This document shows, piece after piece, positions 1 through 39,265 of a stretch of 39,265 nt of DNA. Source of the DNA: Candidatus Taylorbacteria bacterium RIFCSPHIGHO2_02_FULL_44_12 (lineage in GTDB: Bacteria > Patescibacteriota > Minisyncoccia > Phycocordibacterales > PALSA-1337); contig MHRM01000001.1 in the NCBI GenBank assembly GCA_001822575.1, positions 24,755-64,019 of the forward strand, given 5' to 3'. How positions within the stretch are numbered: position 1 is the stretch's first letter; each line of letters begins with the position of its first letter. The position numbers and the translations under genes are program-made. Below the pieces are notes generated by a model. The model saw only the letters and a list, made by a program, of their open reading frames with translations. It did not search any database and was not told the origin of the DNA.

Positions 1-1
1 T

Positions 2-826
2 TTCACCGATAATATTGGTTCTCTGGGTGGAGGAGTGGCCACAGGCTATATAAATCTGTTCATCGGAGCGGCTATCGTTCTATTCATCATCAATATGCCT
101 CTCATAACTGCCTTGAGTATAGCGGGATCTTCGGGAGGCTGGACTCAAAAGATGTTTGAGAATATGAAGGGCTGGACCCAAAAAAGATTGGGTTCTTACG
201 GAAGTTACAGAGAAATCGGCAAGGGGGCCTGGAAAGAAACCGGAAGCCGTGTGGCAAGTCGTGTTGCCAGAAGCGAGTCATTCCAGGGTTTTGCCGCCAA
301 AAATTGGTTTGGTGAACAAGCCTTGAAAGGGACCCGAGTAGCCGCCCAGGATTACAACAAAAAGCTGGAAGAAAAGTTAAAATCCAGGCAGGATTTTGCC
401 CAATCTCTTGATAGAAATAAACAAGCCAAGGCTGATTATGCTAGTAGACTTTCTACCTCTATTCCTGCCAAACTCTCTATGTTTGGAAATATAGTAGGTA
501 GGGCTGATAGAGTGGCCGCGGCCAAGATATTGAGAGCTAGACTGGCTGAAGTCAAGTCGGAGTTGGATAAACTGACAAGTGAAATGAATAAACATCAGAA
601 AAAAGCTAGAACGACAACATTGAATGCATATGAGCAGGAGAGGTTGGATCTTTTGACTGGAACAAATGTATCTAATACTAATCCTGGACCAAATAACCCT
701 AATCAAACACCAAAAAATGAGATTCAAGATGAGCAAAATAACAAGACTGATATTGAGAATCAATTGGCCACATTTGAAGGAACAGTAGGAGCGTCAGGTC
801 GCGATGTGGAAAAGAGGCAATTCTAA
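2..826 (+). CDS. membrane protein, C-terminal portion (5-prime end lies outside the window); function unknown
   Basis: Frame is open from nt 2, so the GTG at 35 in the ORF track is probably internal. One hydrophobic helix (INLFIGAAIVLFIINMPLITALSIAG) is followed by a charged, coiled-coil-like and N/Q/P-rich tail. Stop TAA 824-826. Proximity to T4SS-like genes is the only functional hint. Confidence 0.5.
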   Translation, partial: FTDNIGSLGGGVATGYINLFIGAAIVLFIINMPLITALSIAGSSGGWTQKMFENMKGWTQKRLGSYGSYREIGKGAWKETGSRVASRVARSESFQGFAAKNWFGEQALKGTRVAAQDYNKKLEEKLKSRQDFAQSLDRNKQAKADYASRLSTSIPAKLSMFGNIVGRADRVAAAKILRARLAEVKSELDKLTSEMNKHQKKARTTTLNAYEQERLDLLTGTNVSNTNPGPNNPNQTPKNEIQDEQNNKTDIENQLATFEGTVGASGRDVEKRQF

Positions 827-830
827 AAAT

Positions 831-1436
831 ATGGATATAGAAATCATAGAACAACAACTGAAAAAAGTTCCGCCGGAAATAAAGAATGCGTTCTTTTCCG
901 TAAATACGGCATTGCAGATCCAAAAGATTGGGGAACGGTACGGACTACTTCTTGATCAGATAGATGATCTTGTCCAAGAAACAGGACTGACGATGATAGG
1001 CTTGAAACCGGCGACAGAATTTGTCAATCGCATCAGCAAAGAATTAAGAATTGATGGGAAAACAGCACGAAAAATAGCTGACTCTATCAATGATGAAGTC
1101 TTGGCAAGTATTCGCAAACAAGCTCGGGAAACTAGTGAGAAAAATCAAATACAAGAAGAGAGCCAGGCAAAAGACTTAAAAGAAAAATCCAATATCGCCG
1201 ACCTTGAAAGAGCAGGAGACTTCACTATTGAAAAAGAAGGTGATGAAGAAAAAAGTGATTCAGCTATAAAGAGAGATAATTACGGTTACACCGAACCTCT
1301 GGTAGACCACCTCTTGAGCACGCCCGTAGCTGAACCTCAACAGAAAATAGTCAGATATGAAGATGGAAAACTTATCACAATGCCACCTATTCAAGTAAAA
1401 ACTGGACCTGATCCCTACAAAGAACCTATTGAATAG
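831..1436 (+). CDS. hypothetical protein (full-length copy of a duplicated gene)
   Basis: ORF 804-1436. The ATG at 831 (MDIEIIEQQLKK...) lies 5 nt after the upstream stop and is the likelier start. The acidic C-terminal 79 aa differ at only 9 positions (by eye) from the C-terminus of ORF 1971-2369. Confidence 0.6.
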   Translation: MDIEIIEQQLKKVPPEIKNAFFSVNTALQIQKIGERYGLLLDQIDDLVQETGLTMIGLKPATEFVNRISKELRIDGKTARKIADSINDEVLASIRKQARETSEKNQIQEESQAKDLKEKSNIADLERAGDFTIEKEGDEEKSDSAIKRDNYGYTEPLVDHLLSTPVAEPQQKIVRYEDGKLITMPPIQVKTGPDPYKEPIE

Positions 1437-1460
1437 AACATTGAATAACAAAAAAGAGCG
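1192..1460 (+). repeat. 269-bp direct repeat, copy A (3-prime end of gene 831-1436 plus left half of its terminator)
   Basis: Aligns without indels to 2125-2393. I counted 23 mismatches by eye, about 91 percent identity. Confidence 0.85.
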
Positions 1461-1485
1461 GCTTCCGGAAGGGAAACACGCTCTT
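1450..1485 (-). terminator. intrinsic terminator between convergent genes
   Basis: Stem aagagcg (1454-1460) pairs with cgctctt (1479-1485). An A-run at 1450-1455 gives a U-tract on the minus-strand transcript of 1511-1819. Confidence 0.5.
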
Positions 1486-1510
1486 CAAGCTCACGACACT
1501 GATTTTGCCG

Positions 1511-1819
1511 TTATTGCTTGGGGGCAGGGGAGGCAGCTACTATGGAGGATCCGGTAGAGCCACCGTCTTTTCTTTTGACGGCGTTCACCTGATGCAACAT
1601 ATCGTCGGCATAGCAATCATAGACGGTGCCGTCTGGTGATGTTGCCACCCAATCAACATTGAGCATCCCTCTTTTCACATTGGACACCGCAACTTGATCG
1701 GGACGAAGACCTCCAATGGCCGCGGCGCTCACCCTCTTCAAACTATCGGGCGAGCTGGCGCATCCAAAGACAAACATGACGACTGGCACAAAAAGTGCCA
1801 ATTGAAATAATTTTTTCAT
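1511..1819 (-). CDS. small putative lipoprotein, GC-rich gene
   Basis: N-terminus MKKLFQLALFVPVVMFVFGCASS gives a signal peptide with a lipobox-like Cys. The gene is visibly GC-richer than its neighbours and convergent with 831-1436. Confidence 0.6.
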   Translation of the reverse strand: MKKLFQLALFVPVVMFVFGCASSPDSLKRVSAAAIGGLRPDQVAVSNVKRGMLNVDWVATSPDGTVYDCYADDMLHQVNAVKRKDGGSTGSSIVAASPAPKQ

Positions 1820-1970
1820 AGTTTTTCGATATTTGGATGTAATACCAACAACTCAATGACTTCACCATAGACAAACAAATTGCCAAGGATTTCATTGTTC
1901 AATTGTCAGATTTCACATCGACTCACTGCCAAGAGCATAGTATGGTTGTTAGGATTTGTCAAGGTGGGGA

Positions 1971-2369
1971 ATGTGGATAAGGAGTAAATCTTCGTGGTAC
2001 ATTCTTTTTTATGAAACAAATTTACAAACAGAAACTGCAGAGAAAATCGCCGAGCAAGTAAATAAAGATATATTCCAGGTTATCAAAAACCAAATGCAAA
2101 CAGACACCAATAAAAAGATCACTGATATCGCCGACCTTGAACGAGTGGGGAACTTCACTATTGAAAAAGAAGGCGATGAGGAAAAAAGTGATTCATCTAT
2201 AAAGAGAGATAATTACGGTTACACCGAACCTCTAGTAGATCATCTCTTGAGCACGCCCGTAGCTGAACCTCAACAGAAAATAGTCAGACAAGCAGATGAC
2301 AAACCTATCACAAAGCCACCTATTCAAGCAAAAACTGGACCTGATCCTTACAAGGAGCCTATTGAATAG
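1971..2369 (+). CDS. 5-prime-truncated paralog of gene 831-1436 (possibly a gene fragment)
   Basis: The C-terminal 79 aa are near-identical to 831-1436, but the conserved N-terminal domain is missing. ATG at 1971 is preceded by aaggtgggga. Start and functionality are uncertain. Confidence 0.45.
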   Translation: MWIRSKSSWYILFYETNLQTETAEKIAEQVNKDIFQVIKNQMQTDTNKKITDIADLERVGNFTIEKEGDEEKSDSSIKRDNYGYTEPLVDHLLSTPVAEPQQKIVRQADDKPITKPPIQAKTGPDPYKEPIE

Positions 2370-2393
2370 AGCATTGAATAACAAAAAAGAGCG
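2125..2393 (+). repeat. 269-bp direct repeat, copy B
   Basis: See copy A at 1192-1460. Confidence 0.85.
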
Positions 2394-2423
2394 CACCGCC
2401 GACAGACAAAGGCAACGCGCTCT
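2383..2423 (-). terminator. intrinsic terminator between convergent genes
   Basis: Stem agagcgc (2388-2394) pairs with gcgctct (2417-2423), preceded by an A-run at 2383-2388 (U-tract on the minus strand). Same layout as 1450-1485. Confidence 0.5.
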
Positions 2424-2452
2424 CCGATGGCAAGGAAGCTATGAGCCATCTT

Positions 2453-2782
2453 CTACGGAGACCTAGACGAGGTCGCCGCGATTGAGGAACTAATGGGAGG
2501 CGAAATGCTGGCAGAGGTCTTGTTGGTAGTAAAGGTGAGCCCGTTGAGGAACGGATCACTCTTGAAATTGATGATGGTGCCATTAGACAGCCGGACATCC
2601 CAACGGGCCTCGTGCTCCGAGAGCTGGTCATTTTCGACCTTCACCGCCGACTCCGGAACCCCCAACGTAAACGCGCTCATGGAGCGCATTGACCCTGGGT
2701 TAGTAACCAGGGACCTCCGGAAATTTGTGCACCCCATTCCAAAAGCCAATGCTAGCAACGCTGGCAAAAACATTTTCTTCAT
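2453..2782 (-). CDS. small putative lipoprotein or secreted protein, GC-rich gene
   Basis: N-terminus MKKMFLPALLALAFGMGCTNF. The gene is GC-rich, which explains the two long overlapping ORFs on both strands (2359-2631 minus, 2493-2894 plus). It occupies the same convergent position as 1511-1819. Confidence 0.55.
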   Translation of the reverse strand: MKKMFLPALLALAFGMGCTNFRRSLVTNPGSMRSMSAFTLGVPESAVKVENDQLSEHEARWDVRLSNGTIINFKSDPFLNGLTFTTNKTSASISPPISSSIAATSSRSP

Positions 2783-3091
2783 AATTCAAACTGTTTTGGA
2801 TGCGCACCAAATGGAGTTAATTCCAAAATGCTCTCGCACAAGGCTCCACAATCAAGGCACACATCCGACTCACTATCAAAAAAGTATTACATAACCCCAA
2901 AAATGTCAATAGTCGGGTGTGGACAAAGGAACAACAAAAAATATTATGAACATGTTGAATCATAACTATACTATTTACATTATATATAATTGTTGTAGTC
3001 TCATTATTAGATTTAACTATCGAAACCACTTCTGTGGGATTGATTCATTTACAAACAGCTCACTGACAATCAGTAATACTAAAAAAAGACT

Positions 3092-5302
3092 ATGATAGAA
3101 CAAGATTTTCGTCCGCTGGTCGTATTGTACGGCTATCGGAGCAAGAAAAACACGCTCAATTTTGTGGGTCGAAAAGGGCTTATAATACTGAGCGGAAAAA
3201 GCACTACCATTCAGAATATTTTACGCCTGTGCAACGGATTCAATAATGTTGGGGATATAACTCACAAATTACGGACCGTCAGTCCGGAAGAAGTGACCAA
3301 ATTTCTGTTACTTTTTGAACAGCAAGGGATTGTCTGCGATAGTCGGAATCTTCATCTAAGGTTCCACGAAGATTCAGCCAATCCGACAAAATTCTCGCGC
3401 GATCTCGGTGTTGATGGGGTTTCAGATATATTGCGGTCTGATAGGTTACGAAAACGCGATGGTAGGGTAATTCAGATACCCAACCCTATCTCGAGTAGTG
3501 TTCTTGATGTAATTCAAAATCGGAAGTCTACTCGGGCTTTTCAACCGGGTCAGATTTCGTTGAACAAATTGTCTGGAATCTTGGAGGCTACATACAGCAT
3601 CGGGAAAAACAAACACTGGAGCGTGGCCTCCGGTGGTGGAATGTACCCGCTTGATCTGTATCTAATCGTCCCTAATGACGATCAACAAGTGCCCAGAGGC
3701 ATACATCGCTGGAATCCTGAGAAGAGAAGTTTGATCATGGTGTCGGGCAAAAATCCGAGCGTATGGTTGTCAAAGACATTCAATGCCAAAACGCTTTTGG
3801 AAAATGTGGCATGCGTCCTGTGCATAGTGGCAAATTTCAAGCGTTCAACTATGAAGTACGCGAATCGTGGGTATCGTCTTGTTTTACTTGAAGCTGGGCA
3901 TGCGACACAAAACACTTACTTATTTTGTGCTGAGCAAAATATTGGAATTGTTGAATGTTGTGGATTTGCTGATGAAGAACTAGCAAAAGAGCTCGGGCTG
4001 ATTTTCCCAGAAGAAGCAGTTTTAACAACACTTATTATAGGAAAAATCAATCGTAAAAAATATGCCTCAATAAGTGACCAAGAAATGTCAGAAACAGCAG
4101 AACGACTTCGTCACATGCTTGTTGGGCACAACAAACCAATAGAAGATGTTTCGTTTTTGGATCTTGAAGTGATGGGATACACAATGCCAATGTGGGCAGC
4201 TGTGGCTACATATAGACCTATTCATGGGTATGCCACAAAAATCATGCTTAGAAATAAAGTTGCATTTGCGACTGGATCAAATTCAAACGAAACGCTTATA
4301 AAAGTTCTAGCGGAAGGATTTGAGCGATGCGCGCTTGAACAAAACCGTAGCGACCAAAAAGAAAGCGCTCTCAATCTAGGCGAACCATTCCTCGATCCTC
4401 GCGTCCTAGTTCCTTACTCGAACGCTCAATTCAAAAACTTAAGAGGTGTCACACAGTTTGATCCCCGGAGAAAAATAGATTGGGTTATTGGTTCACGCAG
4501 AGCGACTGGCGAACGAGTTTGGGTTCCTATGGAGCTTGTCTACTACGCTACGGAGCAAATGAAGTGCGAATTGAAACTATGCTATCAAGCGAGTTCAAGT
4601 GGTGTCGCGGCGCATCTCGACAAAGAGATTGCGATTGAGACGGCTCTCTACGAACTTATCGAGCGTGATGCCTTCACTGTCACATGGTATTCCAAGCGTC
4701 AAGTGAATTCGATAAATCACGAGTACTTGCCGTTAGACTTGAGAGATAGAATTTCAGAGTGGAAGCGACTGGGTTACAATGTTTCCATGCTGGATTTGAC
4801 ACTCGATGGTCCTCCAGTAATACTGGCTATCATATGGTCTCGAAAAAAGAGACCTGCAATCTGTTCTGGTGCAGCCTGCAAACCAAACTTTGTTGATGCA
4901 ACTCTAAAAGCGTTCAACGAGGCTGAGTTTATGGCTATGACATGGCATGATTACAGGCGAAAAACGAGAATGAGCATTCTAGATATAAAATGTCCAGAAG
5001 ATCACGGCGCTTTTTATCTGGATCCGAAAAATCTCGTGTATGTTGACTGGCTACTTGAAGCAGAAGAAAGTGATGTAATCAGGAAAAACTTCAAGGGTGA
5101 TCTACAGTATCTTGATCCTGTTGTGGTGGATATTACACCCAAAGATCATGCCTGTGGGCTGTCGGTTATGCGGGTGCTGTCGGAAAAGCTCATGCCTATC
5201 AACTTCGGCCATGGTAATGAACACCGTGGACATTCTAGAATGAACATGTTATCGTTCAAATGGAGTGAGAAATACCCTTCGACTCCCCACTTCTTCGCTT
5301 GA
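3092..5302 (+). CDS. tri-domain RiPP maturase: PqqD-like recognition domain + SagB-type (nitroreductase-fold) dehydrogenase + YcaO cyclodehydratase
   Basis: SagB-type motifs: NRKSTRAFQPG, ASGGGMYPLDLYL, NRGYRLVLLEAGHATQNTYLF, VECCGFADEE. YcaO/SagD-type motifs: ATGSNSNETLIKVLAEGFERCA, SSSGVAAHLDKEIAIETALYELIERDAF, and a Pro-containing C-terminus KYPSTPHFFA. N-terminal aa about 25-85 (TTIQNILRLCNGFNNVGDITHKL...EEVTKFLLLFEQQGIV) follow the PqqD/RRE winged-helix pattern. Confidence 0.85.
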   Translation: MIEQDFRPLVVLYGYRSKKNTLNFVGRKGLIILSGKSTTIQNILRLCNGFNNVGDITHKLRTVSPEEVTKFLLLFEQQGIVCDSRNLHLRFHEDSANPTKFSRDLGVDGVSDILRSDRLRKRDGRVIQIPNPISSSVLDVIQNRKSTRAFQPGQISLNKLSGILEATYSIGKNKHWSVASGGGMYPLDLYLIVPNDDQQVPRGIHRWNPEKRSLIMVSGKNPSVWLSKTFNAKTLLENVACVLCIVANFKRSTMKYANRGYRLVLLEAGHATQNTYLFCAEQNIGIVECCGFADEELAKELGLIFPEEAVLTTLIIGKINRKKYASISDQEMSETAERLRHMLVGHNKPIEDVSFLDLEVMGYTMPMWAAVATYRPIHGYATKIMLRNKVAFATGSNSNETLIKVLAEGFERCALEQNRSDQKESALNLGEPFLDPRVLVPYSNAQFKNLRGVTQFDPRRKIDWVIGSRRATGERVWVPMELVYYATEQMKCELKLCYQASSSGVAAHLDKEIAIETALYELIERDAFTVTWYSKRQVNSINHEYLPLDLRDRISEWKRLGYNVSMLDLTLDGPPVILAIIWSRKKRPAICSGAACKPNFVDATLKAFNEAEFMAMTWHDYRRKTRMSILDIKCPEDHGAFYLDPKNLVYVDWLLEAEESDVIRKNFKGDLQYLDPVVVDITPKDHACGLSVMRVLSEKLMPINFGHGNEHRGHSRMNMLSFKWSEKYPSTPHFFA

Positions 5303-5336
5303 AGGAGTAACAAATTGAAGGGAAGTTGGGCGTATT

Positions 5337-5468
5337 ATGAAAACAAAAAAACCACCGAACCCCCCCAAAGGAGTCAAGGTGTCAGTTCGTTCTTACAAAG
5401 ACATCCCAGGAACCCGTTGCACCCGCAGTGGTGGCGCGTGTCCGGGAGGTGGTACCTGCGGAAAATAG
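5337..5468 (+). CDS. candidate RiPP precursor peptide (43 aa), not in the ORF track
   Basis: My translation: MKTKKPPNPPKGVKVSVRSYKDIPGTRCTRSGGACPGGGTCGK, stop TAG 5466-5468. It starts 34 nt after the YcaO-fusion stop. The C-terminal 18 aa contain 3 Cys, 3 Thr, 1 Ser and 6 Gly. An in-frame GTG at 5379 is preceded by AAGGAG (5368-5373), giving a possible 29-aa alternative. Confidence 0.5.
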   Translation: MKTKKPPNPPKGVKVSVRSYKDIPGTRCTRSGGACPGGGTCGK

Positions 5469-5488
5469 CCACCCCGTTACAACCAGGA

Positions 5489-5518
5489 ATTCCATGAGAC
5501 ATCCGTGTTTCATGGAAT
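5489..5518 (+). terminator. possible attenuating hairpin after the precursor ORF
   Basis: attccatga (5489-5497) pairs with tcatggaat (5510-5518) around a 12-nt loop, followed by the T-rich ctttgtttatc. Weak as a terminator. Confidence 0.3.
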
Positions 5519-5539
5519 CTTTGTTTATCTATAATATTG

Positions 5540-5545
5540 TATAAT
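5540..5545 (+). promoter_or_regulatory. -10-like TATAAT 6 nt upstream of ATG 5552 (leaderless-type arrangement)
   Basis: tataat followed by accttt then ATG. No Shine-Dalgarno motif lies between. Confidence 0.4.
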
Positions 5546-5551
5546 ACCTTT

Positions 5552-6217
5552 ATGTCTATAAATACCCATGTCCTTTTGGCCTCAAAAGATATAAGACCAT
5601 ATGTAAAACAACTGAAATCAATTTCTGAATCTGCTGTTTTGTCTGTTAAAAAATTGTTACCAATCAATGATGTGGATGTAGTGTTCTACTATAACCCAGG
5701 AGCAACATTTAATGAGTCTGAGGTTGGTGGTATCGGAGGATTTACACCAAATGCTAGTGTTATATTTATTTCACTAAATCCTCGTCATCCAAATCTTGAG
5801 AGTTCATTAAAAAATGAGTTACTATTTATGTTGGCTCATGAATTTCATCATACCATTCGTTGGCAAAAACAAGTCGAGGGCGACACCTTATTGGAGGCTC
5901 TGGTATTTGAAGGCTTAGCAGATCATTTTGCTCAAGAAATAACTGGCAAAAAAACTCCATCGATATATTCCAACGCATTGACCCCTGAACAAAAGAAAAT
6001 TTTTCTTAAAAAGGCTTCAGGGGAATGGGAAAAGCCAACATACGATAACAATCTATGGTTCTTTGGTTCACAGCCAGATGTTGTTCCGCGCTGGACAGGG
6101 TATACATTGGGATATGATCTCGTTTCCGCATATTTACATACAAACCCTGGGACAAGTGCTTCAAAACTTGCATCTGCTGATGCATCTTTGTTTGCCAACA
6201 AATCAATTTATCAGTAG
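5552..6217 (+). CDS. DUF2268/YjaZ-like putative zinc metallopeptidase (candidate leader peptidase)
   Basis: HExxH motif in MLAHEFHHTIRW, then EGLADHFAQE and RWTGYTLGYDLVSAYL, matching the general pattern of the DUF2268 predicted Zn-protease family. ATG 5552 is preferred over TTG 5537. Confidence 0.6.
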   Translation: MSINTHVLLASKDIRPYVKQLKSISESAVLSVKKLLPINDVDVVFYYNPGATFNESEVGGIGGFTPNASVIFISLNPRHPNLESSLKNELLFMLAHEFHHTIRWQKQVEGDTLLEALVFEGLADHFAQEITGKKTPSIYSNALTPEQKKIFLKKASGEWEKPTYDNNLWFFGSQPDVVPRWTGYTLGYDLVSAYLHTNPGTSASKLASADASLFANKSIYQ

Positions 6218-6378
6218 TGTCTAGACCCCTCAATCTTTTTGAAAAAAATAACATAAAAGGATTTGGTTATCCATGGGCGGAGATTTGAAATTCTGGAATA
6301 TACACAGTTACATATGCATCAAGAAAACTATCCGATAGTGCACTGAAACAACTGAATGTGGATAATAATCACATAAGG

Positions 6379-6384
6379 TATAAT
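6379..6384 (+). promoter_or_regulatory. -10-like TATAAT 7 nt upstream of ATG 6392 (leaderless-type arrangement)
   Basis: ggtataat followed by actagca then ATG. Confidence 0.4.
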
Positions 6385-6391
6385 ACTAGCA

Positions 6392-6826
6392 ATGCGCTTT
6401 CAGGTGCCTCAATTCATAGAAGTGGAAGACAGGATATTTGGCCAGCTGACTTTGAAGCAATTCATATATTTGGTCGGAGGCGGCGGTTTGTCTTTTCTTA
6501 TTTATGCCTTGACAGACAGCCTGGCCATATCCGTCGTCCCAATGATCATCATCATGGCCATATCTGCCTCCTTGGCTTTTTACAAGGTCAATAACAAACC
6601 CTTTATCGCCACCATGGAGTCCGCATTCAAATATTATCTAGGCAGTAAACTATATATATGGAAAAAAGAAGATGTCCCCGCAGAAAAGAGTCTCCAAAAT
6701 ATTTCGGCCATATCAAAAAACTACGCCTCTATCATGGTCCCAAAGATCTCTGACAGCAAGCTCAAAGACCTATCATGGAGTCTGGACATAAAAGAAAGCG
6801 TCTATTCAAACAAAAATCAAAAGTGA
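6392..6826 (+). CDS. PrgI-family-like small membrane protein (T4SS-associated)
   Basis: N-terminus MRFQVPQFIEVEDRIFGQLTLKQFIYLVGGGGLSFLIY and two TM helices are typical of PrgI-type proteins. It lies directly upstream of VirB4. Confidence 0.65.
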   Translation: MRFQVPQFIEVEDRIFGQLTLKQFIYLVGGGGLSFLIYALTDSLAISVVPMIIIMAISASLAFYKVNNKPFIATMESAFKYYLGSKLYIWKKEDVPAEKSLQNISAISKNYASIMVPKISDSKLKDLSWSLDIKESVYSNKNQK

Positions 6827-6871
6827 TTGGCATTGATTCCTTCCACCATTTCGCGAGAAAACAAAAAGAAT

Positions 6872-7510
6872 ATGGCAAATACAGTAAAAACCACCCAAAA
6901 TTTTGTTCCAGTCCGAGAGATCCGTGACGGGGTGATCATCTTGAAGGATGGGGCCATGCGTTCCGTCATTCTAGCTTCATCGTTAAATTTCGCTTTGAAG
7001 TCTGCCGATGAACAGAGCGCCATTCTTTTGCAATTCCAGAACTTTTTGAATTCTCTGGACTTTTCGGTTCAGATATTTATTCAGTCCAAAAAGTTGGATA
7101 TACGCCCATACATAGCCCTTTTGGAAGAGCGTTACAAAGAACAAGTCAGCGAATTGATGAAGATTCAAGTCCGGGAATACATAGAATTCGTCAAAACTTT
7201 TGTGGAAAGCGCCAATATTATGAGCAAAAGCTTCTTCGTGGTCATCCCTTATGACCCTCCAATCATCGGCTCGAAGAAAAATCCTTTCGCCAATATCCTC
7301 CCAAATCGCAAAGGCTCACAAGGCAATCCCACAGCCGATGCCCAGTTTGACGAATACCGCAGTCAACTAGAACAGAGAGTGGCTGTTGTGACCCAGGGCT
7401 TGGTACGCTGTGGTATCAGGGCCGCCGAATTGGGAACAGAGGAAGTGGTAGAATTGTTCTATAAGATATTCAATCCGGGGGAAACGGAAAAACCGATACA
7501 AATAACATAA
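6872..7510 (+). CDS. virB4: VirB4/TraE-type ATPase, N-terminal domain fragment
   Basis: TTQNFVPVREIRDGVIILKDGAMRSVILASSLNFALKSADEQSAILLQFQNFLNSL resembles the N-terminal domain of Gram-positive VirB4 homologs. It ends at TAA 7508-7510, in the same frame as and immediately followed by ATG 7511. Confidence 0.6.
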   Translation: MANTVKTTQNFVPVREIRDGVIILKDGAMRSVILASSLNFALKSADEQSAILLQFQNFLNSLDFSVQIFIQSKKLDIRPYIALLEERYKEQVSELMKIQVREYIEFVKTFVESANIMSKSFFVVIPYDPPIIGSKKNPFANILPNRKGSQGNPTADAQFDEYRSQLEQRVAVVTQGLVRCGIRAAELGTEEVVELFYKIFNPGETEKPIQIT

Positions 7511-9322
7511 ATGTCTATATTTTCAAAATTATTGGGGAAAAAATCTGAAGCACCAATAGTTTCCGTCTTACCCGAAGAAATATACCAAGCTGGGGTACTG
7601 GAACTCAAGGATGTCATCGCTCCATCTGCTCTCAAGGTTAGCCCCAAGGAGCTCAATCTCGGAGAAAAAATCGCTCGGACCTTATTTGTAATTTCTTATC
7701 CCAGATTTTTGGACGAAAGCTGGTTTGCTCCGATCATAAACCTAGACAAAGTATTCAATATATCCATATTTATTCACCCCGTTGACACCGCCAAGATACT
7801 GCGACATTTCCAGAAAAAAGTAGCCGAGGTTCAGGGACAGATTTCCAGAAGAGAAGACAAAGGCCTGGTGCGCGACCCGGCTCTGGATACAGCATACCAA
7901 GATCTGGAAGCCTTGCGCGATCAGCTGATGCAGGCCCAGGAACATCTCTTTGATGTCGGAGTATATATCACCCTCTTTGCCGAGACAGACAATGAATTAG
8001 ACAAACTAGAATCCGAGGTCAAATCCATTTTGGAATCAAAACTGGTATATGTAAAACCTGCCCTATTCCAGCAGGAACAAGGCTTCAAAAGCGTCATTCC
8101 CATTGCCGATGATCAGTTAGCTGTCCATTCCAAGCTCAATTCATCGCCACTCTCTAGTCTGTTCCCATTTGTTTCTTTTGATCTGACTTCGGACAAGGGC
8201 ATACTCTATGGGATCAATAGACACAATTCTTCATTGGTACTCTTTGACCGTTTCTCCTTGGAAAATTACAATTCCGTGACATTTGCGGTGGCTGGCGCCG
8301 GAAAATCCTACTTTACCAAGCTGGAAATTCTTCGTACCTTGATGTTTGATACAGAAGTGATCGTCATAGATCCTGAACGAGAATACGAATATATGGCCGA
8401 AGCCACGGGTGGAAAATATTTCAATATTTCCCTCAATTCCGAGCACCATATCAATCCCTTTGATCTACCGATACCGCGCGAAGATGAATCCGCTACTGAT
8501 GTTTTGCGCTCAAATATCATCAACTTGGTAGGATTATTCCGAATCATGTTGGGCGGCCTGACCCAGGAAGAAGACGCTATCATTGACCGGGCCATCACCG
8601 AGACATACGCTCTCAAAGACATTACAGCTGAGGCAGACTTCCGCAATGTAGAACCACCGCTTTTGTCAGACTTTGAATTGGTCCTGGCTGGAATGGAAGG
8701 AGCTGATTCTCTGGTCCAACGGATGTCAAAATACACCAAGGGTACATGGGCAGGCTTCATCAACCGCCCCTCAAATGTTGATATCAATAAAAAATTCGTG
8801 GTTTTTTCTCTTAGGGACATGGAAGACGAGCTCAAACCTGTGGCCATGTATATTGTTACTCACTATATCTGGAATGCTATCCGCAAAAACCTCAAGAAAC
8901 GCCTATTGGTCATAGATGAGGCATGGTGGATGATGAAATCCGAAGATACGGCTTCATTTCTATTCAGTTTGGCCAAACGTGGACGCAAATATTATCTGGG
9001 TCTATCCACTATCACTCAAGATGTGGATGACTTCTTGCGCTCGCCATACGGTTTGCCAATCGTTACCAACTCTTCTATTCAGATACTTCTGAAACAGTCA
9101 CCAGCTGTCATGGACAGCGTCCAAAAAACATTCAATCTGACCGATGAAGAGAAATACCTATTACTAGAATCAGATGTGGGAGAGGGGATGTTCTTCGTGG
9201 GCCTCAAGCATGTAGCTATAAAAATAGTGGCTTCCTACACCGAAGACCAAATCATCACCACCAATCCAGCTCAATTAGTCCAAATCCAGCAGGCAAAGAA
9301 AGATCTGGAGCAAGCCAGATAA
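7511..9322 (+). CDS. virB4: VirB4-family T4SS ATPase, C-terminal ATPase part
   Basis: Walker A is AVAGAGKSYFTK and Walker B is KRLLVIDEAWWMM. GRKYYLGLSTITQDVDDF is typical of the VirB4/TraC-type (DUF87 / AAA-like) domain. Confidence 0.85.
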   Translation: MSIFSKLLGKKSEAPIVSVLPEEIYQAGVLELKDVIAPSALKVSPKELNLGEKIARTLFVISYPRFLDESWFAPIINLDKVFNISIFIHPVDTAKILRHFQKKVAEVQGQISRREDKGLVRDPALDTAYQDLEALRDQLMQAQEHLFDVGVYITLFAETDNELDKLESEVKSILESKLVYVKPALFQQEQGFKSVIPIADDQLAVHSKLNSSPLSSLFPFVSFDLTSDKGILYGINRHNSSLVLFDRFSLENYNSVTFAVAGAGKSYFTKLEILRTLMFDTEVIVIDPEREYEYMAEATGGKYFNISLNSEHHINPFDLPIPREDESATDVLRSNIINLVGLFRIMLGGLTQEEDAIIDRAITETYALKDITAEADFRNVEPPLLSDFELVLAGMEGADSLVQRMSKYTKGTWAGFINRPSNVDINKKFVVFSLRDMEDELKPVAMYIVTHYIWNAIRKNLKKRLLVIDEAWWMMKSEDTASFLFSLAKRGRKYYLGLSTITQDVDDFLRSPYGLPIVTNSSIQILLKQSPAVMDSVQKTFNLTDEEKYLLLESDVGEGMFFVGLKHVAIKIVASYTEDQIITTNPAQLVQIQQAKKDLEQAR

Positions 9323-9333
9323 TTTTTTGCACA

Positions 9334-9445
9334 ATTGCGCCCTCTCGAGGACAACAGCTCTCCCTTCGTTTCGCTTCGCGAAAGTCGAGAGACTGTTCTC
9401 CCCTGCTTGTCCGCCGTAGCCTTGGCGAAGGTGGGCGGGCGCAAT
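9334..9445. other. GC-rich structured intergenic element (candidate ncRNA or regulatory structure)
   Basis: Outer 9-bp stem attgcgccc (9334-9342) pairs with gggcgcaat (9437-9445). Internal complement ctctcga (9342-9348) pairs with tcgagag (9385-9391). Palindrome ttcgcgaa at 9375-9382. Clearly GC-richer than the flanks. Confidence 0.4.
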
Positions 9446-9450
9446 GACAG

Positions 9451-9459
9451 TGTTATAAT
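9451..9459 (+). promoter_or_regulatory. extended -10 (TGTTATAAT) ending 6 nt upstream of ATG 9466 (leaderless-type arrangement)
   Basis: tgttataat followed by cgatgt then ATG. Confidence 0.45.
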
Positions 9460-9465
9460 CGATGT

Positions 9466-9978
9466 ATGCCACCACAAAAAAAGAAAATCGGAAAGATCAA
9501 ATGGTTACTGCTCTATTCTTTTACCGGCGTCGTGGATGTATTGCAATTTCTAGCGGATCTAACGGGGATCGGAATACTAGCCAGCGAGGCCGCCGAGCCA
9601 TTCATAGGAGGGATACTGATAGTCATGTTTGAATTGTTCGGAATATCTGTCATCACCAAACCCAAGAGATTGGTCTCTCTATTGTGTTTGGCAGGCGCCG
9701 ATGCCTTGACCGGTGGAATAGCGCCTTTCTGGATCGTTGATGTCTGGTATGTCCAAAGCGATGTCAAAAAAGAGGAGACGGAATACGAACAACAGACTCA
9801 ACAGGAAATGTTTATTCAATCGAGCATAGGAACGCCTGCGAATATAGACGGACAGCGCATTCCTCCAATAATCAACTCCACCAACAATCAACCCCTCAAT
9901 CAAAATGGTATCAGAATGCCTCGCAGAAACATCGCCCCATTACAATCTGCCATTCAAAAAACTGGAAATGCTCAGTAA
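9466..9978 (+). CDS. hypothetical multi-pass membrane protein (T4SS-like locus)
   Basis: Three predicted hydrophobic segments, then a Q/N/P-rich tail. No family recognised. Confidence 0.55.
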   Translation: MPPQKKKIGKIKWLLLYSFTGVVDVLQFLADLTGIGILASEAAEPFIGGILIVMFELFGISVITKPKRLVSLLCLAGADALTGGIAPFWIVDVWYVQSDVKKEETEYEQQTQQEMFIQSSIGTPANIDGQRIPPIINSTNNQPLNQNGIRMPRRNIAPLQSAIQKTGNAQ

Positions 9979-10010
9979 TAATATAGAGCCCAGCGAACAT
10001 TCTTTCATCT

Positions 10011-10119
10011 CTCCGCAATGTAGTTTGAGCCCCCGAGAATGGAAAACCCTCTAAAGCTTAATGAATATTGCTCGCACCGCTCCGCAAGGTCGCCCCGTCG
10101 AATGGAAAACCCTATAGAT
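10011..10119 (+). repeat. two imperfect direct repeat units upstream of gene 10160-11191
   Basis: Unit 1 is 10011-10056 and unit 2 is 10080-10119. Both start with ctccgcaa and contain the exact 14-mer gaatggaaaaccct (10037-10050 and 10100-10113, 63 nt apart). Confidence 0.6.
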
Positions 10120-10159
10120 AAGTGTGAACAAGTTCTTACTTCATGGTAAAATAAATTCA

Positions 10160-11191
10160 ATGAGATCGGCAATCAAACTCCTCTTTTTTGGCTTTATCGT
10201 ATTGTTTGCTGGCAATCTTTCTGTTCAGGCACAAATTCCTATTTCTGTCGGCGGCATAGAATTAACCGCTTCCGTTGATAATCCAATTCCAGAACAAATA
10301 GTTACCATTACTGCCAGAAGTTACAGCGTGGATATCAATACCGCCACTATCAGCTGGAGCGTGGGAGGGAAAGTCATATCCCAAGGCATAGGAGAAACCG
10401 TCGCAAAGGTAAAAGCCCCCGCACTGGGAACCGTTTTGAACGTAACCGTTTCCGCGGTATTGCCGGATGGCAATCGCCTGACCAAATCCATCTCCATAGG
10501 ATCTGGATCGGTAGATATGATCGTGGAAACAGATGGCCATGTCCCGGCATTTTTCCATGGCAAGGCCCCTGAAGGATATCAAAACAACATAAAGATAATA
10601 GCCATAGGACACATCGCGGATTCCCGTGGCGTCCAATACGATCCACAGACTCTGATATACCGCTGGAAAAAGAATAATCAGGCCATAGAGGATCAAAGCG
10701 GATATGGCAAACAATCCGTGGTGGTCGCCGGAGATATCGTTCCCAGAGCCTATGTCATATCGGTTACGGCAGAGACTCGCGACGGCAAAGCTCGAGCCGA
10801 AAGCAGTGTCTCTATATCTCCACAAGCCCCAGAAATAGTCTTTTACATTGACGATCCTCTCTACGGCCCAATGTTCAATGCGGCTGTGAATGAATCTATT
10901 CGAATCGGATCGGAAAGAGAAGTGAGCGTGCTGGCTTTGCCCTTCGGATTTAACAAACCAAAAGATTCTTCTGGTAATCTATCTTTTTCCTGGATGATCA
11001 ATAATGCCAGTCACCCAGAATTGGATTCCAGCCAGTCCATAGTCTTGCGCGCGCCGGATACTGGAGCTGGTTCTTCCGAGGTCCTGGTCAGCGTCCGCAA
11101 TATCCGCAATATCCTCCAGAGCGCCCAGTCTGGATTTGCTATTGTCTTTGGTCCTTCTGCCACCCAAAGCACTTCCGATCTAAATTTCTAA
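10160..11191 (+). CDS. secreted hypothetical protein
   Basis: Signal peptide MRSAIKLLFFGFIVLFAGNLSVQA starting at ATG 10160 (ORF track starts at GTG 10124). Beta-rich, Ig-like sequence style. No family recognised. Confidence 0.55.
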   Translation: MRSAIKLLFFGFIVLFAGNLSVQAQIPISVGGIELTASVDNPIPEQIVTITARSYSVDINTATISWSVGGKVISQGIGETVAKVKAPALGTVLNVTVSAVLPDGNRLTKSISIGSGSVDMIVETDGHVPAFFHGKAPEGYQNNIKIIAIGHIADSRGVQYDPQTLIYRWKKNNQAIEDQSGYGKQSVVVAGDIVPRAYVISVTAETRDGKARAESSVSISPQAPEIVFYIDDPLYGPMFNAAVNESIRIGSEREVSVLALPFGFNKPKDSSGNLSFSWMINNASHPELDSSQSIVLRAPDTGAGSSEVLVSVRNIRNILQSAQSGFAIVFGPSATQSTSDLNF

Positions 11192-11192
11192 T

Positions 11193-12383
11193 ATGAAATC
11201 ACTCATTTTATTGAGAGGAAACAAAAAAATCTTTATGGCTATGATTTTTTGCTTCATAGTGTTCTTGAATACCTTGAATGTTTCTAATCAACATTTCGTA
11301 TTCGCCCAGAACGCGAACAATACAACATACACTCTTTTGGAACCTCTTCCTTGTATACCGACAGAGACTAGCCCTTGCCCAGAGGGCCCGGGAGAATTAA
11401 AAACCGAAGTAAATCTCAATGAATATCTCATATATGCCATCAATTTGCTGATAGCCCTTTCGGCCGTGGCGGCAGTCTTCATGATCACTTGGGGGGGGTT
11501 CCAATACATGACAACGGATTCCTGGCAGAACAAAAAAGAAGGTTTGACCAAATTCAAAAACGCCATCTTCGGCCTTCTTCTAGTCCTTTGTTCATACATC
11601 ATACTGCGCACCGTCAATCCGAGGCTTGTAGAGATCCCAGCCACACTTGTGCCACCTCTAACGAATGTCAATCTCAAAGATTCAATAAGCCCTGATGATT
11701 TCTTTGATCAGATATCAGCAGAGGTACAAAGATTGAGTAACAATTTGGATGTTTCTATCATGGAAGAAAAGTTGAGACAAGCAAAAGGGGATGTAAAGTT
11801 AGAAAAACAAAATATTGATGATTTAAAAAAACAGTTGGATATATTATCAAAAGAGGGAATAAATGAAACTGATCCACGGGTACAAATAATAAAAACTTCT
11901 ATTGAAGTTGCAAATAATAATATAAAAGAAAAAGAGGCTAATGTTTTGGTAGAAGGGATTAAATTTACTAACAATGCCTCTATTGAGTTAGCCGCTCAAG
12001 GACTTGTTGGTAAAAAGGATTTTGAGGGGATCAACACTACTATAAATTACTACAAAAAAAGAATAGAGAATTCCGAAAATATAAAGATCTTCGAACTGGA
12101 AAAGCTCGGTAAGTACGAAAAATATTCCGTAGTAAATGATCAAGCTATTTATTCACAAACCATACTAGATTTGATGAGGAGCGATGCTATGGTCCAAAAC
12201 GCAGATTTTGGTTTCTTTTTCCCAAGCGGGACATATACATATAGAAGCCAGAAACCTCAAGCTTTGGCAGAGCTCAATACTGTGCCGAAACAAATAGAGT
12301 CCATAAAAGACCCGATATTGAAGCAAGAACTTCAGGATAGATTGAAAAACAGCATTGCATTGATTGAAGAAAAATTCAAATAG
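11193..12383 (+). CDS. T4SS-pilin-like (TrbC/VirB2-like) domain protein with long coiled-coil C-terminal extension
   Basis: Signal/TM segment, then two helices LLIALSAVAAVFMITWGGFQYMTT ... AIFGLLLVLCSYIILRTVNP typical of T4SS pilin domains. The C-terminal 230 aa are K/E-rich coiled coil. Confidence 0.5.
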   Translation: MKSLILLRGNKKIFMAMIFCFIVFLNTLNVSNQHFVFAQNANNTTYTLLEPLPCIPTETSPCPEGPGELKTEVNLNEYLIYAINLLIALSAVAAVFMITWGGFQYMTTDSWQNKKEGLTKFKNAIFGLLLVLCSYIILRTVNPRLVEIPATLVPPLTNVNLKDSISPDDFFDQISAEVQRLSNNLDVSIMEEKLRQAKGDVKLEKQNIDDLKKQLDILSKEGINETDPRVQIIKTSIEVANNNIKEKEANVLVEGIKFTNNASIELAAQGLVGKKDFEGINTTINYYKKRIENSENIKIFELEKLGKYEKYSVVNDQAIYSQTILDLMRSDAMVQNADFGFFFPSGTYTYRSQKPQALAELNTVPKQIESIKDPILKQELQDRLKNSIALIEEKFK

Positions 12384-12404
12384 ATAAAATATCCTCCAAT
12401 AATC

Positions 12405-13721
12405 ATGACCATTAAAGGAAAAACTATAATAATACTAATCGTGATTTTGCTCGGAAGCGCAATCTCTTATTGGTATTTTTTGTTGCGTTATTCTATGAAT
12501 ACAATCCCTATAAATACAGACACAGAAGAAACTGGGGGCTTCGCTCCTTTTGGCAGGACATCATCTGGTGGTAGACAAGGAACAAGTGGCGGAGAGAATG
12601 CCACAACAACAAATTATTCTGGCCAGAATGAACAGGTTAGACTGCCTGTTCTGCGGCTCTTGAGCGACACCCCCATCGGGGGGTATGGCGCTAGTACCAC
12701 GGCCAGCACCACGGTCATTCGCTGGATTGATCGCGGCAGAGGCAATACTTATGAAGCTCGTCAGGACTCCCTCAATATCAGAACATTATCAAACACCATA
12801 TTGCCAAGAGTCTATCAATCTTCCTGGAATAAAAATCTGACTGCCTTCATTGGGACGATTTTCCCGGACAATTCTGGAGATCCAAGTGTGGTTTACGCGG
12901 AACTTCAAGCCCACCCAATACCCAAACAACAGGCCACAACTACAGCCACTTCAACTCCGACTGCCCCAGCCAACAATTCCCTGGCCCCATTTGATCTCAA
13001 AGGCAAAAATCTTCCAGAAAAAACAATTGCTTATGCTGTTTCGCCAAAAAAAGATCGCCTATTCGTCTTTGTAGACGAGAACGGATCCGGAACAGGTTAT
13101 ATTTCAAACTTTAACGGCAGTTCCTTGAAAAAAATATTTTCTTCGCCATTGACCCAAGTCAATGTTGATTGGCCAGAAGAAAACACCATTGCCATCACCA
13201 CCAAAGGATCGTCCAATCAAAATGGATTTTTGTACTTCGTCAATCCTAATACTGGCATAATAAAAAAAATCCTTGGTCCCATCCGTGGATTGAGCACACG
13301 AGTCAGTCACGACGCTCGCTATGTTCTATATTCCACGGCTCTGATCTCCAAAAACAGCATCCGGGCTTTCATATACTCAATAACTTCCGCCAGCGAAACA
13401 GACGCTCTGATCCAAACATTGGCAGATAAATGCGCTTGGGGGCATTTCTATGCTTATACCGTCTATTGCGCGGCGCCATCATCTTTGATTCAAGCAGAAT
13501 ACCCTGATGACTGGTATAAGGGGACTGTTTCCTTCACAGACAAAATCTGGGCAGTAGATGCCAGAACTGGTGAAGTTAGTTTGGTTTCAGCTTTGGTTGA
13601 TCAGGCCGATCGCTTGATAGATGTTTTCAACATGGAAATCAGTGATAAAGACGAATATTTGCTCTTTATGAATAAAAAAGACCTATCATTCTGGTCACTG
13701 GATTTGGTGTCTAGTAAGTGA
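12405..13721 (+). CDS. membrane-anchored hypothetical protein, possibly beta-propeller-like
   Basis: N-terminal TM IIILIVILLGSAISYWYFLL, then a Gly/Thr-rich linker and a beta-rich body. No motif recognised. Confidence 0.55.
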   Translation: MTIKGKTIIILIVILLGSAISYWYFLLRYSMNTIPINTDTEETGGFAPFGRTSSGGRQGTSGGENATTTNYSGQNEQVRLPVLRLLSDTPIGGYGASTTASTTVIRWIDRGRGNTYEARQDSLNIRTLSNTILPRVYQSSWNKNLTAFIGTIFPDNSGDPSVVYAELQAHPIPKQQATTTATSTPTAPANNSLAPFDLKGKNLPEKTIAYAVSPKKDRLFVFVDENGSGTGYISNFNGSSLKKIFSSPLTQVNVDWPEENTIAITTKGSSNQNGFLYFVNPNTGIIKKILGPIRGLSTRVSHDARYVLYSTALISKNSIRAFIYSITSASETDALIQTLADKCAWGHFYAYTVYCAAPSSLIQAEYPDDWYKGTVSFTDKIWAVDARTGEVSLVSALVDQADRLIDVFNMEISDKDEYLLFMNKKDLSFWSLDLVSSK

Positions 13722-13723
13722 AC

Positions 13724-13753
13724 TGGCAGGATACTATTTCCTGAATCCTGCCA
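13724..13753. terminator. hairpin between convergent genes
   Basis: tggcaggat (13724-13732) pairs with atcctgcca (13745-13753) around a 12-nt loop. It sits between stop 13721 (plus) and stop 13756 (minus). Confidence 0.45.
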
Positions 13754-13755
13754 AT

Positions 13756-14517
13756 TTATGACACGATCCTAACTTTACGCGAATATCTGTACATGATGAA
13801 CAATTCCTGAACCAAGGTGAACAGGGTGCTGACTGTCCAGTAGATAGCGATTATAGCGGCTGCGGCAGGGAATTGGGAAGGAATGATCCAATAAGTTGAA
13901 ACAAAAGCCAAGATCGGCAATAAGAACTTCATTTGTTTGTTCATGGAACCAGCCAACTGCGAAGAAAAATCGACATTGGTTGGCGTGGTTTTGGATTGGC
14001 GAGTCTGGGCTCGGACAGCCGGGGAAAAATAAAGCTGAAAAAATTGGGCTCCGGCAGTGATGAATGACAAAATCAAACTTTTCTGGGTTAAATCAATCAA
14101 TCCTAGAAAATGTGTTTTGATAACCGGCACGGAAATGAAATTGTAGAGAAATTCGGGGTGAATATCTGGAATGATCTTGTAAAAAACCGAGATCAAAGCA
14201 AGCAATATCGGAAGTTGGATCAGTAACAGCAAAATTCCGGAAAAAGGACGAATGCCTTTAGACTTGTACAATTCCATGATCTTCATGGCCTGTACTTGGC
14301 GATCATTGGCGTATTTAGCTTTTAGTTGAGCCATTTCCGGCTCAACTTCCTTCATTCGCGCCTGGGTCAATATAGAAGTCCTAGATAGAGGGAACAATAT
14401 CAATTTGACTATGACCGTGAAGATAATAACTGCCATCCCCAGATCTATCCACGGCAAAACATCTATAATACCCACCAAGCCATTGTAGAGAGGCCGAAAT
14501 ATCAGTGTTTGGTACAT
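13756..14517 (-). CDS. yidC: YidC/Oxa1-family membrane protein insertase
   Basis: VIIFTVIVKLILFPLS ... MAQLKAKYANDRQVQAMKIMELYKSKGIRPFSGILLLLIQLPILLAL, and it lies downstream of rnpA. Confidence 0.9.
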   Translation of the reverse strand: MYQTLIFRPLYNGLVGIIDVLPWIDLGMAVIIFTVIVKLILFPLSRTSILTQARMKEVEPEMAQLKAKYANDRQVQAMKIMELYKSKGIRPFSGILLLLIQLPILLALISVFYKIIPDIHPEFLYNFISVPVIKTHFLGLIDLTQKSLILSFITAGAQFFQLYFSPAVRAQTRQSKTTPTNVDFSSQLAGSMNKQMKFLLPILAFVSTYWIIPSQFPAAAAIIAIYWTVSTLFTLVQELFIMYRYSRKVRIVS

Positions 14518-14521
14518 CCGT

Positions 14522-14863
14522 TCAAGTATACTTTAATATTCCTGTCTTCACAAAGAGACCATGGAGATCATCCGTCAGGGCTGGAATCAGCTCTTTTAAT
14601 CCTGACAATTTTCCAAAAACAACAACATTCATTCCTTGGAGGATTCGTGGATACAAAGGCCTCACTGCCTCATATATTCGCCTGCGCATCTTATTTCTAC
14701 TCACGGCTGTCTTAAATATTTTCTTGCTAGCCACGGCGGCTATCCTAGTATCGGAACAACTGCTGACAAATCTGACAGTAAAAAAAGTTGAATGAGCCAC
14801 TCTTCCTTTGCTCATTACAAACTCAAATTGAAAAGTATTCAGTCTTTGCGAGCGTGGGAGCAT
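14522..14863 (-). CDS. rnpA: ribonuclease P protein component
   Basis: 113 aa and basic, with KKIFKTAVSRNKMRRRIYEAVR. Classical rpmH-rnpA-yidC order. Confidence 0.85.
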   Translation of the reverse strand: MLPRSQRLNTFQFEFVMSKGRVAHSTFFTVRFVSSCSDTRIAAVASKKIFKTAVSRNKMRRRIYEAVRPLYPRILQGMNVVVFGKLSGLKELIPALTDDLHGLFVKTGILKYT

Positions 14864-14875
14864 TTTGGCTTTGAT

Positions 14876-14998
14876 GGACCAAACACCACTACATCACATA
14901 ACAAACTCATCTTAAGCCCAGTCGCTTGGCTGAAGAACTACATTTTGTGGTAGAGGCCGCTGGCAATGTTTGTTATGTGATGTAGTGGTGTTTGGTCC
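14876..14998 (-). repeat. long-hairpin element A: 31-bp perfect inverted repeat with 61-nt loop
   Basis: Left arm 14876-14906 (ggaccaaacaccactacatcacataacaaac) is the exact reverse complement of right arm 14968-14998. Read on the minus strand, the loop starts with attgccagcggcctc, which is shared with element B. Confidence 0.85.
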
Positions 14999-15007
14999 TT
15001 AAAAACA

Positions 15008-15142
15008 TCAAACAGCAATACGACGACGGCCTTTGGCGCGACGACGAGTCAAGCCTTTTCTTCCAGAGGCTGTTTTCATTCGGGCACGAAAGCCGTGGGT
15101 CCGAGCTCTCTTGCGTCTTTTGGGTTGGTAAGTTATGGACAT
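15008..15142 (-). CDS. rpmH: 50S ribosomal protein L34 (below the ORF-track size cutoff)
   Basis: My reverse-strand translation: [44 protein letters not shown], 44 aa plus stop. Confidence 0.9.
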
Positions 15143-15297
15143 GGTTTTACTATACAGGATATGGAACACAAATCAATATCAATGAGCTCGATTTTGGCAT
15201 ATCCACATCTTATCAACATATTTAAGCTTTTGGCACAAGTATGTACAATCAAAAACAAGTATATACTTAGAAAATAAATCCGAGGAATAGAAATTCA

Positions 15298-16650
15298 ATG
15301 AGTGATTATACAAAAATGTGGCAGACGGCCCTGGTGAAGATAGAATCTGACATATCACAAGCCAACTTTTCAACATGGTTCAAAGAAACCAGCATCGTTC
15401 GTGAAGAGGAGGGAGTCGTGTACTTGGGAGTGCCAAACTCTTTTACCCAGGAATGGCTTTACAAAAAATTCCACAACTCCATTTTGCGCGTTCTGCGGGC
15501 CTTGAATGAGGGAGTCCGTTCCCTTGAATATGTCATTATCACCAAAGACGGCAGTATCAAGGGGCTGGGACACGCCAAAAGAAAGGAAGTGGACCTACCG
15601 ACTATGTCTATGCCTCTCCATGATTTCTACATCAACAAAGAAGACAACCTCAATCCTCGCTACACTTTTGAAAATTTCGTCATCGGCCCATTCAACGAGC
15701 TTGCTCATGCCGCCTCACAAACCGTCATTCAGAAACCAGGCCAAACATACAATCCCTTGTTCGTATACGGTGGAACCGGTCGGGGCAAAACACATCTGAT
15801 CCAGGCTATTGGGAATAAAATAAAAAAAGATTTCGCCGACAAAAAAGTCTTTTATCTGACCTCGGAACGCTTCGGTTCCGAATATCTGGTCTCACTCCAA
15901 GAAAACAAAGCCCAACTATTCAAGGAAAAATATCGCCGTTTTGATGTCGTTATCATGGACGATGTTCAGTTTTTCTCAAAAAAAGAGAAATTCCAAGAAG
16001 AATTGTTTCATTTCTTCAATACATTCAAGGATACGGGCCGTCAGCTGGTATTTTCTTCAGACATGCACCCCAATATCATTCCAGAGCTAGAAGACCGTCT
16101 ACGAAGCCGTTTCAACACTGGTATGGTCGTTGATATACCAGAACCAGACCATGAATCGCGGATAGCCATCGTTAGGACAAAATGCTCCACCCACAACATC
16201 ACCTTGCCGAAAGATATTATAGAATTCTTGGCTGATGCCATAAAAGACAATATCCGCGAAATAGAAGGTGTGGTAAACATAGTTGCTTGTCAGACACAAC
16301 TCAAAAAAAGAGAGTTGAATATAAATGAAATCAAACAGATTCTCAAAAATTGCACCAAACCAAAAAAGGTCGTTTCAATCAAAGATGTGGTCAAAACCAT
16401 ATCGGAATATTATGGAGTTGATGAAGACAGTATATACAACAAAACCAGACGCAAGGAGGTTGTCAGACCTAGACAAGTGATCATGTATATCCTTCGTGAG
16501 GACTTCAATATATCCTTTCCAGCTATTGGCGAAAAAATAGGAGGGAGAGACCACACCACGGTTATTCATTCATACGAAAAAATCCGAGGAGAGGTCAAAA
16601 ATGATCTTTTGTTGTCGCAGGAGATCAGTCAACTTCGTTCTATGTTATAA
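15298..16650 (+). CDS. dnaA: chromosomal replication initiator DnaA
   Basis: Walker A is GGTGRGKTHL. Also VIMDDVQFF, and the C-terminal DNA-binding helix IGGRDHTTVIHSYEKI. Confidence 0.95.
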   Translation: MSDYTKMWQTALVKIESDISQANFSTWFKETSIVREEEGVVYLGVPNSFTQEWLYKKFHNSILRVLRALNEGVRSLEYVIITKDGSIKGLGHAKRKEVDLPTMSMPLHDFYINKEDNLNPRYTFENFVIGPFNELAHAASQTVIQKPGQTYNPLFVYGGTGRGKTHLIQAIGNKIKKDFADKKVFYLTSERFGSEYLVSLQENKAQLFKEKYRRFDVVIMDDVQFFSKKEKFQEELFHFFNTFKDTGRQLVFSSDMHPNIIPELEDRLRSRFNTGMVVDIPEPDHESRIAIVRTKCSTHNITLPKDIIEFLADAIKDNIREIEGVVNIVACQTQLKKRELNINEIKQILKNCTKPKKVVSIKDVVKTISEYYGVDEDSIYNKTRRKEVVRPRQVIMYILREDFNISFPAIGEKIGGRDHTTVIHSYEKIRGEVKNDLLLSQEISQLRSML

Positions 16651-16876
16651 ATATAGATAATGATGTGTATAAGTATGGAATTGTTGGTGGATAAAATCGT
16701 TTATTTTTAATCTAAGAAAAACTTCTTCATCCATTATGGTTGTTGGTTATATGTTTATCCGAAAATAAAAAGTCATAAAACACTTTATATATAAAGTAAA
16801 AATAGCTTTTCAACATATCCACAGTCCTAATAATAATAAGTGAAAAATTAAAAAATAATTACTACTATAAAATACC
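16651..16876. promoter_or_regulatory. putative oriC (dnaA-dnaN spacer with DnaA-box-like sites and an AT-rich tract)
   Basis: Three 8/9 matches (16664-16672 tgtgtataa, 16686-16694 ggtggataa, 16815-16823 atatccaca) and one 7/9 match (16755-16763 ttatccgaa) to TTATCCACA. Very AT-rich run at 16824-16870. Two more boxes lie upstream of dnaA (15199-15207 atatccaca, 15210-15218 ttatcaaca). Confidence 0.6.
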
Positions 16877-17983
16877 ATGAAACTAGAGATAAGTTCACAA
16901 AAACTGAAAGAAATTATACATCTTGTTGAGAGGCTTGCCGGAAAACAAACCACTCTCCCCGTTCTTTCTTGCATATTGATAAATGTTAAGAATGGCAATG
17001 TTGTTTTGAAAACAACCAACCTGGATATAGGTATTGAAATATCATTACCGGTAAAATCAGAAAAAGATGGGGTTATAGCCGTGCCAGCGAGGACATTTTC
17101 ATCTTTTATTTCACAAATTCCAGAACAAAATCAAATAATTTACATGGAAGAGATTTCTGGGAATTTGAAGATATCATCATCTCATTCAAAAGGAGTCATA
17201 AAAACCGTTCCCAATGAAGATTTCCCGACTATTCCAAGAGTTTTGGATGGCCAAAATTGTGTTGTTCAGAGCAAGTTATTCTCCAAAGGGTTATCCAGTG
17301 TTTCTTATAGCGCCTCTATTTCTGGGGTCAAACCAGAACTTTCCAGTGTTTATGTTTACAAAAACAACGAAGATTTGGTATTTGTTGCCACAGATTCATT
17401 TCGTTTGGCAGAAAAAATCATCAAAATAAATACCCCAACATCATTTGGAGATATGATGATACCGTTGAATAATGTCTTGAATATAACCAAGATTTTGGAA
17501 TCAATGAGTGAGAAAGTTTCAGTAACATCCAACAAAAATCTCATTTCTTTTGAGTCTGGGGGAATATATCTTGTGTCCAGGCTAATTGACGGGGTTTTCC
17601 CGGATTATCGCCAAATCGTACCCAAAGAATTCATAACAGAAGCAGTTGTTCTAAAACAAGATTTGATAAATGCTCTAAAAGTCGCCAATATATTTTCCGA
17701 CAAATTCAATCAAGTGCGATTTATCATCAAACCAACAGCCAAAACATTTGAAATATTCACAAAAAACAGTGATGTGGGGGAAAATCAAACATCATTACCG
17801 GCTTCTTTGTCCGGCGAACCAGCCGAAATAAATTTTAACCATAAATATATGACTGACTGTTTCCAGTCTGTTGAATCTGACAGTGTCTCTTTGCGCGTTT
17901 CTGGAAACAATCGCCCAATGATCATTAGACCGGTTTCCGGGGATCAGACTTTCATGTACCTAGTTATGCCTATGAATCGTTGA
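16877..17983 (+). CDS. dnaN: DNA polymerase III beta sliding clamp
   Basis: 368 aa immediately after dnaA. Typical three-domain clamp sequence ending in MYLVMPMNR. Confidence 0.95.
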   Translation: MKLEISSQKLKEIIHLVERLAGKQTTLPVLSCILINVKNGNVVLKTTNLDIGIEISLPVKSEKDGVIAVPARTFSSFISQIPEQNQIIYMEEISGNLKISSSHSKGVIKTVPNEDFPTIPRVLDGQNCVVQSKLFSKGLSSVSYSASISGVKPELSSVYVYKNNEDLVFVATDSFRLAEKIIKINTPTSFGDMMIPLNNVLNITKILESMSEKVSVTSNKNLISFESGGIYLVSRLIDGVFPDYRQIVPKEFITEAVVLKQDLINALKVANIFSDKFNQVRFIIKPTAKTFEIFTKNSDVGENQTSLPASLSGEPAEINFNHKYMTDCFQSVESDSVSLRVSGNNRPMIIRPVSGDQTFMYLVMPMNR

Positions 17984-18282
17984 TGGTGGGGCTTGTACGA
18001 TCCACAGACACATTTGAATATATGATAGGTATAGGACAATTTTTAAAAAAAATAATAAACACTCGATCTGGTGAATGGTTGATCCGTTCAAAGGTTAGGA
18101 AAGCAATAAACAAAGAGATTTTTTTGGATATACCGGAAAAAGATATTTATTTTTCACATTCAACGATTGTTTTGAAAAATGTTCCCCAAGCGGCCAGATC
18201 TGAATTGTTTATCAAAAAATCCAACCTTTTGAGGGACATAAATGCTTCGCAAAAAGTTAAGATTTTTACAGATTTTCGCTAA
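17980..18282 (+). CDS. small hypothetical protein, possibly DUF721/DciA-like
   Basis: 100 aa, overlapping the dnaN stop by 4 nt. Position after dnaN and the pattern HSTIVLKNVPQAARSELFIKKSNLLRDIN loosely resemble DUF721 proteins. Weak call. Confidence 0.35.
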   Translation: MMVGLVRSTDTFEYMIGIGQFLKKIINTRSGEWLIRSKVRKAINKEIFLDIPEKDIYFSHSTIVLKNVPQAARSELFIKKSNLLRDINASQKVKIFTDFR

Positions 18283-20822
18283 GGGGAGACTTTGAAATTA
18301 ATACTAGCTTGGCCCTTATTCCAAACACTATCATATACAACAACCGACAAGGTATTTGAATCTGATGATAATTCGGCCACATCTCCTGGTATAAATGAAA
18401 TATTGAGGGGATCTTTTTCAGAAGTTAGTATATATTTGCCATTGATGTAAAGCTCTGTTTTTTGGGGAGTATATGGCCCGACAATTTTGAGCTGGACAGT
18501 TGTGACTCTTTGGGTAGACAGGACAGCATTTGCTTCGGGAAATATTATACTGATTTGGGGAGATTTTTCCGGAGTATGAATATCATCAAATTCAGTTGGT
18601 AAAACAATATTGTTATTTTCCTTGAATTCTGGGTGAGAAGGCTGCCAGGTTTCGCTAAACCATTTACGAACGCCGTATTCCCAGGATTCGTATTGAGGAT
18701 CTTGTTTTGGATCGGTTGTTGTTGGGCCTCTTGGCTCGTCTTTGTTGAGCCAATGAAGAATATCATGAACATCATTCAGGACTATTTCTTCCTGGGTTTC
18801 TGGGGGCGTGTACTCGGTTGCCAATTTGCCGGAGATTTTGTCTTTTTTGTAAGAAATTCCGCCGTACCAGATGCCACGCAAAACAGGCTTATTGTCGGTT
18901 AGAGGTGGCGGGGAGGCTCTAAAACTTTCCACAGGGGTGTCTTTGACAGCTTGGGACATGAATGCTCCCCATACTGGGGCAATTACCAACCCAGCTATAT
19001 CATGCTGAAGCGGTTCATTGTCATTGTTACCGGCCCAGGCTCCCACAGCCAGGCCCGGAGTATAACCAATAGCCCAAACATCACGGAAATCATCCGTAGT
19101 ACCGGTTTTCATGGCCACTGGTCTGCCTACAGTCTCAATGATTGAGCGATAACCCGGTAGTTGAGCTTTTGGGTCGGACAATATGTCAGATATTTGGCGG
19201 GCAATCTCTGGGGCCAATACGCGATATGGGTGAATTGATGATTCTTCCAGAACTATCCCCTCGGCATTTTCAACCTTGAGAACAGAACGATATGGATTGC
19301 GCACGCCATCATTGGCGAATACACCGTAGGCACTGGTCATTTCTAGCAGAGAAACTTCACCGCCACCCAAAACAAGCGACAATCCATATCTGGAGGGAGT
19401 GGTTAAGGAAGTGATTCCGAGATCCTCGGCCGTTTGGATAGAACCGTTCAGACCAGCCATATAGAGGGCTTTGACGGCTGGAATGTTGCGCGACCTAGCT
19501 AGGGCTTGGCGTATGGTCAGAGGACCCTGAAATTTTTTGTCATAATCCAGAGGAAAATAGCAAACTTTTTCCGGATCGTCTGATGGATTTTTTGGTTTGC
19601 CTTCTTTGTCGCATTGGAGGGAAAACTCGGTGGGAGTGTCAAAAAGGATTGTTTCCGGCGTATAGCCTTTTTTGAACAAGGTGGCGTAGACAAAAGGCTT
19701 GAATGTTGATCCAGGCTGGCGTTTGGCAATGGCAATGTTGTAATTGCCGTCTATGGACGAGTCAAAATAGTCTTTGGAACCAACCATGGCCAAAATATCT
19801 CCAGTTTTTGGATCTATAGCGACCATGGCGGTATTGCTGGCATTGAAATTGCTTTGGAGTGTCGGGGCGAATTTTGAAATAATTTCTTCAGCCTTTTCTT
19901 GGAGATCAAAATCCAGGCTGGTAATGACACGCAAACCACCACTCAATACCACTTGCTCGCCATATTTTTGGGCCAGATAATCTCGGACAAACATCACGAA
20001 ATGAGGAGCTCTTATGCCGGAAAGATTCTTGGCTAGAAATTGAACATGTTCATCCGCGGCCGAGTCGTACTGGACATCTGAAATCAGCCCTAAGCTTTTC
20101 ATTCGTTGAAGTACTAATTTTTGTCTTCCATCCAGATCTTCGCGGTGAGTGCCATAAGGAGAATAATATGTTGGAGCTTGTGGAATGGCCGCCAGATAGG
20201 CGGCTTGGGCCAGAGTGACTTCTTTGGCCGACCGGCCAAAAAAAGTCTGGCTTGCTTCTTCTACGCCGTATATAGTTCCCCCATAAGATGTCTCATTGAG
20301 ATATGCTTCCAATATCTTGTCCTTGCTCATGCTTTTTGTCAGTTTGATCGCCAGGACCCACTCTTTGATCTTGCGAGTCAGAGTTTTATCCTTAGTTAGA
20401 AGGCTGTTCTTTACCACTTGCTGGGTGATGGTGGAAGCTCCTTGGCTGAACCCGCCCGAAGCGATATCAAAAAACACAGCCCTTATGATGGACAAAGGTT
20501 CAATGCCTATATTGGTGTAAAAATTGTTATCCTCTATGGCTATGGTTGCTTGACTTATAAGAGGTGATATTTCCGAAAGTGGAATATCGGTCCGTTTGGA
20601 GTTTATGCCTGTATCATACAAAAGAACAGTGCCGGTTCGGTCATATATTTTTGTTGACCTGGATATATGTCTAGCTTCCAGAGAATCCAAATCAGGCATC
20701 TTCAGATTGCCAACCCACAAAGCCCCGAGTCCCACCAAGACAAAAATCCCAGAAAATCCCAGGAATGAATATATTTTTAGATGCCGTAATAACTTTTTAT
20801 TTCTACGCCTTTTGCCAGTCAT
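18279..20822 (-). CDS. class A penicillin-binding protein (glycosyltransferase + transpeptidase) with C-terminal extension
   Basis: GT51 motifs EDNNFY, GASTITQQ, RKIKE. Transpeptidase motifs STFKP, SRN, KTGTT. Start at Met45 of the ORF (20822) is preferred because TATAAT lies 7 nt upstream and the upstream gene ends at 20839. Confidence 0.9.
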   Translation of the reverse strand: MTGKRRRNKKLLRHLKIYSFLGFSGIFVLVGLGALWVGNLKMPDLDSLEARHISRSTKIYDRTGTVLLYDTGINSKRTDIPLSEISPLISQATIAIEDNNFYTNIGIEPLSIIRAVFFDIASGGFSQGASTITQQVVKNSLLTKDKTLTRKIKEWVLAIKLTKSMSKDKILEAYLNETSYGGTIYGVEEASQTFFGRSAKEVTLAQAAYLAAIPQAPTYYSPYGTHREDLDGRQKLVLQRMKSLGLISDVQYDSAADEHVQFLAKNLSGIRAPHFVMFVRDYLAQKYGEQVVLSGGLRVITSLDFDLQEKAEEIISKFAPTLQSNFNASNTAMVAIDPKTGDILAMVGSKDYFDSSIDGNYNIAIAKRQPGSTFKPFVYATLFKKGYTPETILFDTPTEFSLQCDKEGKPKNPSDDPEKVCYFPLDYDKKFQGPLTIRQALARSRNIPAVKALYMAGLNGSIQTAEDLGITSLTTPSRYGLSLVLGGGEVSLLEMTSAYGVFANDGVRNPYRSVLKVENAEGIVLEESSIHPYRVLAPEIARQISDILSDPKAQLPGYRSIIETVGRPVAMKTGTTDDFRDVWAIGYTPGLAVGAWAGNNDNEPLQHDIAGLVIAPVWGAFMSQAVKDTPVESFRASPPPLTDNKPVLRGIWYGGISYKKDKISGKLATEYTPPETQEEIVLNDVHDILHWLNKDEPRGPTTTDPKQDPQYESWEYGVRKWFSETWQPSHPEFKENNNIVLPTEFDDIHTPEKSPQISIIFPEANAVLSTQRVTTVQLKIVGPYTPQKTELYINGKYILTSEKDPLNISFIPGDVAELSSDSNTLSVVVYDSVWNKGQASINFKVSP

Positions 20823-20829
20823 GAGGGAG

Positions 20830-20835
20830 ATTATA
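20830..20835 (-). promoter_or_regulatory. -10-like TATAAT 7 nt upstream of the PBP start at 20822 (leaderless-type arrangement)
   Basis: The minus strand reads ggctataat ctccctc ATG. Confidence 0.4.
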
Positions 20836-20838
20836 GCC

Positions 20839-21048
20839 TTATTGCTCCCATTTGTCCCCGAAAGGATTGAGTTCTTCTTCATCCAAAGAAATTTCCTCGG
20901 AAGACAATTCATCGCTCTCTTCCTCAAGTTCTGTCTCCGGATCCAATTTGCCAAGCGGCAAAGGATCCAGGTCTTTTGTGATATCCTCGGAGCGGTCTAT
21001 TTCTACTTCTTGAATGGGACGGCTTTTTGTTCTCGTCATCTGAATCAA
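20839..21048 (-). CDS. small highly acidic hypothetical protein
   Basis: 69-aa ORF with an E/D-rich tail (ELEEESDELSSEEISLDEEELNPFGDKWEQ). It fills the ruvC-PBP gap exactly. Coding status is not certain. Confidence 0.4.
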   Translation of the reverse strand: MIQMTRTKSRPIQEVEIDRSEDITKDLDPLPLGKLDPETELEEESDELSSEEISLDEEELNPFGDKWEQ

Positions 21049-21093
21049 TTAAAATTGATAATTTTTTGTTGAATATGTTTTAGCAAACACGGA

Positions 21094-21642
21094 CTATTTT
21101 TGCAATGATGACCAATTGTGGATAGCGTTATGAGTGAGGGCCACGGCAATAGCGTCATATTCATCGTCCAATCTTTTTTTATTGGTTATTGCTGATGATA
21201 TTTTGGGCATAGAGACGAGTAGATGTATCATCTTTATCATATGATCTTTGTCGCTGTGACCATTGCCGGTGATGGCGGCCTTGACCTGCATGGGACTGTA
21301 TTCAAATATGGGTATATGTCTTTTGGTCATTTCGTATATTATGACTCCTCTAGCTTCGGAGACGCGCATGGCTGTCTTTTGATTTTTGGCTATGAATAAA
21401 GTCTCCATTGTCGCTATGTCTGGACGAAAAATCTCTATCAACCTGCTTATTTCCAGGCCTATCTGATGCAGTCTTTCGTATATACTATCTCTGGATGAAG
21501 TTCGGAAACATCCCGAATAGAGGATATTTTCATGTCCCTTAGAGAATTTTTCAATAACAGCGATTCCCAGACGGTCATAACCTGGGTCAATGCCTATTAT
21601 TTTCTGGCTAGAATTTCCATTTTTGGCTTTTCTTGGCTTCAT
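21094..21642 (-). CDS. ruvC: Holliday junction resolvase RuvC
   Basis: IIGIDPGYDRLGIAVIE, METLFIAKNQKTAMRVSEARGV and ITGNGHSDKDHM. Confidence 0.9.
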   Translation of the reverse strand: MKPRKAKNGNSSQKIIGIDPGYDRLGIAVIEKFSKGHENILYSGCFRTSSRDSIYERLHQIGLEISRLIEIFRPDIATMETLFIAKNQKTAMRVSEARGVIIYEMTKRHIPIFEYSPMQVKAAITGNGHSDKDHMIKMIHLLVSMPKISSAITNKKRLDDEYDAIAVALTHNAIHNWSSLQK

Positions 21643-21664
21643 TTGGTGGTTCTATGAAGAGGCT

Positions 21665-22675
21665 TTAAAGCAATTTTGCGCTGCCTTTTTGGCCCATATG
21701 GACAAAAGCTTTGTCTGTGGCGATCCGGCCCCGTGGAGTCCTCTCCAATAGTCCCAAACGGATCAGATATGGTTCATAGACTTCTTCTATGGTGGATTGT
21801 TCTTCGGAGAGGGCGGCCGCTATGGTATTGAGGCCGACAGGACCGCCGCCGAACTTTGTGATGATGGTTTTGAGGATATCGCGGTCGGCAGAAGTCAAGC
21901 CGACATTGTCTACACCGAGGAGAACTAGGGCTTTTTCTACAATATCGTGTGTCAAATCAGTTTTGTTGATCTGGGCATAGTCGCGACAGCGCTTTAAGTG
22001 GTAGTTGGCTGTGCGAGGAGTGAAACGCGAACGCATGGCTACTTCGGCAACTGCCGCCGGATGGATATCAATATTAAGGATCTTGGCTGATCGGCGGACG
22101 ATCTCGGCGATTTCGTCGTTAGAGTAAAATTCTAGCTTGAAGACCCCTCCGGAAAAACGCGAGCGCAGGGGAGCGGATATCATAGCGATCCTAGTGGTGG
22201 CGGCTATCAAAGTAAATGGTGGAAGATCTAGCTGAATAGTCCTGGCTGAAGGGCCTTTGCCAATAATAATGTCCAAAGTGCCAGATTCCATGGCGGGGTA
22301 GAGAACTTCCTCAATAGCTTTATTCAAGCGATGGATTTCATCTATAAAAAGGATGTCTCCAGATGAGAGGTTGGTTAGAACCGAGGCCAGATCGCCAACC
22401 TTCAATATAGCTGGCCCAGAAGTAACTTTTATTTGGGTATTAGTCTCTTTGGCGACTAGATAAGCCAAGGTTGTTTTTCCAAGCCCCGGTGGGCCATAAA
22501 AGAGGATGTGTTCGGGGGGATGTTGGCGTTCTTTGGCGGCGGTCAAGAGGATGTGAAGATTATCTTTGATGTTTTTTTGTCCGATATAATCTTCCCAACG
22601 AGAAGGACGAAGAGTCTGATCCAGAAAACCAGTCTCTTTGTCATCGGTATTGGTGTGAGGTATAGGATTTGACAT
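21665..22675 (-). CDS. ruvB: Holliday junction branch migration ATPase RuvB
   Basis: Walker A is GPPGLGKTTLA. Also ILFIDEIHRL, ATTRIAMISAPLRSRF and TPRTANYHLKRCRD. Confidence 0.95.
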   Translation of the reverse strand: MSNPIPHTNTDDKETGFLDQTLRPSRWEDYIGQKNIKDNLHILLTAAKERQHPPEHILFYGPPGLGKTTLAYLVAKETNTQIKVTSGPAILKVGDLASVLTNLSSGDILFIDEIHRLNKAIEEVLYPAMESGTLDIIIGKGPSARTIQLDLPPFTLIAATTRIAMISAPLRSRFSGGVFKLEFYSNDEIAEIVRRSAKILNIDIHPAAVAEVAMRSRFTPRTANYHLKRCRDYAQINKTDLTHDIVEKALVLLGVDNVGLTSADRDILKTIITKFGGGPVGLNTIAAALSEEQSTIEEVYEPYLIRLGLLERTPRGRIATDKAFVHMGQKGSAKLL

Positions 22676-22757
22676 TTATTTTTATTTATGATAGCATATT
22701 GCTCCGATCAAGGTTTGTTTTTCAAAATATACAAAATATAATTTTCGCTATTCTGAA

Positions 22758-22907
22758 CGCCTAAACCTCTAAGCAATGGCCTTCCCAGGTTTGGGCGTAG
22801 GCTCTGGGACATTTTGGTCATGCGCTTGCGCATGGACTGAAATTATCCTTGAGCCTCCGCCTCGCCCGAGGCATCATGCCTCGGGATATTGCTTAGAGGT
22901 TTAGGCG
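22758..22907. repeat. 150-nt element C: 20-bp perfect terminal inverted repeat enclosing GC-rich sub-hairpins
   Basis: cgcctaaacctctaagcaat (22758-22777) is the exact reverse complement of 22888-22907. Internal hairpins are cccgaggca tca tgcctcggg and catgcg cttg cgcatg. No ORF. Confidence 0.8.
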
Positions 22908-22989
22908 CTTAGCTTTTCATTGGCAACTCTATTTGTATCCTACTCTCATCAGGCTCAAAAAAGCAATTGGTATAGTTGGGGATTGTTAT

Positions 22990-23307
22990 TTATCTCGGTT
23001 TTGGTACTGAATTTTGGATAGATGTGTGAATGCGAGTCAGTTCAAGGTGATGTTTTTGCTGTTCTTGCTCGAGTTTTCTGATTTCATTGTGCAATATGGG
23101 AGCCTGGCGCTCATCTTCTCGTAATTTGGTCTTTTTTTCTTCTATTTGTCTTTGCAATTCCGCTATAGCTTTTTTCAATTCGGATATTTCTTTTTGTGTT
23201 TCCTGTTCTTTTGTATTTTTGGCTTGCAGTTCTTGAATTTCCTTATTCAATTCTTGCTCGGTCTTCTTCAATGTCTCATTAAGATTTTGTAGGTTGTTTG
23301 GGATCAT
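22990..23307 (-). CDS. coiled-coil hypothetical protein
   Basis: 105 aa, K/E/Q-rich heptad-like sequence, downstream of the PilB-like gene. Confidence 0.5.
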   Translation of the reverse strand: MIPNNLQNLNETLKKTEQELNKEIQELQAKNTKEQETQKEISELKKAIAELQRQIEEKKTKLREDERQAPILHNEIRKLEQEQQKHHLELTRIHTSIQNSVPKPR

Positions 23308-23357
23308 ATATTTATGTGAATATTATTAAGTGAGGCTTTTCTGGTATTGTAATTTAA

Positions 23358-25031
23358 TCAAACAGTAAGAGCAATTACTCTTTCTAGTTCTTCCAGCGAA
23401 GTGATACCTCGCAGGGCCTTGAGGACGCCGTCCTGCTTCATGGTCAAAAGTCCTTGACCTTTGGCGGCCAACCATATCTCGCGTTCACTAGGGTTAGTTT
23501 CTACGGCATTTTCTATTTTTTCATCAGTCATGATCCCTTCGTATATTCCGATTCTTCCTTTGTAACCAGTCATATTGCATTTCTCGCAACCGCCAGGTAC
23601 CCATATTTTTGTCCTGTCGGCTGGAATGAGATTTTTGTCTTCCACACTGCTCAAAGTTGCTTCAATATCTTTCTTGGCCTCTTCGGAAATAGCGATTTCT
23701 TTTTTGCAAAGTGGGCATAGACGGCGAACCAGGCGTTGAGCCATGGATACACGGATGGCTGAAGTGATCACTTTGGGATTGATGCCGAGATCAACCAAGC
23801 GCGGGAATGTGCCAGCGGCATTATTTGTGTGAAGGGTTGAGAACACTAGGTGTCCGGTTAGTGCCGAATCTATAGCGATGACGGCTGTTTCATTGTCGCG
23901 GATCTCGCCGATCATAATGATGTCAGGATCTTGTCTAACAGTGGCTCTAAGTCCCTCGGTGAAAGTGTATCCTTTGTCATTGACCTGGGTCTGGACGATG
24001 CCAGGTAGATGATATTCTATGGGGTCTTCTATGGTGATTATTTTGACTCCGGGATTGTGGACCTTTTTTAGAAAGGCATACAGAGTGGTAGTTTTGCCGG
24101 AACCTGTCGGACCGGTTGTCAGAACCATTCCGTCGGGCCGGGATATTTCTTTGAGCAAGATCTCCAAAAGTTTGCCACTCATGCCGAGATCTTCCAGAGG
24201 GATGTTTATAGTTTTTGGGTTTAAGAGGCGCAAGACGACAGATTCATTGTAAGCGCCTGGCAGTATGGAAGCCCGGACTTCTATGTCGCCAGTGCCGAGT
24301 CGGATGCTGAAACGACCATCCTGGGAATCTTTTTTGATGTTGAGTTTCATTCCAGAAAGAAGCTTGATCCTAGAGAGAAGCAGGGCATAGGTATCCAAAT
24401 CAAAACGGATGACATCCGTCAAAACGCCGTCCAAACGATATCGGAGGCGTATATAGGCTTCTTCTGGCTCCAGGTGGACATCGGATGCTTCTATTGCCAG
24501 AGCTCCAGCCACTATGGTTTCCAGAATTCGGGAAACACGGTAGCTCTTTTTGGCGGCTACGGTATTTTCCAAAATAGAAATGATGGTGGGAAGGCTTTTG
24601 GCTTCACGGACGATCTCGGCGATCTCCTCGCTGGATATTTCCAAGGAACCAGCCTTGCTCTCATAGGCAAAAGAAATGTCTTTGTACATCTTCCATGCCT
24701 TTTCTAGGCTTTGGGTGGAAGCTATATAGAGTTCTGGTTGGAAACCTTTGGTTTTGAGATCGGCGATAATTTCCAGGACTTTGGGATCTTCTGGATTGCG
24801 GGCGGCCAGTTTCACCTTTTTGTCACTGATGGTAAAAGCGGCAGTTTGGCTAGCGCGGGCAGTTTTTTCTTCAATAAGGCGTAGGGCATCGGTATTTATC
24901 GGCATACCAAGCAGATTGACATGTTCAACGCCATATTTGGCTGAAAGTATGTCTATAAGTTCTTCTTCCTCGTGATGCAAAAGGTCGCCGATACGCCTAT
25001 TTTGTTTGTCTTCGTCAAAATGAATAGTCAT
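23358..25031 (-). CDS. pilB: GspE/PilB-family secretion or type IV pilus assembly ATPase
   Basis: Walker A is GPTGSGKTTT. Also IMIGEIRD, STLHTN and a tetra-Cys cluster (CPLCKK ... CEKC). Start at Met20 (25031) is preferred because TATAAT lies 7 nt upstream. Confidence 0.9.
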   Translation of the reverse strand: MTIHFDEDKQNRRIGDLLHHEEEELIDILSAKYGVEHVNLLGMPINTDALRLIEEKTARASQTAAFTISDKKVKLAARNPEDPKVLEIIADLKTKGFQPELYIASTQSLEKAWKMYKDISFAYESKAGSLEISSEEIAEIVREAKSLPTIISILENTVAAKKSYRVSRILETIVAGALAIEASDVHLEPEEAYIRLRYRLDGVLTDVIRFDLDTYALLLSRIKLLSGMKLNIKKDSQDGRFSIRLGTGDIEVRASILPGAYNESVVLRLLNPKTINIPLEDLGMSGKLLEILLKEISRPDGMVLTTGPTGSGKTTTLYAFLKKVHNPGVKIITIEDPIEYHLPGIVQTQVNDKGYTFTEGLRATVRQDPDIIMIGEIRDNETAVIAIDSALTGHLVFSTLHTNNAAGTFPRLVDLGINPKVITSAIRVSMAQRLVRRLCPLCKKEIAISEEAKKDIEATLSSVEDKNLIPADRTKIWVPGGCEKCNMTGYKGRIGIYEGIMTDEKIENAVETNPSEREIWLAAKGQGLLTMKQDGVLKALRGITSLEELERVIALTV

Positions 25032-25038
25032 GGCGATA

Positions 25039-25044
25039 ATTATA
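25039..25044 (-). promoter_or_regulatory. -10-like TATAAT 7 nt upstream of the pilB-like start (leaderless-type arrangement)
   Basis: The minus strand reads gcgctataat tatcgcc ATG. Confidence 0.4.
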
Positions 25045-25222
25045 GCGCAGAAAGCGTCGCTATTAACAAAATTACTTACTATTGACATTATTTTATGAGT
25101 ATGTCATTCTCTACACGGAGAGGCTTTGCCTCATTTTTGTTTCTTGACAGATCAATGCAGGACTTACTTTCGCTAGGAGCGAAGGGTTGATATGTCTTGG
25201 AACAAACTACGGAGAGAAACAT

Positions 25223-25567
25223 ATGAACAGAAACAGAATCGGATTGATCTTAGTGATCATTGTGACGGTGTTTGTTATCTTCAGTTCGATACTTGGGATA
25301 CTCAACTGGAGGAAGGCGGCTCTCGCTAGGCGAGAAAAATCAGTTCAGATCCAGGAGCATGCGGTGCCAATTGAGAAATTGGCTGAAACCCTGGGTATCG
25401 GGGTCACAGAGGTTACGACCCAAAAAGATGGGACACAAGATGTGTCGGTGATTGTCCATGACAGGGGCGCTTCATTCGTGATGGCACCAATGTCGAATCG
25501 GTCACCGACGGTAGTACCCGAACAGCAGGTTCGGGAAATGCAGAGACAGAGACAAAAACAACAGTAA
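25223..25567 (+). CDS. single-pass membrane hypothetical protein
   Basis: ATG 25223 is preceded by ggagag. TM segment is IGLILVIIVTVFVIFSSILGIL. The gene is GC-richer than the window average. Confidence 0.5.
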   Translation: MNRNRIGLILVIIVTVFVIFSSILGILNWRKAALARREKSVQIQEHAVPIEKLAETLGIGVTEVTTQKDGTQDVSVIVHDRGASFVMAPMSNRSPTVVPEQQVREMQRQRQKQQ

Positions 25568-25574
25568 GAGACAA

Positions 25575-26690
25575 ATGATAACAAACAAAATACAGATACG
25601 AATGAAAACAAAACTCACATCAATTATCGGTTTCCACATCGGTTTCATCCTCATCACCTTGTGGCTCTGGCCTGCAGTCGGCGCCCAAGCGATTCCAATC
25701 GCCCAGGCGCTTCCTGTCGGAAGCGCAGATATTCTGCGTAACTTCGCGCTTGGTCAAGTGACACACGGCAGCCGGGTGGTTACGGCACCGAGCCTCGATT
25801 ACCAATGGCCTGAATCCATCACGTACACCAGCGTTATAGGAAGTGGCGCTGAAGAAGTGCTCGACAAGTTGTTCGATGTTGAATTCAAATATAGGCTTAT
25901 TAACCCCGTTGACACAGTCACAGGGTATGTGTACCTGTACGATACCGAAGACAACCTGCTCTTCTACGGAATTGCCAATTTTACTGCGGCGGATCTGGAG
26001 AAAGGCAAGCCCCAGTACAACATCTGGATGCAGGAAATTCCACTGACTGGTCTCAAGGATATTGAGTCGGCGGAGGTTCTGGCGATTGACGAAAAGGGAC
26101 AAACTGCCAGGAGATATCCCCTGAACATCAAAAACGGTCACCCCCTTTTCCCGCCATGGATGGCTGGAGCTCCAAATGGAATCATGGTGATTCGATCCAA
26201 GGATGGTTTACTCACAAGGTATGACCTTTCAAACCCCGTGACCGAAACTCCTGGAACGACAACAGAAGGGGAATCGGCTTGGAAAATTGATGGGCATTAT
26301 GTCTTCGGGAAATTCAATTGCCCAGTCGGCACCTGTTCAAGCCCAGCTACAGTCACGGTGAAAATCACCGAGCTGTGGACTCGTCCAACGGTCTTACTCC
26401 GGTTCACTGAGGGACAAATTATCATCTTTGACGTGATGGGTTTTGTTCAAAATCAAGGAGGTACCAACTTCGAACGCCCCTTCGGTTTTCGACTCGAGCA
26501 AGTCAACGGTCCTTTGGCAGGTGGCGGAATTCTTTCTACTACCGAGTCAACGCAAGTTTCTTTGCCTACTAGCGGCGACTACCGAATCTACTTCGAGTGG
26601 AAAGAATTCGGGGAATCAGGAACTCTCTACACTGGCCCGGAGTTTCCGGAAAAAAGCGAGGTTATCAGTACTTCGGTCACAATTCCCTAG
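25575..26690 (+). CDS. secreted hypothetical protein
   Basis: Signal-like segment IIGFHIGFILITLWLWPAVGAQA (alternative start ATG 25602). No family recognised. GC-richer gene. Confidence 0.55.
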   Translation: MITNKIQIRMKTKLTSIIGFHIGFILITLWLWPAVGAQAIPIAQALPVGSADILRNFALGQVTHGSRVVTAPSLDYQWPESITYTSVIGSGAEEVLDKLFDVEFKYRLINPVDTVTGYVYLYDTEDNLLFYGIANFTAADLEKGKPQYNIWMQEIPLTGLKDIESAEVLAIDEKGQTARRYPLNIKNGHPLFPPWMAGAPNGIMVIRSKDGLLTRYDLSNPVTETPGTTTEGESAWKIDGHYVFGKFNCPVGTCSSPATVTVKITELWTRPTVLLRFTEGQIIIFDVMGFVQNQGGTNFERPFGFRLEQVNGPLAGGGILSTTESTQVSLPTSGDYRIYFEWKEFGESGTLYTGPEFPEKSEVISTSVTIP

Positions 26691-26714
26691 GACTGATTGT
26701 TTGAAATTTCACAG

Positions 26715-26749
26715 CCGCTTGAGCGCGAGATACTCAAGCGGTCTTTTTT
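26715..26749. terminator. bidirectional intrinsic terminator
   Basis: ccgcttgag (26715-26723) pairs with ctcaagcgg (26733-26741), followed by tctttttta. The right arm overlaps the hepT stop codon. Confidence 0.55.
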
Positions 26750-27177
26750 ATGTACGAATCAATTTGAATCATGTATGTCTTAAAATCAGAAAAGTGATTT
26801 TTGAGATTCCTTAGAAACATTTCCTTATCTAGTTTTTCATATCTGTGAACAAGCATGTTTCGAGCGCCAACGATCGGGGCTATTCTTTTGGCGAATTCAT
26901 TTTCAAGCACCTTGCATTCTCCGAGAGCCACAAAAGTACTTTGCAGGTCGTCTGGAGCTCCAAGCTTGCCCTCTCGCAGTATGTGAATATTGATGTCAAT
27001 CATAAGGTCAACCGCAAGCTGAAAATATCTTTCAATGGCCGGTAATTTCAAATCATCCTTTATGAGTTTGTTTATTTCTGAACCAGAAACATAATACTCA
27101 AGTTTTTTGACATTCTCGGCAAGCAATTGTATTTTTTTTGTTATGAAATCTGCGTCAAGCATTTTTGTATTCTTCAA
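26734..27177 (-). CDS. hepT: HEPN-domain toxin (HepT/DUF86-like) of a HEPN-MNT module
   Basis: R-x4-H HEPN motif in GARNMLVHRYEKLD. 147 aa. Overlaps the upstream MNT gene by 23 nt. Confidence 0.8.
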   Translation of the reverse strand: MKNTKMLDADFITKKIQLLAENVKKLEYYVSGSEINKLIKDDLKLPAIERYFQLAVDLMIDINIHILREGKLGAPDDLQSTFVALGECKVLENEFAKRIAPIVGARNMLVHRYEKLDKEMFLRNLKNHFSDFKTYMIQIDSYIKKTA

Positions 27178-27571
27178 TTATATTGGAAACATAATGTGAT
27201 CTCAAATCAAAGAGAGGACGAGCTTCGTCGTATAAGCGCAGCGCGGAAATAAAAAAAGTATCAAAAAGATGTCTTTCTTTCTCATACAAAACAATAGCAT
27301 GTTCAACGATCTTCTTTCCAAGAAGCGGTGACACATTTTTTAGATTGACAAGCTGTATGGCGTTATGTTTGAAGATTTCAATTAGTTCATTATTTATTTT
27401 GATCTCTTCCTCAAGATTAATCTTCTTTCCAGAAGAAAGATAAGCAATATCATAATCACTTTCCTTGTGAGTTTTGCCGGTAACTTGTGAACCAAAAAGA
27501 ACAACAAGGGCCAAATCATACTTTAAAGCCAGTTTTTTTATTGGACCTTTTTTAGAAATCACATTTATCAT
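27155..27571 (-). CDS. mntA: minimal nucleotidyltransferase (MntA-like antitoxin)
   Basis: The GS-x9-DxD style motif is LFGSQVTGKTHKESDYDIAYL. Confidence 0.8.
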   Translation of the reverse strand: MINVISKKGPIKKLALKYDLALVVLFGSQVTGKTHKESDYDIAYLSSGKKINLEEEIKINNELIEIFKHNAIQLVNLKNVSPLLGKKIVEHAIVLYEKERHLFDTFFISALRLYDEARPLFDLRSHYVSNIIEEYKNA

Positions 27572-27739
27572 ACTCCGACAATAGCATATTTTGTGAATTT
27601 TTCAACTCTTTGTGCTAATGGGAGCACATTTCCAAGCTCTTACCAGCATCTATTGACTTTTCTACACACTCATGCTAACATATTTTCATTGGTAAGTTAG
27701 AAAAATTAGACAAACAAAAGAAAGAAAGGTCTTTGAATT

Positions 27740-28120
27740 ATGAAAAAGTTTTTTCAGTTAGCGAGCGTTTTAGCGCTCGCTCTGATTGTTGGTGGCTGTG
27801 CTCTTGGAGCTGGCCACCGCCGAGTTCAGACCCCGTGCCAAACGGGTAATGAGGTTTATCTCGGGATTACGCCGGGGTTGGGCTCGGGCAAGTGCCTGCC
27901 TCCGCCACGGTTGCGGCAAGTTCCGATTCACCATGCCCCGGTGGTGGCCCACCGGTACGGCGTCCCCCAGCAGCCCTACCAATTGGTTCCCCAAAGAGGT
28001 TGCCCAACTTGCGGGGCCCCTGGCCGCTGTGAGCACATCACATTCCACAATCCCTGCCGGGGTTGCGGGATCTTCAAGCCCTGTGAGCATCGCCCGCCTT
28101 GGGATCAGGTCGTTCAATAA
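27740..28120 (+). CDS. Cys/His/Pro-rich putative lipoprotein, strongly GC-rich gene
   Basis: Signal plus lipobox-like MKKFFQLASVLALALIVGGC. The mature part has CPTC, CRGC and two C-E-H triplets. GC content is far above the flanks, which generates long spurious ORFs at 27770-28261 (minus) and 27786-28193 (plus). Confidence 0.6.
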   Translation: MKKFFQLASVLALALIVGGCALGAGHRRVQTPCQTGNEVYLGITPGLGSGKCLPPPRLRQVPIHHAPVVAHRYGVPQQPYQLVPQRGCPTCGAPGRCEHITFHNPCRGCGIFKPCEHRPPWDQVVQ

Positions 28121-28139
28121 CAGGAGATTGAATCTCCTC

Positions 28140-28175
28140 CAGCCGCTTCTCCACAGGGGGATGCGGCTGTTTTTT
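28140..28175 (+). terminator. intrinsic terminator
   Basis: cagccgc (28140-28146) pairs with gcggctg (28163-28169), followed by T6 (28170-28175). It lies 20 nt after stop 28120. Confidence 0.55.
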
Positions 28176-28180
28176 ATTAA

Positions 28181-28221
28181 GGTTTCAGCATAGCGAGGCC
28201 TCGCCTCGCTATGCTGAAACC
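28181..28221. repeat. 18-bp perfect hairpin (element E)
   Basis: ggtttcagcatagcgagg (28181-28198), loop cctcg, then cctcgctatgctgaaacc (28204-28221). It sits directly after a separate terminator. Confidence 0.8.
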
Positions 28222-28240
28222 TAGCTGATATCATTGGTCC

Positions 28241-28690
28241 ATGAATAAATATATATCTCATTCTCTTTTAAAAACCTCGAATATTGCTAGGGAATGGTTA
28301 AAGGAGGTGAGTGAAAATTTACCCAGAATAGAATCTGGCGCAATCGTGGTTGGACTTTCTGGGGACCTTGGTTCTGGAAAAACTGCCTTTGTAAAAACCG
28401 TAGCTAAACTTTTGGGGGTGACAGAAGAAGTGACCAGTCCAACATTTGTGATTATGAAGACATATGAGATCCAACAGGAATATTTCAAAAGATTGGTTCA
28501 CATTGACGCTTATCGGCTGGAAAAAGACGAAAAATTAGAAGTCTTGAGATTCAAGGATTTGATCGCTGATCCAGGAAACTTTATTTTCCTAGAATGGCCG
28601 GAGCGAGTCGAGACGGTTATGCCTGATGATGCCATCAAAATATCTTTCAAATTTATTGACGAAGGTGTGCGGGAAATTACATTTGAATGA
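28241..28690 (+). CDS. tsaE: tRNA t6A biosynthesis ATPase TsaE
   Basis: P-loop is GDLGSGKTAFVK. Also SPTFVIMKTYE and HIDAYRL. Confidence 0.85.
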   Translation: MNKYISHSLLKTSNIAREWLKEVSENLPRIESGAIVVGLSGDLGSGKTAFVKTVAKLLGVTEEVTSPTFVIMKTYEIQQEYFKRLVHIDAYRLEKDEKLEVLRFKDLIADPGNFIFLEWPERVETVMPDDAIKISFKFIDEGVREITFE

Positions 28691-28733
28691 GATAGGACTC
28701 TTCTACACCAATCACTAATGCTAGAATGATGTT

Positions 28734-31112
28734 ATGCCCAAAAAAGATGGCCGGAAACGCCTAGTTTTGTTGGATGCTCACGCTATATTGCATCGCGCTT
28801 ATCACGCCTTGCCTGATTTCTCAACATCAAAAGGCGAACCCACTGGAGCCTTGTACGGATTATCAACTATGGTTATAAAGATCATTGAAGATCTCAAGCC
28901 CGACTATGTGATTGCCTGTTATGACCTTCCTGGTCCCACATATCGCCATGAAGTTTATACTGCTTACAAAGCCAAACGCCAGAAAACCGATAATGACCTC
29001 ATCATTCAGATCAATCGATCTCGCGATATATTCAAGGCCTTGAACGTGCCAATCTACGACAAAACCGGTTTTGAGGCTGATGATATTATTGGCACAATCG
29101 TTGAACAGGTCATGGTTGAGAATACAGACAAAACAATAGAAATCATCATCGCTTCTGGGGACATGGACACTCTACAGCTCGTCAAAGGAGACAGAGTCAG
29201 AGTCTATACCCTCAAAAAAGGTATAAAGGATACGATAATTTATGATCAAGAGACCGTCAAAGATCGTTATGGTTTTGGGCCGGAATTGATGCCTGACTAC
29301 AAAGGCTTGCGAGGAGATCCGTCAGACAACATTATCGGAGTCAAGGGCATAGGTGAAAAAACTGCCACTATACTCATAAAAACATTTGGAACTATTGAAA
29401 ATGTTTATCTGGAATTGGAAGCTGGACATCATAAGAAATTTGAAGAAGCTGGAATCAGTGAGCGGATCATAGGCATTTTGGGTGAGAACAAAGAAGAAGC
29501 CGAATTTAGCAAGATGTTAGCCACTATCCGTCGTGATGCTCCAATACAGTTTGTAATACCGGATAAATCATTCAAGCAATCCATAGAAATGTCGGCCATT
29601 GGTTCATTGTGGAATGAGCTGGAATTCCGGACTCTTATCCAAAGATTACAAAATGTCCTTGACCAGAATATTGACGGAGGAATCAATAATGATAAAGAAA
29701 AAAAACAGGATATTACAGCGGAGGAGGTGGAAAAAGTTGGTTTGGCTCTGTGGCTTGTTCGTTCTGATATTACAAACCCAAAATTAGAAGATATATTGCA
29801 ATTTGCTCAAACAGACGATTTTGCCAAAGCGACCGAGAAAATCATGGCCGAATTGGTTGAGCGAAGCCTTGGGAAGGTTTATGAAAATATAGAATTGCCG
29901 CTTATACCGATCACTCACGCTATGGAAAAACGAGGAATTAAGATAGATAGGGCGGAACTCCTTAGGTTGTCGGAGGTTTACCACAAAGAGTTGTCTCGTC
30001 TGGAAAAAGATATTTGGGAACATGCTGGCGGGGAATTTAACATCAATTCACCGAAACAGCTTGGCGAAATACTTTTTGATACTTTGGGTTTGACAGCCAA
30101 AAACATGAAGAAAACTGGTGGTGGAGCCCGCTCTACCCGCGAATCCGAATTGGAAAAACTTCGGACCCTTCACCCTATCGTCCCTCTATTGTTTGAGTAC
30201 CGTGAATTGCAAAAACTGCTTTCTACCTATATAGACGCCATCCCGCCGCTTCTTGACTCTGATGATCGTTTGCATACGGACTTCATTCCATCAGGTAGCA
30301 CTACCGGTCGGATGGCTTCGCGCGACCCAAATCTCCAGAATATCCCCATCAAATCCGATCTGGGCAGAGCTATCCGAAAAGCCTTCGTTTCTAGTAAAGA
30401 TTCTCGTCTTGTAGCTTTTGATTATTCACAAATGGAGTTGCGGATCGCGGCATTCTTGTCTGGTGATACGAAGATGATAGATATATTTCGCCGCGGAGAC
30501 GATGTTCATGCATCGGTGGCCGCGGAAGTATTCAAGGTCAAAGCTGAAGATGTTACTTCCGATATGCGCCGTCAAGCCAAGGTTATAAATTTTGGGATCA
30601 TATACGGCATGGGTGTTACGGCTCTGCAGAGCAATCTTGGCACTACTCGGGCTATGGCCCAAAAGTTTTACGCCGAATATTTTCAAGCGTTTTCAGGGTT
30701 GGCTGAATATATAGACAGGATCAAAACCGAGACAGTTGACAAGGGTTATACCGAAACTTATTTTGGTCGGCGGCGTTATTTTGAAGGGATCAAATCCAAG
30801 ATTCCATATATTCGGGCTCAAGCCGAGCGGATGGCGGTGAATGCTCCTATTCAAGGCACGGGAGCTGATATCATCAAGTTGGCCATGATAAGGATTGATG
30901 AATATATTCAAAAGGAGAATCTTCGGGAAGAAGTCTTTGCTCTACTCCAAGTCCATGATGAGCTCATATATGAGGTCAAGGATGATAAGGTGGATATTTT
31001 TGCTGTGGCGGTCAAAAAGATCATGGAGTCTGTCATTGATCCGGCTCTTATTCATGGTATTGTTTTGAGAGCAGATGCTCACATAGGTAATAATTGGGGA
31101 GAGCTGAAATGA
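28734..31112 (+). CDS. polA: DNA polymerase I (5-prime nuclease + polymerase domains, short middle domain)
   Basis: 5-prime nuclease motifs LLDAHAILHRAYHA and GVKGIGEKTA. Family A motifs DYSQMELRIAA, RRQAKVINFGIIYG and QVHDELIYE. Confidence 0.95.
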   Translation: MPKKDGRKRLVLLDAHAILHRAYHALPDFSTSKGEPTGALYGLSTMVIKIIEDLKPDYVIACYDLPGPTYRHEVYTAYKAKRQKTDNDLIIQINRSRDIFKALNVPIYDKTGFEADDIIGTIVEQVMVENTDKTIEIIIASGDMDTLQLVKGDRVRVYTLKKGIKDTIIYDQETVKDRYGFGPELMPDYKGLRGDPSDNIIGVKGIGEKTATILIKTFGTIENVYLELEAGHHKKFEEAGISERIIGILGENKEEAEFSKMLATIRRDAPIQFVIPDKSFKQSIEMSAIGSLWNELEFRTLIQRLQNVLDQNIDGGINNDKEKKQDITAEEVEKVGLALWLVRSDITNPKLEDILQFAQTDDFAKATEKIMAELVERSLGKVYENIELPLIPITHAMEKRGIKIDRAELLRLSEVYHKELSRLEKDIWEHAGGEFNINSPKQLGEILFDTLGLTAKNMKKTGGGARSTRESELEKLRTLHPIVPLLFEYRELQKLLSTYIDAIPPLLDSDDRLHTDFIPSGSTTGRMASRDPNLQNIPIKSDLGRAIRKAFVSSKDSRLVAFDYSQMELRIAAFLSGDTKMIDIFRRGDDVHASVAAEVFKVKAEDVTSDMRRQAKVINFGIIYGMGVTALQSNLGTTRAMAQKFYAEYFQAFSGLAEYIDRIKTETVDKGYTETYFGRRRYFEGIKSKIPYIRAQAERMAVNAPIQGTGADIIKLAMIRIDEYIQKENLREEVFALLQVHDELIYEVKDDKVDIFAVAVKKIMESVIDPALIHGIVLRADAHIGNNWGELK

Positions 31113-31114
31113 GA

Positions 31115-31245
31115 GAGCTTGGTGAGAACAACATCTCATCACAAAGACATTGCCAGCGGCCTCAAACCAAAAGAGTTGGCCTTTAGTGATACACCCATAA
31201 ATCACCACATAGTCTTTGTGATGAGATGTTGTTCTCACCAAGCTC
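31115..31245 (+). repeat. long-hairpin element B: 34-bp perfect inverted repeat with 63-nt loop
   Basis: Left arm 31115-31148 (gagcttggtgagaacaacatctcatcacaaagac) is the exact reverse complement of right arm 31212-31245. The loop starts with attgccagcggcctc. It begins 3 nt after the polA stop. Confidence 0.85.
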
Positions 31246-31264
31246 ATGAGTGGTCGCTTACGTT

Positions 31265-31270
31265 TATAAT
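31265..31270 (+). promoter_or_regulatory. -10-like TATAAT 5 nt upstream of ATG 31276 (leaderless-type arrangement)
   Basis: gtttataat followed by tcatc then ATG. Confidence 0.4.
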
Positions 31271-31275
31271 TCATC

Positions 31276-32040
31276 ATGTTATTTGTTTTTCATGGCACAG
31301 ATGTGGCAAAAGCGGGCGATAAAGCTAGAAGCCTGATTGGTTCTTTGCGCGCCAAGAAGCCGGATGCTCCCTTTATCCATATCGGCGCCGATGATTGGAG
31401 CGTTGCGACTCTCCAGGAATATGTAGGTGGGCAGGGATTATTTTCAGCCAAGAGTATTATTTTTTTGGATAGAGTGATGGAGGATGATCAATCCAAAGAA
31501 TCTCTGCTCGGCCTATTGCCGGCTATCAAGGGTTCGGAAAATATTTTTATAGTCTTGGAGGGGAAACTTGACGCGGAGTCAAAAAGAATCTTTGGGAAAT
31601 ACGCTGATAAGTCAGCCTCATTTCAAAATGGGACAACCACAAAAGACAATAGTCCAAAAAAAGTTTTTGCTTTGGCGGATGCCTTGGGTGAGCGCCTGGC
31701 CATCCGAGCATGGACAATATACAGGGAACTGGTGGACGGCGGCGCGCCTTCGGAAAGCCTAATCGGAACGCTTTTCTGGCAGGTCAAATGTATGTCATTG
31801 GCCAATATCTCAAAAATCGCTGACCAGGCCGGTTTGAATAGTTTTGTGTTTAGCAAATCAAAACGCTATCTTAAAAATTATTCAAGTCTGGAAATAGACC
31901 GATTGATGACTGATATCATCGTTTTGTATCACGATGGTCATCTTGGGATAGCGGATATGGAGATTGGGCTGGAAAAAATACTTCTGGAACTTTCCGACAA
32001 GAAAGACCAAAAAATAGATCTTGAAAATATAGTATCATAG
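31276..32040 (+). CDS. hypothetical protein, possibly a short DNA polymerase III delta (HolA)-like subunit
   Basis: N-terminus MLFVFHGTDVAKAGDKARSLI resembles the start of short HolA proteins from small genomes. 254 aa is shorter than canonical HolA. Tentative. Confidence 0.4.
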   Translation: MLFVFHGTDVAKAGDKARSLIGSLRAKKPDAPFIHIGADDWSVATLQEYVGGQGLFSAKSIIFLDRVMEDDQSKESLLGLLPAIKGSENIFIVLEGKLDAESKRIFGKYADKSASFQNGTTTKDNSPKKVFALADALGERLAIRAWTIYRELVDGGAPSESLIGTLFWQVKCMSLANISKIADQAGLNSFVFSKSKRYLKNYSSLEIDRLMTDIIVLYHDGHLGIADMEIGLEKILLELSDKKDQKIDLENIVS

Positions 32041-32044
32041 GGGA

Positions 32045-33079
32045 ATGACAGCTTTCGTTTTTCGGGAACTTGGCAGGGATGAATCCTTTGATCCTCTGAC
32101 TCTGTCTCCTGATACTTCCTTTACCCAAGCCAGATTTTATAGGCAGTGGCAGGAGGGTTTGGGCAGGGATGTGAGAAGATATCTTGTTTCGCGGGGAGAC
32201 AAAACCGTGGCCTATTTCCAGATCGTTCTATATCCCTTGGCCTTTGGTAAACAATATGCCTATGTACCATACGGTCCAGTTATCGGCGATTTTTCCGAAG
32301 ATTTTATGCTGGCTCTGAAAACCAAAATCAAAAATATAGCCAGAAAAAACAATGTCGTATTCGTTCGCATGGACTTCACTCCTCCTCCAAAAAGTATTGA
32401 CCAGAAGAAAATTATTGAAAAAGTTTTTAGGAAGTCCCACCTAGTTACTTATCATTCCGCCTATTTCCAGCCGCGTTTGGAGTGGTTTTTGGACTTGAAT
32501 ATATCAGAAGAGGATATTCTACGTAATATGCCGAAGAATGGCAGGTATTCTATACATCTGGCAGAGAAAAAAGGGGTTACCACAGAAATTATTTCGGCCG
32601 ATTTTAATAAATATTTTGATGATTTTTATAGATTAATGTCTATAACAGCTTCACGCAATGGCTTCAGTTTGCATTCTCGCGCCTACTATCAAAACATTTT
32701 TAATCACCTTGACGCTAGCTATGCGTATATGGTTATAGCCAGGTATCAGGGGGAAATCTTGGTGGCGGATGTCATCATTCATTATGGTCATATCGCCAAC
32801 TATGTTTATGGTTCTTCTAGCAATGAACATCGCCAAATCGCTCCGACATATCTAGCCCAATGGTCGTCTATATGTCATGCCAAGAAACTTGGCTTGGCTC
32901 ACTACAACTTTGGCGGTATAGCATCGGGTGATATATACAAAGGCTGGGAAGGTTTGACGGCTTTCAAAAAGAAGTTCGGCGGCCGTGAAGTCAGACATTC
33001 TGATTTTTTTGATGTAGTGACGCAACCATTCTGGTATTTTGTTTACAATGTCAGGAAGGGAATGAAGAGGCGGTTTTAA
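32045..33079 (+). CDS. FemA/FemB/FemX-family peptidoglycan bridge-forming aminoacyltransferase
   Basis: FTQARFYRQWQE, NGRYSIHLAEKKGV and YGSSSNEHRQIAPTYLAQWSSICHAKKLGLAHYNFGGI. Confidence 0.8.
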   Translation: MTAFVFRELGRDESFDPLTLSPDTSFTQARFYRQWQEGLGRDVRRYLVSRGDKTVAYFQIVLYPLAFGKQYAYVPYGPVIGDFSEDFMLALKTKIKNIARKNNVVFVRMDFTPPPKSIDQKKIIEKVFRKSHLVTYHSAYFQPRLEWFLDLNISEEDILRNMPKNGRYSIHLAEKKGVTTEIISADFNKYFDDFYRLMSITASRNGFSLHSRAYYQNIFNHLDASYAYMVIARYQGEILVADVIIHYGHIANYVYGSSSNEHRQIAPTYLAQWSSICHAKKLGLAHYNFGGIASGDIYKGWEGLTAFKKKFGGREVRHSDFFDVVTQPFWYFVYNVRKGMKRRF

Positions 33080-33601
33080 AGTTCTGAAATCTATTCTTGC
33101 GCAGACTTTCCAAAAAAGCCAAATGAGTCCGGACATTGAAATGATAATTATAACTTTGGAGAGGAATCAAGTCTTTTTCTCTTTGTAATCTAACAATAGC
33201 GTCATCCAAAGTAAGCCATTCTATTTCTAGGTCGATTTCATCGGCTTGAGTTGTTTGAGGAAGACCTTTCTCTCCTATGAGTTTTGCAACAAAAAAGTGC
33301 GTAATTTGTCTTCCTCTTTGAATACGATATTCATCTGCAATAGCAATTTCTTCTATTTCGCCGATCTTGCAACCTACTTCTTCCAATGATTCACGACGAA
33401 CAGACTTCGTTAACGATTCTCCATTTTCTGTTCCTCCACCAGGTAGGAGTCGGTATTTTTTCCGACCAGGGCTATTTTATTTTTGTCATCAAAAATCACC
33501 ACCTTAACAGCCTGTCTGGGCGGTCTATCTTCTGGAAATTTGTCAAAGCGTTTGGCTTCGGGGAAGATATCTGCGTCTTGTAGTGTAATGAGAGGTTTCA
33601 T
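33051..33601 (-). pseudogene. NUDIX hydrolase interrupted by a frameshift at a homopolymer
   Basis: ORFs 33410-33601 and 33051-33386 are two halves of one gene. The Nudix box PGGGTENGESLTKSVRRESLEEVGC reads through in the downstream frame upstream of its listed Met. One extra A in the A6 run (plus-strand T6 at 33456-33461) would restore ...IALVGKKYRLLPGGGTENGES... Confidence 0.7.
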
Positions 33602-33622
33602 TGAGAAAATATGGAATCGAGA

Positions 33623-33889
33623 TCATGTGACTGTAATTTTCAATCCCAGTCCCGAAGTAATTTTTTGAAGAAAAGATAAGGTAGGATTTGTTCTGCCAGA
33701 TTCAAATCTGGCGAGGGCCGATTGGGCAATACCAAGCTTTTGAGCCAATTGTTTTTGAGTGAGTTTTTTCTCAATACGAGCCTTGACTAGTGCGTTGTAG
33801 ATCTTGAATTCAACTTCAAGACTATCATACACTTTCTTTTTGGCTGGATCACTAAGAAACTCCACCATAGATTGTTTGAATGTTTTCAT
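33623..33889 (-). CDS. XRE-family helix-turn-helix protein (HigA-like antitoxin)
   Basis: The HTH is LTQKQLAQKLGIAQSALARFESGRTNPTLSFLQKI. 88 aa. Confidence 0.8.
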   Translation of the reverse strand: MKTFKQSMVEFLSDPAKKKVYDSLEVEFKIYNALVKARIEKKLTQKQLAQKLGIAQSALARFESGRTNPTLSFLQKITSGLGLKITVT

Positions 33890-33896
33890 AATTTCA

Positions 33897-33902
33897 ATTA
33901 TA
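33897..33902 (-). promoter_or_regulatory. -10-like TATAAT 7 nt upstream of the XRE gene start (leaderless-type arrangement)
   Basis: The minus strand reads tatataat tgaaatt ATG. Confidence 0.4.
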
Positions 33903-33918
33903 TAACATGTATGTTATA

Positions 33919-34142
33919 TTAAGCAATCTTGATAACTTTCTTTTGAATTCTTCTTGCATGATCAATGTCTCTTACACTTATTTTCCACACTTTCTTTACA
34001 AAACCATGAATTAAGTACGCTTTATTTTTATGGAAAATATATAAGATTCTAATCTTTAACAATTTCTAGTGCGAGAAGCAGTTAAATCATCAAGATTATT
34101 GATAAATTTATCAACCTTTTCGTTCCAATAAATGATTTCCAT
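33919..34142 (-). pseudogene. decayed Gp49/HigB(RelE)-like toxin gene
   Basis: The minus strand reads MEIIYWNEKVDKFINNLDDLTASRTRNC then a stop. After a frame change it reads AYLIHGFVKKVWKISVRDIDHARRIQKKVIKIA then a stop. N- and C-terminal signatures of this toxin family are present, with one nonsense codon, one frameshift and a shortened middle. Confidence 0.5.
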
Positions 34143-34173
34143 TTAGACACAATACACTATATTCATCATGTTG

Positions 34174-34247
34174 TGCGCCCAGTTGGATTCGAACCAACGA
34201 CCCTCTGCTTAAAAGGCAGGTGCTCTACCGGGCTGAGCTATGGGCGC
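34174..34247 (-). tRNA. tRNA-Lys (anticodon UUU)
   Basis: 74 nt: GCGCCCA TA GCTC AGCCCGGTA GAGC A CCTGC CTTTTAA GCAGA GGGTC GTTGG TTCGAAT CCAAC TGGGCGC A. Full cloverleaf with one 27:43 mismatch. CCA is not encoded. Confidence 0.9.
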
Positions 34248-34287
34248 ATGTCGCAACATCATTACATTTTTCAATATAGACTACAAA

Positions 34288-34361
34288 CTATATTTTATTA
34301 AATTCATCTACCGACAAACCAGCCTGCTTCACAACGATATTGTATAGTGTTCCTATAAGTA
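34288..34361 (-). pseudogene. possible remnant of a HicA toxin C-terminus
   Basis: Directly after hicB, the minus strand encodes LILIGTLYNIVVKQAGLSVDEFNKI then a stop. This resembles the conserved HicA C-terminal GTL..IlkQAGl motif. No start codon or N-terminal half is present. Confidence 0.3.
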
Positions 34362-34610
34362 TTAGGCAATTTTGGGAATAAATAACTTTAGATAAGTACC
34401 TTCTGTTTGAAATGCAGGTTTTGGCACCTCGTGTTGTGTTTTTGCTAGCATTTCCAAATAACCCAAAGCTGCTTCTTTGACATTGGATTCTGCTTCAGCA
34501 AAAGAGTCTCCAAAAGAAGATACATGGTTTAATTCTGGGACAGTGGCTGTAACCTGGGCTGTTTCCTTGTCTATTTCATATTCAATTCTGTATTCTACAT
34601 TTTTTGACAT
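34362..34610 (-). CDS. hicB: HicB-family antitoxin (UPF0150-like)
   Basis: 82 aa. ATVPELNHVSSFGDSFAEAESNVKEAALGYLEML is typical of the HicB N-terminal domain. Confidence 0.7.
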   Translation of the reverse strand: MSKNVEYRIEYEIDKETAQVTATVPELNHVSSFGDSFAEAESNVKEAALGYLEMLAKTQHEVPKPAFQTEGTYLKLFIPKIA

Positions 34611-34658
34611 AATTGAAATATAGTATTTTTTTTGCAGAAAATCAAGCAGGAGTTGATA

Positions 34659-35021
34659 TTACAACGGCAGATCAAAAGAGAAAGATCCGGGACCAGTCAG
34701 GAGTATAGAGATTGCCATGACCAGAAGAAGCAAGTAATAATTGACACCGTCGGAAAGGAATGTTCGTTCGCGAATCTTGAAAATCAAGCGGACTAGCATG
34801 TCTATAATCACGACCAGAGCCGCTGCTTGTGTCCATAGTCCTATCAAGACGAATGCTCCGGCTAGAGTCTCAATGACGGCGATGATTTTGCTATTCGTAT
34901 CAGTTTTTTTGTTTGAAAGTACTTTGTAAGTCGAAAACAGCAAAACCGCGCTCAAAGAGAGGCGGATAAACAATGGTGAGAGCTGATTCCAAGAGAGAAG
35001 AGTGGGGAATAAAGACAACAT
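34659..35021 (-). CDS. DoxX-like four-helix membrane protein
   Basis: Four hydrophobic helices ending in LLTGPGSFSFDLPL. Start at Met41 (35021) avoids overlap with the mutM 3-prime end. Confidence 0.5.
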   Translation of the reverse strand: MLSLFPTLLSWNQLSPLFIRLSLSAVLLFSTYKVLSNKKTDTNSKIIAVIETLAGAFVLIGLWTQAAALVVIIDMLVRLIFKIRERTFLSDGVNYYLLLLVMAISILLTGPGSFSFDLPL

Positions 35022-35044
35022 TGAACAAATGATAACATAAAAAA

Positions 35045-35968
35045 TCAAACAGACAATATTTGGTGTTTGTTGCAAAAGTGAGTACCGCGACCACCCAGAA
35101 CGATACGCATAATAGTGCCACTGCAGTTTGGTTTGGAACATTTTGTGCCCGTCTTCCTGTAAGCTCTATGATGTTCTTGGAAAAAGCCTTTCCCTCCATG
35201 AATGTTGCGATAGTCCGACATAGAGTCTCCGCCGAGATCTATGCCTCTGGCAAGGGTTTTCTTTATGGCCAGGAAGAGAATCTTGAGTTTGGGTTCTCCA
35301 ATATTCTTGACTTGTTCAGCCGGGTGTATGCCCGCTTGCCAGAGCGACTCATCAGCGTAAATATTTCCGATTCCGGCGATGATATTTTGGTCCATAATGA
35401 CTTGTTTTATCTTTGCCTGTGAACGAGTCATCAATCTCTCTTTGAATTTATCAAATACAAAACCTTTTTCCAGAGGTTCTGGTCCTATCAAATTCAAGTG
35501 TTTGGAGCTGTGGTGGGGAATCTCATTGATCAAGGTTACCTTCGCGAATCTCCTCATATCGGATAGGACAAGACATTTGCCGTTGGACAAAGTAAAGGCC
35601 AAGCGAATGAAGCGGTTGAAGGGATCTTTTAGAGGTTGAGGTCTAATCGGAATCCACGGTTCTTTCTTTTTTCTTGAATCAAAATGGTATTTTCCATAGA
35701 GAAGATGCCCAGTCATCTTCATGTGAATCAAAATAACCGATTTATTATTTAGATGTATCAGAATATTTTTGGCTCTACGGGATATCGAAGTTATCTTGGA
35801 CCCGATTACTTTTTTCTTGAAACTCTTGAAATAGTCGGGATCTTTGATCGTTTCGGAACCATGGAAATATTCGCTGTTATAACTTGACCAAACATTCTCG
35901 ACGACCAACCCAATGACACACTTCTTCAAACCATTTACGGTTGTTTGTACTTCTGGCAATTCTGGCAT
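35045..35968 (-). CDS. mutM: formamidopyrimidine-DNA glycosylase (Fpg/MutM)
   Basis: Canonical N-terminus MPELPEVQTTV at 35968, with H2TH and C-terminal zinc finger CSKPNCSGTIMRIVLGGRGTHFC. The 78 codons upstream in the ORF track are a spurious extension. Confidence 0.9.
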   Translation of the reverse strand: MPELPEVQTTVNGLKKCVIGLVVENVWSSYNSEYFHGSETIKDPDYFKSFKKKVIGSKITSISRRAKNILIHLNNKSVILIHMKMTGHLLYGKYHFDSRKKKEPWIPIRPQPLKDPFNRFIRLAFTLSNGKCLVLSDMRRFAKVTLINEIPHHSSKHLNLIGPEPLEKGFVFDKFKERLMTRSQAKIKQVIMDQNIIAGIGNIYADESLWQAGIHPAEQVKNIGEPKLKILFLAIKKTLARGIDLGGDSMSDYRNIHGGKGFFQEHHRAYRKTGTKCSKPNCSGTIMRIVLGGRGTHFCNKHQILSV

Positions 35969-36004
35969 AGGTTCACTATAGCAATGGGTTATAATAAATG
36001 GAAC

Positions 36005-37021
36005 ATGCGTCACATCCTTATTGCGCTTCTTTCTACGACCATCTTCGGCGGAATCTGGTTTGCGGATCGCTATCCGGATCAGACTGGCTATATTATCCGA
36101 ACAGTTATTGACGGGGGTGTTCAGTTGGCCGCCGCCATAGCCCACAAACCAAAAACCGTGGCGGGACTGAAGTCTGCTTACGACAGAGCCGAACAAAATC
36201 AAGAAAAAATAAGAATTCTAATAGTGCCTGGTCATGAGCCGGATTATGGGGGTACAGAATTTAAAAAGATTATAGAACGGGACTTGAATGTCGTCCTGGC
36301 TGATCATTTGCTCGGTTTCATGGGCCAGAATAAAAAGTATCAAGTGTTCACAACAAGAACAAAAGAGGGTTGGTCTCCAGAGTTCTCTGATTATTTTAAG
36401 AATCAATGGGACAGCATAGTTTCGTGGCGGGCGGCTATCCGAGAACAAAAAACCACCATGATCGCGGCTGGGACTCATTCGCGCATGGAACCAGCTATTA
36501 AACACAATGATATTCCAAGAAATGTGGCCTTGAGACTTCATGGAATAAATAAATGGGCCAATGAAAATGATATTGATATTGTCATTCATATTCACTTCAA
36601 TGATTATCCGGGGCATCCAAAAAACATTGCCGGTAAACATTCGGGTTTTGCTATATACATTCCAGAAAATCAGTATCAAAACAGCACCTCTACTCGGGCT
36701 GTGGCGGAGGCTATATTCAGGAGACTGGAAGAGCACACCCCGGTCAGCACTCTTTCCGGCGAATCCAATGGCATAATAGAAGATCCAGATCTGATCGCTA
36801 TTGGAGCGGATGATTCTGCTAACGCGGCCAGCATGCTCATAGAATATGGTTATATTTACGAACCGCAATTTGCCGATCCGGTGGATCGCGACCCTGTTCT
36901 GAAGGATTTGGCTTTCCAAACATATCTTGGCATTAAAGATTTCTTTGACCCATCGGCAAATGCCAGACTTTATAATGATACGAGCATTTCGCCATATATT
37001 TGGAGCAAACCTATACAGTAA
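36005..37021 (+). CDS. probable N-acetylmuramoyl-L-alanine amidase (Amidase_3-like) with N-terminal membrane anchor
   Basis: ILIVPGHEPDYGGTEF, DIVIHIHFNDYPGH and SGFAIYIPE fit the zinc-ligand pattern of Amidase_3. TM segment is ILIALLSTTIFGGIWF. Start 36005 or 35984. Confidence 0.55.
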   Translation: MRHILIALLSTTIFGGIWFADRYPDQTGYIIRTVIDGGVQLAAAIAHKPKTVAGLKSAYDRAEQNQEKIRILIVPGHEPDYGGTEFKKIIERDLNVVLADHLLGFMGQNKKYQVFTTRTKEGWSPEFSDYFKNQWDSIVSWRAAIREQKTTMIAAGTHSRMEPAIKHNDIPRNVALRLHGINKWANENDIDIVIHIHFNDYPGHPKNIAGKHSGFAIYIPENQYQNSTSTRAVAEAIFRRLEEHTPVSTLSGESNGIIEDPDLIAIGADDSANAASMLIEYGYIYEPQFADPVDRDPVLKDLAFQTYLGIKDFFDPSANARLYNDTSISPYIWSKPIQ

Positions 37022-38276
37022 ACAACTTTTTCAATTCTTCCCGTGCGACAGCGGCATCACTCCAGGGAGTTTTTTTACCATTTGGACCCATGATATATGG
37101 GTCTGTGCCCTTACCGGTAATCAAAACAGTGTCGCCGATTTCAGCCCTTTTCAGGGCTTCAGCTATGGCTTGGCGACGATCCATGATGATTGTTGGTTTT
37201 TTGGAAGTGATTCCCTCGGCTACATCGGCTACTATTTTATTTGGTTCTTCGTCGTAGGGATCTTCATCAGTCAATATGATCTCATCGCAATATGTGTCGG
37301 CGATCGCTCCCATAGTTAGCCTTTTCCAGGTGTCGCGTCCACCACCGGTGCCGCCTAGGACACAAATATTTCTGGAATTTTGAAAGACTTGATAGAGTTT
37401 TTCTAGTGAATCTGGGGTGTGGGCATAGTCCACTATAACTGTGAATGGAGCGCCCTCTATCCTCTCTACTCGGCCGGGGATACCGTCAAATTTTTCCAAA
37501 GCGCGGACGATAATGTCGTCGGACACTTCTTGGCTGGCGGCCGCGGCCGCGGCCGCCAAAATATTATAGAGGTTAAATAACCCCGACAGAGGCGAATAGA
37601 CTGATTGACCGGCTCTACTAAAACGCAATCCCTCTTTTAGGACTTCGTAAGGTTCGGCGTCTCGGACGCTATAAGTGATCTTCTGATCTGCCAGACAGAC
37701 CAAGAAGCGGCCGCTTTCTGGATCATCGGCGTTCGCTATGATAGTTCGGTTTTTCTTTTTGGAGTGTCCTAGACCATGAGCGATACAGACTTTGGCTTCA
37801 ATATATTTTTGATACGAGCCGTGGGCTTCTACGTGTTCGGGGGAAATATTGGTAACGATCAATGCGTCAAGTTGGACGAAACGATGTCGGTGCATAGAAG
37901 CTCCTTGCGATGTCATTTCCAAAATAGCATAGTCACATCCAGCTCTAACAGCCTTGTTCAGAAATCCTTGAATGAATAGCCTTCCAGGCATACTCATTTT
38001 GTATAGGTTTTCAGAAGAATCTTCAGCGATTTTGAAGCGGATGGTGTTGGAAAGGGCTGTCTTGTAGCCAGCCTCTTCCAATATAGCGTTCAAAATCTCG
38101 GCTGTGGAACTTTTGCCCTTGGTGCCGGTGATACCTATGATCTTAATCTTTCTGGAAGGGAAGCGGTATATCAGAGCGGCGGCAAAAGCCAAAGTAAGAT
38201 GATATATAGGCTGAAAAAAAGCAAATATTTTTGAGGGTATCAGGCGACGGATCTTGGAAAGGATAAGATCTAGCAT
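37011..38276 (-). CDS. murE: Mur ligase, MurE-like (UDP-MurNAc-tripeptide synthetase)
   Basis: P-loop is GITGTKGKSST. Also DYAHTPDSLEKL and ILTDEDPYDE. It lacks a long N-terminal domain. Confidence 0.8.
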   Translation of the reverse strand: MLDLILSKIRRLIPSKIFAFFQPIYHLTLAFAAALIYRFPSRKIKIIGITGTKGKSSTAEILNAILEEAGYKTALSNTIRFKIAEDSSENLYKMSMPGRLFIQGFLNKAVRAGCDYAILEMTSQGASMHRHRFVQLDALIVTNISPEHVEAHGSYQKYIEAKVCIAHGLGHSKKKNRTIIANADDPESGRFLVCLADQKITYSVRDAEPYEVLKEGLRFSRAGQSVYSPLSGLFNLYNILAAAAAAASQEVSDDIIVRALEKFDGIPGRVERIEGAPFTVIVDYAHTPDSLEKLYQVFQNSRNICVLGGTGGGRDTWKRLTMGAIADTYCDEIILTDEDPYDEEPNKIVADVAEGITSKKPTIIMDRRQAIAEALKRAEIGDTVLITGKGTDPYIMGPNGKKTPWSDAAVAREELKKLFTV

Positions 38277-38282
38277 TGGAGA

Positions 38283-38858
38283 TTATGAACCGAGTATCTT
38301 GAGGGCCGCCTTGACCTTGGCGCTCGTGTCGGAAATGTTTTTGTCAATCTTCTTCAGTGCCTGACGAGCCTCATCAGAATCATAACCAAGAGCCTTGAGA
38401 GCAGATATGGTATCGGCGTCGCTAGACATGCCGACAGAGGTGTCTTCACCGTCAACAACGCTTCCCAATTTGTCTTTGAGTTCCAGGACGATCTTTTCGG
38501 CGGTTTTTCGGCCAAGGCCGGAGACCTTGACTAGATGAGAGACGGATCCGGCCCGAACAGCACTAACGATAGCGTCGCTGGAAGCAACAGACATGATATT
38601 CAAGGCGGATTTTGGGCCGATACCGGAGACGCTTATCAACAATTCAAAGAATCCCTTCTCTTTCCTGGAAGCAAATCCATATAAGTCCAGGGCGTTCTCG
38701 CGCACGGCTAGGTACGTCCACAGGGTGGTTTGATTGCCGATCTTGAGACTGTGCAAAGTGTCATCGGTCACGAAGACTTTGTAGCCGATACCTTGAATAT
38801 TGACGACCACATGCCGGTCGCCACATTCTATTATCGGTCCATTTATAAGCGAAATCAT
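38283..38858 (-). CDS. ruvA: Holliday junction DNA helicase subunit RuvA
   Basis: MISLINGPIIECGDRHVVVNIQGIGYKVFV, the HhH motifs GIGPKSA and GLGRKTAEKI, and a C-terminal domain ALKALGY. The ORF-track extension to 39116 overlaps rpsT and is spurious. Confidence 0.9.
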   Translation of the reverse strand: MISLINGPIIECGDRHVVVNIQGIGYKVFVTDDTLHSLKIGNQTTLWTYLAVRENALDLYGFASRKEKGFFELLISVSGIGPKSALNIMSVASSDAIVSAVRAGSVSHLVKVSGLGRKTAEKIVLELKDKLGSVVDGEDTSVGMSSDADTISALKALGYDSDEARQALKKIDKNISDTSAKVKAALKILGS

Positions 38859-38928
38859 TCCGCCATGATAGCGAAGTTTCTTTACTTTTACCAACGGTCG
38901 TGGTAAGTTTTTTGACACACTGGATAAT

Positions 38929-39198
38929 ATGCCTATCACTTCTTCAGCCAAAAAAGCTCTGCGCGCTTCAAAGAAAAAGCACATTTTCAATATGCGTCGC
39001 AAGGGGGCCATAGACAAAAACCTCAAAGAGTTTCGTCGTCTTATCTTGGCCAAAGACAAGGACGTCGCCAGCAAACTGATACCTTCCATATACCAAGCCT
39101 TGGACAAGGCGGCCAAAACAGGCTACATCAAATCTAATACATCTTCTCGTCTCAAGTCTCGTATTATGAGAGCCAGAAAAAAGCTTGATAATGTTTGA
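38929..39198 (+). CDS. rpsT: 30S ribosomal protein S20
   Basis: MPITSSAKKALRASKKKHIFNMRRK ... LDKAAKTGYIKSNTSSRLKSRIMR. Confidence 0.9.
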   Translation: MPITSSAKKALRASKKKHIFNMRRKGAIDKNLKEFRRLILAKDKDVASKLIPSIYQALDKAAKTGYIKSNTSSRLKSRIMRARKKLDNV

Positions 39199-39265
39199 GT
39201 GAGAGGAATCGGTCACGAGTCCTCGCCTGCTGGCTCGGCTCGCGACCCCGACTCGCTCGCCTAGA

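Follow-up and report, generated by a model that had tools for sequence, protein, structure and literature searches.

The stretch of 39,265 nucleotides analysed here (the window) contains three co-directional genes on its forward strand which we consider likely to form a linear azol(in)e-peptide cassette (LAP/TOMM-type RiPP) that is minimal and self-contained and operates by the mechanism outlined below. They code for a fused azole synthetase of 736 aa (3092..5302) built up of an RRE-fold domain, a SagB-type FMN dehydrogenase and a YcaO cyclodehydratase, a precursor peptide of 43 aa (5337..5468) beginning 34 nt past the enzyme stop codon, and a DUF2268 protein (PF10026) with an HEFHH motif, which comprises 226 aa when counted from TTG 5537 (5537..6217). 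Their joint product is most likely a very short peptide bearing thiazole/oxazole modifications. The original prediction of an azol(in)e-type RiPP locus composed of a fused RRE-SagB-YcaO enzyme, an uncalled adjacent precursor and an HExxH protein agrees with this picture, and all signature strings quoted in it were recovered in the translations of the three ORFs.

Cassette boundaries and genomic setting

The cassette (window ~2976–6199) is 75–80% DNA-identical to loci in other genomes, with the homology to L001–L005 beginning at 2976–3019 in a locus-dependent manner. The upstream region conserved with the cassette (2976..3091, forward strand) comprises -35/-10-like boxes, a ~90-nt leader and an invariant block; upon alignment, TTGACA is followed by a spacer of ~17 nt, TTGTAGTCT and then the invariant block. 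In the window's own copy the -35 box is degenerate, the -10-like box reads TTGTAGTCTCAT (2993–3004) and the invariant leader block GCTCACTGACAAT (3058–3070). The sequence TCACTGACAAT is also present exactly in L017, whose enzyme is 54% identical. Between the precursor and peptidase genes a terminator scan revealed a hairpin with a 13-bp stem, a 4-nt loop and a T-rich tail (5489..5528, forward strand), a predicted terminator/attenuator; a strong hairpin with a T-run is found 3' of the precursor stop in 11/11 loci, with differing stem sequences.

Synteny with related genomes, proposed earlier as a check, is confined to the three-gene unit: none of ten flanking proteins of the window matched at any related locus, and more distant relatives adjoin mraZ/PBP genes or RF/FtsEX genes. 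On the basis of these comparisons, the unit is mobile and moves among Parcubacteria as a cassette of ~3.2 kb. The T4SS neighbourhood is incidental because the flanking proteins have no counterparts at the related loci, and the T4SS/origin setting, pointed out earlier, carries no meaning. The description of the locus as lying between two T4SS blocks holds for the downstream side, where PrgI, a VirB4-like ATPase and a T4SS pilin are encoded, whereas the upstream ORFs 35–826 and 804–1436 are without significant Pfam match; yidC-dnaA-dnaN begin ~7.5–9 kb from the cassette. A transporter gene, an immunity gene or an E1/ThiF partner was found nowhere in the 39-kb window, as had been noted for the first two in the vicinity of the locus.

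The enzyme homologs fall into 71 clusters, of which all those bearing names belong to Patescibacteria, and the fused enzyme family comprises 327 clusters (50% identity) at E<=1e-30. In an earlier survey (Sharrar et al. 2020, PMC7298704), 93 CPR genomes, including 51 Parcubacteria, yielded 110 LAP clusters; the peptidase family of these clusters is left unnamed there, and the present family may be among the 110. Given these counts and the 327 clusters, the earlier argument that natural-product loci are rare in such organisms was overstated.

The precursor peptide and the DUF2268 protein

The precursor MKTKKPPNPPKGVKVSVRSYKDIPGTRCTRSGGACPGGGTCGK carries a leader strand motif, VKVSVRSY, at residues 13–20 and the core RSGGACPGGGTCGK at residues 30–43, which contains Cys35, Thr40 and Cys41. 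The 43-codon ORF is retained directly 3' of the enzyme gene in 11 related loci (enzyme 48–81% identical), in line with the original assignment as precursor, and the core RSGGxC[SP]GGG[TS]CG is near-invariant among them; the residue after the first Cys is Pro in the window but Ser in most relatives. Pairwise differences at the three codon positions amount to 59/44/132, with an excess at the third, and alternative reading frames over this stretch are broken by stops in homologs. Selection acts on the peptide and not merely on the DNA, because the core codons differ synonymously across the homologs while the peptide is unchanged, and because pN/pS of the ORF is 0.09–0.46. Judged by this substitution pattern, the 43-codon ORF is a real gene under purifying selection. 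The precursor is absent from a collection of 5.8 billion proteins and was therefore never called as a gene, and it matched no known family in Pfam, NCBIfam or the protein collection. In L002 and L003 two precursors occur, which have their leader in common and differ in their core. Distant enzyme relatives pair with other Gly/Ser/Cys-rich peptides resembling microcin B17, one of them in the cyanobacterium Oxynema, such that a short Cys/Gly-rich ORF adjoins the enzyme over an identity range of 23–81% and in two phyla, with a common leader motif (h-x-h-x-x-Y) and variable cores. For an antibiotic-type RiPP, the core of the close relatives is unusually conserved, an observation that speaks against the azole reading.

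The third protein matches DUF2268 with E=8e-30 and 104.2 bits (gathering score 23.6), and shares with this family ('predicted Zn-dependent protease', B. subtilis YjaZ type) the HExxH motif, encoded as HEFHH at 5837–5851, and a downstream Glu. The true start of the gene is probably ATG 5552 (MSINTHVLL..., kept in homologs) and not TTG 5537. DUF2268 homologs adjoin the fused enzyme in ~45 loci, on either strand and down to ~25% identity (tblastn), and HExxH...EG[LI][AG] is present in 43/43 of these neighbourhood homologs. We infer from these data that the protein acts as leader peptidase, a function proposed for the DUF2268 family from gene neighbourhood alone. Alternatively, it might protect the producer by degrading the product, perform further tailoring or a C-terminal cleavage, or represent a linked housekeeping protease. 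Such roles would be compatible with a family for which we found neither a member of assigned function nor a solved relative by sequence, with the Oxynema locus, which is devoid of a DUF2268 gene, with the location of the gene past the terminator-like hairpin, and with an additional shortened copy in L002 and L003 that has lost HExxH. We nevertheless regard them as unlikely in view of the recurrent linkage to the enzyme and the fully retained metal-binding motif, the movement of the gene with the cassette as its sole protease, and the description of CPR LAP clusters as YcaO plus nitroreductase plus peptidase (PMC7298704).

Architecture and proposed reaction of the fused enzyme

The N-terminal RRE-like winged-helix domain (residues ~1–95; 3092..3376, forward strand) consists of four strands followed by three helices in a stand-alone model with a pLDDT of 88. 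Its best PDB fold matches are RREs, namely TruD, the PbtF RRE, LynD, TigE, ThcOx and TbiB1, with TM 0.56–0.65, rmsd 2.4–3.7 Å and prob 1.0 for the top matches at a marginal Foldseek E of ~1e-3; the PbtF RRE (8t19) superimposes with TM 0.65/0.74 and an rmsd of 2.4 Å. The match to the RRE architecture, a three-stranded sheet with three subsequent helices, is seen in the predicted structure only, according to which the domain has an RRE fold. The RRE was a guess in the original prediction and is borne out at the level of the predicted fold, whereas sequence methods fail to detect it: the PqqD profile (PF05402) reached E=0.086 in 2/17 family members, and a PDB profile search yielded solely weak winged-helix matches. 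The leader motif h-x-h-x-x-Y would fit strand pairing with this predicted RRE. A vestigial nature has been suspected for dehydrogenase-fused RREs (PMC7470986).

The SagB-type nitroreductase/FMN dehydrogenase domain (residues 141–317; 3512..4042, forward strand) matches Pfam Nitroreductase (PF00881, E=2e-16) and SagB TIGR03605 (NCBIfam, 99 bits, cutoff 78). It contains the RxSxR motif with R144, as well as the pair K255–Y256, which is invariant across 38 homologs and aligns with Lys201–Tyr202 of McbC, whose catalytic role has been described (PMC6395948). The YcaO cyclodehydratase domain (residues 395–736; 4274..5299, forward strand) is detected by Pfam YcaO (PF02624) at residues 395–696 with E=2e-41 and terminates with the conserved P-x-x-P-H-F-F-A. 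Its ATP/Mg-binding motifs ExxER, SxGxAxH and ExxERD are invariant in 38 homologs, the invariant residues of the domain being E408/E411/R412, S502/G504/A507/H508, E521/E524/R525/D526 and H733/F735. As far as the alignments tell, the catalytic motifs of both domains are intact. The AlphaFold model of the whole enzyme (pLDDT 89.3, pTM 0.86) retrieved LynD/TruD (E=2e-23), BmdC, McbC (TM 0.74), McbD and archaeal YcaOs in Foldseek. Among NCBIfam models the YcaO domain is best matched by the azoline-forming SagD type (TOMM cyclodehydratase TIGR03604, 153.2 bits, E=8.9e-45, below the curated cutoff of 219.25) and not by the McrA-thioamidation type or TIGR00702. The predicted YcaO, nitroreductase and SagB identities thus stand, while the SagD assignment falls short of its threshold.

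Of the features typical of LAP/TOMM clusters, the locus has a YcaO with ATP/Mg motifs, a SagB/McbC-type dehydrogenase with the Lys-Tyr pair and an adjacent conserved precursor; an E1-like (C) or Ocin-ThiF-like (F) partner is missing from the cassette, which consists of three genes only. Neither E1, ThiF, TIGR03603 nor TIGR03882 matched the enzyme at E<=0.1 (Pfam, NCBIfam) or any other window ORF. Characterised azoline-forming YcaOs normally require such a partner (PMC4603692, PMC7136475). To judge from the structural model, the RRE-fold domain at the dehydrogenase N-terminus may stand in for it, and the fused enzyme would then be independent of an E1/ThiF-like protein. Points against the azole reading are, besides the SagD score and the missing partner, exporter and immunity genes, the suspected vestigial state of dehydrogenase-fused RREs, the marginal Foldseek E of the modelled RRE and the Pro after the first Cys of the window's core.

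We propose the following scenario for the cassette. Enzyme and precursor would be co-transcribed up to the conserved hairpin, and the protease would be produced by read-through or from a separate start. The precursor leader might offer the β-strand VKVSVRSY (h-x-h-x-x-Y), which docks onto the N-terminal RRE-fold domain. The YcaO domain would then cyclodehydrate Cys35 and Cys41 to thiazolines at the expense of ATP, and probably Thr40 to a methyloxazoline, and the fused FMN-dependent SagB domain would oxidise the rings to azoles with Lys255–Tyr256 as base. The expected product carries a thiazole and a 4,2-linked methyloxazole-thiazole, like a miniature microcin B17 site. Finally, the DUF2268 zinc protease would cut off the leader, probably close to the conserved R-S-G-G.

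It is distinctly improbable that the YcaO domain performs other chemistry, such as thioamidation, amidine formation, ATP-dependent proteolysis or azoline formation without oxidation, so that no azole peptide is formed. The domain does resemble archaeal thioamide-forming YcaOs (TIGR03266 E=8e-16; PDB 6pe3, 6cib) and a peptidase-active YcaO (7u58), and the subthreshold SagD score and the lacking E1/ThiF partner point in the same direction. However, TfuA, the mark of thioamide-forming YcaO-TfuA systems, found no match in the cassette or window, azoline-forming enzymes rank first among both profile and fold matches (SagD model 9e-45, LynD/TruD 2e-23), Cys and [TS]-Cys are conserved in the cores, and the covalently attached SagB dehydrogenase, whose Lys-Tyr pair is invariant, would be purposeless unless azolines were made. 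There is very little likelihood that the cassette is here no more than an inactive relic of an element gained by horizontal transfer, as might be suspected from the differing flanks, the degenerate -35 box and the Pro replacing the usual core Ser: the three ORFs are intact and of full length, every catalytic residue is retained, pN/pS is well under 1 in window-versus-relative pairs, and the CP core variant also occurs in L012 and L020. The least probable reading is that the enzyme modifies something else, for instance a protein of the cell, as E. coli YcaO and the McrA system do, and that the 43-codon ORF is a bystander or regulatory leader peptide; some homolog entries are named 'ribosomal protein S12 methylthiotransferase accessory factor' and the peptide belongs to no known family, but the persistent Cys/Gly-rich ORF with its common leader motif beside the enzyme, the selection on the peptide sequence and the modelled RRE-fold domain, typical of leader-peptide recognition, argue against it.

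Known azole systems and significance

The cassette shares with the CPR LAP clusters (PMC7298704) the combination of YcaO, nitroreductase-type dehydrogenase, peptidase and short Cys/Ser-rich precursor in Patescibacteria. In the example given there, YcaO and nitroreductase are separate genes and the precursor has 84 aa, whereas here one polypeptide includes both and the RRE, and the 43-aa precursor has a conserved core of 10–14 residues.

With microcin B17 (McbBCD/McbA; PDB 6GOS; PMC6395948) the cassette has in common a Gly-rich core with Cys and Ser/Thr beside Gly, [ST]-Cys and Cys-Ser sites giving 4,2-bis-heterocycles (here predicted), a SagB/McbC-type dehydrogenase with the Lys-Tyr pair, an McbD-like YcaO fold and leader removal by a metalloprotease other than a C39 transporter domain (here predicted). 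In contrast, an McbB-like E1/zinc scaffold is missing because the RRE sits on the dehydrogenase, a single chain replaces the B4C2D2 octamer, McbEFG export/immunity genes are lacking, DUF2268 takes the place of the TldD/E protease, the core has 10–14 instead of 43 residues, and sequence identity is only ~14–20%. The window thus contains no McbB-type scaffold, no McbEFG and no long Gly-rich core with ~nine azoles, and the cassette resembles microcin B17 only in core composition and in the McbC/McbD folds. The best fold matches, for the whole enzyme (E as above) as well as the RRE domain, come from the group of LynD/TruD/PatD and ThcOx. In ThcOx, which has no YcaO, there is precedent for an RRE-type domain at the N-terminus of an azoline oxidase; LynD and TruD fuse an E1-like part to YcaO (C-D) and lack an oxidase, in contrast to the B-D fusion found here, and the macrocyclase and PatA/PatG proteases of cyanobactin systems are absent. 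The B-D arrangement is not listed in a TOMM survey (PMC4603692). In the literature we found no description of a dehydrogenase-YcaO fusion without E1/ThiF-like partner, of a DUF2268 partnership with a fused enzyme, of an ultra-conserved mini-core or of a conserved post-precursor hairpin.

The cassette is real, but as a variant of a known natural-product pathway its novelty is only moderate. Only tentatively, and with more doubt than confidence, do we extend this to the joint proposal that RRE-SagB-YcaO single chains form a distinct, widespread azole synthetase class in which the RRE on the dehydrogenase replaces the E1/ThiF-like partner, that DUF2268 is an unrecognised RiPP leader peptidase family and that the mini-core has a conserved molecular target. 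If so, a near-invariant mini-core (C-x5-C with [TS]-C) spread across Parcubacteria on a mobile 3.2-kb cassette would imply such a target, and the product of these genome-reduced episymbionts might poison gyrase or translation in the manner of a miniature microcin B17 or serve as a host-interaction factor. An active single chain would place the cassette among the smallest complete azole-peptide systems (one enzyme, one peptide and one protease gene), and activity without an E1/ThiF-like partner would bear on leader recognition and peptide engineering. The occurrence of LAP clusters in CPR genomes was already known (2020, PMC7298704) and is unchanged by the present locus, which adds to CPR biology a concrete conserved predicted small molecule as candidate for host or competitor interactions. 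For the uncharacterised DUF2268 family the locus offers a first testable function, and a precursor peptide family wholly missed by gene callers is now documented.

Architecture of the fused enzyme

The first gene of the cassette (3092–5302, + strand) encodes, by ORF translation, a protein of 736 aa with a Nitroreductase domain at residues 141–317 (Pfam, E = 2e-16) and a YcaO domain at residues 395–696 (Pfam, E = 2e-41). The SagB dehydrogenase model of NCBIfam exceeds its curated cutoff (99 vs 78 bits), and the best YcaO model is that of the SagD-type TOMM cyclodehydratases (NCBIfam, E = 9e-45), with a score of 153 bits that lies below the cutoff of 219. The SagB and YcaO domains of the original prediction are thereby confirmed, and translation recovered its three co-directional ORFs with their coordinates and signature strings. 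The AlphaFold model, built on an alignment of 38 sequences, is confident (pLDDT 89.3, pTM 0.86); Foldseek comparison with the PDB matched it to two heterocyclases of cyanobactin biosynthesis, LynD and TruD (lowest E 2e-23), to the azoline oxidases BmdC, McbC (target TM 0.74) and ThcOx, and further to McbD, archaeal YcaOs and E. coli YcaO. In sequence, Lys201-Tyr202 of McbC, the catalytic base of azoline oxidation (PMC6395948), aligns exactly with K255-Y256 of the fused enzyme, a pair invariant in 38/38 homologs. R144 of the RxSxR motif is likewise invariant in the 38-homolog alignment. The same holds for E408, E411 and R412 of AEGFER, S502, G504, A507 and H508 of SSGVAAH, and E521 and E524-D526 of ELIERDA, which we take to be the YcaO-family nucleotide-binding motifs. 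The C-terminal P-x-x-P-H-F-F-A, conserved among the homologs, resembles the Pro-rich C-terminus of TOMM YcaOs.

The predicted RRE at the N-terminus is upheld by the modelled fold and not by sequence, as neither Pfam PqqD nor a profile search against the PDB gave a significant match for residues 1–95. Modelled alone, this segment (pLDDT 88) folds into four strands followed by three helices, and its closest PDB folds are the RREs of TruD, PbtF (8t19, an isolated domain with bound peptide), LynD and TigE (TM 0.56–0.65, rmsd 2.4–3.7 Å, probability 1.0, E only ~1e-3), followed by weaker matches to ThcOx, TbiB1 and McbB. It is fold comparison, then, that points to an RRE-like domain. Azoline dehydrogenases with a fused RRE-like domain are known, and there the domain has been suspected to be vestigial (PMC7470986). 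No E1-like or Ocin-ThiF-like protein was found in the cassette or the window, in which the modelled RRE-fold domain would be the sole recognisable leader-binding element.

The fusions listed in a TOMM survey (PMC4603692) and a review (PMC7136475) are of the C-D type only, in contrast to the present single-chain RRE-dehydrogenase-YcaO protein, which lacks an E1/ThiF partner. We found no description of a dehydrogenase-YcaO fusion without such a partner in a literature search that was incomplete, and a prior mention is possible; the search also returned no description of the DUF2268 partnership, the conserved core of 10–14 residues or the conserved hairpin (see below). On the other hand, a 2020 study (PMC7298704) described CPR LAP clusters composed of YcaO, nitroreductase and peptidase genes, counting 110 of them in a further 93 genomes, of which 51 are Parcubacteria. 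This kind of locus is therefore already known, which weakens the earlier argument that natural-product loci are rare in such organisms. The locus is real and well supported, and it should serve RiPP enzymologists as well as CPR biology, without being a categorical surprise.

The precursor gene and its core

The precursor gene (5337–5468, + strand) specifies 43 aa and begins 34 nt past the enzyme stop codon. Its product matches no family in Pfam or NCBIfam, and no homolog is present in a collection of 5.8 billion proteins, which means that the peptide is unannotated, not that it is unique. Because of this absence we regard the precursor as systematically overlooked by gene callers, in agreement with the prediction that annotation had missed it. 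Six loci from genomes and several from metagenomes, with enzymes 48–81% identical to that of the window, have an ORF of 41–47 codons directly 3' of the enzyme gene, and the precursors of the close relatives all end in RSGGxC[SP]GGG[TS]CG. Pairwise comparison of the ORF in the five closest sequences gives 59/44/132 differences at codon positions 1/2/3, and pN/pS is 0.09–0.46. In 11 loci the core codons for Gly, Cys and Arg differ by synonymous changes that leave the residues intact, and in homologs stops interrupt the overlapping alternative frames. The small ORF is thus conserved beside enzyme homologs in 11 loci, with a coding substitution pattern; judged from sequence, the 43-codon ORF is a real gene. 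That the core is so unusually well conserved from lineage to lineage, against a leader that varies more, suggests a target that is likewise conserved.

Additional precursors were not found elsewhere in the window. In two related loci (L002 and L003), a partial tandem duplication (L003:4380–5400, L002:2200–3200) gives two precursors with identical leaders and differing cores, RSDTCTGGHTCGN[ST]GV and RSGGxCSGGGTCGR, which have C-x5-C and [TS]-C-G in common. The order there is enzyme, precursor 1 (carrying the RSDTCTGGHTCGN[ST]GV core), a truncated DUF2268-like ORF of ~130 aa without HExxH, a remnant of the enzyme 3'-end, precursor 2 and a full DUF2268 gene. The arrangement looks like a snapshot of core diversification by duplication.

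Protease, hairpin and proposed pathway

The third gene (5537–6217, + strand; 226 aa) encodes a DUF2268 protein (Pfam, E = 8e-30) and, as the conserved starts of its homologs indicate, probably begins at the ATG at 5552. The predicted HExxH protein next to the enzyme proved to be a regular companion: by tblastn, ~45 loci have a homolog adjoining the fused enzyme, on one strand or the other and with identities as low as ~25%, and all 43 motif-spanning homologs keep HExxH followed ~20 residues on by EG[LI][AG]. No solved structure related by sequence was found, and the literature search yielded only incidental mentions of DUF2268, none of them functional or together with YcaO. Between precursor and protease genes lies a hairpin (5489–5528) with a 13-bp stem and a T-rich tail; an equivalent hairpin, with another stem sequence, is present behind the precursor in 11/11 loci examined, which suggests an attenuator setting the ratio of enzyme-plus-precursor to protease transcript.

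Homology, conserved motifs and the gene neighbourhood lead us to infer the following scenario. The RRE would dock the leader strand of the precursor, whereupon the YcaO domain would use ATP to cyclodehydrate Cys35, Cys41 and probably Thr40. The fused FMN domain would then oxidise the rings to azoles, and finally DUF2268 would cut off the leader near R-S-G-G.

Mobility and distribution of the cassette

DNA similarity to five related loci, L001–L005 (75–80%), is limited to window positions ~2976 to ~6199. Ten flanking window proteins, including PrgI and VirB4, had no tblastn match in 90 related loci, and the neighbours in distant relatives are unrelated (mraZ/PBP/Mur genes or RF/FtsEX genes). 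These sequence comparisons indicate a mobile cassette. Downstream of it lie genes for a PrgI-family protein (6392–6826), a VirB4/TraG-like ATPase (7511–9322) and a protein with a T4SS-pilin domain (11193–12383), and dnaA (15298–16650) with yidC and dnaN. Given the unmatched flanks (0/10) and unrelated distant neighbours, this location is incidental, and we reject both the functional link to T4SS genes or origin and the significance formerly attached to the setting. The suspected reduced-genome host was guessed correctly, since the window DnaA is 73–79% identical to those of Candidatus Taylorbacteria, Paceibacterota and Parcubacteria MAGs, and the named homologs found in a search with the window enzyme are all Patescibacteria. 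As already noted, the window contains no transporter or immunity gene.

Upstream of the enzyme, ~115 nt are conserved, comprising -35/-10-like boxes and a ~90-nt leader. The invariant block GCTCACTGACAAT (3058–3070, ~20 nt before the enzyme start) is exact in L001–L005 and in L017, a locus with a 54% identical enzyme, and looser T[TG]ACAA[TC]-like words occur at equal distance in more distant loci. An Rfam scan of the window assigned no known RNA family to the leader and found only tRNA-Lys; the block could be an operator or part of a structured 5' leader.

The enzyme family is wide. A metagenome scan gave 80 loci, with full-length fusions down to ~23% identity. When 1.84 billion cluster representatives were searched exhaustively, 327 clusters passed E<=1e-30, and the majority of the top 150 match in a single stretch of ~700–740 aa. 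One member (36% identity) comes from the cyanobacterium Oxynema sp. CENA135, which is cultured and offers a route for testing the family. Its locus (L091) has a microcin B17-like precursor immediately upstream of the enzyme, MSLELEFVFTPYASGGSGGGSGGGGGSQCGGG...GGCQGGNHSSK, and no DUF2268 gene nearby. This precursor is long (L091:5597–5842, JAEOXH010000003.1; MSLELEFVFTPYASGGSGGGSGGGGGSQCGGGTGGGGGGQSGGGGAASGQSGGGNSAGGCQGGNHSSK), and the 97-aa gene called at L091 5688–5981 is probably a wrong-frame call over it. In distant CPR loci other Gly/Ser/Cys-rich peptides adjoin the enzyme, e.g. ...SANGCHSNSGHSGS, ...NSCAVGGSCSKCGGGHCGSCGGGKC... and ...GQGCNGHSGGGGNGGGQGCGRGR. The leaders of most carry a common motif, alternating hydrophobics with a terminal Tyr (VKVSVRSY, VRVKISQY, IRVTQTPY, LEFVFTPY, LEFKSVVY); a common leader element, one enzyme family and variable cores are normal RiPP logic.

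At one further locus, L010 (157–5162), the family occurs in a variant with two enzymes and two precursors: the two fused SagB-YcaO genes (738 and 665 aa) are divergent and stand head to head, and their shared intergenic region holds a small ORF per enzyme, of 42 aa (...AISASGCTDD) and 29 aa (...LDCQCSDPN). In a 57% identical homolog of 1194 aa (P0041), the enzyme is joined to DEAD/SNF2-type helicase domains (PF00270, PF00176, PF04851), probably by gene-call or assembly fusion.

The remaining window genes are housekeeping (RuvABC, PBP1, PolA, Fpg, Mur ligase, TsaE), and among them, on the minus strand at 26734–27571, stands a type VII toxin-antitoxin pair of the HepT/MNT kind: the reading frames of a HepT-like RNase (PF01934, E = 7e-22) and a Pol-beta-type nucleotidyltransferase (PF18765, E = 4e-17) overlap. 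A short way upstream of the cassette, a 269-bp direct repeat of 91% identity (1192–1460 and 2125–2393) corresponds to the C-termini of the paralogous ORFs 804–1436 and 1956–2369 (64% identical over 131 aa). Each paralog is followed by a minus-strand small ORF with a lipoprotein-like N-terminus (1511–1819, MKKLFQLALFVPVVMFVFGC...; 2453–2782, MKKMFLPALLALAFGMGC...), so that paralog and small ORF form a duplicated two-gene module.

Follow-up and report, generated by a model that had tools for sequence, protein, structure and literature searches.

A single gene in a Candidatus Taylorbacteria genome encodes a three-domain protein in which an RRE, a SagB-type dehydrogenase and a YcaO cyclodehydratase follow one another in one chain. 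We found it in a 39,265-nucleotide stretch of contig (hereafter the window), where it adjoins a gene for a Cys/Gly-rich precursor peptide and a zinc protease gene, which gives the locus the look of a minimal thiazole-peptide factory. We think it likely that the genes for fused enzyme, precursor and protease, with a terminator, form a minimal cassette that makes a linear azole-containing peptide (LAP/TOMM).

One chain joins an RRE, a SagB dehydrogenase and a YcaO domain

The fused enzyme gene (3092..5302, + strand) is an open reading frame with an ATG start that encodes 736 aa. AlphaFold2 modelled the full protein confidently (pLDDT 89.6, pTM 0.87), and in Foldseek LynD and TruD came closest to it in overall fold (E 5e-23). 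About 70 full-length homologues have equal length and the same domain pair. Pfam and NCBIfam matches, together with the AlphaFold2 and Foldseek folds, bear out the earlier proposal that three domains share a single chain, and we regard the identities and order of the domains as established. The preliminary description had named three findings that would overturn this architecture, namely an E1-like domain hidden in the linker, an N-terminal region unlike an RRE and a YcaO domain without ATP-binding residues. All three were examined, as detailed below, and none overturned it.

The RRE occupies aa 1-83 (3092..3340, +). AlphaFold2 predicted a confident beta-beta-beta-alpha-alpha-alpha winged helix at aa 8-83, with strands at aa 8-10/14-18, 21-26 and 29-34 and helices at aa 37-45, 53-59 and 65-78; modelled alone, the domain reached a pLDDT of 85.9. 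In the Foldseek comparison with the PDB, ranks 1-12 were taken by TruD, PbtF, LynD, TigE, ThcOx and TbiB1, and ranks 16-17 by a LarB1-type lasso B1 protein (6jx3) and McbB. E-values were modest (5e-4 to 3e-2), TruD being the top match (E 5e-4), and the PbtF RRE aligned with aa 1-83 at a TM-score on target of 0.72 and an rmsd of 2.4 Å. By fold, the N-terminal region is thus RRE-like. An RRE had been expected at aa 25-85; the fold stood but the boundary did not, because the modelled domain spans aa 8-83 and so begins well before aa 25. In the family alignment, residues P8, F24, G26, R27, L44, C47, G49 and I56 vary little or not at all. Pfam and NCBIfam gave no sequence-family match for aa 1-120 at E<=1, with PqqD (PF05402) absent from the Pfam matches at this threshold, and a PDB profile search of the region gave weak, in-register matches only (PbtF, E 1.5; LynD, E 1.9). 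The domain was detectable by fold comparison only, none of the three profile searches giving anything significant.

The SagB-type FMN dehydrogenase follows at aa 84-320 (3341..4051, +). It matches the nitroreductase family PF00881 at aa 141-317 (E 2e-16, Pfam) and passes the NCBIfam cut-off for SagB (TIGR03605, 99.4 bits versus 78.4). The earlier placement of this domain at aa ~140-320 holds for the Pfam match, but the SagB fold begins at aa ~84 when its N-terminal arm (residues 84-135) is included. Conserved features are the arm motif DSRxLxxxFHxDSxNP and R144-x-S146-x-R148. The pair K255-Y256 (nt 3854-3859) is conserved as well and aligns with K201-Y202 of McbC, the catalytic pair of that enzyme (PMC6395948), and McbC matched the SagB part with a TM-score on target of 0.74 (Foldseek).

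The YcaO cyclodehydratase domain is complete and comprises aa 346-736 (4127..5299, +), a size near that of McbD and in agreement with the ~390 aa proposed earlier. PF02624 matches aa 395-696 (E 2e-41) over profile positions 4-320 of 325. The TOMM SagD model TIGR03604 (NCBIfam) matches aa 394-717 with 153.2 bits, below its curated cut-off of 219.25, and by sequence comparison the YcaO part is a divergent branch relative to this family. The helix motifs KxLAEGFER (404-412) and ELIERDA (521-527) and the SSSGVAAH loop (aa 501-508) are conserved and align with the motifs of LynD and TruD, and also with MJ1094. Throughout the family there is no variation at the nucleotide/Mg motif residues K404, E408, E411, R412, S502, G504, E521, E524, R525 and D526, so the ATP-binding residues are in place. 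The C-terminal tail, for which a role has been described in McbD (PMC6395948), reads PSTPHFFA here (pattern P-S-x-P-H-F-F-A; F-P-H-P-F-A in the wider fusion family), with P732-H733-x-F735 invariant across the family. It ends in Ala, whereas the canonical Pro-rich PxPxP tail ends in Pro.

Precursor, terminator and protease genes accompany the fused enzyme

Just downstream of the enzyme gene, an ORF at 5337..5468 (+) encodes a 43-aa precursor peptide, MKTKKPPNPPKGVKVSVRSYKDIPGTRCTRSGGACPGGGTCGK, identified by its conserved position and by alignment. Its leader, GVKVSVRSY, is of the beta-strand type and its core, CTRSGGACPGGGTCGK, is Cys/Gly-rich; no other such motif occurs in the window. Counterparts of similar sequence occupy the same position in ~20 related loci and define a family with the leader h-K/R-V-x-V/I-x-x-Y/F and a Gly/Ser/Cys core. 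In the related contigs the precursor ORFs had been missed by gene callers. We rejected a second candidate, the ORF at 2919-3095, which has 58 codons and a GTG start and overlaps the enzyme start codon. It is AT-rich and without a Gly/Cys core, and nothing corresponds to it upstream of the enzyme gene in locus L002 or other loci.

Directly after the precursor gene, a pattern scan detected a terminator-like hairpin with a 13-bp stem and a T-run (5489..5528, +; RNA fold -19.5 kcal/mol, z -4.7). Four related loci (L002, L081, L083 and L085) carry a hairpin and U-run of different sequence at the equivalent place. A promoter scan found 9 candidates versus 8.3 expected from shuffled sequence; as this is not above chance, we claim no promoter.

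The next gene encodes a DUF2268 zinc metalloprotease with an HEFHH (HExxH) motif (5537..6217, +; PF10026, E 8e-30, Pfam). Taken mechanically, the ORF opens at TTG 5537, while homologues suggest ATG 5552 (MSINTHVL...) as the likely start. DUF2268 is the only conserved neighbour across 26 fusion loci and directly adjoins the fusion gene, in any orientation, in 18 of them; transporter and immunity genes show no such conservation. Precursor, terminator and protease are thus conserved beside the fusion gene, and the DUF2268 protein is a candidate leader peptidase. In the literature searched, we found no description of DUF2268 in RiPP clusters.

The fusion family is large, with ~125 of the best 150 clusters (50% identity) matching over the full length. 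Its members come mostly from Patescibacteria/CPR and a few from Proteobacteria, Mycolicibacterium and Bdellovibrionales; a second homology search (word-indexed, broad alignment) returned essentially the same relatives. Many apparent fusions, from L027 onward (Paracoccus, Kribbella, Clavibacter, Azospirillum and others), were discarded, since YcaO and SagB are separate neighbouring genes there that tblastn had run together. In the split relatives L023 and L025, the RRE sits on the dehydrogenase half. The conserved Gly/Ser/Cys-rich precursor gene next door strengthens the earlier reading that substrate recognition would come from the N-terminal domain of the dehydrogenase part, and the place of the RRE in the split relatives also speaks for it. 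The wiring had been called uncommon; this holds for the systems characterised so far, but in metagenomes the fusion makes up a large family. A SagB-YcaO fusion lacking an E1-like partner was not described in the literature that we searched.

No E1-like or Ocin-ThiF-like partner is encoded in the window or conserved at related loci

Canonical azoline-forming YcaOs owe much of their activity to an E1-like or Ocin-ThiF partner. The fused enzyme has no room for an E1-like domain, because two standalone YcaO proteins match its YcaO part along almost their whole length in Foldseek: MJ1094 (383-aa chain, TM-score on target 0.68 over 417 aligned columns) and McbD (393-aa chain, TM-score on target 0.63). 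This supports what had been argued earlier from size. LynD and MusD also matched this part in Foldseek. The linker between SagB and YcaO has ~25 residues (321-345), residues 84-135 belong to the SagB arm, and against the 736-aa protein the NCBIfam models of TOMM C/F proteins yielded no match at E<=1; no E1-like domain is hidden in the linkers. Neither an E1-like C protein (TIGR03603/TIGR03882) nor an Ocin-ThiF-like F protein (TIGR03693) is fused or adjacent, and the AlphaFold2 model has no spare domain. Pfam or NCBIfam scans covering 30 large ORFs of the window detected no ThiF, E1-like, Ocin-ThiF-like or TfuA protein (for TfuA, PF07812 had no match among the ORFs to which Pfam was applied). 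That the window has no E1-like/ThiF-like partner had been noted at the outset. No partner family occurs among the conserved neighbours of the 26 fusion loci. An E1-like/Ocin-ThiF-like gene is thus lacking in the window and at the related loci, and the fused enzyme may work independently of any partner in trans.

We see about an even chance that the protein is a self-sufficient single-chain azole synthetase, in which one dehydrogenase-borne RRE would serve both steps and a SagB dimer core would take over the scaffold and activator roles of the E1-like protein; with the 43-aa precursor and the DUF2268 protease it would then form the smallest known complete azole-peptide pathway, widespread in ultra-small CPR bacteria. 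Alternatively, the fusion only joins B and D, and the YcaO domain is activated by an E1-like or Ocin-ThiF-like partner whose gene lies outside the window. Such a partner is required by most azoline-forming YcaOs that have been characterised (PMC5589413, PMC4603692), our view of the genome spans only 39 kb, and the YcaOs of some split relatives bear long unassigned N-terminal extensions (in L025, 618 aa with YcaO from aa ~277). We nevertheless consider a partner in trans unlikely: the 26 loci whose conserved neighbours lack one come from very different genomes, the cassette of enzyme, peptide and protease recurs and moves as such through unrelated genome contexts, CPR genomes are very small, and the RRE is already present in cis.

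Proposed pathway

In the pathway that we propose, translation of 5337-5468 would yield the 43-aa precursor, whose leader GVKVSVRSY, with its alternating hydrophobic residues, would dock as an extra beta-strand on the RRE of aa 1-83. With ATP, the YcaO domain would cyclodehydrate the three core cysteines to azolines, and possibly also the Thr/Ser residues preceding them. The SagB domain, with FMN and Lys255-Tyr256, would then oxidize these azolines to azoles, with the peptide still tethered to the RRE. The fused enzyme is probably a homodimer held together through its nitroreductase-fold domain, and would represent a compact counterpart of McbB4C2D2 with the SagB core, not an E1-like protein, as scaffold. 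Finally, the adjacent DUF2268 protease would cut off the leader. Leader binding by the RRE, azole chemistry, dimeric state, protease role and independence from a partner in trans are what we infer for the cassette. Several observations count against this reading: the SagD score below the family cut-off, the tail that does not end in Pro, the strong activation of canonical azoline-forming YcaOs by a partner, the modest Foldseek E-values of the RRE, and transporter and immunity genes that are not conserved.

The docking step would fall away if the RRE-like domain were vestigial or structural, with YcaO and SagB recognizing the peptide directly as in bottromycin-type YcaOs. The RRE-Finder authors, in whose paper RREs fused to TOMM dehydrogenases were already known, as they are from ThcOx, suspected these of being vestigial (PMC7470986), and partner-independent YcaOs such as that of bottromycin exist (PMC4603692, PMC5589413). 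The missing PqqD sequence-family match fits this alternative, as do the distant fusions L012, L020 and L026, which the N-terminal HMM does not match. Against it, the domain is strongly conserved and predicted with high confidence, it is the sole RRE of the cassette, and the precursors share a beta-strand leader motif of the type bound by RREs. We judge a vestigial RRE somewhat less probable even than a partner in trans. The conserved leader motif fits RRE binding, although it is not proof of it.

It is very improbable that the YcaO domain performs other chemistry (thioamide, amidine or MusD-like ATP-dependent proteolysis) or modifies a protein instead of a small peptide: YcaOs are chemically diverse, the matches by fold and sequence include MusD, MJ1094 and the YcaO of M. 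kandleri, and the SagD score lies under the family cut-off, but the window has no TfuA or sulfur-transfer gene, a SagB fusion with an intact Lys-Tyr pair makes sense only if azolines form, and the neighbouring conserved peptide has a microcin B17-like Cys/Ser/Thr-Gly core. Thioamidation in particular was set aside because TfuA is missing and the dehydrogenase is intact.

Should the self-sufficient synthetase be real, the E1-like/Ocin-ThiF partner, regarded as near-universal for azoline-forming YcaOs, would be dispensable where the YcaO is fused to an RRE and a dehydrogenase, and dehydrogenase-borne RREs, suspected to be vestigial, could do the actual work of recognition. Peptide engineering would also gain a handy tool in an azole synthetase that is encoded by one gene and needs a short leader. 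Finally, CPR/Patescibacteria, whose chemical ecology is almost unknown, would gain a concrete secondary-metabolite pathway of enzyme, peptide and protease.

Comparison with known systems

The E. coli microcin B17 synthetase, McbBCD, acts on a linear peptide rich in Gly, Ser and Cys and forms thiazoles and oxazoles in it, as predicted here. Its YcaO protein McbD (396 aa) is of similar size and fold, its SagB-type McbC has the Lys-Tyr pair, and a winged-helix RRE recognizes the leader. However, McbBCD consists of three proteins in a B4C2D2 octamer, whereas B and D share a single chain here; its RRE is carried by the E1-like, zinc-binding McbB, while ours lies at the dehydrogenase end of a protein with no E1-like domain; and its leader protease is encoded outside the cluster, where the DUF2268 gene here is adjacent.

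The cyanobactin oxidases ThcOx and CyaGox (PMC6395948) also carry RRE-like domain(s) N-terminal to a SagB-type FMN dehydrogenase, and both parts match ours structurally. ThcOx, however, has two RRE-like copies and no YcaO, and its pathway uses a separate RRE-E1-YcaO heterocyclase. The cyanobactin heterocyclases LynD and TruD (fused C-D) are single chains with an N-terminal RRE and a C-terminal YcaO, but their middle domain is E1-like and they have no dehydrogenase, whereas the middle domain here is the SagB dehydrogenase.

In the micrococcin system TclI/TclJ/TclN (PMC10634744), a single RRE presents the leader to both cyclodehydratase and dehydrogenase, as we propose here. That RRE sits on a separate Ocin-ThiF-like scaffold to which the two enzymes bind transiently, while all parts of the fused enzyme are covalently linked; TclJ, moreover, keeps a short E1-like domain, which the fused enzyme lacks. 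The YcaOs of bottromycin, trifolitoxin and MusD likewise have no E1-like or Ocin-ThiF partner, but they carry neither an RRE in cis nor a fused dehydrogenase, and differ in chemistry or substrate recognition.

Closest in lineage are the CPR LAP clusters of Sharrar et al. 2020 (mBio, PMC7298704), who counted 110 clusters across 93 further CPR genomes. These combine a YcaO, a nitroreductase, a peptidase and a nearby precursor, but are given as separate genes from antiSMASH calls, and the paper makes no mention of a fusion, an RRE, a missing E1-like partner or the short precursor family. CPR LAP clusters have thus been on record since 2020.

Domain architecture and catalytic residues

The ORF at 3092-5302 (+) is an uninterrupted frame of 736 codons with an ATG start. 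Pfam placed a Nitroreductase domain at residues 141-317 (E 2e-16) and a YcaO domain at residues 395-696 (E 2e-41, profile positions 4-320 of 325). With NCBIfam, the SagB dehydrogenase domain scored 99.4 bits, over its curated cut-off of 78.4, and the TOMM SagD-family cyclodehydratase model matched residues 394-717 with 153 bits, under its cut-off of 219. Given these matches, both catalytic domains and their order are real, far beyond chance, bearing out the preliminary description, which had SagB and YcaO fused in a single chain.

In the dehydrogenase part, K255-Y256 aligns exactly with K201-Y202 of McbC, the two residues that, in the structure of McbBCD, are positioned above the C-alpha of the azoline (PMC6395948). 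Across a broad alignment of 23 fusions from different phyla, Y256 was invariant and K255 nearly so, and R144-x-S146-x-R148 was likewise conserved. The ATP-binding residues of the YcaO part are retained: the family alignment showed invariant K404, E408, E411 and R412 in the helix motif KxLAEGFER, E521, E524, R525 and D526 in the helix motif ELIERDA, and the loop S502-x-G504, all aligning with their LynD and TruD counterparts. The C-terminal tail is also invariant (P732, H733, F735), reading PSTPHFFA in the window protein and FPHPFA in the wider family; it is similar, though not identical, to the Pro-rich tail of McbD and BalhD, which enters the active site (PMC6395948).

Predicted recognition element and the E1-like partner

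Residues 1-120 had no match in the sequence-family libraries Pfam and NCBIfam. An AlphaFold2 model of the enzyme, for which 32 family members were aligned, was confident (mean pLDDT 89.6, pTM 0.87) and placed N-terminal strands at 8-10/14-18, 21-26 and 29-34 and helices at 37-45, 53-59 and 65-78, the predicted layout being the three-strand, three-helix winged helix of RiPP recognition elements (RREs). Residues 1-118 were then modelled alone (pLDDT 85.9) and used for a fold search of the PDB, in which ranks 1-12 were all RRE-bearing proteins. These included TruD (E 5e-4), LynD, TigE, ThcOx and the leader-bound structure of the TbiB1 lasso-peptide RRE; the isolated RRE of PbtF, an Ocin-ThiF-like protein, matched with a TM-score of 0.72 on the target (rmsd 2.4 A, 81 columns). 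McbB and another lasso B1 protein followed. The sequence profile of the domain gave non-significant matches only, the PbtF and LynD RREs among them in the same register. We accept a predicted RRE at the level of fold, with putative leader binding; the recognition domain placed at residues 25-85 in the preliminary description stands, with boundaries shifted slightly earlier, to about 8-83.

Residues 84-135 (helices 84-95 and 107-115) bear the most conserved stretch of the family, DSRxLxxxFHxDSxNPxxF, and we take them to be the N-terminal arm typical of SagB-type dehydrogenases. In the AlphaFold2 model only about 25 residues (321-345) separate the SagB fold from the first YcaO strand. The YcaO part, of about 391 aa, matched standalone YcaOs over the entire length of the latter: MJ1094 with a TM-score on target of 0.68 (chain of 383 aa, 417 aligned columns) and McbD with 0.63 (chain of 393 aa). 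NCBIfam models for the TOMM C-protein, fused C-D and Ocin-ThiF-like proteins found no match in the enzyme at E<=1. With this arm, short linker and standalone-size YcaO, an E1-like adenylation-type domain cannot be accommodated in the predicted structure, as had been proposed. Nor did Pfam or NCBIfam scans of 30 large window ORFs find ThiF, E1-like, Ocin-ThiF-like or TfuA proteins, in agreement with the claim that no such partner is encoded nearby.

Two split relatives (L025 4794-6650 and L023 1126-2640) have a separate YcaO with an N-terminal extension of about 270 aa and 140 aa, respectively. The extensions had no Pfam match in either locus and no NCBIfam match in L025, and could be a cryptic docking element or an E1-like remnant. 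The three-segment HMM screen (below) placed the RRE of both relatives on the SagB half, in agreement with the earlier idea of recognition by the dehydrogenase part.

Family distribution

A genome scan was run with one genome per species, and the ORFs of the 80 returned loci were screened with HMMs from the three segments, telling single-ORF fusions from adjacent YcaO and SagB genes. True fusions of 720-850 aa were found at L001, L002, L004-L014, L016-L018, L020-L022, L024, L026, L044 and L049. Paracoccus, Kribbella, Clavibacter and others were rejected as fusions, having separate adjacent genes.

When 1.84 billion representatives were searched exhaustively with a profile, about 125 of the best 150 clusters (50% identity) gave single-stretch full-length matches over all three segments. 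The score at rank 150 was still E 1e-118, and the family is therefore large. Named members come from Taylorbacteria, Uhrbacteria, Parcubacteria, Minisyncoccia, Saccharibacteria, Woesebacteria, Magasanikiibacteria and Paceibacterota, the closest species representative being a Candidatus Taylorbacteria MAG (81% identity); outlier hosts are Mycolicibacterium, Reyranella, Cupriavidus, other Proteobacteria and Bdellovibrionales. In public databases the homologues are annotated no further than 'YcaO-like family protein' or 'SagB family peptide dehydrogenase'.

Two homologues differ in architecture. P0072 (694 aa, annotated SagB-type dehydrogenase) carries Pfam Nitroreductase and TfuA (PF07812); as a dehydrogenase-TfuA fusion it suggests that YcaO accessory domains may be wired in further unusual ways. 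P0041, a 1194-aa relative with 57% identity over the full query, has DEAD/SNF2 helicase Pfam domains in addition; it may reflect read-through in gene calling or be a genuinely larger fusion.

Precursor gene and DUF2268 protease

A small ORF between the fusion and DUF2268 genes (5337-5468), missed by gene callers, encodes MKTKKPPNPPKGVKVSVRSYKDIPGTRCTRSGGACPGGGTCGK. Counterparts were found in about 20 loci, among them L002 (MKTRKMPKAPKGVKVSIRSYGNSPDTRCNRSGGECSGGGTCGR), L085 (MKKSQRPKLKLRVRVRPFDRIYSCRSGGACPGGGSCGK), L001 (ending in KVAVTITPYEGSFQAFSLKSGSGCGGGSCSGGGSCGKCGK), L005 (beginning MQAQDSIRVKIRPYEHAQQSGSGSSTSGCAGSGSCGH) and L009 of Mycolicibacterium. Common to them are the leader motif hydrophobic-K/R-V-x-V/I-x-x-Y/F and a core rich in Gly, Ser and Cys, and by sequence they resemble LAP precursors of the microcin B17 type. 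The stop codon is immediately followed by a strong hairpin (5489-5518; -19.5 kcal/mol, z -4.7) and then a U-run; L002, L081, L083 and L085 have equivalent hairpins that are unrelated in sequence. Such a hairpin fits a terminator or attenuator behind a precursor gene and favours the small ORF as a genuine gene. Saccharibacteria L001 has two different precursor genes (10255-10353 and 11184-11435), one either side of its DUF2268 gene.

When all ORFs of 26 fusion or split loci were clustered, the sole conserved neighbour was a predicted zinc protease of the DUF2268 family (5537-6217 in the window; PF10026 E 8e-30, HEFHH motif). Its gene immediately adjoins the fusion gene in 18 of the 26, whether co-directional, convergent or divergent, and three of four additional contigs (L081-L085) carry it too. 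The genes flanking the cassette are wholly different from locus to locus; what moves is therefore the unit of enzyme, peptide and protease.

Proteobacterial fusions from a Pseudomonadota MAG (L010), Reyranella (L018) and Cupriavidus (L026) are without the protease. Their common neighbour is instead a YheC/D-like ATP-grasp protein (L010 5431-6420, L018 9960-10934, L026 6544-7524), and these loci may encode a hybrid azole/ATP-grasp pathway. Cupriavidus has two tandem fusion genes (4279-6531 and 7527-9794), either side of the ATP-grasp gene.

Genomic surroundings

The Pfam or NCBIfam scans of 30 large window ORFs otherwise found ordinary chromosomal genes (dnaA, dnaN, rnpA, yidC, ruvABC, polA, class A PBP, Mur ligase, FemAB, Fpg, TsaE, type II/IV secretion ATPase) and a type-IV-secretion-like set. 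The set directly follows the cassette (6392-13721) and includes a PrgI-family protein (6392-6826), a VirB4-like ATPase apparently split in two abutting ORFs (6827-7510, VirB4 N-terminal models; 7511-9322, TraG/VirB4 P-loop), a T4SS pilin-domain protein (11193-12383) and several ORFs that have no assignment; it is not conserved beside the cassette at other loci. The chromosomal origin neighbourhood follows (13756-17983): minus-strand yidC and rnpA come first, and after them dnaA (15298-16650) and dnaN (16877-17983). GC drops to 0.36 at 16-18 kb, around which GC skew switches sign.

Just upstream of the cassette, a 269-nt direct repeat (1192-1460 and 2125-2393; 91% identity, spacing 933 nt) gives ORFs 804-1436 (+) and 1956-2369 (+) C-terminal ends of ~80 aa that are nearly identical. 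A lipoprotein-like ORF on the minus strand comes after each, 1511-1819 (starting MKKLFQLALFVPVVMFVFGCASS) after the first and 2453-2782 (starting MKKMFLPALLALAFGMGCTNF) after the second. The region has the appearance of a two-gene unit duplicated in tandem.

Proposed mechanism and relation to known systems

We propose that the precursor leader would dock on the cis RRE, that the YcaO domain would catalyse ATP-dependent cyclodehydration of core Cys, perhaps also Thr/Ser, and that FMN-dependent oxidation by the SagB domain would follow, with the DUF2268 protease taking off the leader last. The enzyme is probably a dimer, held together by the nitroreductase fold.

The one-chain RRE-SagB-YcaO arrangement is confirmed, and both sequence and predicted structure support its earlier interpretation. 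We consider the cassette and mechanism as proposed to be probable; for full partner independence, the chances are about even.

Parts of this system have precedents. LAP clusters with YcaO, nitroreductase, peptidase and precursor were reported in 93 further CPR genomes (Sharrar et al. 2020; PMC7298704). RRE-dehydrogenase fusions are known in ThcOx (PMC6395948) and were detected by RRE-Finder, where they were called possibly vestigial (PMC7470986); C-D fusions have been described as well, as have partner-independent YcaOs (PMC4603692, PMC5589413, PMC10634744). In the literature searched, no description was found of an RRE-SagB-YcaO single chain without an E1-like part, of precursors of this short family or of a RiPP protease role for DUF2268. 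The cassette, of appeal to RiPP enzymologists and CPR biology, is predictable from known parts and was partly anticipated by earlier genome surveys; the system is a variant of the LAP/TOMM azole synthetase, not a new kind of system. Its proposed logic is similar to that of McbBCD, in which the tethered peptide shuttles between the distant D and C active sites (PMC6395948), and of TclI/J/N, in which a single RRE serves both enzymes (PMC10634744). Unlike either, the fused enzyme would join the three functions covalently, with the E1-like element gone.

What the first reader, a model, noticed from the sequence alone, without database searches (positions are those of the whole stretch)
5337..5468. 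Small ORF missing from the ORF track encoding a leader-core style peptide with three Cys in a Gly-rich C-terminus
My hand translation of the frame starting at ATG 5337 gives MKTKKPPNPPKGVKVSVRSYKDIPGTRCTRSGGACPGGGTCGK (stop TAG 5466-5468). The N-terminal half is Lys/Pro-rich and leader-like. The last 18 residues hold 3 Cys, 3 Thr, 1 Ser and 6 Gly, the composition expected for a heterocyclisation core. An in-frame GTG at 5379 has a perfect AAGGAG 5 nt upstream, so a 29-aa product is also possible. The 60-aa cutoff of the supplied track hides this ORF. The track instead shows a 60-aa ORF in a different frame (5315-5497) with no Cys.
Basis: seen in the sequence. Interest (0 to 1): 0.8.

Follow-up and report, generated by a model that had tools for sequence, protein, structure and literature searches.

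The report
Unannotated azole-peptide precursor gene in CPR bacterium
The 43-codon ORF is a real, conserved and mostly unannotated gene that most likely encodes the substrate peptide of the adjacent thiazole/oxazole-forming enzyme in a Patescibacteria (CPR) chromosome, so it is a new example, with an unusual enzyme layout, of a known type of modified-peptide natural product.

Summary
ORF 5337-5468 (+) encodes MKTKKPPNPPKGVKVSVRSYKDIPGTRCTRSGGACPGGGTCGK, 34 nt after a 736-aa enzyme gene.

**Coding evidence**
- The frame is under purifying selection: pN/pS is 0.23, against 1.0-1.7 in the other two frames.
- The rival 5315 frame carries stops in five of six close orthologs.
- Every CPR ortholog with sequence downstream except L008 has the same peptide, down to 48% enzyme identity. 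R30, G32, G33, C35, G37-39 and C41 are invariant; C28 is not conserved.
- In more distant loci, 40 of 56 have a Cys/Ser/Gly-rich small ORF within 600 nt of the enzyme gene, against 10 of 322 control stretches.

**Cluster**
- The enzyme combines an N-terminal RiPP recognition element (fold search), a SagB-type FMN dehydrogenase and a YcaO cyclodehydratase. No E1-like or ThiF-like partner was found.
- A conserved terminator follows the peptide gene, then a widely co-conserved DUF2268 HExxH peptidase.
- The neighbouring type IV secretion genes are not syntenic.

**Verdict**
This is most likely a linear azole-containing peptide (LAP) precursor. LAP clusters in CPR genomes were reported in 2020, so the kind is known. 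The short conserved core, the fused enzyme and the three-gene layout are a variant. The chemistry and the target are untested. Interest is moderate.

The parts
3092..5302 (+). 736-aa all-in-one modifying enzyme. RRE-like domain about residues 8-95 (3113-3376), SagB-type FMN dehydrogenase about residues 121-320 (3452-4051), YcaO cyclodehydratase about residues 330-736 (4079-5299), TGA stop.
   Evidence: Pfam Nitroreductase (E 2e-16) and YcaO (E 2e-41). NCBIfam SagB TIGR03605 above its cut-off, SagD TIGR03604 below its cut-off. AF2 model pLDDT 86. Foldseek matches to LynD, TruD, McbD, McbC and BmdC. N-domain model matches RREs of TruD, LynD, PbtF, ThcOx and TbiB1. Invariant K255-Y256 aligns with the BmdC Lys-Tyr.
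5303..5336 (+). 34-nt spacer between the enzyme stop and the peptide start. It has a purine-rich SD-like stretch (GAAGGGAAG) and no terminator, which implies co-transcription.
   Evidence: Sequence. Orthologs carry AGGTGAT or AGGAGG 6-9 nt before the ATG. No terminator-like site lies between the genes.
5337..5423 (+). Predicted leader region of the precursor (codons 1-29), containing the conserved beta-strand-like motif KGVKVSVRSY (codons 11-20).
   Evidence: V15 and Y20 are nearly invariant in the CPR clade. The (I/V)x(I/V)xVxx(P)Y motif recurs in distant relatives. The leader/core boundary is inferred.
5424..5468 (+). Predicted core RSGGACPGGGTCGK (codons 30-43) plus the TAG stop. C35 and C41 are the conserved candidate thiazole sites. 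T40 is a possible additional heterocyclisation site, as is the Ser that orthologs carry at position 36 (Pro in the window).
   Evidence: R30, G32, G33, C35, G37-39 and C41 are invariant in 14 distinct CPR peptides. pN/pS 0.23.
5489..5528 (+). Intrinsic terminator: a 13-bp hairpin (5489-5518) followed by a T-run.
   Evidence: Terminator scan. Fold -19.5 kcal/mol, z -4.4. Equivalent hairpin plus U-run, built from unrelated sequence, in five other loci (z -4.3 to -6.8).
5538..5545 (+). Conserved TGTATAAT (extended -10-like box) 6 nt upstream of the DUF2268 start codon. It is a likely separate promoter and may give a leaderless mRNA.
   Evidence: Read from the sequence and conserved in the ortholog alignment. 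It was not reported by the two-hexamer promoter scan, so this is an inference.
5552..6217 (+). DUF2268 predicted Zn-metallopeptidase (HEFHH motif), the candidate leader peptidase.
   Evidence: Pfam PF10026, E 8e-30. HEFHH motif. Public gene calls start at the position equal to window 5552. Adjacent to the enzyme in 32 loci, including ones at 23-36% enzyme identity.

Best explanation
ORF 5337-5468 is the precursor-peptide gene of a minimal three-gene linear azol(in)e-containing peptide (LAP/TOMM-type RiPP) cluster in a Patescibacteria (Candidatus Taylorbacteria-like) chromosome.

Proposed mechanism, with shown and inferred steps marked:
1. The enzyme and the peptide are co-transcribed and the transcript ends at a conserved terminator. 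This is inferred from a 34-nt gap, no terminator between the genes, and a conserved hairpin after the peptide gene.
2. The 43-aa peptide is translated from ATG 5337. That the frame is under selection is shown; translation itself is inferred.
3. The leader's beta-strand motif KGVKVSVRSY binds the enzyme's N-terminal RiPP recognition element. The fold is shown; binding is inferred by analogy with LynD and TbiB1.
4. The YcaO domain uses ATP to cyclodehydrate Cys35 and Cys41 to azolines, and possibly Thr40 and Ser31 as well (orthologs also carry Ser at position 36, where the window has Pro). This is inferred.
5. The fused SagB-type FMN dehydrogenase oxidises the azolines to azoles. This is inferred; the Lys-Tyr motif is intact.
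6. The co-conserved DUF2268 HExxH peptidase removes the leader near the invariant R30-S31-G32-G33. This is inferred.

The product would be a Gly-rich peptide of about 14 residues with two or more azoles, a miniature relative of microcin B17-like peptides. Export and target are unknown.
For: - The ORF is real and selected: codon-position substitutions 17:11:40 and pN/pS 0.23 against 1.03 and 1.67 in the other frames.
- The same peptide follows the enzyme gene in nearly all CPR orthologs with 48-81% enzyme identity, with an invariant R-x-GG-x-C-x-GGG-x-C.
- Distant fused enzymes (23-39% identity, including one on a Rothia plasmid) are flanked by Cys/Ser/Gly-rich small ORFs with a similar leader motif: 40 of 56 loci against 10 of 322 controls.
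- Enzyme domains: Pfam and NCBIfam YcaO plus SagB. A confident AF2 model matches the azoline-forming YcaOs LynD, TruD and McbD and the azoline oxidases McbC and BmdC.
- The N-domain's best structural matches are RREs.
- Catalytic residues are invariant: the K255-Y256 pair, and the ExxER and ELxERD acidic motifs.
- The DUF2268 protein has HEFHH and is syntenic across the family.
- A terminator is conserved after the peptide gene.
- Sharrar et al. 2020 (PMC7298704) reported LAP clusters with YcaO, nitroreductase and peptidase in 93 further CPR genomes, 51 of them Parcubacteria.
Against: - There is no experimental evidence of translation or modification.
- The peptide matches no curated precursor family in Pfam or NCBIfam.
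- No E1-like (C) or Ocin-ThiF-like (F) partner is present in the enzyme, in the conserved neighbourhood, or among the window ORFs scanned. Canonical azoline-forming YcaOs usually need one.
- RREs fused to dehydrogenases have been suggested to be vestigial (PMC7470986).
- The enzyme scores below NCBI's cut-off for the SagD family (153 against 219 bits).
- The residue before Cys35 is variable (A/K/E/Q) rather than the small residue some cyclodehydratases prefer.
- No transporter or immunity gene is conserved nearby.
- One CPR locus (L008) shows no peptide ORF beside the enzyme.
Confidence: 0.85

Rival explanations
1. The peptide is a genuine substrate of the YcaO enzyme, but the modification is not azole formation. 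It could be backbone thioamidation, amidine or macroamidine formation, or the ATP-dependent peptide cleavage described for some YcaOs.
For: YcaO enzymes catalyse several amide-activation chemistries (established knowledge). One structural match is a YcaO with ATP-dependent peptidase activity (7u58). No E1/ThiF partner is present. The TIGR03604 score is below its cut-off and there is a weaker hit to the McrA-thioamidation YcaO family.
Against: A SagB-type dehydrogenase with an invariant Lys-Tyr motif is covalently fused to the YcaO, and its only known role in RiPP pathways is azoline oxidation. The best structural matches are the azoline-forming LynD and TruD. No TfuA was found among the scanned neighbours. 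The conserved residues in the cores are Cys and Ser/Thr beside Gly, as in known LAPs.
Confidence: 0.08
2. The small ORF encodes an unmodified small protein, for example a Cys-containing metal-binding or regulatory peptide, that merely shares an operon with the enzyme. The enzyme's true substrate would lie elsewhere.
For: The core is unusually conserved for a RiPP, more like a structural or functional protein than a hypervariable bacteriocin. No precursor family match exists.
Against: Only two Cys are conserved, too few for a classical Zn site. Adjacency of a Cys/Ser/Gly-rich small ORF persists while the core sequences change completely across enzyme relatives at 23-39% identity, which is the hallmark of an enzyme-substrate pair. 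The leader motif is conserved across these otherwise unrelated cores. The enzyme has its own RRE.
Confidence: 0.04
3. The ORF is not translated, and its conservation reflects a non-coding element (a 3' UTR, attenuator or regulatory RNA) between the enzyme and peptidase genes. Alternatively the overlapping 60-aa ORF 5315-5497 is the real gene.
For: Public gene calls on three contigs carrying this exact locus omit the ORF. The window's SD before ATG 5337 is weak, whereas TTG 5315 has GAAGGAG 8 nt upstream.
Against: pN/pS is 0.23 with third-position-dominated change in the 5337 frame. The 5315 frame has stops in five of six close orthologs, and the window's TGG at 5327-5329 is TAG in all six. Protein-level conservation persists with different codons and good SDs (AGGAGG) in distant loci. 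Some orthologs are called as hypothetical proteins, e.g. MEK7576073.1.
Confidence: 0.03

Closest known systems
Linear azol(in)e-containing peptide (LAP) clusters reported in CPR genomes (Sharrar et al. 2020, mBio, PMC7298704)
   Same: The host group is the same (CPR, including Parcubacteria). The enzyme set is the same: YcaO, nitroreductase/SagB and a peptidase. [quoted passage not shown]
   Different: The published example (Microgenomates) has separate YcaO and nitroreductase genes and an 84-aa precursor. Here the dehydrogenase and YcaO are one polypeptide with an N-terminal RRE, and the precursor is 37-44 aa with a conserved 14-residue core. This peptide family and the fusion are not described in that paper's text, and its supplements do not mention Taylorbacteria. 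I could not tell whether this genome was among their 93.
Microcin B17 system (McbA precursor, McbBCD synthetase, TldD/E leader protease)
   Same: Both have a Gly-rich core with Cys and Ser/Thr next to Gly. The (T/S)-C and C-S dipeptides resemble the sites that become fused bis-heterocycles in MccB17 (my own knowledge). Both pair a YcaO (McbD) with an FMN dehydrogenase (McbC), and both of those match the model structurally. In both, a cytoplasmic Zn-metalloprotease is used or proposed for leader removal.
   Different: The peptide has no sequence homology to McbA. The core is about 14 residues against 43. There is no E1-like McbB scaffold, and a single fused chain replaces an octameric complex. 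No McbEFG-type export or immunity genes are present. DUF2268 is not TldD/E. Gyrase targeting is pure speculation here.
Cyanobactin enzymes LynD/TruD/PatD (RRE-E1-like-YcaO fusions) and ThcOx (RRE-RRE-FMN oxidase)
   Same: These are the best structural matches for both the whole enzyme and its N-terminal domain. The principle of an RRE fused N-terminally to the catalytic domains is the same.
   Different: In LynD and TruD the domain between the RRE and YcaO is E1-like. Here that position holds a SagB-type dehydrogenase, so cyclodehydratase and oxidase are merged and the E1-like activator is missing. The product is predicted to be linear: no PatA/PatG macrocyclase proteases were found.
Heterocycloanthracin/sonorensin family (TIGR03601)
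   Same: Both have Cys/Gly-rich repetitive cores. One distant relative of this enzyme family is flanked by a peptide with a sub-threshold hit (20 bits against a cut-off of 35).
   Different: The window peptide and its CPR orthologs give no hit. HCA clusters use a CD-fused cyclodehydratase plus an Ocin-ThiF-like F protein (PMC4603692), and neither is present here.

Membership tests
LAP / TOMM-type RiPP biosynthetic cluster | A YcaO-superfamily cyclodehydratase (D protein) encoded next to the precursor | tested here: met
   Pfam YcaO, 142.9 bits against a cut-off of 25.7. Structural matches to LynD, TruD and McbD. Invariant acidic ATP/Mg motifs. The NCBIfam SagD subfamily model TIGR03604 scores below its cut-off, 153 against 219 bits.
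LAP / TOMM-type RiPP biosynthetic cluster | A partner for leader binding and YcaO activation: an E1-like C protein or an Ocin-ThiF-like F protein, separate or fused (PMC4603692, PMC7136475) | tested here: not met
   No ThiF/E1 or TOMM C/F family hit in the enzyme or in the other window ORFs scanned, nor in gene calls of neighbouring genes. The position between the RRE and YcaO is occupied by a nitroreductase fold. Only an RRE fold is present. A partner encoded elsewhere in the genome cannot be excluded.
LAP / TOMM-type RiPP biosynthetic cluster | An FMN-dependent SagB/McbC-type dehydrogenase (B protein) for azoline-to-azole oxidation (present in most clusters, optional) | tested here: met
   TIGR03605 SagB, 99.4 bits against a cut-off of 78.4. 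Pfam Nitroreductase. phmmer hits to BmdC and McbC with the Lys-Tyr aligned. K255-Y256 invariant in 24 homologs.
LAP / TOMM-type RiPP biosynthetic cluster | A short precursor with an N-terminal leader and a Cys/Ser/Thr-rich core, conserved next to the enzyme | tested here: met
   43-aa ORF with a conserved leader motif and core. Purifying selection. Adjacency across the enzyme family: 40 of 56 loci against 10 of 322 controls.
LAP / TOMM-type RiPP biosynthetic cluster | Azol(in)e heterocycles in a linear mature product | not testable with these tools
   Needs mass spectrometry or NMR of the modified peptide.
RiPP recognition element (PqqD-like RRE) | A winged-helix fold of three beta-strands followed by three helices, matching solved RREs | tested here: met
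   N-domain AF2 model, pLDDT 87, with strands 13-17, 21-26 and 29-34 and helices 37-45, 53-59 and 65-77. The 12 best Foldseek hits are TruD, LynD, PbtF-RRE, TigE, ThcOx and TbiB1 (best E 2.6e-4, rmsd 2.6-3.7 A). Sequence-only searches failed: no Pfam hit, and the PDB profile search was inconclusive.
RiPP recognition element (PqqD-like RRE) | Binds the leader peptide of the cognate precursor | not testable with these tools
   Needs a binding assay or a complex prediction. RREs fused to dehydrogenases may be vestigial (PMC7470986). Here it is the only RRE in the cluster and is as conserved as the rest of the enzyme: 55% mean column identity against 57%.
Microcin B17 (McbA) family | Sequence homology of the precursor to McbA, and a McbBCD-type synthetase with an McbB scaffold | tested here: not met
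   No family hit for the peptide. No McbB-like E1 homolog was found. Only compositional resemblance and domain-level structural similarity to McbC and McbD.
Heterocycloanthracin/sonorensin bacteriocins (TIGR03601) | Precursor matches TIGR03601 above its cut-off | tested here: not met
   No hit for the window peptide or the CPR orthologs, even at E up to 10. One distant relative scores 20 bits, below the cut-off of 35.

The most novel reading that the evidence does not exclude
The cluster may be a distinct, self-sufficient type of azole synthetase. In this reading a single RRE-dehydrogenase-YcaO chain does the work of the canonical B, C and D proteins without any E1-like or ThiF-like activator, paired with a DUF2268 leader peptidase.

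In CPR bacteria its 14-residue core (RSGGxCxGGGxCG) is held nearly constant across enzymes that have diverged to 48% identity. That is unlike the hypervariable cores of bacteriocin-type RiPPs. It would point to a fixed, conserved molecular target or a physiological role, for example in the episymbiont-host relationship, rather than strain-level warfare. It would also be made and released without a dedicated transporter or immunity gene.
Probability: 0.3. Interest if true: 0.65.

Novelty: new variant of a known kind. Interest (0 to 1): 0.5.

Why it matters
CPR/Patescibacteria have tiny genomes and are thought to live as symbionts, so any conserved secondary-metabolite pathway in them is a clue to how they interact with hosts or competitors.

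This locus gives a concrete, testable minimal system: one enzyme, one 43-aa peptide and one peptidase, about 3.1 kb in all.

If the fused enzyme works without an E1/ThiF partner, it would be a compact azole-installing biocatalyst. It would also extend the rules for how YcaO cyclodehydratases are activated.

On the practical side, the peptide gene is missed by the public annotations of this genome, and its exact sequence is absent from a 15-billion-protein collection. It shows what length cut-offs hide.

Tried and rejected
- **DNA search against plasmids.** A blastn search of 3000-6300 found nothing. A protein-level plasmid search gave only distant YcaO/SagB hits.
- **Family searches for the peptide.** Pfam and NCBIfam gave no hits, even at E up to 10.
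- **Sequence-only tests of the N-terminal domain.** Pfam gave no hit. A profile search against PDB sequences gave only insignificant hits (eS21, winged-helix proteins, PbtF at E=2). The fold had to be tested by structure.
- **Link to the type IV secretion genes.** Rejected. PrgI, VirB4 and the pilin gene are not next to the enzyme-peptide pair in any ortholog, whereas DUF2268 is. The upstream window ORFs are likewise not syntenic.
- **29-aa product from GTG 5379.** Rejected as the main product. The GTG is GTT in L018, has no equivalent in distant loci, and would bisect the conserved leader motif. The N-terminal codons also show synonymous changes such as AGA/CGA.
- **The 5315 frame.** Rejected.
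- **Extra precursor copies in the window.** None found.
- **Literature.** The YcaO Chem Rev review was not held. The supplements of Sharrar 2020 contain no mention of Taylorbacteria or this assembly. Searches for a described dehydrogenase-YcaO fusion found only CD fusions and RRE-dehydrogenase fusions. Absence from the searchable literature does not prove it has never been described.

Full report
**1. The observation**

The window has an ATG-to-TAG ORF at 5337-5468 (+) that translates to MKTKKPPNPPKGVKVSVRSYKDIPGTRCTRSGGACPGGGTCGK. So are the in-frame GTG 5379 with AAGGAG 5 nt upstream, and the overlapping Cys-free 60-aa ORF at 5315-5497. It is the only small ORF on either strand of the 39-kb window with this kind of Cys/Gly/Ser/Thr-rich tail.

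**2. Neighbours**

- The ORF starts 34 nt after the stop of a 736-aa ORF (3092-5302). That ORF carries a Nitroreductase/SagB domain and a YcaO domain.
- After the small ORF comes a 13-bp hairpin with a T-run (5489-5518).
- Next is a DUF2268 predicted Zn-peptidase (ATG 5552 to 6217) with an HEFHH motif.
- Further downstream lie type IV secretion genes: PrgI, a two-gene VirB4 and a T4SS pilin.
- After those comes the replication-origin neighbourhood (yidC, rnpA, dnaA, dnaN), followed by housekeeping genes: PBP1, RuvABC, PolA, FemAB and a Mur ligase.
- This is therefore a chromosomal region. The exact enzyme sequence occurs on contigs of about 130 kb, including NCBI assembly GCA_001821095.1. The gene calls there leave the gap between the enzyme and DUF2268 genes empty.
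- Homologs of the enzyme come from Patescibacteria/CPR MAGs: Taylorbacteria, Uhrbacteria, Parcubacteria and Minisyncoccia.

**3. Is the ORF a gene?**

- Six genome loci and many metagenome loci with orthologous enzymes were fetched.
- Every CPR-clade locus with sequence downstream of the enzyme, except L008, has a small ORF in the corresponding frame.
- Among the window and six close orthologs, the minimum substitutions per codon position are 17:11:40.
- Summed Nei-Gojobori estimates give pN/pS 0.23 in the 5337 frame, 1.03 in the 5315 frame and 1.67 in the third frame. The 5315 frame contains 1-4 stops in five of six orthologs.
- The window's TGG at 5327-5329 is TAG in all six close orthologs.
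- Fourteen distinct CPR peptides, from enzymes with 48-100% identity, align with R30, G32, G33, C35, G37-39 and C41 invariant. V15, Y20 and S31 are nearly invariant. Cys28 is not conserved.
- The window's exact peptide is absent from a collection of about 15 billion predicted proteins. A few orthologs are present as 'hypothetical protein', for example MEK7576073.1.
- The internal GTG is GTT in L018 and has no counterpart in distant loci, which instead have ATG starts with AGGAGG-type SDs. The 43-aa product is therefore favoured.

**4. Is it tied to the enzyme?**

- Relatives of the fused enzyme with only 23-39% identity are flanked by small ORFs whose cores are unrelated in sequence but share the character. 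One of these relatives is on a Rothia plasmid. An example is MHTKTLSTITVVVSPVSRAMASGGGSHCGGGSGGGNCGSGGGSGCAGGSCGAGCGGNSCGSGCGK. Some of these ORFs lie upstream of the enzyme gene.
- Their leaders share an (I/V)x(I/V)xVxx(P)Y-like strand motif with the window's KGVKVSVRSY.
- With a strict filter, 40 of 56 loci have such an ORF within 600 nt of the enzyme, against 10 of 322 equally sized control stretches in the same loci. Several of the 16 misses are filter failures: L009 and L021 have clear candidates.
- A strong hairpin plus U-run follows the peptide stop codon in six loci spanning 37-100% enzyme identity. The sequences are unrelated and z-scores run from -4.3 to -6.8.
- DUF2268 homologs are adjacent in 32 loci, down to 23% enzyme identity. 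The T4SS genes and the upstream ORFs of the window are never syntenic.
- The conserved unit is therefore enzyme + peptide + DUF2268 peptidase.

**5. The enzyme**

- An AlphaFold2 model built on 24 homologs is confident (pLDDT 85.9, pTM 0.84).
- Against the PDB it matches the azoline-forming cyclodehydratases LynD, TruD and McbD, other YcaOs, and the azoline oxidases McbC and BmdC.
- Residues 1-105, modelled separately (pLDDT 87), have the beta-beta-beta-alpha-alpha-alpha order. The 12 best hits are the RREs of TruD, LynD, PbtF, TigE, ThcOx and TbiB1.
- Sequence-only methods did not detect this domain.
- K255-Y256 is invariant and aligns with the Lys-Tyr of BmdC. McbC also matches, E 1.7e-8.
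- The YcaO acidic motifs and the C-terminal PxxPHFF are invariant or nearly so.
- No E1-like or ThiF-like domain is detectable in the protein, in the conserved neighbourhood, or among the window ORFs scanned. The place it occupies in LynD and TruD is taken by the dehydrogenase.

**6. Mechanism**

The best-supported reading is a LAP/TOMM-type pathway:
- the leader is captured by the N-terminal RRE;
- the YcaO domain carries out ATP-dependent cyclodehydration of C35 and C41, and perhaps adjacent Ser/Thr;
- the fused dehydrogenase oxidises the azolines with FMN;
- DUF2268 removes the leader near the invariant RSGG.

What is shown: the gene is real and selected, it co-occurs with the enzyme across deep divergence, the enzyme's folds are as stated, and its catalytic motifs are intact. 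What is inferred: binding, which residues are modified, the cleavage site, export and target.

Caveats:
- RREs fused to dehydrogenases have been called possibly vestigial (PMC7470986). Here, however, it is the only RRE in the cluster and is as conserved as the rest of the protein.
- Canonical azoline-forming YcaOs depend on an E1/ThiF partner (PMC4603692; PMC7136475), and none was found.

**7. Comparison with what is known, and novelty**

- Sharrar et al. 2020 reported that CPR genomes encode LAP clusters with YcaO, nitroreductase and peptidase: 110 clusters in 93 further genomes, 51 of them Parcubacteria. Their example has an 84-aa precursor (PMC7298704). The kind of system, and its presence in this group, is therefore known.
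- I found no description of three things: this short peptide family with its conserved RSGGxCxGGGxCG core, the RRE-SagB-YcaO single-chain architecture without a C/F partner, and DUF2268 as the associated peptidase.
- The peptide matches no curated precursor family.
- I rate it a new variant of a known kind, of moderate interest. Finding a precursor next to a SagB-YcaO gene is what a specialist would expect. The conserved core, the partner-less fused synthetase and the minimal three-gene layout in a reduced-genome symbiont are the parts worth testing.

Noticed in passing
window 6827-7510 and 7511-9322 (+): The VirB4/TraC-like conjugation ATPase is split into two adjacent same-frame ORFs: a TraC-like N-terminal part of 227 aa and a P-loop part of 603 aa. 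They are separated only by a TAA stop followed directly by ATG. The same split is called in all three public contigs that carry this locus, so it looks like a genuine two-gene arrangement rather than a sequencing error.
   Followed up: partly
window 6392-13721 (+), next to 13756-17983: A type IV secretion-like gene set (PrgI, split VirB4, T4SS pilin-domain protein and several unknown ORFs) sits directly beside the replication-origin neighbourhood (yidC, rnpA, dnaA, dnaN) of a CPR chromosome. It is not syntenic with the peptide cluster in other genomes.
   Followed up: partly
L089 about 14420-20100, compared with L087/L088 (window 7511 onward): One public contig is 100% identical to the window through the enzyme, DUF2268, PrgI and the VirB4 N-part, and then diverges sharply. 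The VirB4 C-part is 90% identical, the following T4SS genes only 27-54%, and yidC is on the other strand. This suggests a strain-level replacement or recombination boundary inside the T4SS region.
   Followed up: no
window 5538-5554; equivalent positions in L001-L005, L018, L091: A conserved TGTATAAT / TATAAT-like box lies only 6-8 nt upstream of the DUF2268 start codon, and there is no Shine-Dalgarno sequence. This would fit a leaderless mRNA for the peptidase gene.
   Followed up: no
L015 about 2780-2930 and the identical L016: In this 39%-identity ortholog the leader-like part (MSASRKKAGKLSIRVTFRPYRGTDPVKTWG...) and the Cys-rich tail (...CDDCSDDCGGSCQYSGRRLPK) lie in different reading frames. 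Two contigs from different samples are identical here. It is either an assembly error shared by both, a decayed precursor, or a frameshift that would need explaining.
   Followed up: no
L090 (Rothia nasimurium plasmid NZ_CP056081.1), within 600 nt of the enzyme gene at locus 3944-6070: An unannotated small ORF, MFTIENLTTLSVKVRLDENTRSIIGKCGNGGSSCNGGGGGGCHALPPK, lies next to a fused SagB-YcaO protein annotated only as 'YcaO-like family protein'. The same enzyme-precursor pairing therefore exists outside CPR, on an actinobacterial plasmid.
   Followed up: partly
L008 (enzyme 58% identical), downstream of 4255: This is the only CPR-clade locus examined where no peptide ORF is visible on either side of the enzyme gene. 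The enzyme stop is followed directly by a hairpin-like sequence. It may be a loss of the precursor or a rearrangement.
   Followed up: no
L092-L094, L025, L036, L040 (enzymes 28-41% identical): A second recurring motif, SANG or SANSANG, sits just before the Cys/Ser-rich part of the peptides in this intermediate group. It may mark the leader-core junction or a protease site.
   Followed up: no
L094 6312-8181: A SAVED-domain protein followed by a SMODS nucleotidyltransferase (a CBASS-type anti-phage pair by Pfam) lies about 1.1 kb downstream of the enzyme gene, just beyond the peptide and peptidase genes, in this metagenome contig.
   Followed up: no

Follow-up and report, generated by a model that had tools for sequence, protein, structure and literature searches.

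Two related hairpin elements in operon junctions

How does a long, perfectly paired inverted repeat come to fill the junction between rpmH and rnpA, and is it kept perfect as RNA or as DNA? The repeat lies in a 39,265-nucleotide stretch of Candidatus Taylorbacteria bacterium RIFCSPHIGHO2_02_FULL_44_12, here called the window, which also holds a second, related element. A preliminary description of this DNA argued that the pair is not due to chance, and pointed to either an RNA-level structure or a hairpin-templated mobile element.

Read in the direction of its flanking genes (minus strand), the first element, e1, consists of a 5' arm at 14968-14998 (GGACCAAACACCACTACATCACATAACAAAC), a 61-nt loop at 14907-14967 and a 3' arm at 14876-14906. 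On recomputation the arms were complementary at 31/31 positions, exactly as first described, and the inverted repeat could be extended to 37 nt at 95%. The second element, e2, lies on the plus strand, with a 5' arm at 31115-31148, a 63-nt loop at 31149-31211 and a 3' arm at 31212-31245 that pairs with the first at 34/34 positions. Each element is about 125-135 bp in size. In gene direction both loops open with the same 15 nt, ATTGCCAGCGGCCTC (14953-14967, minus strand; 31149-31163, plus strand). This shared 15-mer had been noticed before; the identity at the arm-loop junction in fact amounts to 17 nt, ACATTGCCAGCGGCCTC, because it takes in the last two bases of the arm. In e1 the 17-mer occupies 14953-14969 and reads GAGGCCGCTGGCAATGT on the plus strand, that is, GAGG, 9 nt and ATG. 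No third match to the loop-start 15-mer was present in the window with up to 3 mismatches allowed.

The homologous core of the two copies comprises the inner arm, the 17-mer and about 20 nt of loop. It was located at 14930-14986 in e1 (minus strand) by blastn, nhmmer and covariance-model (CM) searches, and at 31128-31186 in e2 (plus strand) by blastn against e1; the blastn alignment covers 59 nt at 74.6% identity (E 1.7e-6). Locally aligned, the inner ~18 bp of the 5' arm match at 15/18 positions, which 2 of 5000 shuffles reached, and the ~22 nt of loop past the 17-mer show a weak similarity, reached by 406 of 5000. In the outer ~12 bp of the stems and the 3' part of the loop (21 nt in e1), the two copies are unrelated. 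With e1 as its sole input, a covariance model recovered e2 (E 1.4e-15), and did so only in matching orientation. The predicted folding energies are -67.5 kcal/mol for e1 and -72 kcal/mol for e2, with z-scores of -12 and -13 against shuffled sequences, and the fold is predicted to be equally good on both strands.

The fold z-scores, the blastn E-value and the arm shuffles bear out the claim that this is a related pair. As to an assembly artefact, hairpins do break assemblies here: N-gaps and contig ends fall inside e1, including in one dnaA-linked scaffold. However, the identical sequence was recovered in more than 20 independent contigs (from ENA, JGI, NCBI and Logan) and in the Logan unitigs of eight metagenome runs, so e1 and e2 are real DNA, and we give chance similarity or artefact next to no weight. 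Among these contigs is NCBI MHRW01000007.1 of GCA_001821095.1, from Rifle-aquifer groundwater, which carries the window sequence at 90674-129938. One ENA contig (L005, ERZ4903125) differs in the 5' arm of e1 by one A-to-C change that the partner arm does not compensate (ACAAAC to ACCAAC); this represents a rare allele or else an error of assembly.

In the unitigs of the eight runs we saw no empty-site allele, flipped loop, variant or branching inside the loops. Since the loops do not branch there, these communities hold no identical sibling of e1 or e2. Likewise, no run contained e1 without its host genome; e1 occurred only where the host occurs. In the three deepest runs (X2, X6 and X7), unitig depth over the e1 loop (14877-14997) was 1.32-1.34x that of its flanks, while the e2 loop stood at 0.71-0.95x. 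The higher depth may reflect extra copies of e1 in part of the community, or a coverage bias.

Gene context and orientation

Both elements sit between co-directional genes and are oriented like them. On the minus strand, e1 separates rpmH (ribosomal protein L34; 15008-15142, Pfam PF00468, E 2.8e-18) from rnpA (14522-14863, PF00825); yidC lies on the same strand, and dnaA diverges on the other. A site scan placed a promoter-like site upstream of rpmH at 15176-15149 (minus strand). On the plus strand, e2 separates polA (28734-31112, Pfam scan) from a holA-like gene for the DNA polymerase III delta subunit (31276-32040), assigned by Pfam scan and by synteny in relatives. The e1 stem begins 9 nt after the rpmH stop and ends 12 nt before the rnpA ATG, the same spacing as the 10 and 13 nt first reported to within one base of counting convention. 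The e2 stem begins 2 nt after the polA stop and lies 30 nt before the holA ATG.

No -35/-10 hexamers and no T-tract after the stem were found within 14876-14998 or 31115-31245. An insert that carries a promoter or an intrinsic terminator was thus ruled out for both copies. An intrinsic-terminator-like hairpin does occur elsewhere in the window, at 28141-28222 (CAGCCGC...GCGGCTG with a T-run); a perfect hairpin of 20 bp, with a loop of 3 nt (28180-28222), comes directly after it, 18 nt before tsaE.

The cumulative GC-skew minimum falls in the rpmH / dnaA / dnaN region, at about 15000-18000, so the window spans the probable replication origin. The rpmH-dnaA spacer is some 150-300 nt away from e1. 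The two elements lie on opposite sides of dnaA and the skew minimum, and consequently share their orientation relative to the replication fork as well, with the sense strand on the lagging-strand template. The preliminary description took the common orientation relative to transcription, together with the compensated stems, as a sign of an RNA-level structure or a hairpin-templated mobile element rather than chance. Co-orientation was confirmed for 2/2 copies, but with n=2 it is confounded with replication orientation: because the two orientations coincide, they cannot separate an RNA-level from a single-stranded-DNA-level function.

The shared fork orientation bears on the possibility that e1 and e2 are single-stranded-DNA recombination or nicking sites of an attC-, REPIN- or oriT-like kind, in which a hairpin on the lagging-strand template would present the 17-mer to a tyrosine recombinase or HUH enzyme. 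Variable arms, a conserved structure and a strand-specific conserved motif beside the stem would fit such a site, and so would the missing target-site duplication described below. Against it, the flanks are syntenic housekeeping genes rather than cassettes, two copies only are known, and the domain searches found no transposase, integrase, reverse transcriptase, relaxase, RAYT/Y1 or HUH gene encoded in the window. We consider this reading very unlikely.

Two systems of this type were compared directly. Integron attC sites resemble e1 and e2 as strand-specific hairpins between co-oriented genes, with variable arms and a conserved architecture. Their stems, however, are imperfect and carry extrahelical bases and R''/R' sites, and they flank cassettes near intI. 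Reading the sequence of e1 and e2, we found neither the R'' (RYYYAAC) and R' (GTTRRRY) core sites nor extrahelical bases, and with no integrase domain in the window an attC site was ruled out. REPINs are doublets of REP sequences that form hairpins, are mobilised by RAYT transposases and are thought to move as single-stranded hairpins. They share with e1 and e2 an intergenic hairpin unit of about 100 nt and the lack of a target-site duplication. But REPIN arms consist of a conserved REP motif, and a genome with a RAYT gene has tens to hundreds of such copies, whereas here the arms differ between two copies and the window has no Y1 transposase; as far as the window shows, a REPIN/RAYT system is not supported.

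Orthologous junctions in relatives

CPR/Patescibacteria genomes are tiny and tightly packed. The relatives compared were two for rpmH-rnpA (L233 and L234) and seven syntenic ones, collected through PolA homologues, for polA-holA. They are distant, with about 70% identity in PolA and about 50% in RnpA, and those closest in PolA (~70% identity) carry the label Paceibacterota or Candidatus Taylorbacteria. From the rpmH stop to the rnpA ATG there is 1 nt in L233 and 4 nt in L234, in line with the earlier statement that this junction is normally short and tightly coupled. The polA-holA spacers measure 1, 1, 1, 2 and 31 nt, and 113 nt in a relative designated L244. Orthologous spacers held no element in 2/2 relatives at rpmH-rnpA and in 6/7 at polA-holA. 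Empty rpmH-rnpA spacers in close relatives, together with transcripts that show no stable or processed species, were an outcome that the preliminary description had named as speaking against its proposal. Searches of 190-234 kb of relatives with nhmmer and with the e1 covariance model, a scan of the kind that it had called for, recovered no family member beyond e1 and e2. Because the relatives' spacers are short and the family is absent from them, the ancestral junctions must have been tight, and e1 and e2 are lineage-specific insertions.

The long spacer of L244 (ENA ERZ19030051, scaffold_275; PolA 68% identical) is filled by a perfect hairpin of its own, unrelated to e1 and e2. It lies at 12428-12528, with 22-bp arms made of GATTTAA heptads around a 57-nt loop; the polA stop is 9 nt before it and the holA ATG 3 nt after it. 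A sister hairpin in the same scaffold (6077-6164, 23-bp arms of GATTTAA heptads, 42-nt loop, ~70% alike) stands 6 kb from the junction copy, upstream of ruvB and beside a conserved non-coding RNA (ncRNA) described below. The polA-holA junction has thus been hit independently in a related lineage. Two further relatives contain lineage-specific hairpin insertions that occupy nearly the whole of their spacers. One, in L243 at 18620-18746, starts 10 nt after rpsT; its arms are 17 bp long, and its interior of 93 nt is internally palindromic. The other, in L246 at 21682-21866, has 19-bp arms and a 147-nt interior, and lies between convergent amidase and Mur-ligase genes. Perfect foldback insertions of unrelated sequence have thus been gained repeatedly in this group, in the few spacers that permit them.

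These data bear on the reading that e1 and e2 are cis-acting RNA hairpins under selection. Such a hairpin could serve intercistronic processing or stability, as an RNase III site or as 3' protection of the rpmH and polA mRNAs, or it could juxtapose stop and start codons and so couple termination to reinitiation at rnpA and holA; selection on the transcript would keep the stem. Several features agree with this. Both copies occupy co-directional operon junctions in gene orientation, the stems start within 2-9 nt of the upstream stop, that of e1 ends close to the downstream start, and the unrelated L244 hairpin is placed in the same way, so that two lineages have independently acquired a perfect hairpin at polA-holA. 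The predicted fold is very stable, and transcription must run through both elements, which contain neither a promoter nor a terminator. Against this, the element is absent at the orthologous sites of all relatives examined, and what is conserved is the sequence of the arm-loop junction rather than the geometry of the stem. Selection on RNA also tolerates G-U pairs and one-sided changes, and the stems show neither (0 G-U in 65 bp; 0 one-sided changes in 31 aligned pairs), an argument of low power with n=2 sequences. We regard a selected RNA hairpin as unlikely, and a conserved cis-regulatory RNA is not supported.

Nor did the elements match a known RNA class. Rfam was searched, as had been suggested, both at the gathering threshold and in E-value mode; it returned no family for e1 or e2, only sub-threshold matches to miRNA precursors, which arise because any long hairpin attracts them. 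A search for RNA-seq runs that contain this genome returned none. With empty orthologous spacers, no Rfam family and neither G-U pairs nor one-sided changes, the RNA-level half of the initial proposal is not supported. The insertion of both copies, and the double-sided changes and mirrored indel in their arms, agree better with its other half, a hairpin-templated or mobile element.

A conserved RNA candidate in the same window

The window offers an internal contrast. A GC-rich structured RNA candidate of ~160 nt, the third long inverted repeat in the window, lies at 22745-22920 on the minus strand, between the ORF 22990-23307 and ruvB. It has a 25-bp closing stem and an interior of ~110 nt, with co-directional genes on either side. 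Six relatives carry it in the corresponding position, upstream of ruvB, at 75-78% identity (E 1e-21 to 1e-26). Its alifold consensus structure is multi-branched, with 54 predicted pairs, 19 of them with compensatory changes. The structure also includes several invariant G-U pairs, from which the RNA strand can be assigned as the minus strand. Rfam had no match to it. The candidate is probably an undescribed Paceibacteria ncRNA, unrelated to e1 and e2, and is arguably the more valuable RNA finding of the window.

The likeness to e1 and e2 extends to the long closing stem, the interior and the setting between co-directional genes. In contrast to this candidate, e1 and e2 lack orthologous conservation, covariation and invariant G-U pairs. 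An RNA in the same window that does display G-U pairs and covariation speaks further against the selected-hairpin reading.

Double-sided changes in the arms

In a structure-guided alignment of e1 with e2 over 31 pairs, 17 were identical and 14 were changed on both sides; none was changed on one side only and none was broken. Ten of the 14 double-sided changes fall in the unrelated outer 12 pairs and four in the inner 19. Several are transversions, for example A-U to C-G or C-G to G-C, and transversion pair changes cannot proceed by way of a G-U intermediate. Across the two stems, 65/65 pairs are Watson-Crick, without a single G-U. In addition, a 2-nt indel beside the loop is mirrored in both arms. 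The preliminary description held that the differences between the copies are compensated on the partner arm. This was confirmed insofar as each stem is perfect and all 14 changes are double-sided, but as an argument it holds only for the inner ~18 bp, the outer ~12 bp being unrelated sequence.

Watson-Crick pairing throughout, exclusively double-sided changes and the mirrored indel together argue for maintenance of the arms at the DNA level. On the sequences at hand, the pattern is best explained by copying of one arm from the other, rather than by base-by-base compensation in RNA. Template switching during replication is known to create and repair perfect stems, with multi-base compensatory changes in a single event (PMC8794818; see also PMC8604942 and PMC13100816). 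The arms of e1 and e2 would be a clean natural example of stems kept at the DNA level and not by RNA selection, and their pattern is a caution for covariation-based RNA discovery.

Template switching might also account for the elements as a whole. Here the ~58-nt core would have arrived by some other route, and each hairpin would have formed in situ, without transposition, when the second arm, including the locus-specific outer 12 bp, was copied from the first. The mechanism is documented (PMC8794818; Monttinen and Loytynoja 2022), and its hairpins have the same perfect stems, double-sided multi-base changes, mirrored indels and stems that run into unrelated sequence. It suits the observations that only the core is homologous although the stems are perfect through their unrelated outer part, and that no target-site duplication is seen. 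The unrelated perfect hairpins of the relatives (L243, two in L244, L246) and of the window itself (28180-28222) suggest a lineage-wide tendency to form palindromes. But template switching copies nearby sequence only. It covers the upkeep of the arms, and not the arrival of ~125 nt in a 1-4 nt spacer. With ancestral spacers that short, ~90 nt of new DNA would be needed first. A core shared by loci 16 kb apart would still require a duplicative or mobile step. As a full account, we think in-situ formation quite unlikely.

Copies, flanks and a junction variant

In all, two diverged copies in 39 kb and one junction variant were counted. Searches with blastn against plasmids and phages found no relative of either element. 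A 15-mer scan of viral contigs returned 101 stretches, all chance matches and none with a flanking stem. In genome contigs, a 17-mer scan returned at least 114 stretches; among the matches listed, all were chance matches in GC-rich genomes, without stems. A gapped-pattern scan of metagenome contigs gave 6 chance matches, in a collection that lacks even the window's own copies. There was no consistent target-site duplication: none occurs at e1, and the 5-nt ATGAG that flanks e2, offset by 1 nt, is within chance given the six elements inspected.

Read antisense to the host genes, the conserved 17-mer becomes GAGGCCGCTGGCA-ATG-T, in which 9 nt separate a Shine-Dalgarno-like GAGG from an ATG. In this direction each element consists of an inverted repeat of 31-34 bp, a leader of ~57 nt, the GAGG-N9-ATG motif and then, at once, the other repeat. 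Up to the ATG, this is how the left end of an insertion sequence is laid out. The ATG opens only tiny ORFs in e1 and e2 (MFVM* and MSL*). These are not conserved, and a reading as leader peptides was dropped.

The junction variant, L009 (JGI 3300025311, Ga0209343_10390719), is 100% identical to the window over 734 nt, a stretch that takes in rnpA, the 3' arm and the loop. It departs from the window sequence at the arm-loop junction, and beyond lies unrelated DNA (L009 1-182). This DNA holds an open frame of at least 63 codons, which starts exactly at the ATG that belongs to the conserved motif. Among the six frames it has the highest score, with a log-likelihood ratio of 0.42 against 16 +/- 7 for real genes, and stop-free stretches as long occur in 5.7% of non-coding frames. 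It has no protein homologue or family, and its sequence is absent from the protein collection. L009 may come from a strain variant that carries the IS-like parent at this site, or it may be a chimera that involves a third member of the family, or a rearrangement at the hairpin. The open frame hints at an IS-like parent of e1 and e2; in a full-length copy the ORF would begin MFGTKDVSINRLKAV. If the two elements are deletion derivatives of such a parent, the deletion predates their divergence, because both share the ATG-to-repeat junction. Should this lead prove real, it would point to a new IS family without detectable homologues.

A candidate foldback insertion family

Taken together, we favour the reading that e1 and e2 belong to a small, lineage-restricted family of MITE or foldback insertions, probably descended from an IS-like element, that are passively co-transcribed and whose arms are homogenised by templating at the DNA level. 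We put its probability at about 0.5. Both elements have terminal inverted repeats (31/31 and 34/34 bp) around a short non-coding element, and both are insertions relative to empty orthologous sites, as expected of such a family, although a target-site duplication of fixed length is missing. Further points against it are that the outer repeat ends show no relationship between the copies, although transposons usually conserve these ends best, while the arm-loop junction is the most conserved part; that only two copies were seen; and that the window has no transposase, the L009 frame is weak and its contig is possibly chimeric.

On the foldback reading, each element would be a piece of foreign DNA of ~125-135 bp that landed in a once tight operon junction of a Paceibacteria (CPR) genome of the Rifle aquifer, and both would probably descend from an IS-like parent by internal deletion. 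Since neither element contains a promoter or terminator, we infer that they are passively co-transcribed with rpmH-rnpA and polA-holA. The resulting RNA hairpin, of about -70 kcal/mol, would bring the stop codon of the gene before it and the start codon of the gene after it together at the foot of a single helix, a juxtaposition that probably makes insertions in essential operons tolerable. Once co-transcribed, the hairpin would be a likely substrate of RNase III. Judging by the substitution pattern, the arms would be kept perfect, despite ~30% divergence between the copies, by template switching (quasi-palindrome correction) or by intramolecular gene conversion. Long perfect foldback insertions can thus occupy the junctions of translationally coupled essential genes (rpmH-rnpA, polA-holA). 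As no more than a passive MITE, the pair would be an ordinary finding. To our knowledge, very little is known about the mobile DNA of CPR/Patescibacteria.

Bacterial MITEs that are co-transcribed in operons include the Correia elements of Neisseria, the enterobacterial ERIC/IRU elements and the streptococcal RUP and BOX elements. Correia RNA hairpins are substrates of RNase III, and Correia elements duplicate TA. With the Correia, ERIC, RUP and BOX elements, e1 and e2 share a size of 100-160 bp, long terminal repeats that form one hairpin, a place in short operon spacers, absence from orthologous sites and likely co-transcription. Unlike them, they lack a target-site duplication and are so far very few, and they combine unconserved outer ends with a conserved junction and with arms that are perfect despite ~30% divergence.

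What is unusual here is the conserved arm-loop junction next to unrelated repeat ends, the missing target-site duplication and the recurrent targeting of polA-holA. One further reading would address such features: an undescribed hairpin-templated mobile DNA of CPR, in which one arm, the junction and the loop are inherited or moved, the second arm is re-synthesised by fold-back or template-switch copying, and the 17-mer is the recognition or nick site of an enzyme. Such a mechanism would account for arms that are perfect although the copies have diverged, for the mirrored indel, for locus-specific stem ends and for the lack of a target-site duplication. We hold it to be a long shot, very improbable indeed.

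Other features of the window

Several genes of the window deserve mention in their own right. To the left of the origin, at 7511-12383, a plus-strand cluster head-on to replication encodes a TraG/VirB4-like P-loop ATPase and a protein with a T4SS-pilin domain. On the minus strand at 26734-27571, the gene for a HepT-like RNase adjoins that for an MNT-type nucleotidyltransferase, a HepT/MNT toxin-antitoxin pair. Finally, 3092-5302 encodes a 736-aa YcaO-nitroreductase fusion, preceded by small ORFs without a Pfam match at 1956-2369 and 2493-2894; together these look like an azoline/RiPP-type cluster, and a DUF2268 Zn-protease gene lies downstream of the fusion gene.
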